From Nageia nagi (Eukaryota; Plantae; Pinophyta), in contig JBITNC010000001.1 in assembly GCA_050084985.1 (NCBI GenBank), positions 202,120,001-202,184,000 of the forward strand: a stretch of 64,000 nt of DNA, written 5' to 3'. Made by a program: the position numbers and the translations under genes. The notes beneath the pieces were generated by a model. The model did no database searches and was not told the origin of the DNA. It worked only from the letters and a program-made list of their open reading frames with translations. Below are positions 1 through 64,000 of this stretch, piece after piece (position 1 is the stretch's first letter; the number at the start of each line of letters is the position of its first letter).

Positions 1-2640
1 AGAAGATTCTCCATCTATTTCAAAAGACAAATTGGTGATCCAAGACTTGTGCCAAAAGCTACTCCTTCTACAAGGTTTCTCAAAATTGGGCATATTACAC
101 AAATCATAGGCTTTATGAAAGAAGAAATTGAAAGGGCGCTTGCATGGACCAATGAAAGAATTGTGTACACCATAGTAGACTCCAATACATTCTATGATAA
201 GGTGAAGCAATTGGTCAAGATGATAAGAGATTGGTTGTGTGATGATTGCAAGGATAATAAAGCTAAAGTGCTAATTCAGCCCAAGAGGGGAGACTTTTAC
301 CCAACCATCTCCAAAATTGTCAGTATGCTATCCAAGGCCACAAAGAATTAAAGGGAAGAAGGAAGATGATGAGGATTTTAGATTAGGCTATAAAGGCCTT
401 TGATGGATGTGTAGATTTCTATTTGGAGGACCTAGACTCATCTTACATCATGGTATATATGGTTTTAGAGAGGCTCCATACTGCTTACTCTGATATGCAA
501 GTGACAGGCTGATTCTGATGGAGTTTTGTAGACATGTGTTATTCTTACATGACAAGGTATGGTGCAAGAAAGGCGCTACTACACACACTTTGCCAATCAC
601 TATTGGAGAGTATGAGCACACCACTTGGCGTTAGATTTCATTCATGAAATGTGAATTGCAACTCCATTCATTTCAGGTAGAAAAGGGAGTGGAAAATTAT
701 GATCTTGTAGGTAAAATTGATGAATTCTAGAGGAAAACTTTTAAATCCACCTCACTTCACCAATTTCTTAGGGATATAGAAAAATATAAAAATGTCATTG
801 ATGAAGAACACATTCAAAATATACATGCTGAAATGGCAAGGAAGAAGAGAGAAATTGAAGAGGGTAGAAAAAAGAAGAAATCTCCATTGCAAGTAAGGAA
901 ATCCCCACCAAGAACTTATATTGCCCCACTTATCTCACCATCTATAGCAATAAAACAAGGAAAAACATGCCAATATGCTACGATGAGTATTTCGGGGCAA
1001 GCTATCAGTGAAAGTGTTCAAGAATTAACTAGAAACCTTACGATCTTAAAAGAAGCTGGGGTTACATCATGTCCTCTCAAGGAACTTAAAAAGGCAGTGG
1101 TAGGTGCTCATCAATGCTTGAATCAAGATGGATTGCCTTACCTTTCTACTCCCATTCCACGACCATCTTCTAGTTCTAATGAGAATGAGAATGACCAAAG
1201 CAGTGACGAAGAGGATACTGCTAGTAAGATGGATGTGAGCACTGAGATAGATCAAGGTAATATTAATAATGGCATGGAGTTAGATTCATCATTAGAGGTC
1301 CTCATGGTCAATCATCCTGTGAAAGGAGTGGGTATACGAGGTGACTAGACATGCAAAATCAAAATTTTCTACACCTCAAAGAAAGAAAAGGATTCCCCTA
1401 CCGCAAAAGAAGGGTACAATGATAGTTCAAAGAGGAACACCTAGGACAAGGGGAATGACCTCTTCTTCATGTGAAAATGGAGGGGATAAAGACAATAAAG
1501 GAGAAGATGAAGAGTAGAGAAATAAAAGAAGACATGTTGAACACCAAGGCAAAAATGGCAAACAAGTGGTGACCTTTGAAGACACTCCATTGGAGGTAGC
1601 TCAAGCTTAAGAACAAAAAGACTAAAATTTGGACATGAATGCACTCTTAGCAAATTTGAGAGCATATCACCTAGGTGAAGCAAATGTTGGCACCTAAACA
1701 GACCGAGAAAAGGATGGAGAACCTGAGCAAGTTTGTGCTTATATCACTATGAAAGAGAAATTTGTTACAAATATAGTCTTCAACGGAAGGAAAAAAGGTT
1801 CAAATGGAGACTCGTCTCTACTAGTTGATACCAAAAAATCGCCTATAGGAAGGATTGGATTGTTGGGAAGGCAAAATGCAATTGTTACCAATGTTGTGGC
1901 TATGCAAGAAGAGGGATCCCAAAAGGATATAGAAATCAAGGAATTAAAGAAAGAGTTGGTTGTGAAAGTAGAGTTAGCAAGAGAGATTGAAGCTGCAAAT
2001 TTGACAATAAAAGACATCAGAAAGCAAATTTCTTTGAATATAAGAATGAAAGTTGTGAAAGAAGATTGGACCAAAGAAATGGTTGACACCATCAAAAGGC
2101 TCTTCTCATAGATAGCTAACTTTTACATTGAAGAAACATGTTCATACACCTTAAGAGATAAGATTCAAGAAATGCTTACAAGATGGGGTTGCAGTTATCA
2201 AGTAATGCATGAGTTGCAGAGAAAATCACACAACAAACCAATAGAACTAGATTATTGCCAATAATTCTTCTACTAGTATGATTGGTTGTACTATGCAGAA
2301 GTCAAATGCCAAGACTTCATTGAAATTAGGATACAATTGAAGAACAACCTGAAAAGGCAAACGGATGAATATTAATACAAAGTAAAATTAACTAAAGAAG
2401 ATGGCTGTGGAAGAGAAGTGGTTTTGGTAATTGATGAAGTCCAATCTATGATCCTAGAGCTGTTGCATAGTGAGGATGTCAATATCCTTAAAACTGAAAA
2501 ATAGATCAAGAATGAGAATAGGCTAATTGTTTGTTGCAATGAGATGGTAAATACTTCAGGACCATCAATGAGTATTTTCTAGCAAATGAAGGCACAATAG
2601 AAATACTTGCCAAAGGAGTAAGCTAGAGGGAGACTTTAAT
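1..2640 (+). pseudogene. Decayed long ORF of the LTR-borne family (copy E)
   Basis: Motifs YIMVYGF..ASDRLILMEFCRHVLFLHDKVW..LPITIGEY (~440-615), NVVAMQEEGSQKDIEIKELKKEL (1749..2111) and YDWL (~2277); many stops and frameshifts. Confidence 0.75.
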
Positions 2641-2857
2641 GGGGGCGAACTTTGAAAAGACTATTGCATCACATTTACAATCCACCAACCAGCCACCTTG
2701 AGTTTAGTCATGGTTCCAATTTTGAGTTTTAAGACTTAGTAATTTATTTTCCTAATTTGATCGGCTGAGTTTTTGCTCCCACAAGTCGAAATGACTTTTT
2801 TATAATTTCAATTGCATTTCAATTTGAATTAGGGCAACACTAGGTAACCCTAAAATC

Positions 2858-2865
2858 TATAAATA
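2858..2865 (+). promoter_or_regulatory. LTR-type TATA box (TATAAATA) downstream of the ORF
   Basis: AGGGCAACAC...CTATAAATAGGCCC. Same context in L (15560-15567, minus) and at the matching position in A copies (44156-44163). Confidence 0.6.
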
Positions 2866-5224
2866 GGCCCTATGGGATCATTATTGTGGTAAAATGAATC
2901 ATTTGCTAGAGAGAAGCAACTTGAAAAATTTGTAAAACACTTTTCCAAATGAATTTAAAGTGATGAACTTAAAGACCAAATTCAATCTATCAACAGTATG
3001 GAGTTGTGGATTGGATCTTTGAATTTGTAGCTTTCTTTTTATGATTCATATGCTTGTATGCCTTTTTCTTTGAAAACTTTTGAGTTTTAAGAAAACTTTG
3101 TTTTTGATTTTTCAAAGCATTTGGATTGTTTTAAGATCATTATTTTTCATAACTTGCATACTAAATGGATATAATATGAAATTGTTTTCTTTCCATGACA
3201 TTTAACTAGAAGTTTTCATTTAAAACGAATTTGTAATTATGTTCTTTTGTCAAGATCATAGGATTGCTAACTAGTCTTGCTCAGGAGAATCGACAATTAA
3301 GCTTTGTTCTAGTTTGAAAATAATTTGGACTATCATTTATTTCAAATTGGATGAATGGAATGAAACTTCTTAATTAATTTGAAGAGGAAATAATTTAGAC
3401 AATGCACCATTGTGATTAGATTTGAAATTTGAACTTAACCACCATTGTTTCATATCATTCTCATTTTGTTCGTTCTTTTAACATTATTGCTTCTTTTTTT
3501 TTTTTACACTGATACAACTTCTAATCACTGTATAACACTCTAGAGGCCTAAAAAAACATGAGTTAACATCCATTGTCTCTCCTGTACTGAAGTGTTCCCA
3601 AAGAGTTACTATATAACATAGCATTTTTGCGAATACATAAACTTTGAGATTTCAATCCGTACAAGAGGGGATAGGTAACACTATCTCACATCAATGCTAT
3701 GATGCTTTCCCGATTTGCCATCTTCTGATGACTTTTGTAAGAGTAAAGATTTTCATCCCAACAGGTGGGTCATTATATTATTAAATATCTAGTTTGTTTT
3801 TGGGAATGCCTAAAGCAGTCATATTCCCTCATCTCGACATTTTCAAAATTGAATACCAATAAAATTTGAGCCTTCATAAGAATATCTTGCACATCTGCTA
3901 TCTGTTGGTATGTATTTCTTTCCTCACCAAAAACATGCAAAAGACTTGGAGGAAACAACATTACTTGTTTCCACCTAAAAGGATTGGATATCCCAAGCGC
4001 TCACATGGAATATGGACTAGGGCACAATGGATAGAGATGCATGTTGTTAACCGTATACAATGGCCGTCGAAATTTGTTTCCATAAAGAGGAAAGATTGCA
4101 AATGTGAATGAAAGCGAAGAAAGATCACAAATGCAAGGATCACTAGTGATGCAATGTCTCAGCAGGTCATCTTCAGATTCGTTAAGAAAATGTATTCACT
4201 TATCAAGCCAGGCAACAGATAGCAAAAGGCTCAAGTTACTACCAAACAAGAGTAGAAAGCTGTAGGGTCTATGATGGAAGACTCAATGGAATGGGATGAA
4301 GGGAAATGACCAACATGTGAATACATAAATTCTAACTGAATGACATAGAGATAAGCTATACGCCCCATAATACATCCACTTACGTGCAAATCATATAATG
4401 AACAATTTAAACCACTTCGAAAGATATTCAATTATCTTCTCCTAAAACTCGTAGTTTTCAAAGAGAATGCATTTAAGCAGTAAAAACTATTCAAACCAGC
4501 AAGAGAATCTTACAGGATAAGATGCATGATCCCATAAATGATTATCTTCACAACATTTACTTTATAGAACCATTTTAGAAAGAAATGAACTCATAATGAT
4601 ATTCAATAGCACGAACGGAACCATTCCTTTCTTGATTGCAGTACTCTCCATATGATATTTAAAGTGAAACAATGATGTGACAATATGCATCAATGATATG
4701 CAAGGAATCCCTTATGCAGCAAATCCTTATGTAATCAACAGTATGCAAAAATCCTCATACATGCAATCATATGCCAAAAATCCCCTTGTAAATGGCCTGA
4801 GTGGGGTATATATAGGTCACTAGAAGTGTTTCCCTAAAGGCATCAAATCTGATATGGTGTGCACACATGCAACACACATACCAATACAAAATCCAATCTC
4901 TCACAAAAGAACTATGCAACTGGCATTTAAAAGACTGACAAAATATAAATGCCTTAGCCGTAATGCATTTAATCTACCTATAATCTATGCAAAAGGAAAT
5001 CGGATATGCAATAAATGTCTGACATCTGAACCGGTAGGAGCAAAACCTCATCCCTACACCGGTCTGAAGCATGAATGAGTATGACAAATTTGATTTGTCG
5101 GGAGCAAAACCTCATCCCTACACTAGTCAAATCAAGTAAATAAAATCTGAACACGACAACTACCATCAATATGCATTAGACAATGGAAAGGATAATCCCA
5201 GAGAGAATTTGTGAGTGGATCAAA

Positions 5225-8135
5225 TTTAGGCTTGATCTGATCCGGCACCAGCAGAGTTCCACTCCTTGTTGGTGAGATCGTACAACTCAATGGTTTCTTC
5301 CAAGAATGCTACGGTCTTCCTTACTCCCTTGAAAACCATGCCAACTATGCTGCCATTCTGCCTGAAGTAGTCTCCAATATGTTTGGATGTAGCTTGTATC
5401 TGAAATCTTTAGATGACCATTTGCCTCTCATGATGAATGGGATGCCTTGCCTACAATAAGTTGAGATCCTTGACCTCAAGATGTTCCTAGATCAGTTTTT
5501 GACCCTCTGCCAACATTGCTTCTTTCCTACACATGTTGTTGTCTTCCCCTTGAAATTTGAGTTGGTATACATATTTGCTCATCTGTTCTTCTACCTTCTT
5601 TCTCAAAGGGATCCTAATCTTCAAAACAACATTACACTTTTCCAGTGCATGCTTCAACCAGTCATGCTGATACATGAATTCATGGAAATAGACTAACTTC
5701 TCAGGTTTGTCAGCAAAGATCTGTTGCAGATGGGTAATGATAGGGAGATGACCATCAAACTTCTTGAGGAGAACTATTATTTGGGACTTCAACTCTCGGA
5801 TCTCAACACCTTCCTCAGGGAGGCTATACATTTGAGAAGATAACTTCTCAGTGGTCTCCATCATCTCTTTTTTCAATTGATCCTTCATCAACTCCCATCC
5901 TACATGGAACGAGGCTTGTTTTTTCAATTCTACGGGGGTGGTGCTAACAGTTTGGAACTCTTTGATGATTTTCCTACTAGCCGTGAGTTCCTTCTTATGT
6001 CTTCTCACCTCTTTCTTGGCTTCATAGCCTTCTTGTTCCATGGCAACAACATTCTGAGTATCAATATACTTCTTGGCTGTCAGACCTAGCTTAATAGGCA
6101 TCTTGAATGTCTCTATCATGCAGTCCTCGGGTCTTTGGGAATGTTTCTCCTTCGAGTAACAGTGGCTGATGGAGATCCCTTTTCTTGAAGTAGAAACGAA
6201 AGTATCTACTCCTTTGACTTTCTCACCATCAGAGAGCTCCTTTTCTTCATCCTCAAACTTGAGGTCCTGGTCCATCTTCTCATCGTGAGTTGTGCTCATG
6301 CTTAAGGCTTTTGGGCAGGCATCTAAGTCAAGATTTGGGTGTTCGGTTATTGGCTTTGGAGGGAGTCTCTGTTCCAGCACTCAGCCTTTATTGATCTTCT
6401 CGACTTCCTTGGTCGAAGTGGCTTGAGTCAAGGGCAACCTCCTTAACCTGGTGCTCATCCTGCTTCCTCTTCTTCTTTTGCTTTTCGGTCTTTCCTTCAT
6501 GTTCTTTGCCTCCACCATCACCACCTAATGATAGGACCTTCTTTCATGGTTGACGGGATCTCTCATGGCTGGTCCTCTTCAAAGAGGGCTTCTGGGAAGA
6601 TGAGGGTGACCTCTTTCTATGTTCAGCAGGAGAGGGTTTGGAAGAACCTACCTCTTTGGCATATTTCACTCCAACTATATGGACTTCTTCATCATAAGTC
6701 CCAACATCTATGAACAAGTCATCATCACTGTTCGGAAGAGAGTTTCAATCTCCTTGTCATTAGGTGCGGAAGGACCTATAGCTACTTTCTCTTGACCAAG
6801 GTACTCATCATCAGTAGCATCATCTACATCATCTTCTTCTCCCTCTTCACCACGACTCTCTTAATTGTTTTCTTGGTTCTTTGTCTCTTCTTCGGAGCCT
6901 TCTTCTGTGTGGTCAGGTTCTTCATCACTTTCTTCACCAGAAGAAGTGGAGTGTGCAGAAGAATTGGAACTTGGTTGCAGTGGGGGAACTTTCTCTCCAC
7001 ATCCAGGAGCATGAGTGAATCTCGGTGGAGTTTCTTCAACAGGGGAAACATTGGAGCATGCTTCCTCCAGCATGCTCAAGGGGACATCATGGTAACCAGT
7101 GTCTTTAAGATCAGCCAGCACCTGCTAGCTTTTCTTTGCTACATCAGCCACCACACTACGTTTACTAGGCTCTGTTGAGGCACGCTCTCTTGAGGCTCCT
7201 TGTCTTTTCCCCATGGGAAGCAAGGATGTCTTGACTTGTGGAGGTGCAATGCTCGCAGAAGGAGGGGACGTTTTGATCCTCAACGGAACCTATTTGGGTG
7301 TTTCCTTTACAGTTCTAGGTATCTGATGTGCCTTCTCTACTTGAAGGGGGGGCTTATTTTTGCTCAAAAGAACATCTATCCTTACTATCGCCTCCTCATC
7401 TCGCACATTTCTCTACTTCTCCGCATTCCCTAAAGATTTTTGTTTGTAAAGAACAAGTTTTGGAATGCGGTGTTGTAGAAACGGGCGATAACACCTCGAG
7501 GATCATAGTTTCTAGCTACTATCTCCTTGAAGAAGACGTATTGTTGTAGCTCCTTCATATGATTAGCCTCAACCCAAGTGTGGCAAACATAACTTGCGAT
7601 GGAAATGGACAAGTTGATGGTTGTGTCCTTTCTCCACACTCCTTCCTTCAAAAATAGCAAGTGTTTGGCAAACTCCATGAGAATCATTCTGTCACTGGCA
7701 TATCTGGGAAGGAGTAGGGGTTGTTCTTCAGAGCCATAGATGTTGATGTAAGCATGATCAACATACTGCAGGTAGAAGTTTGCATGTATACTAATGGCTT
7801 GAACAACAGCATTAGAGATCCTCTTGACTACTGACTTACCTCTGATTTCCTTATAAATGGCATACTCCTACTGGTCATTTCTCTCATGGAAATGCTTGAA
7901 TTTGTTGTGGTACCTCCACTTTGGATAGATTTGCCACATCGAGATGCCCTTCTTTTCTAGATATCTTTCGTCTGCAAGCTCCTTTGATCTGAATTTGTTG
8001 TGCAACAATAGGTACACAAGAGAAGAGTTCATGTAGAACCTCTTGGAAGAGCCAAAGTAGGCCAGCTTGTGGCATAAGGCATCACTAATTACCATGCTCC
8101 ATCGGATAGCTCTCCCTGAGCTGAGCATGGCAATG
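5225..8135 (-). pseudogene. Decayed long ORF of copy A1; N-terminal ~230 codons deleted
   Basis: ORF pieces 7868..8128, 7430..7687, 6861..7121 and 5487..6380 align in order with A3 pieces (RFYMNS, YQHDWLKH). Similarity stops abruptly at ~8140. Confidence 0.85.
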
Positions 8136-8390
8136 AGTCCCTAGGGTGCACAGATTTGGGTACGTGCTTTTCCATTGCTTGAAAAACATGCAACTAGTCC
8201 CTTGATGGGCAAACACATCACTTGGTCAAATCTAAGGCAACAATTTTCCATTTGAAAGGCCAAATCACCACTTCATGCTAGGGCGCACAGAGTTAGGCTC
8301 GTGCTTTTTCATGTCTCGCAAAGTATGCGCCTCAAATTTTCATGCATAAATGAAAGGAGAATGAAGTGCACTTGATAATCATGTATACTT

Positions 8391-8440
8391 AGCTAAATTC
8401 TTGGATCTAGACCTAAGCTAAATTCTTGGATCTAGACCTA
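8391..8440. repeat. 25-bp exact tandem duplication
   Basis: AGCTAAATTCTTGGATCTAGACCTA x2. Confidence 0.85.
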
Positions 8441-10055
8441 GGCGCACTGTTTCAGGTGAGTCCTTGAAGCACTAGTGTGAAAACATGCACTTAGGTCAAT
8501 TTAGGGCAAGCCTTATGTAAAGAAAAATGTTAAGTGAATTCTAAAAAAAGGATCCTTAGATCCAGCTCAACCCTTTACAAAAATGGCTACTGGTAGTTCA
8601 GATGCCTCCTCAAACCCTTCTTTCTCCTGGGTGCACCAATTTAGATGAGTCCTTAAGCATGTTCCAGAAATGGTTCGATTGGGAGACAGCCCAAAATGAA
8701 ATGAAGTAGTAAAATGATACAAGGGGTGACTTCGTATATATATAATCTTCAAACATGCCACTTGTCACCTCTTGGTTGGTTCAAAATGAGTTCAAATGAC
8801 GAAGTGGGGTTGGTGGGTACATAGTTTAGAGTACGTGCAAAAGCATGTCCCAGAATACATGCGCCAACCAACTTTAGTGCATCAAAAGAACTTAGTCAAT
8901 TTTCATCATCCTAAGCATGCTCTAAAAACCGTGCGCACAGTCCTGTGGCACACTCTTCAATGCAACAAATCAATACTTGATGAAAATGACCTTGAAAATC
9001 ACTATCGAGAATAGGGTGCACCGTTTGAGGGACATGCTTTTCTAGGCTTAGCACAACATAATGCTCCGAAACTTGCCAAACAAACTGAATGTTGAAGCTT
9101 ACCTTCCTTTTATAGACTTGCTCAAGTGGACAAGTTTCATGCAACGATTGGCGTGAGTGAAGGTCCAATGCATGTGAACACACGTGTCTCCTTCATAGTG
9201 AATGTCTAGAATCCCATACTTAGCCAAACTTTTGTACTTGAAAGAGGGTGCACTGATTTGGGTGCATGCAAAAGCATGTCCCCAAAACCATGCACTCGGT
9301 CAATTTCACCAATTCTTCTTAAAATTGACTAAGTGTTGAGAATGCTTCTTTTGCTAGGGCGCACCGTTTTTGGCACATGCAAAAGCATGCCCCTCAAAAC
9401 ATGCACTCAGGCTGTTTTGACAATCTTCCTCTGAAATTTGCTAAGTGTGGAAGTACCTCATTTTCCAGGGTGCACTGTTTCTGGTAGATGCAAAAGCATT
9501 TCCCTTAAACCATGCGCTCAGTCACAAAACACGTTGATTTACTTCAAAATGACCAGACTGACCCTCGATAATGGAATGCAATGGAGGGGATGCAATTTCA
9601 CAAAATGGCCAAGTAAAATTGGGCATGAATGATGCAGCTTAAACCCGAAAATGCAAGACTTGACCCAAAACTATGCAATATGAAGAAGGGCGCACATTTC
9701 ATGGTACATACAAAAGCATGCCCCCTAAAACATGCGCCATGGACGTTTGAACATGAAGATGCAAATTTACCACGTCTACCCTGCTTTGGTCTACAATGCA
9801 TGCATTTTACTTAGAAAAATCTTTCATGCCTTTATGTTTCAGTACAATGAGGGTCCTCAAAAATGCAAATTTTTGGGGGGTGTTGTGCAGGCACAACACT
9901 GTCTTGTTTTCAATAAAAGAGAAAGGAGCAGAAGGAAGTCCATTTGATAGCAAATTTTCTACTCATTAAGAGTTAAAGAAGCATAAGGAAGTCCGTGTAA
10001 TAGCATATTCTTATAATGCAAGCTGATCAAGCACAAGGTTAGGCAGATTATTTGC

Positions 10056-11249
10056 TGTGATGATGCAAAATGTAACTCAAAGCAAAATCAGCAAATTCGA
10101 TTACAAAAACCCTAACATCAAGCCTAGGCATCGTCTACAAGCATATACCTTACAAAATTGCCAACGTCTAAGCTAGGGTTACAGGATCAAGCATTTACAA
10201 CATCCATACACCAACGTCTAGCATATCATAATAATATCACTTTACAATGCCAACGTCTGGTTCATGCATACACAAATAAGCAATGGTAACCCAACGAATG
10301 CACAAGACTAACAGAGACAATACAAATATGAGATCCAATGCCCTTTTGGCTATACGAATGATATAGAACGATGATGAATACAATATCAAACCCAAAAGGG
10401 CTAACATTGGCCTCTCAGGAGCCAACTAGGGCAATACAATGTGTCTCTCACCATTGGAACGATATCGGAACCCTGGGACAATATGCCTCCTCAGAATAAG
10501 AATCCTCTCCACCGAAGGAGCCCTCCTCAAACTCTGGATAACCACCGAAGGTAGAAGCAATACCTCGGAATCCTACCAAATGGGCAAAGGTGCTGTGCCG
10601 TAGACAGACAAGATCCCTCAGCCTGAATGCGCTCTAGACGCTGCGCCTAGGAAGGTTGCTTAGCATTGCTAAGACTTGTTGGCCTCTGGACAATATGAAA
10701 GTAATAATAATCAAGTATATCCAGTAATGAGGCTCCAGTGTCTATTTATACATTTGCTCTGTCTGGATCTCACCTAGGAGTCATCACCTGGCTCCTCTAA
10801 TCCAACGTTTGTCTCCTAGAGCCCCAGAATACCCAACGTGGGGGCCGTGGGTGCATTAAGTGCCAACGTGTGAGCCTAGGAGTGCCACGCATGCCCAAGT
10901 GGGTCAAGGGGGCAGACGTGGGGTCTAGGTGTCATGTTGGGCCAACTTGGGAGTATGGGAGCCTCCCCAATCCTGGTGCAAGCATATAAGTGGCTGTCCA
11001 TCACCTCAATGTACAATAGACCTTGGGATTCCCACAATCATGTTTGGGGATCTCCAAATATGACAAATACACCTTATCTAACCTTAGGAGGGAGACATGC
11101 CACTTGGGGCTCACAGTGGGGTCCATTGACCCATTAAGTCTCCTATCCTAAGTTACAAACATGAAAGTATAATGCATAAATTAAGTATATTACAAGAGAT
11201 CCCAATCGGACCCTATAATTAATTACAATTGCGCAAATTGGACATCACA
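10056..11249 (-). mobile_element. Solo LTR (1194 bp), related to the LTR at 48165
   Basis: TGTGA...TCACA termini, perfect TSD TTTGC (10051-10055 / 11250-11254). Shares the AATCCTCTCC..GAAGGAGCC..GAAGGTAGAAGC block with 58161-59372. Confidence 0.88.
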
Positions 11250-12572
11250 TTTGCTGTTATTTTTCTTAAAGGAAAAGAACATAGAAGTCTTAATAGAGCA
11301 AAGCATACTTATATCCATTTAATGCAAAATGAATTGTTCTTGAAAATCTGGCAAAAGTGAGAGTCAAATGGTAATTGGTGTATGATAGGAACAACATCAG
11401 AAGTTTTCAAATGTTTTAAGTCACATAGTGTTTGCAAAGTTTCTGTTTGATAAGGCCTGCCTTTGTCTTCTACTCTCTTACTATGAAGTTTAGCAGCCCA
11501 TCTTAAAACTCTCCATGTAGACAGTTTGGATCGATCAACAATATCGAATGTGCATCTCTTAAACAGCTCTTGTGGTAGTGTAGGATACAAAGAATGAAAT
11601 TCATTTTTGGGAGAGTAGCCATCTTAACACTTTCGTGTATAATGTAAATTATTGAGTACCCTTGCTACGTACCACAATTCTACTTGTATTTTCCATGCAC
11701 GTTTGTCAGCTTTGACATACCTCTATTTTTTGATGTGCTAAGTAATCATTTTAGATGTAATCTTTTCTCATGTAATACAAAAATTGCTGAACAAGCTTTG
11801 CGTATTTCATTTTTTTGTAATTTGTGTCCTTTACCAAATGGTGTTTTTGGAGGAAATATTCCCATTGACAAGTATGCATTACTCTCCTTGTACCATAAAA
11901 ATAACATACGGATTTGAATAGAAAGCATCTGGAATTGCCATTCACCTTGTAGGAGGTCCACCTGAAGTAATTCTACAATGCTGGTTTGCTGTGATAAGCA
12001 CCATCCTAAGTTAATCACTATGGAAGAGGCAAATTGATGTAAGAAATGAACCATGTGGACATTCTTCAGTAATGGGATTAAAACATACAACTGGGCATTG
12101 ATGATAGCTTGACTGGATCTTTATAATTAGCTGAAGGAATTGTATGTAGATAGTATTCTTTGTTCTGGAGTTTCGGTGGAGAAGTACTTGACTAGATTTT
12201 TGATATTTTCTTGGCCTTTAAATTAGGAAGGCATTGGACCAATAAATGTGTTGGTTGAAGTATGTTTTTAAGTTCATTGGTTTTGTTCATGTTGTCTTCT
12301 ATATTCTACATTTTTTATTACAATACCTTTTGTTATATAATTGTAGAGAAACATTGTTCATGTTTATCTTCTTCCTCTGATGTCTGTTTCTTCTTGATAT
12401 TTTTCTTCAATCCGGGTGTATTTTAACTTCCAAACTCTTTTCATGTTTAAAGCATTTTTATAAGGTTCACGCATTATTTATACTTTCAAAGACTACTGCC
12501 TCCGTTTCCTCTGGAATGTTGATATAACCATTAACTTCTTAGAAAATTAGCGTATGTTGGCTTGTAGTGCAG

Positions 12573-12641
12573 ACAAACAACTTCTTAGCACAAGGGGATC
12601 GGACTTCAATGCGGCAGCTTGTAACTGAGAATATGTATTCG
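12573..12641 (+). CDS. MRPL45: Internal exon of host Tim44-domain / mitochondrial ribosomal mL45-like gene (TNNFLAQGDRTSMRQLVTENMYS)
   Basis: Acceptor TGCAG before, donor GTGAGT after, 23 codons, phase 0. Peptide resembles, from memory, the plant Tim44-related mL45 family (Arabidopsis AT5G27395-type). Confidence 0.85.
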
Positions 12642-12921
12642 GTGAGTTTCCAAATTTAAACGTAGGGAACCTCCATAGGTCTTCTGTTTTGCTTTTTTAT
12701 TTTTGTAGCAGAAACCAATTTCCAAATGCTAACCATTATTTCCCTGTATTTTGAGATGTTTATTTAATTGAAATGAACAATTCTTATGAATTGAGCTTTA
12801 TATGATGTATGGAACATGAAAAACACATTGTTCTTGTGTTTTTTTTCATGTAACTGTATATTAAGTTTTTTTTTTTTTCAAATCCTGAATGTGGTATTCT
12901 TGTTTCCTTGCAATCTTTTAG

Positions 12922-13023
12922 ATTTTAAAGAAGGAAATAAAGAATAGGGAGACAACTTGGTCTCGAGTGCATTGGGAAATGATTGGGCCTGCTGTTAGAG
13001 TACGAACATTACAAGCTCGTCTA
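12922..13023 (+). CDS. MRPL45: Internal exon of mL45-like gene (ILKKEIKNRETTWSRVHWEMIGPAVRVRTLQARL)
   Basis: TTTTAG acceptor, GTAAGT donor, 34 codons, in frame with flanking exons. LKxEIK..WxxVxWEMxxPxVxxRTLQARL motif. Confidence 0.88.
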
Positions 13024-13124
13024 GTAAGTCATTTGTGCCAATTTGCCTGAATTTTTTCCCTAATAAAATATGAGAAAATCTTGTCATTTTGCATCTTGAT
13101 TGAGTCTGAGTATTGCTTATGCAG

Positions 13125-13193
13125 ATAGGAGTGGACAAAAATGATTTGGATAAAGCATTTGTGCAACTGACACTGGAAATGATAACCAACCAG
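13125..13193 (+). CDS. MRPL45: Internal exon of mL45-like gene (IGVDKNDLDKAFVQLTLEMITNQ), followed by a GC donor
   Basis: ATGCAG acceptor; CAG|GCATGA donor. Read-through hits TGA after one codon. Peptide continues the family motif. Confidence 0.85.
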
Positions 13194-14652
13194 GCATGAC
13201 AAACTCTTAACAATTCTTTAGAGGCTGAGATATTCATATAACATTACTGTGTCAGGTAGCATGGAACTGTTTGAATTCTAAGTTTGAGTGCTTAAATTTT
13301 TTATGACTTTTGTATCTTGTAATACAAAGCACAAACTGTTGCCCTTAGGGTTTAATGTGGATGAGTTCAGACAAGTTACTAAATACCATGAAGAGACCAC
13401 TTTGTAAGCAGACAAGTTTGAGGGCTCTAACATATGCCAAATGATGTTAATTAGGAGATAAGAAGATCAGAACTGAAACTTCATGGAAAGGATCCTGGTA
13501 TAGGCAAATATGGTCTTAAAGTTAGTATTCTATATGATTACTAGATTTATAATTCATCATCCATATGAAAGCGAACATGGAATGAAGGAAAACATATTAA
13601 TGTCAACATATGATCAAAACAGGTGAATGGGTGTCGAGGTATATTGTCATGTTACAACAAAGAATTGTAAGAGAAACTCATCCCTTTAAATAATCTATTC
13701 TTATACAAAGGATACTATGCAAAATGACATAATAATAACTGTGTGGACACTACATTGTTTTTGACAAGTTAAATTTGGATCTATGACATTCTACATTATT
13801 GTTTCAATACTTTAGAGGAATTCTTTATTGGTCTATGCATGGAGAGGTGTGAAAGAGGATGAAGGTGACTTTGATTAACCATAAGGAATCATTATTGAAA
13901 TAATTGGTGATATTTAAAAAAAAATAACGAAAGATGTTGAAGAAAATGATCATCTAATGACAATTCATTTGCAGTTTTGCGCAATTAAGCTTGAAGTCGA
14001 CAAATGTATTTGTTGGTATGTTTTTCTTTTCTTGCCCAATACATGCACAAGACTTGGAGGAAACAACATTACTTGTTTTCGCCTGAAAGGACTGGTTACC
14101 CCAAGTGCTCACATGGAATATGGTCTTGATGGCTCAGCAGTCAGTGATGCATGTTGTTAACCGTATACAAGGGAAATACATGCCGAAGATTCTTTCCACA
14201 AATGAGAAAGACTACAAATGTGAACGAAAGCAAAGAAAGATCACAAATGCAAGGACAAACATAGGGATAAATGCAAGGGAATGCGAGGAAAGGAAAAGAA
14301 TATGAAGACATCACCAGGGATACAATGTCTTGGTAGGTCATCTTCAGATTCATTAAGGTTGATGCATTCACTATCAAGCTGGGCAACAAATAGCAAATAT
14401 GTTCAAATCACTACCAGACGAGAGCAAGACGTTGTAGGGTCTTTGTGGAAGACTCAATAGAGGGGGTAAAACTGAAGTGAGTGCGTGAGTGCAATAACCT
14501 AACTAAATGATATAAAGACATGATGTAAGCCTCAGAATATATCCACTTGCATGCAAACTATGCAAAGAAAGATCAAACTCTTTCACATGAATAATCAATA
14601 AGCAACCCAAAGAAGAACCATTCAAATATGCACAATCCCACAAATGATCTTC

Positions 14653-17600
14653 TGTTGGGAAGGACACCTTTCCTATTACTCTGCGATCACCCATACGATC
14701 AAGACGGGAAAGCAACCCATCATGTAGGTGAGAACGTGTTACTGAACTCCTCTTGTAAGGATTGATACCCCAAGGTTTCTCTCGGAAAGCTCGTGTTGTT
14801 AATATGAGCTTTAAATGTGTAGGTCTTGTTTGGGAATTAGCTGAGTGGTGTAATAGAGGTAATAACTATTAACTCACATTTTTTGTAGGGATCGAGGTGT
14901 TTTATCTTACAATAGTTCGAAAGTTGCCATAAGTTTTAAAGAAAGTGTAAAATAAAGAAAAGAGAAAGTGAGAATGAAGTCGAATACTGGCTAGACTTCA
15001 AAGAGGTAATCATAATGCAACATTGTCTAAATGTTCTCTCTTGGATTGGTTAAGAAATCTTGTTCAATTCAATCAAGTCCTTCAAATGAATGACTATTGT
15101 CCAATCATTCCAAAGATGAGCAAGAAGCGGAATTGATTGTCGGTACTCTGTGAACAGGACCGATGCAACCAAGTGAACTAAACGAGAGTGAAGGTGGATA
15201 GTTTTGAACAAAAGATCTAGGAAGATGTCTTAAGAGAAAGTCAATTTAGAATACTAAGCATTTAACAAGTGATGAATTAGCAATAATTCAAAACAGTTCA
15301 AACATTTTGGAAAGTTTACAACAAATTCTCCTAAACTTCTAAAGTTTTCAAAGAGAAGGCACAAAAATATTTGACTTACAAAAATTGTTCTTAAAAGATC
15401 AATCCACCACTCCCATAGATGAAAACACACTTTGAATCCACTTGTAGCTATTTGTATTATGCTTGCAAAAGAGTTTTGCACAAGTACATCAATTTGCTTT
15501 TCAATTGCAAGAAATTTCAATTTTGAACATTCTACCTTAAAATGTGACCCCCTATGGTCTATTTATAGATTTTTTAGGTCAAAATTTGAGGGTGTTGCCC
15601 TAATTCCTAAAAAAGCTTTAAAATGCTAATTTGAATTCTAAATTGAGATTACAATATCGTTTTAGTGGGAGAACAATCTCATCCCACTAAAATATGCTAA
15701 AAAAAATTGTTTACAAAAATTGATGCCTTATGGCATGCATTTCGAGGCGTTTTGCATCAATTTATCAAAAATTGGAGCTTCGAATCCTCGTTTTGGATCT
15801 TTTTGACAGTCTTTTGAGTTCCTTCCTTCTTTGAATCTGGATTTGCCCATGATGTGATCATTGTGGCAAATTTTCAAGGGATTCTGAGAGAATTTTGTGT
15901 GTGGAATTTTTATTTATTTTTCTAAAAAGATGGGGGGGTTTGAAATTTGGAAATTTTTAAAAAGTGGATTGAGCTTATGGATGGATGGAAGATAGGATTA
16001 TAAGGTACTTGGCAAATTTTAAGAGCTTTTGGGGCTTTTAGGAGGTTTTGGGAAAGATTTGAAGTTTTTGGCAAAATTTTTGATTTTCATGTCTATGGAT
16101 TTTTTTGGTAGAAAAAAGTGAAAATTTCCATAAGAATGAAAAATGCCTCCTAAATTTTTGGGCACTTAAACTTGCTCAAATCTAAAAATTCTCAAGTTTT
16201 AAAGTTGCTTAGAATTCCATTTTACATGCAATGAAGGCAAAATTTTTAATTTTTGAGCAAAATTTGATGTTTCTCCTCAAGTTAGGCACTAGTTTTCACG
16301 TGTGTGGATTTGGAAAGATTGGAAAAACTACACCTTGCTTTTTGGTGTCTTATATGTGCTCAAAATCGAAAATTTGAAAGGTTAAATGTGCTTGGAATGT
16401 CTTTCTCTATGCAATGAAGGGGTCCGACTTGATTTTTGAGTGAATTTGCACTTATCTCTCCATCTTAGGTGCTGATTTTCAGTTCTATGGATTTGTAATG
16501 AGATGTAAACCTGCCCTTAGCTGCTAGAGGCATTAAATGAGCTCAAAATCACTTTTTTTGTTGAGCTAAATGTGTTTTAAATGGCCTTTTCCATGCAATG
16601 AAGTGCTCACACATGGTTGTTGGACCAAATTTGTGAATTCTTGACAACTTAAGTGTTAGATTTCAGCCCTATGGATCTTCAATGACATGAAAATCTGTGC
16701 CTAGATATTTGTGCCCCCAAACTTGCTCAAAAATGTAAATTTGCAAGTTTAAGTGTGTTTAGAATGGGGACTTTTATCCATTTATGCCTTCAAATCTGAT
16801 TTTTGATCAAAATTCCATCTTCCTCCTTGACTTAGGCGCCAAAAAACATTTCATTGGGATTCTATTGGCATGAAAACATGCGACTATGCTTTTGGAGCAT
16901 TTCCTTTGCTCAAAAGTGAAATTTTGTAGACCTAAAGTGCCTTGAAATGCCCTTTTCCTTGCTTACAAACCTTCAAACTTTTGGAAAATTTATCTTTTTT
17001 TCTCATACTAGGCGTTAAAATTCATACCATTGGATTTCCATAGCCTTGGAAACCTGCACCTAGCCTTTAATGTGCTTAAAAGTACTCAAAATTGATTTTC
17101 CCAAGACCTGAATGTGTTCAAAATGCCAAATTTCACTTAATTGACACCTCAAACTTGATTTCTGACCAAAATTTGTTGAATTTTTCATTTTAGGTGCTAT
17201 TTTTTACTCCACTGGATTTGGAAAAACTTGAAAACCTGTGCCTAGGAATTTGAGCCATTCAGCTTGCTTAAATGTGCTAGAAATTGCATTTTTGACCCAA
17301 TGAACACCATAGGACTGATTTTTGTTGAGTTTTGCACTTATCCCTCCAAGTTAGGTGCCAAAAATCACTCCATTGGATTTCCATACAGCTGAAAACATGC
17401 GCCTAGGTTTTTGGGCCTCAAAACTTGCTCAAATTTGGAAAATTGAAGATCTAAATGTGCTTGAAACCCTTTTTTCCATCAATCTATGCCTTTGGTTTGG
17501 TCTTTTGGTCAAAATCCATTTTTCTCCTTCAAGTTAGGCACCAAAATGCAAGACTTTGGGTTTCCAATTACTTGGAAACTTGCGCCTAGGATTTTAGGGC

Positions 17601-18866
17601 ACTTACATGGGTCAAAATTAAATTTTAGACCTAAAGTGCCTTAGAATGGGATTTTACATGCAATCAAACCATCTCTCTTGATTTTCGAGACAAATTTCAT
17701 TTTTCCCTTGGTAGCTAGGCGCCAAAATACACGTCAATGGATTTCCATTGGCTTGAAAAATTGCGCGTAGGCTTGGAGGGCTCAAACTTGGTCAAAATCG
17801 TAAATTTCAAGTCTTAATTGTGTTAGAAATAACCTTATCTCTCCAATGACACTTTTATACTTGATTTTCGACATCATTTGCATTTATCTCTTGAAAAAAT
17901 TTCATATTTTGCCATTCTTGGGAGCTATTTGTCAAAACCCGGGCTTTGATATCACTAAAATTCTCAAACTGTGCTTTTGGACACACCTTGTGCATTTCAG
18001 ACCCATATCTGCTATTTTCGAGCTTAAACTTGACCAAATCCACATTTTTCGTTGTTTCCGAGCTCAACTTGTGCATTTCCAATCATTCCCAACATTATCA
18101 AGCTTAAACTCTAAAAAACGGTAATTTCCGGCATTTACAGTCCAAATCGAGCATAATCTTTGAAAAATGATCATTTTTTGGCATTTTCAGCACTTCAGAG
18201 TTCGAACTCTACATTTCTAGCCATTTCCAATCAAAATTGAACATTTTGTGCATTCCTGACCAAAACCGCACTTTCCAAGCATTCTAGGCTCAACTTTACA
18301 TTTTTGACCATTTCTGAGCTTTCAAACTGTGTAAAAACGCACATTCTTCCCTTGCTGAGCACTTCTGGGCTCAAAATTGGTAAAAATGCACATTTTCTAT
18401 CGTACTTGCCCTTTTTGGCTTTCTAGGGTCAAAATTGACAAAAACGCTTATTTTTGTCATCTTAACCATATTCACTACACCTAGACTCAAAATTGACAAA
18501 AACTCTCATTTTTGTCATCTGGGCACCTTTGTGCTTGAATCCTGCAAAAACACGTTTTTTTGCCACACTTGGCATTTGTGAACTGAAACTCTGCAAAAGC
18601 CACCCCATGTGCATTAACTACACTCTAGACCCAAAAATCCGTGCTCTGATGTTGTCTCTCAGATGTTGGCTATGTGGCTCCAAAACTGGTGAGTGGATAC
18701 TCTGATACTCTTCAGGGTTTTTATTGCAAGATCTCCTTGACTCGCTCCTTGATATCATGTTTGCACTTTTTAGAATGAACTATCTCAAGGCAATGCACCT
18801 CATTGCCTGTGCAAAAATAAGGTCCCCAAAATCTTGTATTTTGGGGTGTGTTGTGTAGGCACAACA
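14653..18866 (-). mobile_element. ORF-less solo LTR 'L' (4214 bp) nested in A2
   Basis: Same 5' terminus TGTTGTGCCTACACAACAC.CCCC, 3' end TCCCAACA. TSD GAATA/GAAGA on minus strand; the uninterrupted site in A3 reads GAACA once (44476-44480). Confidence 0.85.
16250..17800. repeat. Degenerate ~130-bp tandem array in L
   Basis: Recurring TTAGG(C/T)GC...TGGATTT...TGAAAAC.TGCGCCTAG...TTGCTCAAA units. Confidence 0.7.
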
Positions 18867-19633
18867 TATTCCTCACAATATAATTTGATGATTTTATTCT
18901 TTTAGATAGACACATTCATAATGATTTTCAACAACGATACATGCATAGAACCCCTTATGTAGCAAACCTCTATGCAATGGAATGTAAGTATTATAATATG
19001 CAAAGGCTCAAAATGATTACATACATAAATCCAATAGCTAGAATCTCAAAGATGCAAGAACTCCAATATATGATGCTCTCATTAAGTGCAAAAGTCCCAT
19101 GCAAAGTTGTGTTAAGATCCTATGCATAAATTTCTCATATCAAAATCCTTCATGTCAGAATCCAATGCAAAATCCCTAGTGCCAAAATCCTCTTCTAAAT
19201 TGCTTGAGTGGGGTATAAATAGGCCACTAGAAGTGCTGCCCTAAAGGCATCAAATCTGATATGGTGCGCACATATGCAACACACATATCGATACAAAATC
19301 AGATCGTAAAAAACTATGCAAGTGGCACTTAAAGCTGACAAAATATAAATGCCACTGTCAAAATGCATCTAATCTATATCTAATCTATGCAACAGTAAAT
19401 CAGATATGTAATAAATAGTCTGAAAAGTATGACATCTAAACCGGTGGGAGCAAAGCATTATCCTTGCACAGGTGAGAGCCATAAATGAGTATGACAGATT
19501 TGACCTAGCAAGAGCAAAATCTCATCCCTACACCAGTCAAATCGGATGAAATAAAGTCTAACATAACAACCAACATTAAGTATGCATTAAACAAAAAAAA
19601 GATACTGCAGATGAAGTTTGAGGGTGAATAAGA

Positions 19634-22600
19634 CATAGGCCAAATATGATTCGATACGGGTAGAGTTCCACTCCTTGTTGGTGAGATCGTAGGACTCAAT
19701 GGTCTCCTCTAAGAATGCCACAGTCTTTTACATGCCCCTGGAGACCATACCAATAGTACTGCCATTCTGCCGGAAATATCCTTCAATTTTCTTGGACGTA
19801 GCCTGCATCTGGTGTCTCCAAATGACCATCTGCCTCTCATGGATGATGGGATGCCCTGCCTTCAGCAAGTTGAGATTATCAAATTCAAGATGCTCCTGGA
19901 TTAGATTTCGGGCCTTTGCCAATACCGCCTCGTTTTTCCTAATGTTGTTATCCTCCCCTTGGAACTAGAGTTGATAAAGATACTCACTCATCTATTCCTC
20001 GACCTCCTTTCTCAAGGGGATTCTGACTTTTAGGACTACGTTGCACTTCTTAAGTGCATGGTTCAACCAATCATGATGATAGGTGAACTCATGGCAATAG
20101 ACCAACTTTTTAGGGTTGTCGGCGTAAGTGTTGCAGATGGGAAACATTGCGAAGATGACTATTTACGTGCTAAGGTGTGCTGAAATTTGTCTTGAGATCC
20201 TTTATTTCAACACCTTTAACAAGGAGTTTATAAATCTGTGAAGACAATCTCTCGATGGCCTCCATCATTTCGTTCCTAAGCTTCTGCTTCATCAGTTCCC
20301 ATACTTCATGGAAGGAAGTCTGCTTCTGTAGGTTTAAAGGGGTGATGCTAATTTTCTAGAACTCCTTGGTAATCTTCCTACTAGCTATGAGTTCCTTCTT
20401 CAATTTCTTTACGTCTTTTTTTGGCTTCATAGCCTTCTTGCTCCATGATTGCAGCATTTTGAGTAACAATGTGTTTTCTGGCTGTCAACCTTAGTTTCAC
20501 ATGCATCTTGAATGTCTTGATTAAACAATCCTCCGCTCTCTGAGGGTGCTTCTCCTTCGAGTAGCAATGGCTAATGAAGATCTCTTTTCGAGAGGTGGAG
20601 ACAAAAGTGTCGACCCTCCGAATCTTCTCCCCATTTGAAAGTTCTTCCTCCTCATCTCTCATAATGCAAGTCCTTGTCTATGTCTTCATTATGAGCCGTA
20701 CTCATGTTGAGGGCTCTAAGGCAAGCATCCAGGTCAAGATCTGTATGTTCGGTTGCTGGCCGAGGGGGAAACATTTGAACCAACAATCTTCCTTTATCGA
20801 TCTTTTCGCTAGAGTGGTCTGAACTACGGCCATTTCCTTGCCTTGATGCTCCTCTTGCTACCTCTTCTTTTTCTGTTCCTCGGTCTCTCCTTCATCTTCT
20901 TCATATCCTCCATTACTTCCTATAGATAAGCCTTTGTTTCGTAGCTGGGGAGATCTCTTATGACTCCTCTTGGTAGAGGGTTTAATGCGAAGAAGGGGAC
21001 TTCTTCCTATGTGCAACAGGAGAGGACTTAGATGTAGCCACCTCTCTAGCGCATTTCTTCCCAATTATCTGGACATCATCATCATAGGTACCAACGTCTA
21101 CTATCTTATAATCCGGGATGGTTTCAATTTCAGTTTTATCAGGTTCTAAAGCACCTATAACCACGTCCTCTTGCTCAGGCATATTGGTAGCATTGTCAAC
21201 ATCTTCTTCTTCTTCTTCTTTCTTGCTACGGCTTTCTGATTCTTCGCCAGAATCTTCCATCGTATGGTCAAGATCTTCATCAGTTTCTTCATCGAAAGAA
21301 GAAGAGGAACGTTTAGAGCTAGAGCTATAACTTGGTTGTAGAGGGGGAACTTTCTCCGTGGGACTAGGAGAATGGGCAAATCTGGAATGGATTGCCTTAG
21401 TGGATGAACCACCACCAAAAGCTGCATTTACCACATCGTCCAACACATTCAAGGGGAGAGCATGATATCCAGCGTCTGTGAGATCAGCCTTTATTACATT
21501 GCATTTGTTGGGACCCGAGATGGGCTCCCTTGGGGCCTCTTGCCTTTTTCCTGCAGGAAGAAAGTGTGTCTTTCTTGGTGAGGATGTTTTGTGTGTAGCA
21601 AAAAGAGACTTGATCCTTAGAGGGACCTCTTTAGATTGGGGCTTGGTAGTCCGAGGCCTTTGAGGGGGCTTTTCTGCCTGGAGGGGAGCCTTTTTCTTGC
21701 TCAAAAGAGCATCTATTCGTGCAATTTCCCCTTTATCATGCACGTTCCTACACTTTTCTTCATTTCCCAAAGGCTTGTGTGGAAACGTAATGGGCCTATG
21801 GAAGGTTTTGTCATAGAAATGTGTGATTATCCCCTTAGGATCATAGTTCTTAGCAGCTTCTTCCTTGAAGAAGTTGTACTACTGTAGTTCTTCTTTCATA
21901 TGTGTTGCCTCAACCCACGTCTAGCACACATATCGGGATATGAAAATAGGCAAATTTATAGTGGCATTCTTCTTCTTCTAGACTTTCTCCTTCAAGAACA
22001 AGAGTTCCTTGGCAAACTCCATGAGAATCAACTTGTCACTGGCATATTTCAGCAGGAGCAGGGTTTGCTCTTTTGAGCCATAGACTTTGATGTATGTAAA
22101 ATCAACATCCTACAGGAAGAAATCTGCATGTACATTGATGGCTTGAACGGTTGCATAAAAAATTCTCTTCACAATGGACTCCCCTTTGATATCCTTGCAG
22201 ATATCATTCTCCTAGTAATCGATCCTCTCATAGAAATATTGGAACTTGTTCTGATACCACCACTTCTGGTAAGCTCTCCACATAGGGGCGTTTTTCTTCC
22301 CCAAGTATCTTTCGTCAGCCAACTCCTTAGATCTGACTTTGCCATGCAGCAATAGGTACACAAAATAAGAGTTAATATAGAATCTCTTCTTGGAGCCAAA
22401 ATAGGCCAATTGGTGGCATAGGGCATCACTAATTACCCTAGCCCATCGGATAGGTCTCCTCTAATTAATAGCTACAATGAAACCTATGAACTCTCTTCTG
22501 TACTTGACATCATTTTCCTGACTAGTCACCCTAAACAGGAGAGGGATCAACTTCGCCACAATTGGTAGAAATTCCTCTCTCCGTGCACTGATCAGCCTCT

Positions 22601-23155
22601 GCCCTTGAAGGTTTTGATACTCTTCAAGCAACCAGGGTCAAATGTAGTCTGCAGGTCGGGCTGTGGAATCATGGAACTCCTTAGAATAAGCCAATGTATA
22701 ATTGTCCCCATATCTTTTCCAGCCAAAGGCTACTTCAACTCCAGCAGCGGAAAAGTCCATGATCATGTTGCCCTCTGTGTCCCGCAGGACCCTTTTGTCA
22801 TACACTTCTTGGCCACTTCACTGTGTATGGCAAGAAAAGGTACTGCAAATGGCATCATAGCGGCATTGAACAAACCACATGTGTGGATGAGTTCTTTTGA
22901 TAAGTCCTCTTTGCTGATGGAGGACGTGGAGGCTAAGGTTAGGATAGGGTCCAACTTTCCCTAATCTGTGTCACCAACGAAGATATGTCTCCCCTTGAAT
23001 TTGGCTTCAGGGAGCTCTGGTTTGTCTTTCTGCTGAAATTCAATTAAGCTTTCCTTCAAAAGCCAACTCATCTGGCTTTTAGTCACATGCCTTTCGAACA
23101 ACTGGCTTTAAACCTTCTTGGCTCTCAATGGAGGTGCTCTGATGTTCGAAGCCAT
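19634..23155 (-). pseudogene. Decayed full-length long ORF of copy A2
   Basis: ATG at 23155 (MASNIRAPPLRAKK..). Pieces 22763..22954, 22212..22409, 20982..21770, 20381..20662 and 19728..19922 are colinear with A3. Confidence 0.88.
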
Positions 23156-23189
23156 GTAGGAATATGACTTATCTCCCTTTTCAACCCTT

Positions 23190-24700
23190 GACGTTTGACC
23201 AATCTGGGTGCACAGTTTTGGATGAGTGCAAAAGCAAAGCTTGAAAAGCTTGTGACTGGGCCTATGGTCAGTTAGTCAATTATCGGAACACAATACTTCA
23301 CTTCAGATCTGGTCGCATGGTTTTGGATGAGTGCCTTGAGCACAACTTGAAATTATGCGACTAGGTCCAAGGGTTGGATTGAAATGCCTTAGCCAAAAAG
23401 GCTAACTGGGAGTGCAATGTACCCAAAACCTTCCTCCCTCCTTGGTCGCACGTTTTGGAATGAGTGCCTAAGCATGCATGAGAAATGGTGCAACTAGGGA
23501 AAAGGTTAATTCTTGAAATGAAGTGATTGAAATGATCAAGGGGTGGGGGTATTTATAGATTCATGTAGTTGCCAGGTGTCACCTTCCAATTGGTTTGTCT
23601 AAAGGTCAAATAGTGGTCCAAAAACAAGGGTGCATGTTTCTTGAAGGGTGCAAAACGACATGATGAAAATGATGCGACTAGGTCCTTAAGTACTTAGCCA
23701 AATTCCAAACTAAATTTGAAGTTTAACCCCTGGTTGCACCCTTTTGGATGGGTGCTAAAAGCTTGTGCCTCAATCCTTGCGCCTAAGTCTTGGCACGCTT
23801 TCCAAGGCCTGAGATCTCAAGATACTTAAAAAAAAATGCAAGTGCTCCTTGGTCGCACATCCTGGAAGGAGGGCTTTTCTTCTCTACTCCTACGCTCAGC
23901 CCTAGACAGGTTTTCAAACTGAAACAAAGGGGCTGACTTCCTTTTGTAGCCCTTCGGATGGGACAGGTGTCGCCATGGGATAGGTGTGGAAGGAGGTCCA
24001 GTGCATGAGTTCCCACTTGTCAACAAACGAAGTCCGACACTTAGCCAATTTTCCTTCCACTAATCTGGTCGCATGGTTCCGGATGGGTGCAAAAGGGCTC
24101 CTCAAAAACCTTGCGACAATCTTTGATGCCCAAGAAAACAACTAAGTATTCTCCACCTTGGTCACACCCTTTTGGACGAGTGCAAAAGGACTTTCCAAAA
24201 AAACATGCGACAGTCTTAAAGCTCCAAAAAAATGCTAAGTAGGAAACCTCCTCTGGTCGCACTTTTTTGGTGAGTGCAAAAGGACTCACCCAAAAACATG
24301 TGACAACTCTGAAAATGCTAAGTATAGAAGTTGCCACCTTGGTCACACCTTTTCCAAGGGGTGCAGGACTCTTATGAAAACATGGGACAACTTAATGATG
24401 CAACAAAAAAGTGCTAAGTGCGAGAAGTTGTTCACCCTGTTCTCACCCTTTCTAGAGGGTGCACAAGCACTCCCTCAAAAATATGCAACAGGCTGAAAAT
24501 GAGTTCTTTTCCTTTGCTTTTTTGACAAAAAATGACAAATGAAATGCAGATGGGTTCCTACAACATGGAGGTCTTCAGGATGCCTTCAAACATGAAAATG
24601 TAAGTGATAAAAACGAAGAAGGCTGGTTAGTCGCATGGTTTGAGAGGGGTGCAAAAACACTTGTTGAAAAACATGCGACAGGCTGCAAAATGCACGGTTT
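23190..24700. repeat. Array of ~52-bp quasi-palindromic motifs in A2 5' region
   Basis: Repeated GGTCGCA-N13-GTGC-AAAA-G(C/G)AC-N13-TGCGAC units, e.g. 24067-24118 and 24255-24305. Confidence 0.8.
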
Positions 24701-25185
24701 TGACTTCAACTACCATGAAAATGCAATTTAAATATGTTCCCGAAACTAGACCGAAAGATATGCATTCTCTTTGACAAATTTCTTTCACGCAATTCCCTCT
24801 TTGTTTTACTGAGGGTCCTTGAAATGCAAAATTTTGGGGGGGGTGTTGTGTAGGCACAACAGTATTTAAAATCATATTGTAGTTTTTATATTAAATTTTT
24901 CTGATGTACAATAGTTGAGGCTTAAGTTAATAAGGTTTGAATTGAATTAGTAGTGTTTTAATTCATTAAAACTTAATAAAAATTCAAGGTTGATAGAAAG
25001 AAACACATGGTAGAACTCTTGATTTTATGTTTTCCATTTTTCATTACCAAGTGAAATATTGATATTTAAAATGGATCTGTTTATCTTGCTTTCCATCCTA
25101 GAAGTACAAGACTTCTAAATTTTTCTAGATCATATGTATTTGAGATGTAAAAGTGATTAGTTTTTATGTTGATTTTTGCTGGCAG

Positions 25186-25242
25186 AAATTTGCGGCATAT
25201 GATTTTCAAGGAAAACTTGTTGCTGGAGATATGGATGCAATG
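25186..25242 (+). CDS. MRPL45: Internal exon of mL45-like gene (KFAAYDFQGKLVAGDMDAM)
   Basis: T-rich tract plus GGCAG acceptor, GTATGC donor, 19 codons. The QKFxAYDxxGxxVAGD motif forms on joining to the previous exon. The next expected exon (VLVxDIWVFE-type) was not seen in the window. Confidence 0.85.
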
Positions 25243-26209
25243 GTATGCATAGTTTTTACATTAATTTTTAAATTTTAATGGAAAATTTAAAAGTCATTTA
25301 TCAATTACCTCTGACCATAATTATCTTCTCCCTATTATGTTCAATACAAAATACACTCTGAAAGGTTGATATTGAATATCAATTTAAAAAATGCTTTTCT
25401 AGAGAAACAAATTTAAGATCATGATTCATTGGAGATGGGCATTACTCCTTTACCCTCTGTTCTTGAAGTCATGAAATCCTTATTACTGAAACATTCAGCC
25501 TAGTTATACATAAAATGCCTACTGCATTCTCTATTAACTATTTGCTTTATTATTGTTAGACTTAAATCTCAAATTCGTCATAATTGTGTCATGTTTTTAT
25601 ATTAATTCTATTTTGAAGTCATAATTATGCACTTCTTATTCAAGATGCTATATTGTTCATAAGAAATCCTTGCAATCAATATGATTGTCATTACCAAATA
25701 TTCTATTATAAATTCTTTTGTACTTATGCTCAAATTGTTATATAATGTCTTTGATTTAACACATAATTTAACTTGTTGAGTGGTTTCCTAGCGAGCAGGT
25801 GGGCCCAATTATCATGTACAATTGACTGGTTACAAGATGCCTACTGTGTAATAAAAGGATATTCTATTAAGGTTTTACATGTTTATGGTTGGAATTACAG
25901 TGTTGAGATTTTGGAATCAACCTGGTCTGGGCATGTCTATTTTTTACTTAGGATTGGGCTTGACAACCATAAATTTGTTGAATTTAGCAAATTCAACAAA
26001 ATAATGATGTGCTCTTTGCCACCTTTTTGCTCACTTCTTTTTCACTTCCACCCTCCGAGAACTGCTGCTTTATCCTCTCTGATTTTCTTCCAGTTGGAAG
26101 AACTATTATCACCATCAAGATTCTCTATAAGCTATCAACACCAATGTCGAGCTAATAGAGGTGCCTCCATGTTCTTGGTGTAGCCTCTTTATGCAAGAGG
26201 CTACGATTG

Positions 26210-26885
26210 ATTATGGATCCCCATTCAAAGCTAAGAGAATTGGGAGAAGATATGTCTCAAAATTCTGTGATCCATCATCAACCAATCGACGGAACGAGGT
26301 CTCTACAATCTTGTGTGTAGGCTCCTTGGAGTTCGCCCAAACATAGACTTGGTCTGAAAATGAGCAAAATTGAAATGGACAATCAAGGGCAACCTTGATG
26401 TTACTGCTATGTTGAATGATTATGTTATGTTTACATTCAGTTGCATAGAAGATTGATAGTTTGTAGTTTGTACTGAGCTTTGGGCCTTGGTTCTGTAGAA
26501 AGCAAGGTTTATTTCTTGAGAAGTGGCAACCAGAATTCAATCCTGCCAAAGCTCAAATTCTAATGGCACCAATTTGGATCATCTTGCTCCACCTACCTTT
26601 TGAATTTTGACACCAGAAAGTCTTTGAAGGATTTGTGGGATCCTTTGGAAAGTTAGTTGCAATAGATCATGTCACAAAGGCTCAAACTTGACTCCTGGGA
26701 GCTAGATTTTGTGTCCTTGTATAATTTAGGGTCAAGCTTCCTAAGACAATTACACTTCAATTTGAATCAGGTGGATGGATTCAATAGTTGCGATATGAGA
26801 GCAATAATTGTCTTTGCTCTACATGTGCCCAAGTTTGGGCACAATGTGATATCATGTCCTGCTAAGGTGACCATAGCAAACATAG
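26210..26885 (+). pseudogene. LINE (L1) ORF1 remnant, DUF4283-like plus zinc knuckle
   Basis: Translates to GPWFCRKQGLFLEKWQPEFNP..APIWIILLHLPFEF..FGKLVAID..GARFCVLV, then CSTC..FGHNVISC. Stops and frameshifts; cut at 26889. Confidence 0.8.
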
Positions 26886-27947
26886 TTTTGTTGTGGCTTC
26901 CACAACACGCCCCAAATTCTTAGTCAATTTGGGGACCCAAAATTTTTCCAGAGTGAATCTGGAGCAAGGAGGGGAAAACAAAAGCTTATATCACTTTGAA
27001 TGCTAGCTTTCCAAGCGACACCCAACATGTCCAACTTTGAGCTTGCGAGAGCTCGAATGGATGAGGTCAAAGAGCCAAATGAAATTTTTGATTAAGTATG
27101 GAATACTTGCTCTGTTCCTAGGCGCATGTCATGACAAGGAGAACACTCATGACCTCCCTAAGACTTGCACCAGGATTCACCCTCTTTTGTTAGGCGCATG
27201 TGAGACTTGAGACACCAAGTATGACCCTCCTTGGAATTGCGCCAGCCTTACAGGGACTCCAAGAGATGATTTCAAGTGGCCAGGGTCAGATTACCTAATT
27301 ATGGAGCAAGCTCAACGCAGGTGCAAGTCTGGACAAGGACAAACCTCATGACCCAGTGCAAACATGCACCAACACAAATTCTTACTCCCCTAGCACAAGT
27401 GCCAGCCTAGACAACCACTTTGACTCCCCTAGGACTTGTGTTGGGATCCATCTCACCTTCTTGGGTGCACGCCCGGCTCAAGACACCAAGTTTGTCTCTC
27501 CCTTGACTTACGCTGGCCCTCTATCTGCCCCAAGAGAGTTGGGGTGAGTTTAAAACACCCAAGTTTACCCCACAAGAAATGTATACTTGTCCTTGCCCTT
27601 TTTCTTGGTGCAATACCATGCCTAGACATTGTCCATGAGTACCCCATGACTTGCGCTAGGAATCCTTGTCCACCTTAGGTGCATATCGGAGGGAAAACAA
27701 GCCATATGACCCCCCACAAGCTTGCTCCAGCCTTCTTGACCCTCACCTTGGTGCATATCCTCGCCTAAACATCATGTTTGACCCTCCAAACCCATGTGCT
27801 CACCCCTTCCAAGTTGGCTGACCTAAAATTTTGTGCAAAACTACCTTGAAAAACATGCTAAAGTTAAAATGAGCATTTTCGAATATGATATGGTTGACTT
27901 AACCTTAGAGGTGGTCGACTAAACCCTAGAAAAAACCTAAATTTGCA

Positions 27948-28683
27948 TATAAAAAGGGGAAACTCTGCCTCATTTTCTCATTCAACATTGTTTTTTTCTC
28001 TCCACACTTCGCTAGGGCGTCCAAGGTGAGCGCATCCCATATCCAAGCTAGGAGAAGGACAACAAAGCTAAAAACCCATCCTAGACAAGCGCCAAAGGTG
28101 AGTAGTCTGAGTCTCAATGTTCTTCCATTTCGTTATCTTTTTGCACATGTCTGTTCTCGAGCGCAAGTTTTGCCCTAGACAAGAAGCTTGTCCCCTTGAT
28201 CTCAAGCGCTGAAGTTCCATGACCACTTAGACCCCAATGCCAACATCGAAACCCCTTCAAGACCTAGTGCAAGTTGTCCTAGTGCACATCTCGACCTAGA
28301 CACCAACATTGACCCTTTTGATCCTTGCGCTACGGTTTTGGAGGCTGTCCACTATCCTACATCACCCTTTTAGGACCTTTACACCCTTGTGCAAGCCAAC
28401 CCTAGTGCAAATCAAGCTCTATACAAGATGTTTATCTCTTTCCCATCTTGTGTCAGTCCTCTCTTCAGTCTATGCAACCGTCCAACCCTTTTTCACCTTC
28501 ACACAAGCCTACCCTAGCATAGATCAACCCTTAGTCACCAACCCTATCTCCATCATCACTTGCGCCACACCACGAATACCCACGTTGGCTCCTCAATGAC
28601 CAAATTCACCAAAAAGACGAACATCCTCACCCCGAATTAGCTGTTCCACTCACTTTGTTGCATTTTGTAGGGAAACCACCATG
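27948..28683 (+). promoter_or_regulatory. TATA box, putative 5'-UTR intron and strong start context for the D ORF
   Basis: TATAAAA at 27948; donors AAG|GTGAGC (28026) and AAG|GTGAGT (28098); acceptor TTTTGTAG| (28670); ACCACCATGG with ATG at 28681. Confidence 0.55.
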
Positions 28684-31600
28684 GACAAAATGCAGTTAAG
28701 CAATGACAATTGGGCATGAAGCTTGAAAAGTCTGCTGAAGGAAAACCTGATTGAATTAGGGAAGTTTGGAAAGGACCTGTTGCCTGAGGCCCGCATCAAG
28801 AATGGCCTTGCGAACATTAGGGACACAGATTGGCAACGCACAAACCCCATCAAGATGCTAGAGAAAGTAGTCACAATGCCTCCAGAGACCCTATCCACCG
28901 ATGTGATCTATCATTCAAGATTGTATATAGCTGCCATGATACCTTTCGCAGTAACATTCCCAAAGTTGTGTTGTGAAGTGGCCAAGTTATGTGACGTGGG
29001 GAAAAGGACTCTTCGAGACAGTAAGGATGAAGTGATTATGAGATTCACCGCAAAAGGTGTGGAAGATGCATTCAGATGGGAGGGAGATGGCATTGAGTGC
29101 ATTGAAGAAGACTCCATCGTCTTCTATGAGTCCTTGAAGGGGCAAGGAAACTTGATCAGAGAGTGGCTTCTTCCTAGTGCTAGAGAGCTCAAAGGAAATA
29201 CCCTATTGAACGCCAAGAGAACATACTTTCACCTTACAATGTCCAAGTTGATTACTCTAATGGCTAGTGTGTTGGGTAAAGAAGATGACACCAAGTTCAG
29301 AAAGGAGTTCTTCACTTTCATATATTTGATAGGGCAAGGGAAGAAGATCAGATGGGGATGGACAATAAGTGAGGTCTTGAAGAACCAAATATCATCTTGA
29401 GACCTGTGAGACTAGTAAGAGTTTCTATATGAACTCTTATTTGGTATATTTGTTGTTGGCCGATAAGAATAGACCATCGACACATGGGGACATCAGCTTG
29501 ATAGGTAAGGCATGTATTCCTATATGGAGGTGTTACTAGAAATGGTTTGTGGGCAGCAAGTACTCTCACTTCTATATGAAGACCGACGGATGGGAGTATG
29601 GGATACTTAAAGAAATTAAGGAAGAGTTACAAGTAAAGAGAATTTCCAATGCAGCCATTGATGCCCTCGATTTTTTACTTACACCACTCCAAGTACACTT
29701 ATATCAGGGTGTTCGGATCACAAATGCCTCCACACATGCTTCCGTGGTATGTGAGTAACAAAATTATCTTGTTGGAATTTTGCTACAAATTATCATTTTT
29801 GCATGAGCAAGTATGGAAGAAGAAGGTTGCCATTATTACTCTACCCATCATTGTTGGAGAGTATGCATGTGCTTTATGGGTGGATTTAGATAACATCAAG
29901 ACTGAGTTAGCCCACTACGGATTCAAGCAACTCCTTAGAGCTGAAAGTTATGACCTAGAAGGAAGAATAGTTGCATTCATGGATAAATTCAAAAGATCCC
30001 CATATGTGCATAAGCCTCTTGGTTTGGAAGAAAAATTCAGGGACATGACAAGGTTAGAAGACATCAAGAGGACACAAGGAGCAATCACAAGGGAGAATAA
30101 GAGGGGAACTCAGCCAAGACATACTGAAGAACCCAAGGAAGGAAGGAAGCAATAGTCACCTCTAACTATTCCATCGAGCTCTAAAGCCATGGGAGAATTG
30201 TTTTCCTCTTTGAAGAGAAGACAAGGTCACACAGGGAAATATGCTACCATGGGAGGATCTAAACAATCAATGAGGATGTTGCACATACCATTTAGTCACA
30301 AGTGAAAGACATTGAGCCAAGTAGCTCAATACCAACTTGGGGGATTGAATTGAGGGGAGCTAGCCAGAGAAAGATTTTTAAGGAGAATCCCCCAAAACCC
30401 AAGGGTAGAATGCTTGGAGTGATCAAGCTCCGGATACAGTCTTGAAAGCCCTGAATGGAACGATGACAGCATGGGAGAGCAAGGTCCTATTGAAGATGAG
30501 GTCATGGGGGAACTCAGGATAATGTGGTAGAGGAAGAACCCACAGTGGGAGATGTTTAAATAGATGACAATTCAATGGAAATACTCCCTTAGATAAAGAA
30601 GACAACCTCCAAACCCATGCCTTCAGAGTCAAATTCGCAGAGAGGTCCGAGAAAGACAACCACACCTCAAGCCCAAGTCAACATTTGACATCAGAAGAGC
30701 CCTCCCAATGTATTTAGGCAAACATCCCTTCAGCTGGAAGATCAGATGAATGAAGAAGCGACAATTGAACAACACAAAAAATAGAGGCAGGATTTGGGGA
30801 AAGAGATAGTTTCAATTGTCTGACTGTCCAATGCCAATGATGGCGGGGAGGACTTTAGCTTTTTGGACAAATACCTCCAACACTTGGATACCCATTGAGT
30901 AGATGATAGTGATGAAGAGAATAGAGAGGCCTCTGAAGGAGAATGTTCCCAGCCTAGAGATTCGAGGATCTTTGCCCAATTAAAAGGCTCTTCCAGTGTG
31001 ATCATTAAAGCAACCACCCATAAGAAAAAGCCTCAAGGTACGCAATATTGGAAAATTCAGATGCAAGAGATCGAAGTAGGCCCTATTAGTTTGGAGGGGC
31101 ATGAATTGAACATCAATGAAAGTGCTTCTGCCCTAAGAGAAGAAGGAGCAAAGAAGGATCTAGAAATTTGAAGGTTAAAGAAAGAGTTGATCAACAAGAG
31201 CAATTTCTGCAAGGAAATTGAGGTAGCCCAAATGTAGCCAAACGACATCAAGAGGTAAACCTCTCTGAACATGGGTATAGCACTTATGAAGGAGGAGTTT
31301 AAGAAGGACATCATGGAGGTGGTAAAGGAGTTGTCATAGAAGATTGCAACTTTCATTCAAGAAGAAGCCAAGATTCAAGTGAAGATTGAGAAAATCCTAT
31401 AGCTAATCGAGATAAGGATCCCTTATTAGGATGATATGGATGAGATCCGTTAGAAGGTGGAGGACAATTCAGTGTCACAGGAATATTGCCTTAACTTCAC
31501 CTTCTACTTCGATTGGATCAAGGGAGCCATTGGTAAATGCCACGACTTAGTTAAGAATGTATCTAAGGAGAAAGAAGATATTAAAACCCAAATGGTTGAG

Positions 31601-31813
31601 TTCATGTTTGGGGTCATCCTGCTAGATGAGTTTGGGGTACTGTTGGTATCGATTTCTTTCCTACCTTGCAGTACCGCAACAGAGGCAAGCTTAGCAAGAG
31701 AAAAAAGCCTCACTAACATATATAGGTTGTTGAGATGCTTTTCTTTCCTAGATGGGACACTTTGAATATCGTGCGCGGAACTTAGGAGATCCCAAGCAAC
31801 ATAGTTGGGAATG
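28681..31813 (+). pseudogene. Decayed long ORF of copy D
   Basis: LLKENLIE..LPEARIK..DTDW..AAMIPFAV, FYMNSYLVYLLL, YIRVFGS..LPWYVSNKIILLEF and YFDWIK match the A ORF. Confidence 0.85.
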
Positions 31814-32359
31814 TGTTACCAATTCCCCCGTTTGAAAAGGACTGTGTACCTCCAAGGCTCTTGTTGAAACACCCTACCCAACGACCCCAACATTGTGATG
31901 TTGTAAGGTATGTCCACCAGGTGTGTTTCTGAATAGGGATAGATAAATAAAAGTGCAGTATCCCTCTTTGGAATCAGCCTCAATGGAATGGAATGAAAGG
32001 TATGTAGTCTGTTAACCAATGATGTTTTATTCTTTGATGTATAGAGTTTGTTCGAAACTTTTGTGTGTGTACTTAACAATCATATTTGGGTATGAAAGCA
32101 TAAAGAAAGTGTAAAGGCAATACTGTAAAAGGTGAAGCACAACACCTTGGACAAAGAAAGGATACTTGGTTGGATATGGGTTTTGTTGTGCCTACACAAC
32201 ACCACCCCAAAATTTTTTGCATTTCAAGGACTCTCAAGAAACATAAAGGAAGAAAAGATTGTATGAAATCTATCTAAAAAGATGCATACCTTTTGGAGGA
32301 TGTTGGAAACATGTCGAGTTTGCATTTTCGCAGCAGTAGTGTCATTTCTCATGTACTTT

Positions 32360-33875
32360 TCTCCTGTCGCATGTTTTCCATAGAGTGCTTTTGCACCTCC
32401 TTTCAACCATCCAACCATGCATCCTTGTCTTTGTCGTTTACATCATTCAGCTTGAAGGGCTTCTGAGGGCCTCTCTTTTTGCATTTCACCCATCTTGCGT
32501 CTTGTTTGTCATCATGTTGTCGAAAAATGCATGAAAAAGGCATGTTTTCAGCCTATTGCATGTTTTTGAGGGAGTCCTTTTGCACCCTCTGGAGAAGGTG
32601 CAACTGGGCTGGGTTTTTTGCACTCCTCTCAAAGGATGCGACCAGTGTTTCAGACTTAGCATCATTTTTGCAGATGTCTCATGCATTGGAGTGAGTCCTT
32701 TTGCACTCCTCAGGAACCACGCGATCAGGAATTTGACACTTTGCATATTTTTGAAGCCTCAAAGGCTATTGCATGCATTTCATCAAGTCCTTTTGCACTC
32801 CTGTCAAAGGGTGGGACCAGCTTGGAGAACACTTAGCCAAATTTCGGAGCCTCAAGGCTTGCCGCAAGGATGGAGATGAGTCCTTTTGCACTCATCCAAA
32901 ACCATGTGACTAGGGAAAACAGAAAGAAATAAGCTAAGTGTTGGACGTTAGTGACAAGTGGAAGTCCATGCATTGGACCTCATCCTACGCCTGTCCCATG
33001 GTGACACGTGTCCCTCCTTGAAGGCTATAAAAGGGAAGTCACCCCCCTTCATTTTAGCTTGCAAAATTGGGGAGGTCCAGAGCATGGGGAGATAGGAGAA
33101 AAAGAGCACCCCTTCTTGGACATGTGACCAAGGACATCCTACACCTTTTTCGAAGTTTTTTTCGAATATTTAGACCTTGGGAAGCGTGCCAAGAGCTGGG
33201 TGCAAGGATTCAAGCATGTGCTTTGGGCACCCATCCAAAAGGATGCGACAAGGGAGATAAGAGCTCAAGTATGTTGGAAAATTGGCTAAGCCCCCCTGGT
33301 CCCACTTTCTAGTTGCACCATTCCTATCTAGTCCTTTTGCACCTCCCACCATGCATACGACCTTGTTTGTAAACTGTCTATTGGACCTTTTTAGCAAGCT
33401 GGTAAGAGACTAACACTTGGCCTAGGAGAAAACTTATAAATATCACCCTCTCCTTGAGCATTTCATACCTCATTTTCATCTCTCTTCTTGGTCGCATCAT
33501 TTTCCATACATGCTTTAGCATCCATCCCAAAACATGCAACCAAGGAAGGAACATTAGAAGACATTGCACTCATTTCAAGGCATGGTCGCATCATTTTTCA
33601 CATGATCAAGCACCCACTCCGGAACGTGCGACCAAGATAGAAGGGAGATTCAGGGATGTTGTACATCTAGTTAGGCTCTTTTGGCCAAGGCATTTCAAGT
33701 TCACCCTTGAACCTAGTCGCATCATTTTTTATGCATGCTTGAGGCACTTATTCAAAAACATGCGACCAACTTTCGAGTGAAGAGTGTTGTTCAGAAAATT
33801 GACTAAGTGTCCCTAGGCCTAGATGCACGCTTTCTTGGCTGTGCTTCTGCACTCATTCATAACTGTGTGCCTGGA
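32360..33875. repeat. Array of bipartite GCAC-N13-TGCGACC motifs in A3 5' region
   Basis: About a dozen degenerate units with a constant 13-nt spacer in the cases counted, e.g. GCAC-tcctctcaaagga-TGCGACC and GCAC-ttattcaaaaaca-TGCGACC. Confidence 0.8.
33003..33442 (+). promoter_or_regulatory. Two TATA boxes and a G-box upstream of the A3 ORF
   Basis: GACACGTGTC at 33003, TATAAAA at 33026, TATAAATA at 33435. Equivalent motifs in A1 (~9110, ~8740) and A2 (~23945, ~23555). Confidence 0.55.
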
Positions 33876-36800
33876 CTAGTCAGACATCTGGAGCTGAGGA
33901 AAGAGTAGGGTAGTGTCCTCCATGGCTTCAAGCACCAAAGTACCTTCGTTGAAGGCTAGGAAGACCTAGAGCCAGTTGTTTGAGAGGCATGTGACTAAAA
34001 ACCAGATGACTCGACTTTTGAGGGAGAGTTTGATAGAGTTTCAGCTAAAGAGCAGGCCAGAGCTCCCCGAGGCCAAATTGAAAGGGAAATATATTTTTGT
34101 TGGTGACACTGATTGGGGTGACTTGGACCCAATCATGACCTTGGCCTCTACAACCTCTCTTAGCAAGGAGAACCTGTCTAGGGAACTTATCCACACATGC
34201 TACTTGTTCAATGCCGCCATGATACCGTTTGCAGTACCTTTTCCCGACTTGTGCAGTGAAGTGGCAAAGAAGTGTGATTTCAGCAAGAGAGTGCTACAGG
34301 ATACGGAGGGCAATGTAATCATGGACTTCACCCCTGCTGGTATTAAAGCAACTTTTGGCTAGAAATGTTATGGGGATGACTATACATTGGTCCATTCGGA
34401 GGAGTTTCATGACTCCACTTCCCGACATGGAGACTATATTAGACCTTGGTTGCTTGAGGAATTTCAAGACCTTCAGGGGCAAAGGTTGATCAGTGCGCAA
34501 AAAGAAGAATTTCTACTAGTGGTGGCAAAATTGATCACCTTATTATCAAGAGTAACCGGTCAAGAGAGTGATGCCAAGTACCGGAGGGGGTTCACAAGAT
34601 TTATGGTTGCAATCAGTTCGGGGAGGTCCATTCGGTGGGCAGGGGTTATTAGTGATGCCCTGTGCTACCAGTTGTCTTTGTTTGGCTCCTCGAAGAGATT
34701 TTACATGAACTCTTACCTGGTGTACCTGTTACTGCAAGGCAAGGTCAGATCCAAGGAGCTGGCTGATGAGAGGTACTTGGGAGAGAAGAACACCCCCATG
34801 TGGAGGGCATACCAGAAATGGTGGTGCCAAAATAAATGAGTATTTTTATGAAAAAACTGATGCCTGGGAATATGATATCTACAAGGATATCAAGGGAGAG
34901 TCCGTGGTGAAGAGGGTTTCTGATGCTACCATCCAGGCTATTCGCGTGCATGCAAACCTTTTTTTGCAAGACGTTGACTTCACCTACATCAGAGTTTATG
35001 GCTTGAAGGAGCAGCCCATGCTCCTGCCCAGGTATGTTAGCGACAGGTTGGTCCTCATCGAGTTTGCTAGGCAGCTCTTGTTCCTGAAGGAGAAGGTCTG
35101 GAAGAAGAAAAATGCCACCATCAACTTGCTTATTTCTATATCTGGATATGTGTGCCAGACTTGGGTGGAGGCACCACACATACGAAAGGAGCTACAATAG
35201 TATAACTTCTTCTGGGAAGTTGCTGCTAGGAACTATGATCTCGAGGGGATGATTGCTCGTTTCTATGACACTGCTTTTCATCGGCCCATTCCATTTCCTC
35301 ACAAGTCTTTGGGGGTTGAAGAAAGGTATAGGAATGTGCAAAATGAAGGGGAAATTGCGCGCATCACAGCTCATTTGAGTAAAAAGAAGGCTTCTCTTCA
35401 GGCAGAGAAGCCTCCTCTAAGGCCTCGAACTATGAAACCCCGATCTAAGGAGGCCACTTTGAAGATCATATCTCCTACCCACACAATGTCCTCACCAAAA
35501 GAGAAGCCCTTGCTTTCTGCAAGAAAAAGGCAAGAGGCCCCGAGAGAGCCTCTTCCTGGGCCCAACAAGCGTACTGTGTTGGAAGTTGACTTTAAAGATG
35601 CTGGGTATTGTGCTCTCCCTTTAGATGTGCTGGACGATGTGATAAACGCATGTGGGAGTGACTCCCCCATGGAAGCGATTCCTTCCAGATCGACCCATTC
35701 TCCTAGACAAAGAGGGAAAGTTCCCCCCTTACAGCAAAGTTCTAGCAGCTCCGAAACCTCTTCCTCTTCTTCCGATGAAGAAGCTGATGGAAACCCTGAC
35801 CGTACGACTGAAGACTTTGCAGAAGAGTCAGAGAGCTAGAGAGAAGAAGAAGAGGGAGGTGATGCCAATGCTGCCCATTCACCTCAACCAGAAGACATAG
35901 CCATTGGTGCTTCAACACCTAATGAGACGGAAGTAGAAACCATTCCGGAAGATGAGATAGTGGACGTAGGCATTTATGATGATGACATCCAGATACTTGG
36001 CCAGAAGTGCGCTAGAGAGGTGGCTGCCTCCAAATCCTCTCCTGCCGAACCCAAGAAAAGGTCTCCCTCGCATAAAATCTCTACTAAGAGGAGTCATGAT
36101 AAATCTCCCTAGCTTTGAAATATAGGCATATCTCTAGGCGGCAGTGGAGGAGATGAAGAGGACAAAGGAGAGATAGAAGAACAAAAGAAGAAGAGGAGGC
36201 AGGAAGAGCATCAAGGAAAGGAGATGGCGGTAGTTCCAACTACCCTAGCAAAGGAGGCCAAGAAAGTTGATAAAGGAAGGTTGTTGGTTCAAAGGTTTCC
36301 CTTTCAACCAGCGATCGAACAACCAGATCTTGATCTAGATGCATGGTTTAGAGCCCTCAACATGATTATGACTCACGATGAAGATATAGACCATGACTTG
36401 GGGTATGAGGACGAGGAAGAAGAACTTTCGGATGGGGAGAAAATTCGGAGGGTGGACACTTTTATCTCCACCTCTCGAAAGGAGATCTTTATAAGCATTG
36501 CTACTCCAAGGAGAAGCATCTTCAGAGGGCCGAGGGTTGTCTTATCGAAACTTTCAAGATGCCAGTCAAATTGGGGTTAAAGGCTAGGAAACACATTGTT
36601 ACCCAGAATGTTGCAGTCATGGAACAGGAAGGCTATGAAGCTAAAAGGGAAGTGAAGAAATTAAAGAAGGAGCTCACAGCCAATCAAAAAATTATAAAGG
36701 TGTTCCAGAAAATCAGCACCACTCCCTTACATTTGTAAAAACAAACTTCCTTCCATGAGGGATGGGAACTCATGAAGGTGTAGCTCAAGAATGAGATGGT

Positions 36801-37122
36801 GGAGATCATCGAGAGATTTTCTTCATGCATTTACAAGATCCTAGCCGAGGGATTTGAGATTAGGGATCTTAGAACTCAAATTACTACTCACCTCGGCCAG
36901 TTGGATAGTTACCTACCCAATGTCTTCCACTTGCAGCACACTTTCGCCGATAACCCCAAGAAATTCGTCTACTGCCATGAGTTCACCTATCACCACGATT
37001 GGTTGAAGCACACACTCGAGAAATGCAATGCTGTCCTCAAAGTAAAGATCCCCTTGTGAAAGGAGGTGGAGGAGCAAATGAGTGAATATCTTTATCACCT
37101 AAAATTCCAAGGGAAGGATAAT

Positions 37123-37534
37123 TGTTAGGATCCCACATCCTAACATTTTAGTGTTAGTATTAGTATTTTAATTAAATTGTCGGCCTATATTGTAAACCGT
37201 AATATTGTGATTGTAAGGGCGGGGCCCGATTTTGCATTACTATTAGGATTAGGGTTAGTATATTATAAATAGGTAGAAGTGTGTGGAGAAATGCATCTTG
37301 AACATTATTTTTTACTTTTGGAGTTGTAAGGAGGTAGCCCCCTGGAAGCGGCCTTTGATTCTGTTACTATTTAGTAAAATCCTATCCTTATCTACTTATT
37401 GTTGTTATTTCGTGTTCTATTTATCAGCGCATGCTCTGTTATTTCCACTAGATTAGTTGTCATTTTTCTATTTCAAATCGATTTTCGTTACATTTCTGCA
37501 ACATTTCCCTTTTCATATTTGTAGCATCGTAACA
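37123..37534 (+). repeat. 5' LTR
   Basis: TGTTAGGATCCC...CGTAACA; about 21 differences from the 3' LTR by eye (~95% identity). Confidence 0.95.
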
Positions 37535-37536
37535 TT

Positions 37537-37548
37537 TGGTATCAGAGC
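37537..37548 (+). promoter_or_regulatory. Primer binding site, tRNA-iMet
   Basis: TGGTATCAGAGC 2 nt after the LTR. Confidence 0.92.
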
Positions 37549-38302
37549 TCTTTCAAGGGCCATTTTGCTATAGGAAAACAATTTTTTTTTTTCTTAGAGG
37601 TCTAAGCTAGAAACCTTGTACCGGGGGTTTTAAAATATCCAAGAGGATCTGTCGTTTTTGGCTAAGCACACTTGCCCATAAAGCTGTGTGTAGTGAGGTG
37701 CAAAAAACTCTACACCAATACCCAGGCCTCAGACAGAACCCTACACGGAATCGGACTCCTCGTATCGAAAGGTATATCGAAGACTATCTAGGCTATAAAT
37801 GGAAACTAGGTAGGAAGCTGTGTCGATCGTCTATAAACTGTAGTGCACCAGTAAGTGCCGTTGGAAAGTTACTTGTCATAGAAGCCATCTCCACAACCTC
37901 TTTCCTTGCGAAAGTTGGATAGGAGTGTTTAAACAAGCCTACAGAGCAAATAATGCTTACCCTAGAATCATTCTTTCACACAAAAAACCTTGATTCGGGA
38001 AGCAGAATGTATGACATGCAGTTTTTCAGAGCCGCCAAAAATAGCAGTTCAGAGGTGGCAAAAACTTCAGAGCTAAATAACTAAAAATCTGTACTGTTTC
38101 AGCAGTTGTTAACAAAAGTAGACAGACCCTCTTATGTAAAAAGTCTAGGAGTCCGAAAATCATCATCGGAAGACCTAGCCCATTGTGATCGTCTTTTCGA
38201 GCTGATCGTTTTGATATATTACACCCATACAGTTCTTTCGGGCACTTTCTAAAAATAGTAGTTTTTAAAAATAGCAGTTTCTAGAAATAACAGTTTCCAG
38301 AA

Positions 38303-41300
38303 ATGGCACCTGAGACAAGATCCCTAATAGCAGCACAAGCTGATCCTACCATGATGACATTTCAAACTATGATCCAACAAATGGCAGATATAACAGTACA
38401 TTCAGGGCAGAAATCCAACAAATACAGACCCAAATACAAACCCTTGACAGTAAATGTGACAGTGTCCAACTAAGTCTCAGTCATACCAACAATGCATCCA
38501 GTTCACAACAATCAGGGCAATCAGGAAATCCATAGGGGTATCATCATAACTTTCAGGGCCAACAAGGTGGTTTCATTCTTCTCCGCACAACCAAATTGGA
38601 TTTTCCCCGATTTGATAGAGATGATCCCATTGGTTGGATTTATAAGTCCGGACAGTATTTCACATTGAACCAAATTCCAGAAGATTTGAAGGTGCGCATG
38701 GCAACTTTTCATTTGGACCGTGAGGCTCTCCAATGGCACCAGTGGTACTCAAAAACGCATCCGGCTCCTTCATAGGATGAATTTACTCAACAATTATTGA
38801 TCAGTTTTGGTCCTAGTGACTATGAAGATTTCACAGGGGCATGGACCAAGTTATGTCAAACCACAACAGTCAAAGAATACCAAAATCTTTTTGAGAAATT
38901 GGCAAATCACATAGAGAGGTTGGACGATGCATTTTTCACAAGTTGGTCTATCAGTGGATTAAAGGAAGAAATTAAACCAGAGGTCAAAATGTTTAATCCC
39001 AAAACTATGATGGATGCAATTGCTTTGGCAAAGCTCGATGAAGATAAAGCCAGTGCTCATCAACGAAATGTAAGACCCCCATTCACAAAAACGCATTATA
39101 TTTCCCATTCCTCTGATAACACTAGTGCCCCACCACCAAATTGCACAATGCAAACTAAGAAGTTGACGTGGGAGGAAATGGAAGAGCATCAAAAGAAGGG
39201 TTTGTGCTATAATTGTAATGAGAAATTTGTTTGTGATCATCGTTGTACTTAACAAAAGTTATATTTGCTTGACGCTTATGCTCTTAGCGAGAAGGAATAT
39301 GAGAGTGCATCCGAAGAGGCTACAGAGGAAATTCCAAATGAGGAGGCCCTGGTTATCTCTTACAGTGCATTGGTAGGAATTACTACCCCGCAAACTATGA
39401 AGGTCAAACGGTTTGTTAAAAAGTGTCCTCTCATAATATTGTTGGATTCGGGAACTACTCATAATTTCATTGATCCACAGGTGGCTAAGGTTGCTGATTG
39501 TTACATCCACCCTACAAATAATTTTGAGGTTATGGTTGGTAATGGAGGAAAAATAGATGTAAAGGCACATGTCAAAATGTCAAACTGAGCATGGACCACT
39601 ATACTTCAAAAAGCGACATGTACAATTTACCACTTGGGGGATGTGATATAGTTTTGGGGGTACAATGGCTGAGGACTTTGGGCACCGTGTAGTGAAATTT
39701 TGCAAAGCTATGGATGACCTTTAAGATAGACAAACAAGAGCATACTCTCAGGGGATTACAGGTGGACCTGTACAAATTGTGAGCTCAGTTGCTGATTGTT
39801 ACATCCACCCTACAAATAATTTTGAGGTTATGGTTGGTAATGGAGGAAAAATAGATGTAAAGGCACATGTCAAAATGTCAAACTGAGCATGGACCACTAT
39901 ACTTCAAAAAGCGACATGTACAATTTACCACTTGGGGGATGTGATATAGTTTTGGGGGTACAATGGCTGAGGACTTTGGGCACCGTGTAGTGAAATTTTG
40001 CAAAGCTATGGATGACCTTCAAGATAGACAAACAAGAGCATACTCTCAGGGGATTACAGGTGGACCTGTACAAATTGTGAGCTCACATCGCATTGAAAAG
40101 ATCCTACGAAAAACTGGAAAAGGGATGCTGGCATAGTTATACTCTTTATCAATCACCGAATCTGAAGTCACAGAGCCTAAGGATCTACAACCCATCTTAA
40201 GTAAGCATGCAAGTGCCTTTGAGGAACCAATGGGCTTACCACCCCAGCGATCACATGATTATGCTATCTAGTTGGTGTCGGGAAGTCACCCACCAAACAT
40301 TCGTCCTTATCGGTATCTTTGTTTACAAAAAAAATGAAATTGAAAAATTGGTTAAGGAATTGTTGGATGCAGGAGTAATCCGACCTAGTGTAAGCCCATA
40401 TTCTTCTCCAATTATATTGATTCGTAAAAAAGATGGTTCATGGCGTATGTAAGTGGATTTCAGGGCCCTCAACAAAATTACCATCAAGGACGAATTTCCC
40501 ATACCAATCATTGATGAATTATTGGATGAATTGCATGGGGCAAGATATTTTTCCAAGTTGGACCTGCGATCTGGGTATCATCAAGTCCGCCTCAAGGAGG
40601 AGGATATACCAAAAATTGCATTTCGCACCCATGAGGGCCATTATGAGTTCTTGGTCATGCCTTTTGGCCTCACAAATGCTCCATCCACATTTCAAAGTTT
40701 AATGAATCAGGTGTTTCGTTCATTCCTCAGGAAGTTCATTTTAGTTTTCTTTGATGATATCTTGATTTACGGTAAGACATGGCAAGAACATATGGCACAT
40801 GTTGACCAAACCTTACAAATTTTGAAGGAACACCAGCTGTATGCAAAAAAATCAAAATGTTCATTCGGCAAGAGGGAAATTGACTACTTAGGCCATATTA
40901 TATCCGAAGAGGGAGTTAAGGTGGATCCACAAAAGATTATTGACATGCAGAACTAGTCTATTCTTACATCTTTGAAAAGTCTGAGGATTCTTGGGGTTGA
41001 TAGGCTATTATAGTAAATTTGTGAAGGATTATGGTAAGATTGCAGCACCTCTAATGATGTTGTTGAAAAATAATGCATTCCAATGGTCTCCTCAAGCTGA
41101 GGTAGCTTTCCTTAAGCTCAAGGAGGTGATGTGTACCACCTTGGTATTAGCAATGCTAGATTTTTCTAAAACCTTTGTGATAGAAAATGATGCTTGTGGA
41201 GTAGGAATCTGGGTAGTATTGATGCAGGAGGGGCGTCCCTTGGCGTTCACTAGTAGAGCACTCTCTGGTAAAAATTTGGGTAAATCCACTTATGAAAAAG

Positions 41301-42990
41301 AAATGCTTGCCATCATTCATGCAGTTCAATGTTGGAGACCATATCTCATTGGTCGCCATTTCATCATCCTCATGGATCATCACAGTTTGAAATTTTTCAT
41401 TGAGCAACACATTTCTACGCCTGAGCAACAAAAATGCGTGACCAAACTATTGGCGTATGATTATGAGATAGTATACCGTAAAGGTAAAGAGAATGTGGTT
41501 GCCGATGCCCTGTCCAAAAAATTTGAAGCTCAAGTAGCACTGCAAGCTCTTTCGTCTCCTATTCCTCAATGGTTGGATAAAGTTAAACAAGAGTGGGCAA
41601 AGGATAGCTTCACCCAATAATTGTTAAAACAAATCACTCGAGACCCCACGAGTAAACCACACCACACATGGCATGATGGTATTTTGAGATTCAAAGGTCG
41701 AATTTTGTTACTGTCTCATTCAAAATGTAAATCAGAAATACTTGCCGAATTGCATTCCACACCCATATCAGGACATGACAGATTTTTGAAAACTTATAAG
41801 CGGGTGGCACGGTCGTTCTATTGGGTAGGTATGAAATTGGATATCAAGCAGTTTGTGGTAGCTTGTGATGTGTGTCAACGACAAAAAGGTGAGACAGTGG
41901 GTACTTCGGGACTCCTTCAACCTCTTCCCATTCCTACTTGTACATGGACCGATATCTCAATGGATTTCAGTGAAGGCCTTCCTAAATCCAATGGTAAATC
42001 AGTTATTCTAGTGATGGTTGATCGGTTATCCAAATATGCTCATTTTGGTTCATTGGCTCATCCCTACAAGGTAGTGACAGTGGCACAATTATTCCTAGAT
42101 ACAATTTTTAAACTACATGGCATGCCAGAGACGATTGTCAGTGATCGTAATCCCACTTTTGCAAGCCATTTTTGGCAAGAGTTTTTTAAGTTGCAAGGTA
42201 CCCAACTAAACATGAGCTCAGCATATCATCCGCAAACTGATGGTCAGACTGAAATTGTCAACATGTTTGGAAACATATTTATGTTGTTTTGCTTCAGCAC
42301 AACTTGTGCATTAGGTATGATGACTTCTCTTGGCCGAGTGGTGGTATAATACATCTTATCATTCTGCCAGCAAGATGACCCCATATGAAGTAGTGTATGG
42401 TCAAGCTCCAACAGTCACCTCGTATGTTGCAGGTACCAGTAAAGTTCAGGCAGTTGACTGCGCTTTATTTATTGGGGATGATATTCTTCGTTTGTTCAAG
42501 GATAACCTTCAGATAGCCCAACACTGTATGAAACAACAGGCTAATCAGCAACGTATGGAAAGGGAGTTCCAGGTAGATGAGATGGTCTTTCTAAGGTTGC
42601 AACCTTATCGCCAGAAATCCTTAAAAGTAAAAGGCCCTCAAAAATTGGCCCCAAAGTTTTATGGTCCCTAAAAAGTGTTACAGCGCATTGGCCCAGCTGC
42701 ATACAAATTGAAGCTTCCTGCTTCTTCCAAGATTCACCCAGTGTTTCATGTCTCTTTGTCTAAAAAAAGTGGTTGGATCGGAGGTTCGGGTTCATACACA
42801 ATTACCTGAGTTGGCGGAGGATGGATCAATGTAGTTGTACTTGAGGCAGTTTTGGATCAACGTTCATGGTAGCTTTGTAATCACTCCATCACAGAAGTCC
42901 TTGTGCAATGGCAAGGCATGGTACCAGAAGATGCAACATGGGAAATACTTCATCAGCTACAGCAACAATTTCCACACTTCAAGCTTTGAG
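38303..42990 (+). pseudogene. gag-pol polyprotein remnant
   Basis: KGLCYNCNEKF gag end, LLDSGTTHNF protease, [16 protein letters not shown] RNase H, ISMDFSEGLP and AYHPQTDGQTE integrase, FYGP, EVLVQWQG..EDATWE chromodomain. Multiple stops and frameshifts. Confidence 0.92.
39490..40085 (+). repeat. 298-bp near-exact tandem duplication inside the protease region
   Basis: 39490-39787 and 39788-40085; one mismatch seen (GACCTTTAAG / GACCTTCAAG). Confidence 0.9.
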
Positions 42991-43019
42991 GACAAAGCTT
43001 CATGCCAAGAGGGGTGGCA

Positions 43020-43431
43020 TGTTAGGATCCCACATACTAACATTTTAGTGTTAGTATTAGTATTTTAATTAAATTGTCGGCCTATATTGTAAACCGTAAT
43101 ATTGTGATTGTAAGGGCGGGGCTTGATTTTGCATTACTATTAGGGTTAGGGTTAGTATATTATAAATAGGTAGAAGTGTGTGGAGAAATGCATCTTGAAC
43201 ATTATTTTTCACTTTTGGAGTTGTAAGGAGGTAGCCTCCTCGAAGCGGCCTATGATTGTGTTACTATTCAGTAAAATCCTATCCTTATTTGCTTATTGTT
43301 GCTATTTCGTGTTCTATTTATCAGCACATGCTCTGTTATTTCCACTAGATTAGTTGTCATTTTCATGTTTCAAATCGATATTCGTTACATTTCTGCAATA
43401 TTTCCCGTTTCATATTTGTAGCATTGTAACA
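43020..43431 (+). repeat. 3' LTR
   Basis: Direct repeat of 37123-37534, preceded by AAGAGGGGTGGCA. Confidence 0.95.
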
Positions 43432-45546
43432 ATAATAATGTTCGAAAGAAGGAAGTAGTATTGGCAGAGGCCCAGAATCTGATCCAGTAGCATCTTGAGG
43501 TCGAGGATCTAAACTTGTTGAAGGTAGGACTTCTTATCGTGCACGAGAGGCTGATGGTCATCTGGAGGTACTAGATGCAGGCCACATTCAAGAAGATTGA
43601 GGATTACTTCCGGCAGAATGGTAGTACCATTGGTATGATCTCTAGGGGTGTGCAGAAGACCGTGGTGTTCTTGTGGGAGACCATCGAATCCTATGGTCTC
43701 ACCAGCGAGGAGTGGAAGTCCGCCTGTACCGAATCAGATCTGGCCTAGATCTAATTCACCTGCAGGCTTCCTCAGTGGTACCTTTTTTTAATGTTAAATG
43801 CATACAGGTTGCTTGTTAGACTTTACTTTGATTTGACTGGTGTAGGGATGAGGTTTTGCTCCCGCTAGATCAGATTTGTCAGATTCATTCATGACTCTGG
43901 CCGGTGCAAGGATGAGGTTTTGCTTCCACCGGTTTTGATGTCAAACCTTTTTAGTTGATTTATTGCATATTTGATTTTATGTTGGATAGAATAGATGTAG
44001 AGTAGATGCATTGCGGCTGTGGCATCTATATTTTGTTAGCTTTAGATGCCACTTACATAGTCTTGCGTGATGATATTTGATTTTGTATCGATGTGTGTTG
44101 CGTGTGTGCATGCCGTATCAGATTTGATGCCTTTAAGGCATCACTTCTAATGGCCTATTTATACCCCATTAGGGCCATTTAGAAAAGGGATTTTACATAT
44201 TGGATTTTGCCTGAGGAATTTTTGATATGATCTTGTACTATTTTTGCATGGAACTTTGCACATAATGAAAACATCATATATTGGAGTTCTTGCATCTTGA
44301 GATTGAGGCTACTGAGTTCATTTGTACAATCATTTTTAGCCTTTGCATGTCATAAGATTCACATTCCATTGCATAGAAGATTGCTGCATAAGGGATTCTA
44401 TGCATGTTTGTTATTGAAAATCAATATGAATGCGTTTTCGTTTAGAGGAATAAAATCATAAAGTTATACTGTGAGGAACATCATTTGTGGGATTATGCAT
44501 ATCTGAATGGTTCTTTTTATGAACTACATATTGATTATTTTGTGAAAGAGTTTGATCCTTCTTTGCATAGTTTGCACGCAAGTGGATATATTTTGAGGCT
44601 TACAGCTTGTCTTTATGTCATTTGGTTAGGTTACTGCACTTATGCTCTCATCCCATCTTTACCCTTTCCATTGAGTCTTCCATAAAGACCCTACAGCTTC
44701 CTGCTCTCGTCTAGTAGTGATTTGAGCATATTTGCTATTTGTTGCTCGGCTTGATAGTGAGTGTATTGACCTTAATGAATTTGGGAATGACCTTCCGAGA
44801 CACTGTATCCTTGGTGACGTCCTCATAGATCCTTTCCTTTCCTTGCATTCCTTTGCATTTATCCTTGTGTTCTTTCCCTGCTTTTGTGATCTTTCTTTGC
44901 TTTTGTTCACATTTGCAGTCTTTCCTCATTAAGGAAAGAAATTCAGACGCGAGTTTCCCTTGTATACGGTTAACAACATGCATCTCTGACTCCTGAGCCA
45001 TCAAGACCATATTCCATGTGAGCGCTTGGGGTAACCAATCCTTTCAGGTGGGAACAAATAACGCTGTTTTCTCCAAGTCTTGTGCATGTTTTGAGCGAGG
45101 AAAGAAAAACATACCAACAGGTTTGAGTTTCATTGACGGGAGAGTTTATCTCTTCCGAATCAGTTAAGGACTCTTCATCCAATTCATCCAACTTTGCAAG
45201 CATACAATGCAACGTTCGAATTGCTTCAAAGAGGAGCGGGGAGGAATGCCAATTGTTGGCTCTCTACGAATAGGACCAATGTAATTGAATGGAAAACGAG
45301 TTGTTCTCAGAGTGGGAGGATCATGGTTTGGATAAAGGACCTAACAAGATGTGAAATAAGTAGAAACTAACATAGAATACCCAATTAACTTACATGTTAA
45401 AGATCAAGCAACAAACATAGGTAAGCTTCAAGTACATTTTAAAGTTTTCAGAGATAACTTCCTTAAAGCTCGAGAGCTTTCAAAGAAATAAAACGAAAGT
45501 ACACAAACCCACTATGAGTGCCCTCAAAGAATCAATCCATAACATC

Positions 45547-45652
45547 AATATGAAAAGTGTCAAACTCAAGTCTTTGCATTAACCACCTTGTATTTGATCA
45601 AATATGAAAAGTGTCAAACTCAAGTCTTTGCATTAACCACCTTGTATTTGAT
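45547..45652. repeat. 54-bp tandem duplication
   Basis: AATATGAAAAGTGTCAAACTCAAGTCTTTGCATTAACCACCTTGTATTTGAT x2. Confidence 0.85.
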
Positions 45653-45967
45653 TTTGGAAAAAAAGGTGCCAAGATTTACAATAAGCTCTCAATTATCAAA
45701 ATAGCTCTCAAGTGTTTGCTTCAAAATGAAGTCCTTACAAAAATGAGACCCTTGGTCTTTTACTTATAGAGTTTTTGGAAACCCTAAAAGTGACTTTTGA
45801 AACCTTAGAAATGAGTTTCAAAACCTTAACCCTAATTGTAACACTAACAACTATTTACAAGCTAATTGAAAATGCTAATTAAGATTACAATTGGACTTAG
45901 CGGAAATCCACTAAGTTGGTCAAATATTTGGCTTATATATCAAAAATTTGCCAAAATAGACCTCTTT

Positions 45968-48164
45968 CTATTCTAGTGATTGTGGGAAGATGACTTGCAT
46001 GTTTGTGACGATTTTGGCTTCAAAATCATCTCCTATGAATGCTTCTACGTTCCTGATGGCACGGTGGATTGTCTGGACAACTCTTTCATTTAATAGCAAG
46101 TGCTCTAGGATGGCCTTATTGGTTTTGACCATTTCCTTGCACTAATCAGCCAATCTCATCCCTCCTGTCATCTATTTTCTTGTCTTTAGGCTGTGTGGAT
46201 CCTCAGGACACATGCTCTTTTGGAATAGTGGCATGGATCATTGTCATTACTATCATATACTCCTTAATGTTGCCGTTTTCTTCAAACAAGGGCACTGATG
46301 ATGGCTTTAAGTTGGGCTCTGGTGTGTATGAAGTCAGTGGAATTGGCTTTGATGTAGAACATATAATCATACAAGTGGAACCTATCTATGCAAAAATCTA
46401 GCACGAAAGGATGGTGGGTTGCCCTTCTCCGTAGGTCGAACATTGTAGGTTACCCACTCTTCCACCTGATGATTAATTGGTCTATTTTCTCTGCGTGAGA
46501 ATGTGACCCCTCCTCAATATAAAAATTTACCATGCTTGAATGGAGTGCTTTGATAGCCCCGATAAGGTCCTTGGTCCATCCTTGCTTTAGAGCAATGATT
46601 CTAGTATTTAAGTCAACCTACTTTTTGATGTCTTCAACTGTCAAATTAGTAGCCTTGACTTCTTTGTCGATCATTTCCTGATTCGTCACTTTCTTCTTCA
46701 GTTGCAAGATCTCTAGCTTTAATAAGGTACCAGATTCCCTCAATGCTCGTGCATTTGTGATGATGTTGTGCTCCATTCCCAATGGGCCAACGATCTCTGC
46801 AAGGGTCTCTTCTGTTTCAACTGTGAGGGCAAACTTTTCGGTATTGGCTTTGTTCTTTCTGGAGTAGAACTTTTCCTTGTAGGTGACTTTACCTGTAGTG
46901 GTGGTGAGAGTATCAATCTATTGAAGTTCTTCGTTTTCATCTTCAGAATTTTCTCCTTTGCAAGGGTGATTTGAACTCAAATTAGCCATCACTGTAGCCA
47001 TATCGAAGCGGGGTTCCATGGGTTGTTTTCTATAGGGAACCATCTCTCCGCCTTCGATGATTTTGACTGCATGCTCTACTTGTCTTCTTTTTCTCCTCTG
47101 TTCTTCATTTTCTCCCTCATCCTCTTGATTGCCACCATCTCCCCCTGAAGATGATGCCATTGTCGTAGGCCTTGAAGTACCCTTTTGTGTTAATGTTGTC
47201 GTAGTCCTCCGAGACAGTGGTGTTTGTGACACCTGTTTCCGAGGTGTGGATTTTGGGGTACCTGCTCTTGCTGTTTGCTGTACAATCATATCAACTAAGA
47301 GATTGTCCTCATTAAGGATCTCTAGTGAATGATCAGTTTTGACCCTATCAAAGGTAATATCTTGGTTTATCTCCATGTCAGTGTTGATGACTGCAGTAAG
47401 ATCCATCTCCTCATTAGTTTCTAACGAATCACTCGGTCCATATTTGTTGGAATTGGATGATGATGTGCTAGGGTTTTGATTCAGGCACATACCACTCCAA
47501 TTCAAACCATTTGGGAGGTTTATCTTTTTCTGCAAGTGTTTTAATGGTTGAGTGATCAGGCCTGTTCTTCTGAGGTCTAGGATTTCATTCGTCGTAGCCA
47601 TGACAGTTGTTTCAATGGTTTGTTCGGGAATGCTATTAGTAGCATACTGTTCGTTTTGTCCTTGAGCCAGTGTTGTTGAAGGGGATACTATGGGAATAAC
47701 ATACCCGTGGCTCGGGGGTACGGTGACCCATGCATTGGCTCTTAACCTGGTAGCTTCTTCGGCTTTGTGCTATTTTTGTTCTTCTTTCAGCTCCTTGTGA
47801 ATTCATTGAACCTGTAGGGCATCTTGAATGTTCCTGTACCTTTCAATGCTACCAAGGGACTGGTGTGGATATGATGAGATCCATGTCTTGTAGAAAAATG
47901 CATCAATCACTTCATCGGGGTCATAGTGATCCTCAGCTACTTCGGTTGGGAATTCATAGAACGCTAGCTCTTGTTTAATCATGTCAATCTGTTGCCAGTG
48001 GTGCATTCATAATTCCCGATGACAATAGGTAATTGGTAAGTGTTCATCGTCTTTTTTACCCATACCTTGTGCATGTTCAGCAAGTGTCTTGAAAATTCTA
48101 TGAGGATGATGCAATCACTTGCGTAACGGGGTAGCTTATTAGGGGCTTCTTTGGAGCCATAGAC
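45968..48164 (-). pseudogene. C-terminal two-thirds of the family ORF (copy B)
   Basis: Pieces 47803..48006 (IKQELAFYEF..YDPDEVIDAF..YPHQSLG.IERYRN) and 46918..47601. Linker motif DMEINQ..DHSLEIL shared with copy E (STEIDQ..DSSLEVL). Confidence 0.75.
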
Positions 48165-51100
48165 TGTGACGTTCCATTTGGACCATTGACAAAATGTGTC
48201 ATGGTCACTTTGTAATCTAGTGTTTTGTTTATGATCATGTTGTACATGTGTAACTCAAGCAAAAGCTTATGGTCTGCGGACCCCACTGTGAGCTCAATAA
48301 TGGGATGTCTCCCCTTGAGTAGTGTTTGTTAACTTGTAATGGGTTATCCTGGATTGTGGGAAGCCCTAGATAGGCATGAGTCTTGTATAGTCCAGAGGTG
48401 CATATAGGAGCATACCAGCATTGGGAGGGCCCCACATCCCCCACGTTGGCTTATGAGGTCACCTGGATCCCTACGTCAGCTTGAGGAGGCCCATTAGACC
48501 CCACGTCAGCCTTGAGGGCCTTTATGGCCCTCATGTTGGCACACTAGGTCCATGGGATCCCCACGTTAGCATACTGGGCCAATATGACCCCCACATTGGC
48601 ATGGTTGACCCGTTGACCCCAACGTTGGAATAGACTTGGCTTGGGATGATAACGAGGTATGATGGATAGACACGTGAGGCTATATGTTGAGGATGGAACT
48701 CCATGAGAAGGTTAGCTATTGATTATACTTCTATATTGAACCCGATCGGGCATACAAGTCTTGGCGGTGCTGAGCATTATTCCTAGACAACATCTACAGG
48801 AGTGACAGGGTTGGGAGCCTGGCATTCTACAACTTAGATGGGTCACCTAGTCCATTCAGTGGTATTCCGAGGAAAAGCTTCTACCTTCAGTGGTTGCCAA
48901 GGTTCGAGGAGGCTCCTTTGCAGGAAAAGATTCGGAGTCTGAGGGAGTGAGTCTTTCCTGTGGTGTTCGGCTTGTACAAGGGTTTGGATCCCTAGATCTG
49001 GATGTTGAGATCCTCATTGTACTCCATTGTTATTCCATGATATAATACAACTTGTGTCTCTCTCATCATTGTGTTGTTCCATTTGTATGCATGCGTTGTG
49101 ATATATTGGTGTTGGAGGCTTGTTCTGGCTTAGTATTGTGGTGTGGCCCCATCGCGGGTATTTCTTTGTTGTCCATTGTTGTTGTGTTGCATTCGTGTGG
49201 TTAGCTTAGTGCTGGAGAAGACCTGGGGGATGATGTCAAAATTTGTAGGATCATTGTTTGGTGTGGTGTGTAGTCTGGAAGACCTAGGAGGGCCATGTTG
49301 GTGCATTGAGGTGTTTGTATGGCCTAGAGGGCAATCGTTGGGTGCTTGAGGGTTATAGAAGCCCTAGCTTGGTTTGTGTTTGCTGAGGGTGATTTTAGAT
49401 CGTCACGAGTGGTATCAGAGCCAAGATCTTGCCAGCCTGAGGGAATGGAGGGTCGATCTACAGTTATTGTGAAGAAGTCGGAATACGGTCCGAAGGTGTT
49501 TCACCATTTGCTCCAGAGGTTTGAGGAGGAAAAGATCCCAATGGAAGAAAGGAGAAATCTCATTTGGTATCTTGGCGAAAGACATGCAAATAGAATGTGT
49601 AAGAAGAAGTGGAGGCCACGTCTTCCTAGACCAGATCTAGCGCACAAGACACCACCACAGATTGAGATCTTACTCCAGATCTATCGTGGTATGGCTGAAG
49701 GTTTTCAAAAGGACGTCACATTCCATGTGTATCAAGACTTGCTTGGTTATGGAGTGAATGCATGGAATGGGAACTTTGTTGGGGAAGAGGAGGTGAACCC
49801 AGCCCTAACGGCCGATTTGAAGGGTGGTAATAAGGAGGAAGATGCCCAGGATCTGAAGGAGGAGGATTTGGACGAAGGTATCCGAGAAGGAGCAGCTTTG
49901 AGCTTGAAAAAGAAAGCAGAATGGAAGATATCCGTTCAATCTAGTGCCACACATAATCGATTGGAGAAGGTCACGAAAGTGCTTTCGGTAAGAAGCATGG
50001 ATGCCACAATCCGGAAGAAGGATAATGAATGGGTTTGCATCTTCACACTATTCAAACTAGGGCCAACGTTGGACACAAGGAGGTTTCGAAGTAGCTGCTA
50101 GAGATCCAAGCCATTTTGGATCACTATCCAGACATCTTTGGGGAGATCCCTAAAGGTTTACCACCATCGAGGGGTTGTGAGCACGTGGTGGAGGTAGAGG
50201 ATGGCACAAAGCCTGTCATAATCACGCCATATGGACATCCCAAAACCTATAAAGATGAGATCGAAAAGGCCATCAAGGAGTTATTGGACATGGGGTTCAT
50301 CAGACCCAACACTAGTCCTTTTGCATCCTCGGTAGTTTTGGTGAAGAAGGATGGGACCATGAGGATGTGTATTGACTATTGACTGCTAAACAAGAAAACT
50401 ATCAAGAATCAATATCCGATCCCAAGGGTAGACGAACTCACAGATGAGTTACATGGAGCCAAGTACTTCTCCAAGATTGATCTAATGTCAAGGTATCATC
50501 AGATGCGGATGAAGGAGGAGGACATACACAAGACAACATTTTGTTGCCACTTTGAGTTCATGGTGATGCATTCAGATTGACCAATGCTCCTGCTACCTTC
50601 TAGTCAGCGATGAATCAAGTGTTTCGGGAGAATTTGAGGAAGCACGTCTTAGTATTCTTTGATGACATATTGATCTACAACAAGACGTGGGATAAGCATC
50701 TTAGGCATCTGGATAGTGTGTTGAGGGTATTGCAGATGCAACGGTTCTATGCCAAGCTGTCCAAATGTGAGTTCGGAATGTTGGAGATCTTGTATCTAGG
50801 GCATGCAATAAGCCACGAAGGAGTGAGGGTGGACGAACAAAAGATCTTTGCTATTTTGGAATGGCCGATCCCCACAACCCTCACACAGCTGAGAGGATTC
50901 CTTGGGTTATGCAACTATTATCAGAGTTTCTTCAGGGTTTTTCTCACTTGGTGGCACCCCTCATGTAGCTCACCAAGAAGGATGCCTTTGTTTGGAGTGA
51001 TGAGGCACAGGAGGCTTTCAGGAAGCTCAAAGAAGTGATGTGCACATGTCCCTGTTTGGCCATACCCAACTTTTCAGCCCCATTCAGAATGGAGTGTGAT

Positions 51101-53384
51101 GCATCCAAACTGGGTACAGGGACCGTGTTGATGCAGAACGGGTAGCCTGTAGCTTTTGAAAGAAGGAAATTGACCAACTCAGAGAAGAACCTAAGTGTGT
51201 ATGATAAGGAGATGTTGGCTATCATGCATGCACTCGAGAAGTTCAAGCAGTATTTAGTATGTGGGTTGTTTGTTATACGTAGTGATCGCAACAGTCTGAA
51301 GTATTTCGTTAGCCAGACCAATCTCACAGAAAAGCAACAATGGTGGGTGAGAAAATCGCAATCATATGACTTTGAGATCTAGTACATCAAAGGGAAGAAG
51401 ATCGTAGCTGTGGATGCTTTGTTCTGGCACCCATCATTTTGCTCACTCTCAACCATCATAGCTGAATGGAAGAAGGAAGTCATGGATGAGTATGCATAGG
51501 ATGTTTACACTACAAGGATTTTTGATGGATCAATCAGGAACAGGAGGTATGTGGTCAAGGAGGGGTTGATCTACAAAAGGGGAAAGATCCTCATGACACC
51601 TACATCTGAAGTCATGAAAAAGATGTTGCATGCACTCCATAACACACCTCTCGTCGGTCACCTAGGTGTTGCTTCAACCCTTGCCTATTCCCCAACATAA
51701 AAGGGAACACATTTCCATGGATTTCATCACTGGTTTGCCGAAAGCCCAAGGAAAAGATAGCATCATGGTGGTGGTTGATAGGCTCACCAAGTTTGCCCAC
51801 TTCTTCACCATTACCACCACTCACATAGGCATACAGATTGCAGATTTGTTCTTCCAAGAAGTTTTCAGATTGCACGGCATACCGTTGAGGATAGTTAGTG
51901 ACAGGGATAGCAAGTTTATGAGTGTGTTTTGGTAGGAACTATTTAGGCTGAGTGGAACAACCCTCACCCCTAGCACGAGTTACCACCCTCAAATTGACAG
52001 CCAAACTGAGATCGGCAGCAAGTGGGTTGAAGGGTACCCGTGTCACTATGTCACCGGCCAACAACAAACGTGGGTTAAGTGGCTCCACATTGGGGGGTAT
52101 TGCTACAACACTACTCATCATTCATCCATTAAGATGTCCCCCTTTCGTGCATTATATGGCTATGACCCCCCTAACTTTATGGATCTTATTTTTGATGAAG
52201 GTGAAGCTCCCATGGCTAACCAGTTTTTGCAAGAATATCAGGACATAATAAGGGTGTTGAGAGACAACTTGATTGCTCAGGATAGATAGAAGAAATTCTA
52301 TGATCAGAACAGGACCGAGAGGAGTTTTGAGGTGGGAGACATGGTGTACCTACGTTTGCAACCTTTCCACCAATCCTCACTCAAGAAGAGGAAGGCAGAG
52401 AAGCTACAACCATGTTTCTTTGGGCCTTAAAGATTCTACGTCGAATTGGGGAGGTAGCCTATGAGTTGGAGTTACCTCCGGGGAGTAGGATCCATAGCAC
52501 CTTCCATGTATCCTTGCTGAAAAAGGCAATCGGACATTAGGACATCTATGATGAGGGAAGATTGGTCCTCATATCGGAGAGGGTGTTGGAGACTAGAGTC
52601 AGGAGACTTAGGTATAGGCAAATTCGGGAGCACCTGATCAAGTGGAATGATCTTCCCAAAAAAGACTCAACGTGGGAAGGAGAAGACATTCTAGCACATC
52701 CGTCACTCAGTTGCTTGAGGGAAAGCAATCTCGAGAGGGGAGGCTTTGTGACGTCCCATCTGGGCCATTGACAAGATGTGTCATGGTCACTTTGTAATCT
52801 AGTGTTCTGTTTATGATCATTTTGTACGTGTGTAACTCAAACAGAAGCTTATGGTCTACGGATCCTACTATGAGCCCAGTAATGGGACGTCTCCCCTTGA
52901 GTAGTGTTGTGTTAACTTGTAATGGGTTATCCTGGATTGTGGGAATCCCTAGATATGCATGAGTCTTGTATAGTCTAGAGGTGCATAGAGGAGTATACTA
53001 GCATTGGGAGGGCCTCACATCCCCCATGTTGGCTTATGAGGTCACGACCCCCATGTCAGCTTGAGGAGGCCCATTAGACCCCACGTTAGCCTTGAGGGCC
53101 TTTATGGCCCTCATGTTGGCACACCGGGTCCATGGGACCCCCATGTTAGCATACTGGGCCAATATGACCCCCATGTTGGCATGGTTGACCTGTTGGCCCC
53201 AATGTTGAAATAGACTTGGCTTGGGATGATAACGAGGTATAATAGACATGTGAGGCTATATGTTGAGGATGGAACTCCATGAGGAGGTTAGCTATTGATT
53301 ATACTTCTTCTATATTGAACCCGATCGAGCATACAAGTCTTGGCGGTGCTGAGCATTATTCCTAGACGGCATTTAGAGGAGTGA
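48165..53384 (+). mobile_element. Ty3/gypsy chromovirus with 1.24-kb LTR, no recognisable gag or protease, truncated 3' LTR
   Basis: 5' LTR 48165-49407 (TGTGACG..CGTCACG), PBS TGGTATCAGAGCC 49410-49422, PPT GAGAGGGGAGG ~52732, 3' LTR from 52747 breaking at ~53384. Confidence 0.88.
49445..52720 (+). pseudogene. Unknown N-terminal ORF fused to RT-RNaseH-integrase-chromodomain remnant
   Basis: [69 protein letters not shown]. Integrase Zn-finger partly deleted at ~51665. Confidence 0.85.
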
Positions 53385-56209
53385 TGAAATTTGGCAAAAT
53401 TGGCAGATGGTGTCGAAATCAAGTTTTGACATCTTAGATGGATGGGGAATGAGTGGGAAAGGTGTTTCAGACTTTGAAACGGCCAAAACGGACTTCAAAA
53501 ACAATTTTTAGAGTTTTTGAATATTTTTTGGATTTTTTTTGAATTTTTTTCAAGAAATGAGGATTTTGAGCACTCAGATCTTGGATCATATGTATTTTTT
53601 TGGTTTTTTGTTTGAAAATATAAGTTGATCACATGGATAAAGGGTATCCAAAAAAGTGATCAAACTTGAAATCTGGAAATATAAATTTTCAAGTGTTTGA
53701 GGGTTTGAAATATGGGTTTTTGCGTAAAAATCCTCAAAACTTGGAAAAAAAGGAGTTCATGCAAATGGAGGATGCTTGGATTTCAAATTTTAGTGGAGTT
53801 TGGAGGGATGGCTAAGATGCTAAGTGTTTAAAATCCTCCAAGGATGAAAAATGGCTTTCTTTTTCACTTGGCTCTCAAATTCTCAAAAATTTGGGCAGCA
53901 TAAGGGTGCACAAATGAGATTGGTGAAAAATAGAGGGGGTATGCATGTATTTATAGACTTAGGGGGTCAAATAGTGCCACATGTCAACACCAAATTAACC
54001 CTAAGTCAAAAGCTTACACTTTGGACTCATCCTCCTCCTTGCCAATGTTGGAAAACATGGGAAAAAAGCCAAAACCTGCGCCTAAGTGTGGAAGGGGCAG
54101 TTTTGGAGCAATGTGGGAGGTCTTAGAAGCAAAGATGATGGCTTTTGGGTGCTCTTCAACCTCCATGTTTCAGATTTGGATTTCAAATTTTGAGATTTTT
54201 GAGGAAAAATCCAAATTTTTTGATTTTTCTCAGCCCTTGAATCCCATTTGGATGCACAAAGATGGTTTTTGGGAGTTTTTGTTGACCAACTTGGACAAAT
54301 GATAGGTCCAAATGGTGTATTATCACACCACCTATCTCATGGAGGCAAAAAATTGCAATTTTGAGCACTTTTAGGGACCAAGGAGGCTAGGCGCAGGTTT
54401 TAGGATTTTTGGCAAGTTTTCAAAAATGGAAAAAATGGGGAAGTCTTACAAAACTAGTGCCTACCTTTAAGGGGGTCAAAAATTGGTTTTTGAGCAAATT
54501 TGCAAGACGCAAAGATGCTTACATTTGGATTTTACACCTTGCCTTTCTTTTAAGCACATTTAAACTTGCAATTGTTTTTTTTTTGTTTTGTTTTGGGCAA
54601 GGAAACTACCCCAAATTCCTAGGTGCAGGTTTGCTAATTTTTCCAATTCCATAGGGCTGAAAAATGGTGCCTAACTTGATGAGGAATATCAAATTTTTTT
54701 CAAAAGACAAATTTTATGGTTTCATTGTATGGAAGGGCACAGTTTGAGCACATTTAAACTTTGGAATTTTCAAATTTGAACAAGTTTAAGTTCTCAAAAA
54801 TCTAGGAGGAATTTTCAAATTTGAACAAGTTTAGCCAGGACAATTGATCACCAAAAGTCAGTTGACCCTGCTCTCATTATCAGTCGACCGGGACAATTGA
54901 GTGCCAAAAGTCAACTGACTTGCTCACTTAAGCCATTTTTTCCAAAAATCCTCAAAATTCCAAATCTTGATTCCAAGATCCAAAAACCTCCAATTCAATC
55001 TTAAACACCTTCAAGATCCATGCCCAATCCATTCATGGTTATATAAGATCCTTTCAGGCACTTTTTAAAATTTTTCCAAATTTCGACCCCCCCCCCTATC
55101 GTTTTAAAAAAATAGACCAAAAAATCCACTTTTTCGGAAAAATTCTCTCATAATTCCTTGAAAATTTGCCATAATGATCACATCAAGGGAAAATCCAAAT
55201 TTAGAGAAAGGAGCTCAAAAGACTGTTAGAAGGATTGAGAAAAAGGATTTGAAGCTCCAATTTTTGCCAAATTGATGCAAAACATCTCAAAATGGATGCC
55301 AGAGGGCATCAATTTTGGTAAATATTTTATTTCTAGCATATTTTACTGGGATGAGACTGTTCTTCCACTAAAATGATATTGTAATCTCAATTTAGCATTC
55401 TAAACTTTTTTTAAGAATTAGGGCATCTCTTTCAAATTTGACCTAAAAAGTGTATAAATAGACCTTAAGGGGTTACATTTTGAGGTAGAATGTTGTAGTC
55501 CAAGAAATTTCCAATTTTTTCAAAACTGAAAATTTTTATAATTGAGGAGCAAATTGATGTACTTATGCAAAACTCTTTTACAAACATAATACAAATGGCT
55601 ATAAGTTGATTCAAAGCTTGTTTTCATCTATGAGAGTGGTGGATTGATCTTTTTAGAACATTTTCTGTAATTCAAATATTTTCGTGCCTTCTCTTTGAAA
55701 ACTCTCGAGTTTTAGGAGAATTTGTTGCAAACTTTTCAAAAATGTTTGAATTGTTGCTAATTCATCACTTGCTTGTTAAATGCTTAGTATTTTGAATCGA
55801 CTCTCTTAAGACATCTTCCTAGATCTTTTGTTCAAAACTATCCACGCTCACTCACGTTTAGTCCACTTGGTTGCATCGGTCCTATTCACAGAGTATTGAC
55901 AATCAGTTTTGCTTCTTGCTCATGTTTGGAATGATTGGACAATAGTTATTCGTTTCAAAGACTTGATTGAATTGAAGAAGATTTCTTACCTGATCTGAGA
56001 GAGAGAATGTTTAGACAATGCTGCATTGTGATTACCTCTTTGAGGTCTAGCCAGTATTCGGCCTCATTCTTGCTTTTTCTTTTCTTTATTTTACACTTTC
56101 TTTAAAACTTATGGCAACTTTCGAACTATTGTAAGATAACAAACCTTAGTCCCTACAAAAAATGTGAGTTAACAGTTATTACTTCTACTACACGACTCAG
56201 CTGATTCCC
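53385..56209 (+). mobile_element. Fragment of an L-type LTR, both ends missing
   Basis: 55100-56209 is a clear reverse complement of ~14832-15950; upstream part has the same AGGCGC/GCGCCT array style. Confidence 0.8.
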
Positions 56210-56628
56210 TTTGCCAGAGGGTGCAAAAGCACTCCCTCAATAACATGCGATAGGCTAAAAAAATGAGTGTTTTTCCTTTGCATTTTCGACAAAAACGACA
56301 CACGAGATGCAGATGGGGTTCCTACAACATCGAGGCCTTCAGGATGCCTTCGAACATGAACATGCAAATGATACAAAATAGAGAGGGCTGACTAGTCGCA
56401 TGGTTTGAGAGGGGTGCAAAAGCACTCATTGAAAAACATGTAACATGCTGAAAAATGCATGATTTTAACTTCAACCACCATGAAAATGCAATCTAAACAT
56501 GTTCCTAAGATTGGGCCTGAAAGATATGCATCCTCTTTGACAAATTGCTTATGCAATTTCCTCTTTGTTTTCTTGAGGGTTCTCAAAATGGAAAAAAATT
56601 TGGGAGGGGGTGTTGTGTTGGGACAACA
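56210..56628 (-). mobile_element. 5' ~420 bp of an A-type unit
   Basis: Matches A2 24450-24861; terminus TGTTGTCCCAACACAACACCCCC on minus strand. Confidence 0.85.
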
Positions 56629-56794
56629 ATAGCTAAAGCAAAACAAAACCAAACGAACAAACCAACAATAGAATGAGATTAACACGTGCAAGAAATGGGA
56701 CAATACGAGGCATGAACACAACACTAACAGGAGGTGATTGGACATAACAAAATGCAAACACGACACTTATGTACAAGACGGTGCAACTATTCTT

Positions 56795-57580
56795 CAAGCT
56801 TGAAACTAATGCTTGAGATGTTTACCATTAACGGGCAATGGTAACACTTCTCCAGTGAGTTGCCTGAGCTTGAAAGAATTCGGGCTTGTGAGGTCTTCAA
56901 TGAGAAATGGCCCCAACCAAAGTTTGTTGAACTTAGCGTGTTTCTCTTTATCCTCGTGTGCCTTATCTCACATCAAGACGAGATCGTCTCGTTTGAAATT
57001 CTGTGCCCGAGTAGTTTTATCAAACCATCTCTTGGTGATTTGTTGATGATGGATCATACTTTGAAGGGCTTGCTCCCTCTTTTCTTCTAGCTGGAGGAGA
57101 TTTGCGAATCTCGCTTCAACCACATCATTTGTTCCAGTATATTCCTTCATGAACTGAAGGGTTGCAATTTTCAAGTGCATGGGGAACACAAGTTCGGTGC
57201 CATATACGAGGTGATATGGGTTGGTGTCGAGAGACCTTTTCAGCCTGATCCTATGAGACCATAATGCGTACTTCAATTTACAGTGCCATTCTCTCGGGTT
57301 TTGAGCTAGGAGCTTCTTGATCACCTTGACCAAATTTTTATTGTTCGACTTAGCTATTGCGTTGCCTTGTGGATAGTAATTTGAGGAGTAACTTATACTA
57401 ATGCCATGGTCATATGCCCACTTTGTCAATTTCGCCGAAATGAAACTTGGACCATTGTCACACACCAAACTGTAAGGGATGCCAAATTCTGGTGATGATT
57501 AATTCTTCCAGGAAGTCTATGACAACCTCAGAGGTAGCGTTTTTGCATGCTTTGGCTTTGGTCCATCTGGTGCAATAATC
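56795..57580 (-). pseudogene. Non-chromovirus Ty3/gypsy (Tat/Athila-like) integrase C-terminal remnant
   Basis: VCDNGPSF..SSNYYPQGNAIAKSNNK..PYHLVYG..NFKRDDLVL, then NWGGP-like and PVNGKHLK end. Confidence 0.8.
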
Positions 57581-57589
57581 TGGCAAATT

Positions 57590-58160
57590 TGGTGCCAGAT
57601 CTCAGGCTTGCAAATTGTTTCCCTCGACTCTGGAATGCCGCACTAAGGACTAGTATATTAGCCTCACTTAGAGGTCCATCACGTCTTGGGTGCAATTAGA
57701 GGAAGCATTCATGCAAAGGCTCCAAGTACCTGTGGATCTAGATGTACTATATTAATAATTTTTAAATACAAAGAAATTTTCCCATGAACCAATCAAAAAT
57801 TTCAATGATAGGTGCCAGAAGGCTTATTCCAAAGTAGTGCAACCTCACACAGTTTCGGTGGAGGATGCATTGCGCATGTATATCCGAGCCCTTGATCCTC
57901 ACACAACAGCATTTGTGAGAAGAGAAGCTAATGTCACGACTTTGCAAAGGGCTTATGTTGTTGCCGCCACTATAGAATGACAACTTACACAGAACACTAA
58001 GGGAGAGAAGACAACAAACCTTATGCATTTGTTAGGTGGCTTAAACTTGAACAACCCTTAGTCTCCTTCTCAACCAGCCACTTCGAACTCGACGCAACCA
58101 CAACTCTCGAACATCCCTATGATTGCAAACATGGTTCAGCCAAACCCTTTGGCCCTTACC
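57590..58160 (+). pseudogene. Retrotransposon gag remnant (continues after 59373)
   Basis: CKLFPSTL..SITSWVQLEEAFMQR..EPIKNFNDRCQKAY..YIRALD..TLQRAYVVA. Confidence 0.7.
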
Positions 58161-59372
58161 TATGACAATCTAAAATCACCCTCAGCAAAAACAAACAAAG
58201 CTATGGCTTCTCTAACCCCTAAGCACCCAATGATTTCCCTCTAGGGCATACAAACACCTCAATGCACCAACGTGGGCCTCCTAGGTCCTCCTCACTACAC
58301 ACCACACCAAACAATGATCCCACAAAGCTGGATAGCCACACGAATGCAACACAACAACAATGGACAACACAGAAATACCCACGATGGGCCACACCACAAT
58401 ACTGAGCTAGAACAAGCTTCTAACACTAGTATATCACAACGCATGCATACAAAGGGAACAACACAATAATGAGAGACACAAGTTGTATTATATCATGGAA
58501 TAACAATGGAGTACAATGAGGATCTCAACATCCAGATCTAGGGTTCCAAACCCTTGTAAAAGCCGAACACCACAGGAAAGACTAACTCCCTCAGACTCTA
58601 AATCCTCTCCTGCGAAGGAGCCTCCTCCAATCCTGGTGACCACTGAAGGTAGAAGCTCGCCCTTGGAATACCATCGGATGGACTAAGTGACCCACCTACG
58701 TCGTAGAATGCCAGGCTCCCAACCTTGTCACTCCTCTAGATGCTGTTTAGGAATAATGCTCAACATCGCCAAGGCTTGTATGCTCGATCGGGTTTAGTAT
58801 TGAAAAAGTATAATCAATAGCTAACCCCATCATGGAGCTCCATCCTCAATATATAGCCTCACTTGTCTATCCATCATGCCTCGTTATCATCCCAAGCCAG
58901 GTCTATTCCAACATTGGGGTCAATAGGTCAACCATGCCAATGTTGAGGTCATATTGGTCCAGTATGCTAACGTGGGGGTCCCATGGGCCCAGTGTGCCAA
59001 TGTGGGGGTCATAAAGGCCCTCAAGGTTGACGTGGGGTCTAATGAGCCTCCTTGAGCTGACATGGGGGTCTAAGTGGCCTCATAAGCCAACGTGGGGTAT
59101 GTGAGGTCCTCCCAACCTTGTTATGCTCCTCTATGCACCTTTGGACTATACAAGACTCATGCTTGTCTAGGGATTCCCACAATCCGGGATAACCTATTAC
59201 AAGTTAACACAACACTACTCAAGGGGAGACATCCCATTTCTGGGCTCACAGTGAAGTCCATAGACCATAAGCTCTTGCTTGAGTTACACATGTACAACAT
59301 GATCATAAAAAAAACACTAGATTACAAAGTGACCATGACACATTTTGTCAATGGTCCAAATGGGACATCACA
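58161..59372 (-). mobile_element. Solo LTR (1212 bp) of the 48165 gypsy family
   Basis: Reverse complement of 48165-49407; perfect TSD TTACC (58156-58160 / 59373-59377). Confidence 0.92.
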
Positions 59373-60399
59373 TTACCTATACCACACATTCCTCTCCATC
59401 CACACCTGTCACTAGCAATTCTTCCTCATCTTCACAATCCAATCCATTGAACACTAATCTTTTGATTCAACTCTTGAGCCAACTTTCACAACCATCCCAT
59501 CCCAATCCTGCACGAAGTACCTCAGGCCAAGGGGAGCTCAATGTCTTGTAGCAACTTCTAGGACAATCTACAAATAATCCTAAGAGACAAGGGCCTCCAA
59601 AGAAAGATCAAAAACTCACCAAAAGGGAGCAAGAGCTAGCAAGAAGAGGAAGGGAGCTAGCAAAGAGGGAGAAGGACCAAATGATTTCAAGTTGTTCTTG
59701 ACGAAGCTGGTGGAAAGCAACAATCGAGGGTTGAGTAATGCAGGTTTCAACCTATAAAATCCCAAATAATTCTCCAATGCAAATATTAGCCAAACAATAA
59801 GCAATAAATATCAAATTATGCTCCTATGCATGCTACAAACTTATCTAGGGCATCAAACATGTACAAAAATGTGCCAGAATTCTCAACGCCTCACTCTCAT
59901 AGCCAAATAACACCTCAATTGCCCAATGTCACACACAAGGAAGCAAGATTACATCAAACGCACCAAAATATGAGACAAGAATGGGAGATCAAGTGTGCCA
60001 ATGCTTCATTAAGAGAGGAATCTTGAGTACAAGTAATACCAGGCCCTCAAGAGCTCAATGTTGGCCTCCAAGGAGCCAACTAGGGCACACCAATGTGCAA
60101 ATCGGATCATTGATGCAGATATGTTGTAGAAAAATCACACTCTACTAGATTTGTGGACACCTCACTGAAGGGCTTTCTCATAGTCTAGCTTCTGACGAAG
60201 AGAACAAGTGCAATTCCAGAATGCCACTGGATGGATTCAAAGATGTTGATCGCTATGGATGCCTTGGGGTAGGGCAACCTCACAACACAAACAATCACCT
60301 CAATTGCTAGTCAGAAGTTGTTCCAAGCCTCCTAGACTCTCCGTGGTCATTTCGATACAATTCCATTATATATTATCATTTTGAGTGTGTTTACTCAAT

Positions 60400-61641
60400 A
60401 TACTTAGACGTTGGCATGTTAGCATAAGATCTTGGTTATTGCATTGTTTGTTTAGTATTTGCACTTTTGGGTGAGACGTTGGCTTTTGGAGTGTGTTGTT
60501 TGCAATATTGGATTGTTAATTTGTGTTTGGAATAAGGCGTTGCATACATTTTGGGTTTCTAGAAAAATCTACGAAGGATTGTGCATTTTTGCATGAGCCC
60601 TAGTACAACTCATCACATATGATGATGTATGTTCCAAATTTGGTGCAAAAATGCATAATTGAGCACAGCAGAATGGGACGTCCCTCTTCAAGGGGCAATT
60701 AGGAGTGATTTGAAGTAAAATAGGAATATTTAATTATTTTATTAGGACGTTTAGACTTAATTTTATATTTTTGGGATTTAATTTGTGATCCCAAGGTGGG
60801 ATGCCCCATGTAATGATGTATTTGATGATTTGTAACTTCAACGGGCAATTAGAACTTCTAGGTTGGGTCCACTCATGATGGGATGCTTGATATAAAAGGC
60901 AAGTAGAGTCTCATTTGTTGGTTATGTTTGATTTGATTCTTCTTTGGGTGCAAGCTTTCCTTTCATTTTGTCAGCAAAGGAGGTCCTTGAGGTCTAGCAT
61001 TCCTCTTGGGTTATTCTACTGCCATCACCGTTGTTGAGATATCCACCAAGGAGATACTACTAAGGACTACTGGAATCCATCTGGGATTCACCACTGTTGC
61101 TGAGGATTATTGGAATCCACCTAGGATTCACCACTGTTGCTAAGGATTATTGGAATCCACCTGAGATACACCTTACTTCTGCTGAGAGACTTCTGTTGTT
61201 GAGATCTCTTCACCTTGGACATCCAGCTTTGGAGATTGCTTTGGGTCTTGGCTTCCCAACCTTAGTCTTCTCGAAGGGGTGTTTGGTTAGAGAGACAACC
61301 TGAGTCACATTTACACACCCAAATCTGCATTTAGAGAGCCCACTTGTGGGACATCACACTTTGTAGGGAATCATTGGTGCATTGCATCCCTTCTTCTGCC
61401 TCTTAGCGGGTCATTCACCCCTAAGAGACTAGTTGCTGCATTTTTAAGGGCTTTTGGGAGGAGATCTAGTCCCCTTGGCTAGGATGTCTCACTCTAGGGC
61501 CACATTTTTGGCTTCTTGAGGCTTCTAACTTATTTCTCTTGGCTCCTTACACATTTTGGCACTTGTCTCATAATTTTGTGGCTCATTTATTTGTACATTT
61601 CAGTTATATTTCAGAGTTGATTCAGATCTTATGTTATGCCC
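60400..61641 (+). mobile_element. Probable LTR fragment of another family
   Basis: ACGTTGGC motifs, TATAAAAGG ~60891, internal tandem repeat; termini not defined. Confidence 0.4.
61060..61163. repeat. 40-bp tandem repeat, ~2.6 units
   Basis: CT(A/G)AGGATTATTGGAATCCACCT.GGATTCACCACTGTTG starting at 61060, 61100 and 61140. Confidence 0.85.
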
Positions 61642-62890
61642 TATTTTGCTCACACAACACACCCCAAAATATGAGATTTTGGGGAACCTATTTTTGCAAA
61701 GGCAATGAGGTGCATTGCGTTTAGATTGGCTTAAGGCAAAAGATAGTTGATTCTGAAGAGTTTAAAGATGATATCAGGGAGTGATTCACAAAGTTACTTG
61801 TCGAAGACCTTGAAGAGTAGCAGAGCATCCAATCACTAGTTTTGAAGCCAAGAGGCTAGGATCAGAACAACTTCACCAGATTATGGATTTTCGGGTCTTG
61901 AATGAGATTAATTGAGATGGGACCGTTTTTCAAATTTTGCCAGAGTAAAGGATTGAATATGCCAAGCTATAAAGGGTGAAAATCCAAGTGCTTTTAGACT
62001 TTGAATTTTTGAAAACCGAGTTAAAATGGGAAATTTATGCTAGAGGAGAGTTTTGAGAGTTGGGATGTCATCAATGCATGAGGTCAAATGCCCAAGGCAA
62101 ATTGAGCAAAAATGGACTTTGGCCAATCAAAATTTTGGCCAAACAAGGTAATTAAGGGTTCAATTTCAAGCAACTTTGGGCTTCGAAATTTCATTTTTTG
62201 ATCAAGTCTTCATGCGCAAAATTCTAGGCGCAAATTTAGGAGGCTTTAGTGACATCAAAGGCAAAATTTCAGCGCCTAGCCTCCATCCATATCAAAATTC
62301 TCAAAATTTCACATCTTCATTTCGAAAATCAATTTTTGGGTATTGTGGGGGAACCAATTTTAGACATATTTAAGCTTGGTGATGTTAGATTTCAATCAAG
62401 CATGAAGAATCCACACTTAGGCGCAGATTTGAGGGTGTTTGATAACACCAAAAGGGTGAATATTAGTGCCACCTTCTAGCTATACCAAAAGATGAAAATT
62501 TTTAAGTTTCCAAATTCATTTTTGAGAATAAGGTAACATGGAGAAGGTGATTCTAAGCAATATTAAACTTTGAGATTTTCATTTTTGACCAAGTTTGACT
62601 CCCTAAAATTCTAGGCGGGGATTTGCATGCCTTTGATGACATCAAAGGGGTGAATTTTGGTGCCTACCTCCAAATGATGAAGTTGAATTTTGTGAAAATT
62701 GAAAATTTGGGCATGTGGGTGCATCAAGGGCTATATTGCGAGCATGTTTAAGCTTTGAAATTTTCATTTTTGAAAAAGTTTGAGTGCCCAAAATTCTAGG
62801 CGAGGATTTGGCATGGTTTGATGACATCAAACTCAAAAAAAACATCTAGTAGAGTAATTCATGGGTTTGGGTCAAAATTTCAAAATTCAC
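61642..62890 (+). mobile_element. 5' part of an L-related LTR
   Basis: Degraded terminus TATTTTGCTCACACAACACACCCCAAAAT; first ~250 bp resemble the reverse complement of 18620-18866; CTAGGCG sub-repeats follow. Confidence 0.7.
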
Positions 62891-64000
62891 AAGATTTCAT
62901 ATGCACATACCTAAGATACATGGTCCGTTTGGGGGGGTCCCATACCTTGTACCATACGTACTAGGTATGTGGACCAAACGTGGTATGTGTACTAGGTACA
63001 CGTTGACACATATTGGTACACGTACCAGGTGATAGCTTAAAAAACACACAATAAAATTATAAAAATACTTACCCTCTTCTATTTTATGTTGCACTCTGTC
63101 ACTTCTAACATCAAAACACTCAAAGTCACATACTATTTTCTTGTTGTTTCACTTGTAAAACCTCATGTGTAAAGGTTTATTTTGGATTTTGCATCATATT
63201 ATACTTATCATATATGGGCATCGGGAATTAATATAGAGTCTAGACATGGTTTTCCGTCTAAAATGTTATTCATGTTTATGAGTGTATCTAATATCATCCT
63301 TATTTTTTTCAAATTGCAAGTTAATATGGTATTTTAGAAAACATACACACACACATATGTCGTACCAATGTACTGGATTTTCAGCACCTAAATGTATCAC
63401 ATATCGAGTATTGGTATTTGCGTACCGCCATACCATGTGATCTAGGCACATACCCATTTGGAATTTGCATCATTTGGTTCAAAGAGCAAGCAAAATGAAC
63501 AAAAATTGCACAAGCTAGAGGTAGGCACATATTTTCAAGCTTTTGTGTCATCAAACACCAATGAAGCATGCAAAACACACCTTTGGGATGGTCAATAGAG
63601 ACTACGAAGCATGTAGAATGCACCAAAAGCACATTTGAGCACCAAAGTTGAGCACCAAAGCACATTTGGTCTAAACAATGAAAAATTTTCAAAATCCATG
63701 AGAAGACTAAAAACCTTCATTTTTCAAGAAAAAATGACAAAAGGGTGAAAATTGAGAATCATGTGTAGAATGGTGAGGAGCATGCACTTCCCTAGAATTT
63801 TTTGAAAAAAAGTGAAATTTGAGCATGATATGACTATTTGATCATTTTGGGGAGGAATTGTCCTAAAAATGGCTCCTCTAACCACTTTTGTTCGACCAAT
63901 GTGAACACATATATTTTGGCAAAAAGCATCCACACTTGCAAGAGAGGTCTTCATCATTCTTCACCAAAAAAACAAGCAAACAGGCTCAAAAACACCAAAA

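What the first reader, a model, noticed from the sequence alone, without database searches (positions are those of the whole stretch)
32184..45119. Giant solo-LTR-shaped elements carrying a ~1170-codon non-gag/pol gene
Seen: A1 (3903-9898), A2 (14011-24861) and A3 (32184-45119) each have TGTTG...CAACA ends and their own 5-bp TSD (CT(A/G)TC, GTATT, GGTTT). I saw no internal direct repeats, PBS, RT or integrase of their own, yet each holds one long ORF. The ORF lies upstream of the conserved LTR-type TATA (44156), i.e. in what would be U3. Knowledge: TG..CA plus a 5-bp TSD is the retroviral-type integrase signature. Extra ORFs of plant Tat/Ogre/Athila/SIRE elements normally sit between the LTRs and would be lost on solo-LTR formation; the MMTV sag ORF in U3 is a loose analogy. 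Inference: these are either ~6.6-kb coding LTRs of a very large retrotransposon, so the gene is present twice per element and survives in every solo LTR, or a single-unit element mobilised in trans.
Basis: partly seen in the sequence, partly recalled or inferred. Interest (0 to 1): 0.92.

Follow-up and report, generated by a model that had tools for sequence, protein, structure and literature searches.

The report
Giant LTRs carrying an anti-silencing-like gene
These 6.6-kb plant repeats have the ends and insertion footprint of retrotransposon terminal repeats and hold a decayed 1,170-codon gene; they are likely lone terminal repeats left by a large retrotransposon, and the gene is predicted to resemble a known anti-silencing DNA-binding protein, which would let every leftover repeat keep such a gene.

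Summary
Observation confirmed with corrections. A1-A3 have TGTTG..CAACA ends, 5-bp TSDs (two exact, one 4/5) and no terminal direct repeats. A2 and A3 are 6.6 kb once nested elements are removed. The ORF is ~1,170 codons but broken in every copy (A1 lacks the first ~230 codons), and it evolved under purifying selection (dN/dS 0.10-0.13). It has no Pfam match. New here: predicted models of its N-terminal domain rank VANC21, a transposon anti-silencing DNA-binding protein, first of 48,161 PDB chains (Z 8.4 for a homolog, 5.5 for A3; middling scores). The noncoding 5' part carries a subfamily-specific repeat array, as VANC targets do. Several relatives share the layout, some without the ORF, and one LTR start lies 175 bp after a Gypsy integrase. 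Best reading (0.6): solo LTRs of a likely gymnosperm Tat/Athila-type element whose U3 absorbed the extra gene. No paired copy was seen, no genome was available, and 0 of 8 starts show a PPT and 0 of 7 ends a PBS, so a single unit moved in trans (0.2) stays open. New variant of a known kind.

The parts
32184..45119 (+). A3: LTR-shaped unit, about 6.6 kb net of the nested element, TGTTG...CAACA; inserted in the U5-like end of element C
   Evidence: empty-site contigs joining 32178/32183 to 45141 in runs X1, X2, X3
32179..32183 (+). left TSD GGTTT (right copy 45120-45124)
32184..32210 (+). terminal hairpin TGTTGTG-loop-CACAACA followed by a C tract; shared by A1-A5 and B, degenerate in E
32389..33360 (+). 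degenerate repeat array (about 93-bp spacing) with TTTTGCAC...TGCGAC motifs; candidate binding sites of the encoded protein (inferred)
   Evidence: TTTTGCAC 7 and TGCGAC 8 in the 1,738-bp 5' noncoding part, shuffle maxima 1 and 1
33023..33035 (+). TATA-like motif about 900 bp upstream of the ORF; likely internal promoter of the gene
   Evidence: a similar motif lies upstream of the B ORF at 27945; function untested
33922..43748 (+). decayed ~1,170-codon ORF, split by the nested Gypsy
33922..34836 (+). N-terminal folded domain, predicted VANC21-like
   Evidence: Z 5.5, rmsd 5.4, 209 aligned; homolog P0036 (Z 8.4, rmsd 4.5, 236 aligned)
35300..36430 (+). less conserved Pro/Ser/acidic linker of the ORF
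   Evidence: dN/dS 0.23-0.25; translation
37123..43431 (+). nested full-length Gypsy element (not part of the unit)
   Evidence: contigs joining 37117 to 43432 in X1 and X3
44154..44167 (+). LTR-type TATA-like motif, 966 bp from the 3' end
44170..45119 (+). T-rich R/U5-like region ending TACCAACA
   Evidence: AT skew -0.20
3903..9898 (-). A1: diverged copy, ORF lacks its N-terminus, different (111-bp) repeat array
14011..24861 (-). A2: copy with nested A5
14653..18866 (-). A5: 4.2-kb ORF-less relative with the same start, tandem repeats, TATA at 15568, its own TSD
56208..56628 (-). A4: first 421 bp of an A-type unit (83% to the A2 start)
56805..57580 (-). 3' part of a Gypsy integrase, same strand as A4, ending about 175 bp before the A4 start
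   Evidence: rve E 1.3e-4, below the curated cut-off
26889..31800 (+). B: distant relative with the hairpin start, repeats, upstream TATA and a paralogous ORF (about 40% identical)
1..3763 (+). D: 3' part of a distant relative: ORF paralog, TATA at 2857, end CCCAACA
45120..48170 (-). C: distant relative with ORF paralog and TATA at 45769; its end continues at 32183-31803 past the A3 insertion

Best explanation
The units have integrase-type ends, 5-bp target duplications and a decayed 1,170-codon gene, and are likely solo LTRs of a large non-chromovirus (Tat/Athila-type) Gypsy retrotransposon whose U3 carries a gene predicted to encode a VANC/PMD-like DNA-binding protein that would protect the element from silencing. 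Shown: ends, TSDs, layout (hairpin start, repeat array, TATA, ORF, second TATA, T-rich tail), purifying selection on the ORF, and several sister families with and without the ORF. Inferred: (1) U3 grew upstream over the usual pol-to-3'LTR region, taking in the repeats, a promoter and the extra ORF, which leaves the integrase only about 175 bp from the LTR start; (2) the gene is then copied into both LTRs at each reverse transcription and transcribed from its own internal promoter; (3) the protein binds the subfamily-specific motifs in the LTR's own repeat array and keeps them unmethylated, as VANC does in VANDAL transposons; (4) recombination between two 6.6-kb LTRs, perhaps eased by that open chromatin, removes gag-pol and leaves solo LTRs that keep the gene and its targets until they decay. 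The solo-LTR part is about 0.65 likely; the anti-silencing function, given the fold hint, about 0.45.
For: TG...CA ends with 5-bp TSDs in A1, A2, A3 and A5. TATA-like motif about 900-1,030 bp from the 3' end followed by a T-rich tail in A1-A3, A5, C and D, in the sense of the ORF where there is one. A5 has the same start, a TATA and a TSD but no ORF, so the frame is an LTR and the gene is optional. A4 starts about 175 bp after a same-strand integrase; one X1 contig (depth 3.4) joins the LTR start side (56637) to the post-integrase side (56739) across a differing spacer. F, an A5-like LTR end, is followed by a same-strand gag remnant (Retrotrans_gag E 7e-5). dN/dS against A3: 0.13 (A2, 1,097 codons), 0.10 (A1, 867), 0.12 (L060, 830). 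VANC21 (9lnk) ranks first of 48,161 chains for both models, next hits Z 2.8 and 3.7. VANC targets form family-specific tandem repeats in noncoding regions (PMC5735166 passages); A2/A3 carry TGCGAC 11 and 8 times, A1, B, E and F 0 times, A5 once. PMD and VANC share a fold (PMC13547354 and bioRxiv 2024.09.27.615353 passages); Tat elements carry PMD-coiled-coil extra ORFs. REXdb lists forward extra ORFs in 23% (5') and 26% (3') of 27 TatII elements (supplement), the symmetry that an LTR-borne ORF would give.
Against: No paired copy, PBS or PPT was seen: 0 of 8 starts show a PPT shared with another copy or resembling the nested Gypsy's, and 0 of 7 ends a PBS (window plus L060; A1's flank is purine-rich, 10 of 12, but ends in its TSD). 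A4, the one start beside an integrase, has no PPT (4 of 12 purines) and lies in a rearranged block, so it may be an insertion. Conifers studied have few solo LTRs (1 per 4 to 5.6 complete elements in spruces) and no link to LTR length (PMC5751070 passages); at that ratio about 45% of ends would adjoin an internal region. The VANC scores are middling (the tool warns that Z under 8 may be a common arrangement), identity is 7%, Foldseek found nothing at E 0.001 or better, and the two models share alignment members. Ustyantsev et al. saw no extra ORF in Tat lineage II. The motifs were picked after looking, and any tandem array enriches its own words. The host group is inferred, not shown.
Confidence: 0.6

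Rival explanations
1. Each unit is a complete single element with no paired-LTR form; it is inserted by a Gypsy-type integrase supplied in trans, and its gene protects or mobilises it.
For: Only single forms seen: 0 of 8 starts with a PPT, 0 of 7 ends with a PBS. Loose ends after 45119 are diverse (15 contigs in X4, agreement 0.4). All families share a terminal hairpin with a C tract that reads as G tract plus TGTTG...CAACA on the other strand. Solo LTRs are rare in studied conifers.
Against: No known route copies a unit lacking R repeats and PBS/PPT (established retroelement biology). Only 5 bp of terminal inverted repeat, and no transposase or integrase match in the ORF. The TATA/U5 layout is that of an LTR; integrase and gag remnants adjoin A4 and F. 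Contigs collapse repeats, so diverse loose ends do not exclude a PBS junction.
Confidence: 0.2
2. Solo coding LTRs as in the best explanation, but the protein has another role (RNA packaging, nuclear import, integration targeting or host transcription control), and the VANC likeness is chance or only a shared ancestry.
For: Z 5.5 and 8.4 with rmsd 4.5-5.4 and 7% identity; no Pfam DUF1985 or PMD hit in 44 aligned members; the last 800 or so residues were not folded from the window's own copy; functions of plant extra ORFs are unknown (PMC7264820, part 1 of 3).
Against: VANC21 stands clear of all other rows in both searches and covers most of the domain; the repeat array differs by subfamily.
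Confidence: 0.15
3. The units are deletion or recombination remnants of ordinary elements (extra ORF between pol and a normal 1-1.4-kb 3' LTR), and the shared ends are coincidence.
For: The last 1.37 kb looks like a normal-sized LTR; extra ORFs normally sit before the 3' LTR; the window is heavily nested and rearranged.
Against: Four copies have TSDs at the same two ends, and independent subfamilies (dS above 1) start at the same hairpin; random deletions would not do this.
Confidence: 0.05

Closest known systems
Tat/Ogre/Athila (OTA) Gypsy elements with extra ORFs, incl. gymnosperm TatII/TatIII (PMC6317226, PMC4408406)
   Same: 5-bp TSD, very large LTRs, tandem arrays, an extra ORF with a PMD-type N-terminal domain and a helical C-terminal part; a non-chromodomain-looking integrase tail nearby (lineage recalled from motifs, not tested by a tree).
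   Different: Here the ORF lies inside the LTR-shaped unit, in sense, with its own TATA. TatIII's PMD ORF is antisense and internal. No Pfam PMD, Transposase_28 or ATHILA ORF-1 hit.
VANC anti-silencing proteins of VANDAL Mutator-like transposons (PMC5735166; PDB 9lnk)
   Same: Predicted fold of the N-terminal domain; family-specific tandem motifs in the element's noncoding part.
   Different: Carried by an LTR-type unit, not a MULE; 7% identity; no DUF1985 hit; VANC is described as dicot-specific; binding and demethylation untested.
Plant mobile domain proteins (PMD-A of retrotransposons; MAIN/MAIL1)
   Same: Reported to share the VANC fold; PMD-A is retrotransposon-borne.
   Different: No PF10536 hit; no PMD structure appeared among the listed fold matches.
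MMTV sag and HIV nef in U3 (recalled, no call)
   Same: A protein-coding frame in U3 that is present in each LTR or survives in the LTR.
   Different: About 200-320 codons, vertebrate retroviruses, unrelated function; here about 1,170 codons.

Membership tests
solo LTR of an LTR retrotransposon | TG...CA ends flanked by a 4-6-bp TSD | tested here: met
solo LTR of an LTR retrotransposon | no internal domain, PBS or PPT at the flanks; no terminal direct repeats within | tested here: met
solo LTR of an LTR retrotransposon | U3-R-U5 layout with a promoter | tested here: inconclusive
   TATA-like motif and T-rich tail present; no transcript data
solo LTR of an LTR retrotransposon | same sequence found paired around PBS-gag-pol-PPT elsewhere in the genome | not testable with these tools
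   no genome held; indirect hints at A4 and F only
OTA / TatII Gypsy | RT/INT phylogeny and aRH between PR and RT | not testable with these tools
   no pol region securely linked; only an integrase tail at 56805-57580
OTA / TatII Gypsy | no chromodomain or aRH after the integrase | tested here: inconclusive
   the integrase ends at 56805 and noncoding DNA follows, but its link to A4 is uncertain
VANC | DUF1985 domain by sequence profile | tested here: not met
   no Pfam hit; no PDB sequence hit with two profiles
VANC | VANC21-like fold | tested here: inconclusive
   top rank, Z 8.4 (rmsd 4.5, 236 aligned) and 5.5 (rmsd 5.4, 209 aligned)
VANC | encoded by a VANDAL Mutator-like DNA transposon | tested here: not met
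   TG...CA ends, 5-bp TSD, no transposase match
VANC | binds short motifs arrayed in the element's noncoding repeats and removes methylation | not testable with these tools
   motif arrays present; binding needs experiments
PMD / Transposase_28 / ATHILA ORF-1 extra ORFs | Pfam domain match | tested here: not met
gag or DDE transposase/integrase | Pfam capsid, gag, rve or transposase match in the ORF | tested here: not met
   none in the 15 ORF and paralog fragments (7 from A3) nor in 44 aligned members, while the same scan found gag/RT/INT in nested elements
Ginger-type DNA transposon | long terminal inverted repeats and integrase-like transposase (features recalled; the GingerRoot paper seen only as a listing) | tested here: not met
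   only 5 bp are inverted between the ends; no rve match in the ORF

The most novel reading that the evidence does not exclude
These are self-contained LTR-shaped elements with no paired-LTR form: a hairpin-capped unit that borrows a Gypsy integrase and encodes its own VANC-like anti-silencing factor next to that factor's target array, with ORF-less relatives (A5, E, F) as non-autonomous riders. The milder novel reading, a coding LTR that leaves a complete anti-silencing cassette in every solo LTR, is about 0.3 likely.
Probability: 0.15. Interest if true: 0.9.

Novelty: new variant of a known kind. Interest (0 to 1): 0.62.

Why it matters
If true, a retrotransposon in a likely gymnosperm genome carries a VANC-like anti-silencing gene inside its LTR, so the host's main removal route, solo-LTR formation, would not delete the gene or its target sites. 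It would extend sequence-specific anti-silencing from eudicot DNA transposons to retrotransposons, give a testable function to a large unnamed ORF family (80 hits at E 0.001 or better; none of 10 clusters looked up has an informative name), and bear on why such genomes retain so much retroelement DNA. It would also show a blind spot: LTR finders were capped at 6,000 bp (REXdb) or 3,000 bp per LTR and 15 kb spacing (one of the pipelines in PMC13477047), so 6.6-kb LTRs and their 20-kb elements would be missed.

Tried and rejected
No own genome. Metagenome scan with the 21-nt unit end: 70 loci, 1 real by BLAST (L060), 69 chance, mostly gut bacteria; L060 is a 5'-truncated copy without a PBS and its record could not be extended. 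Viral contigs: ORF fragment, LTR start and integrase gave nothing; prokaryote genomes nothing. Word-indexed protein searches: 0, 1 and 4 hits, unnamed. ESM Atlas: no usable hit for P0036 or the B ORF. Foldseek against PDB and BFVD: none at E 0.001 or better. No capsid, integrase or PMD structure among the leading VIA rows; absence from the list excludes nothing. No RNA holder listed among 14 runs, which says nothing on expression. Summed contig depth in X1 was about 50-140 on the integrase and 260-1,015 on part of the A4 start; this is no copy number and is not used as evidence. The second joint at 56653-56741 may not reach into the LTR and is not counted. An antisense reading (G tract as PPT plus an 18-bp mini-LTR) was considered and rejected: there is no matching mini-LTR or PBS at the other end, only TGGTAT, 6 nt. 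A flip-flop hairpin was rejected: the loops keep one orientation. The coiled-coil check was crude and weak. Pfam did not name the three short host exons. Earlier findings of the scan: none. Literature searches that found no description of a plant LTR holding a long ORF or of this family; the library lacks most subscription papers, and Repbase was not available. The VANC21 structure paper and Sasaki 2022 are not held. REXdb Additional files 1 and 3 were too large to read and may show whether TatII extra ORFs lie inside LTRs.
Full report
What is there. The three units sit at the stated coordinates, with TGTTG...CAACA ends and 5-bp TSDs (two exact, A1 4 of 5). A3 reads on the plus strand, A1 and A2 on the minus strand. 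A3 contains a complete 6,309-bp Gypsy element with its own TSD, PBS and gag-pol; A2 contains a 4.2-kb relative, A5, with its own TSD. Without them both are about 6.6 kb. Contigs from public runs join across both A3 and the nested element, so both are insertions, and the unit is a repeat along its whole length in 4 of 4 runs laid. The first and last 1,500 bp of each unit share no similarity (3 of 3). No whole genome was available.

Anatomy, in the sense of the gene. A 7-bp hairpin and a C tract at the start; a degenerate repeat array; a TATA-like motif at 33023; the ORF from 33922 to 43748, 1,170 codons net; a second TATA-like motif at 44154 that is present once in each unit; and about 950 bp of T-rich sequence ending in TACCAACA. 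The ORF is broken in all copies: A3 has 11 premature stops and at least two frameshifts, and A1 lacks the first 230 or so codons. It was under purifying selection while the subfamilies diverged: dN/dS 0.13, 0.10 and 0.12 against A2, A1 and L060 over 1,097, 867 and 830 codons (synonymous sites are near saturation for A1 and L060, so those two ratios are rough).

It is a group of families. The window holds further relatives: B, C and D carry more distant paralogs of the ORF (30-59% identity in matched stretches); A5 has no ORF, and none was seen in the parts of E and F that the window holds. B, A4, A5 and E share the hairpin start; A5, C, D and F have a TATA box about 900-1,030 bp from the end where the end is preserved. 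One more A copy came from a metagenome collection (L060, 1 real of 70 matches). The units lie around exons of a plant-like host gene. A gymnosperm host is my inference from the nested-element-filled introns, the presence in air metagenomes and recalled motifs of this ORF family; no call names the organism.

Solo LTR or single unit. For an LTR: integrase-type ends and TSDs, the promoter and U5-like layout, ORF-less versions of the same frame, a Gypsy integrase ending about 175 bp before the A4 start on the same strand, one contig of run X1 that links these two sides across a differing spacer, and a gag remnant after the A5-like LTR end F. Against: no paired copy; 0 of 8 starts with a recognisable PPT and 0 of 7 ends with a PBS; A4 has no PPT and lies in a rearranged block. 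Spruces have about 1 solo LTR per 4 to 5.6 complete elements, with no effect of LTR length (PMC5751070, passages), although in angiosperms longer LTRs give more solos (passages). This family would need an unusually high solo ratio. I put solo LTR at about 0.65 and single unit at about 0.2, mainly because no known mechanism copies a unit without R repeats and primer sites.

What the gene is. Pfam found nothing in the window fragments, in 25 homologs or in 44 aligned members. An exhaustive HMMER search gave 80 relatives, mostly fragments; the 10 clusters looked up are unnamed or 'hypothetical'. AlphaFold2 gave usable models for the homolog P0036 (pLDDT 77.9; co-linear with A3 over 255 columns, E 7e-23) and for A3's first 305 codons read with X at two stops (pLDDT 73.4). 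Foldseek found nothing. Full structural alignment against 48,161 chains ranked VANC21 bound to DNA (9lnk) first both times: Z 8.4, rmsd 4.5, 236 aligned, next 2.8; Z 5.5, rmsd 5.4, 209 aligned, next 3.7. These are middling scores from two models that share alignment members, so this is a lead, not membership. It fits the literature: VANC shares its fold with plant mobile domain proteins (PMC13547354 and bioRxiv 2024.09.27.615353, passages), and Tat elements carry PMD-coiled-coil extra ORFs, in gymnosperm lineage III antisense and internal (PMC4408406, passages).

Likely mechanism. VANC binds short motifs that build up as family-specific tandem repeats in noncoding parts of its transposon and removes methylation there (PMC5735166, passages). 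The 5' noncoding part of A2 and A3 has TTTTGCAC 6 and 7 times and TGCGAC 11 and 8 times (shuffle maxima 2 or less), while A1, B, E and F have no TGCGAC and carry other arrays (motifs chosen after inspection). I infer that U3 expanded over the pol-to-LTR region and took in the array, a promoter and the extra ORF; that the protein binds the array and holds off silencing; and that recombination between the long LTRs leaves solo LTRs with gene and targets intact. All of these steps are inferred.

Comparison and novelty. Extra ORFs are described between pol and the 3' LTR or before gag (PMC7264820, part 1 of 3; PMC6317226, passages). REXdb reports LTRs up to about 5 kb and searched only to 6,000 bp. 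Its table lists forward extra ORFs at both the 5' (23%) and 3' (26%) side of 27 TatII elements (supplement file 5), which may be this arrangement unrecognised; the per-element files could not be read. Seven searches found no description of a plant LTR with a long ORF or of this family; Repbase and most subscription papers were not searchable. PMC11539532 and PMC12859917 (passages) added nothing on it. Verdict: a real and unusual feature, a new variant of a known kind, interest 0.62.

Noticed in passing
window 12570-13195 and 25180-25245 (+): Four short exons of a host gene with splice sites (one apparent GC donor at about 13194); A2 lies in the intron between the third and fourth. The peptides recall a plant Tim44-related mitochondrial protein (from memory; Pfam gave no hit for three exons).
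   Followed up: partly
window 37123-43431 (+): Nested full-length Gypsy with 412-bp LTRs (94.9%), tRNA-Met PBS, PPT, and a near-perfect 298-bp tandem duplication at 39490-40085 (99.7%), which may be recent or an assembly artefact.
   Followed up: partly
window 48165-53384 and 58163-59372: A second Gypsy family with 1.2-kb LTRs: one copy with PBS (49410) and pol, truncated in its 3' LTR, inserted in the C ORF; and an apparent solo LTR on the minus strand inside a gag remnant.
   Followed up: partly
window 55059-58040: Rearranged block: A5-like LTR end (+) cut about 180 bp before its terminus, then an inverted 1.37-kb piece (integrase tail, 175 bp, A-type LTR start), then a gag remnant (+).
   Followed up: partly
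window 14653-18866, 53385-56209, 61632-64000: ORF-less giant LTR-like relatives (A5, F, E) filled with degenerate 180-190-bp repeats; possible non-autonomous riders. A5 inserted into the 3' part of A2, A3 into the 3' part of C, and a similar element into the 3' part of the L060 copy: relatives appear to insert into each other's R/U5 region.
   Followed up: partly
window 26200-26890 (+): Sequence before B looks like a decayed LINE ORF1 (by eye, recalled motifs); B appears inserted in it.
   Followed up: no
window 10060-11250: Likely solo LTR of another family, with short matches to the 1.2-kb LTRs at 48852-48944 and 58589-58687 and to L060 2536-3208.
   Followed up: no
L060 3297-10021: 5'-truncated A-family copy closest to A1 (73.8% over 3.8 kb), with a 2.6-kb nested hairpin-start element; the DNA after its end looks like a LINE reverse transcriptase (by eye).
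   Followed up: partly
proteins P0036, P0067, P0083: Distant members of the ORF family (19-29% identity) show that it is broad and old; the second domain of P0036 (about residues 303-406) has no clear structural match and was not folded alone.
   Followed up: partly
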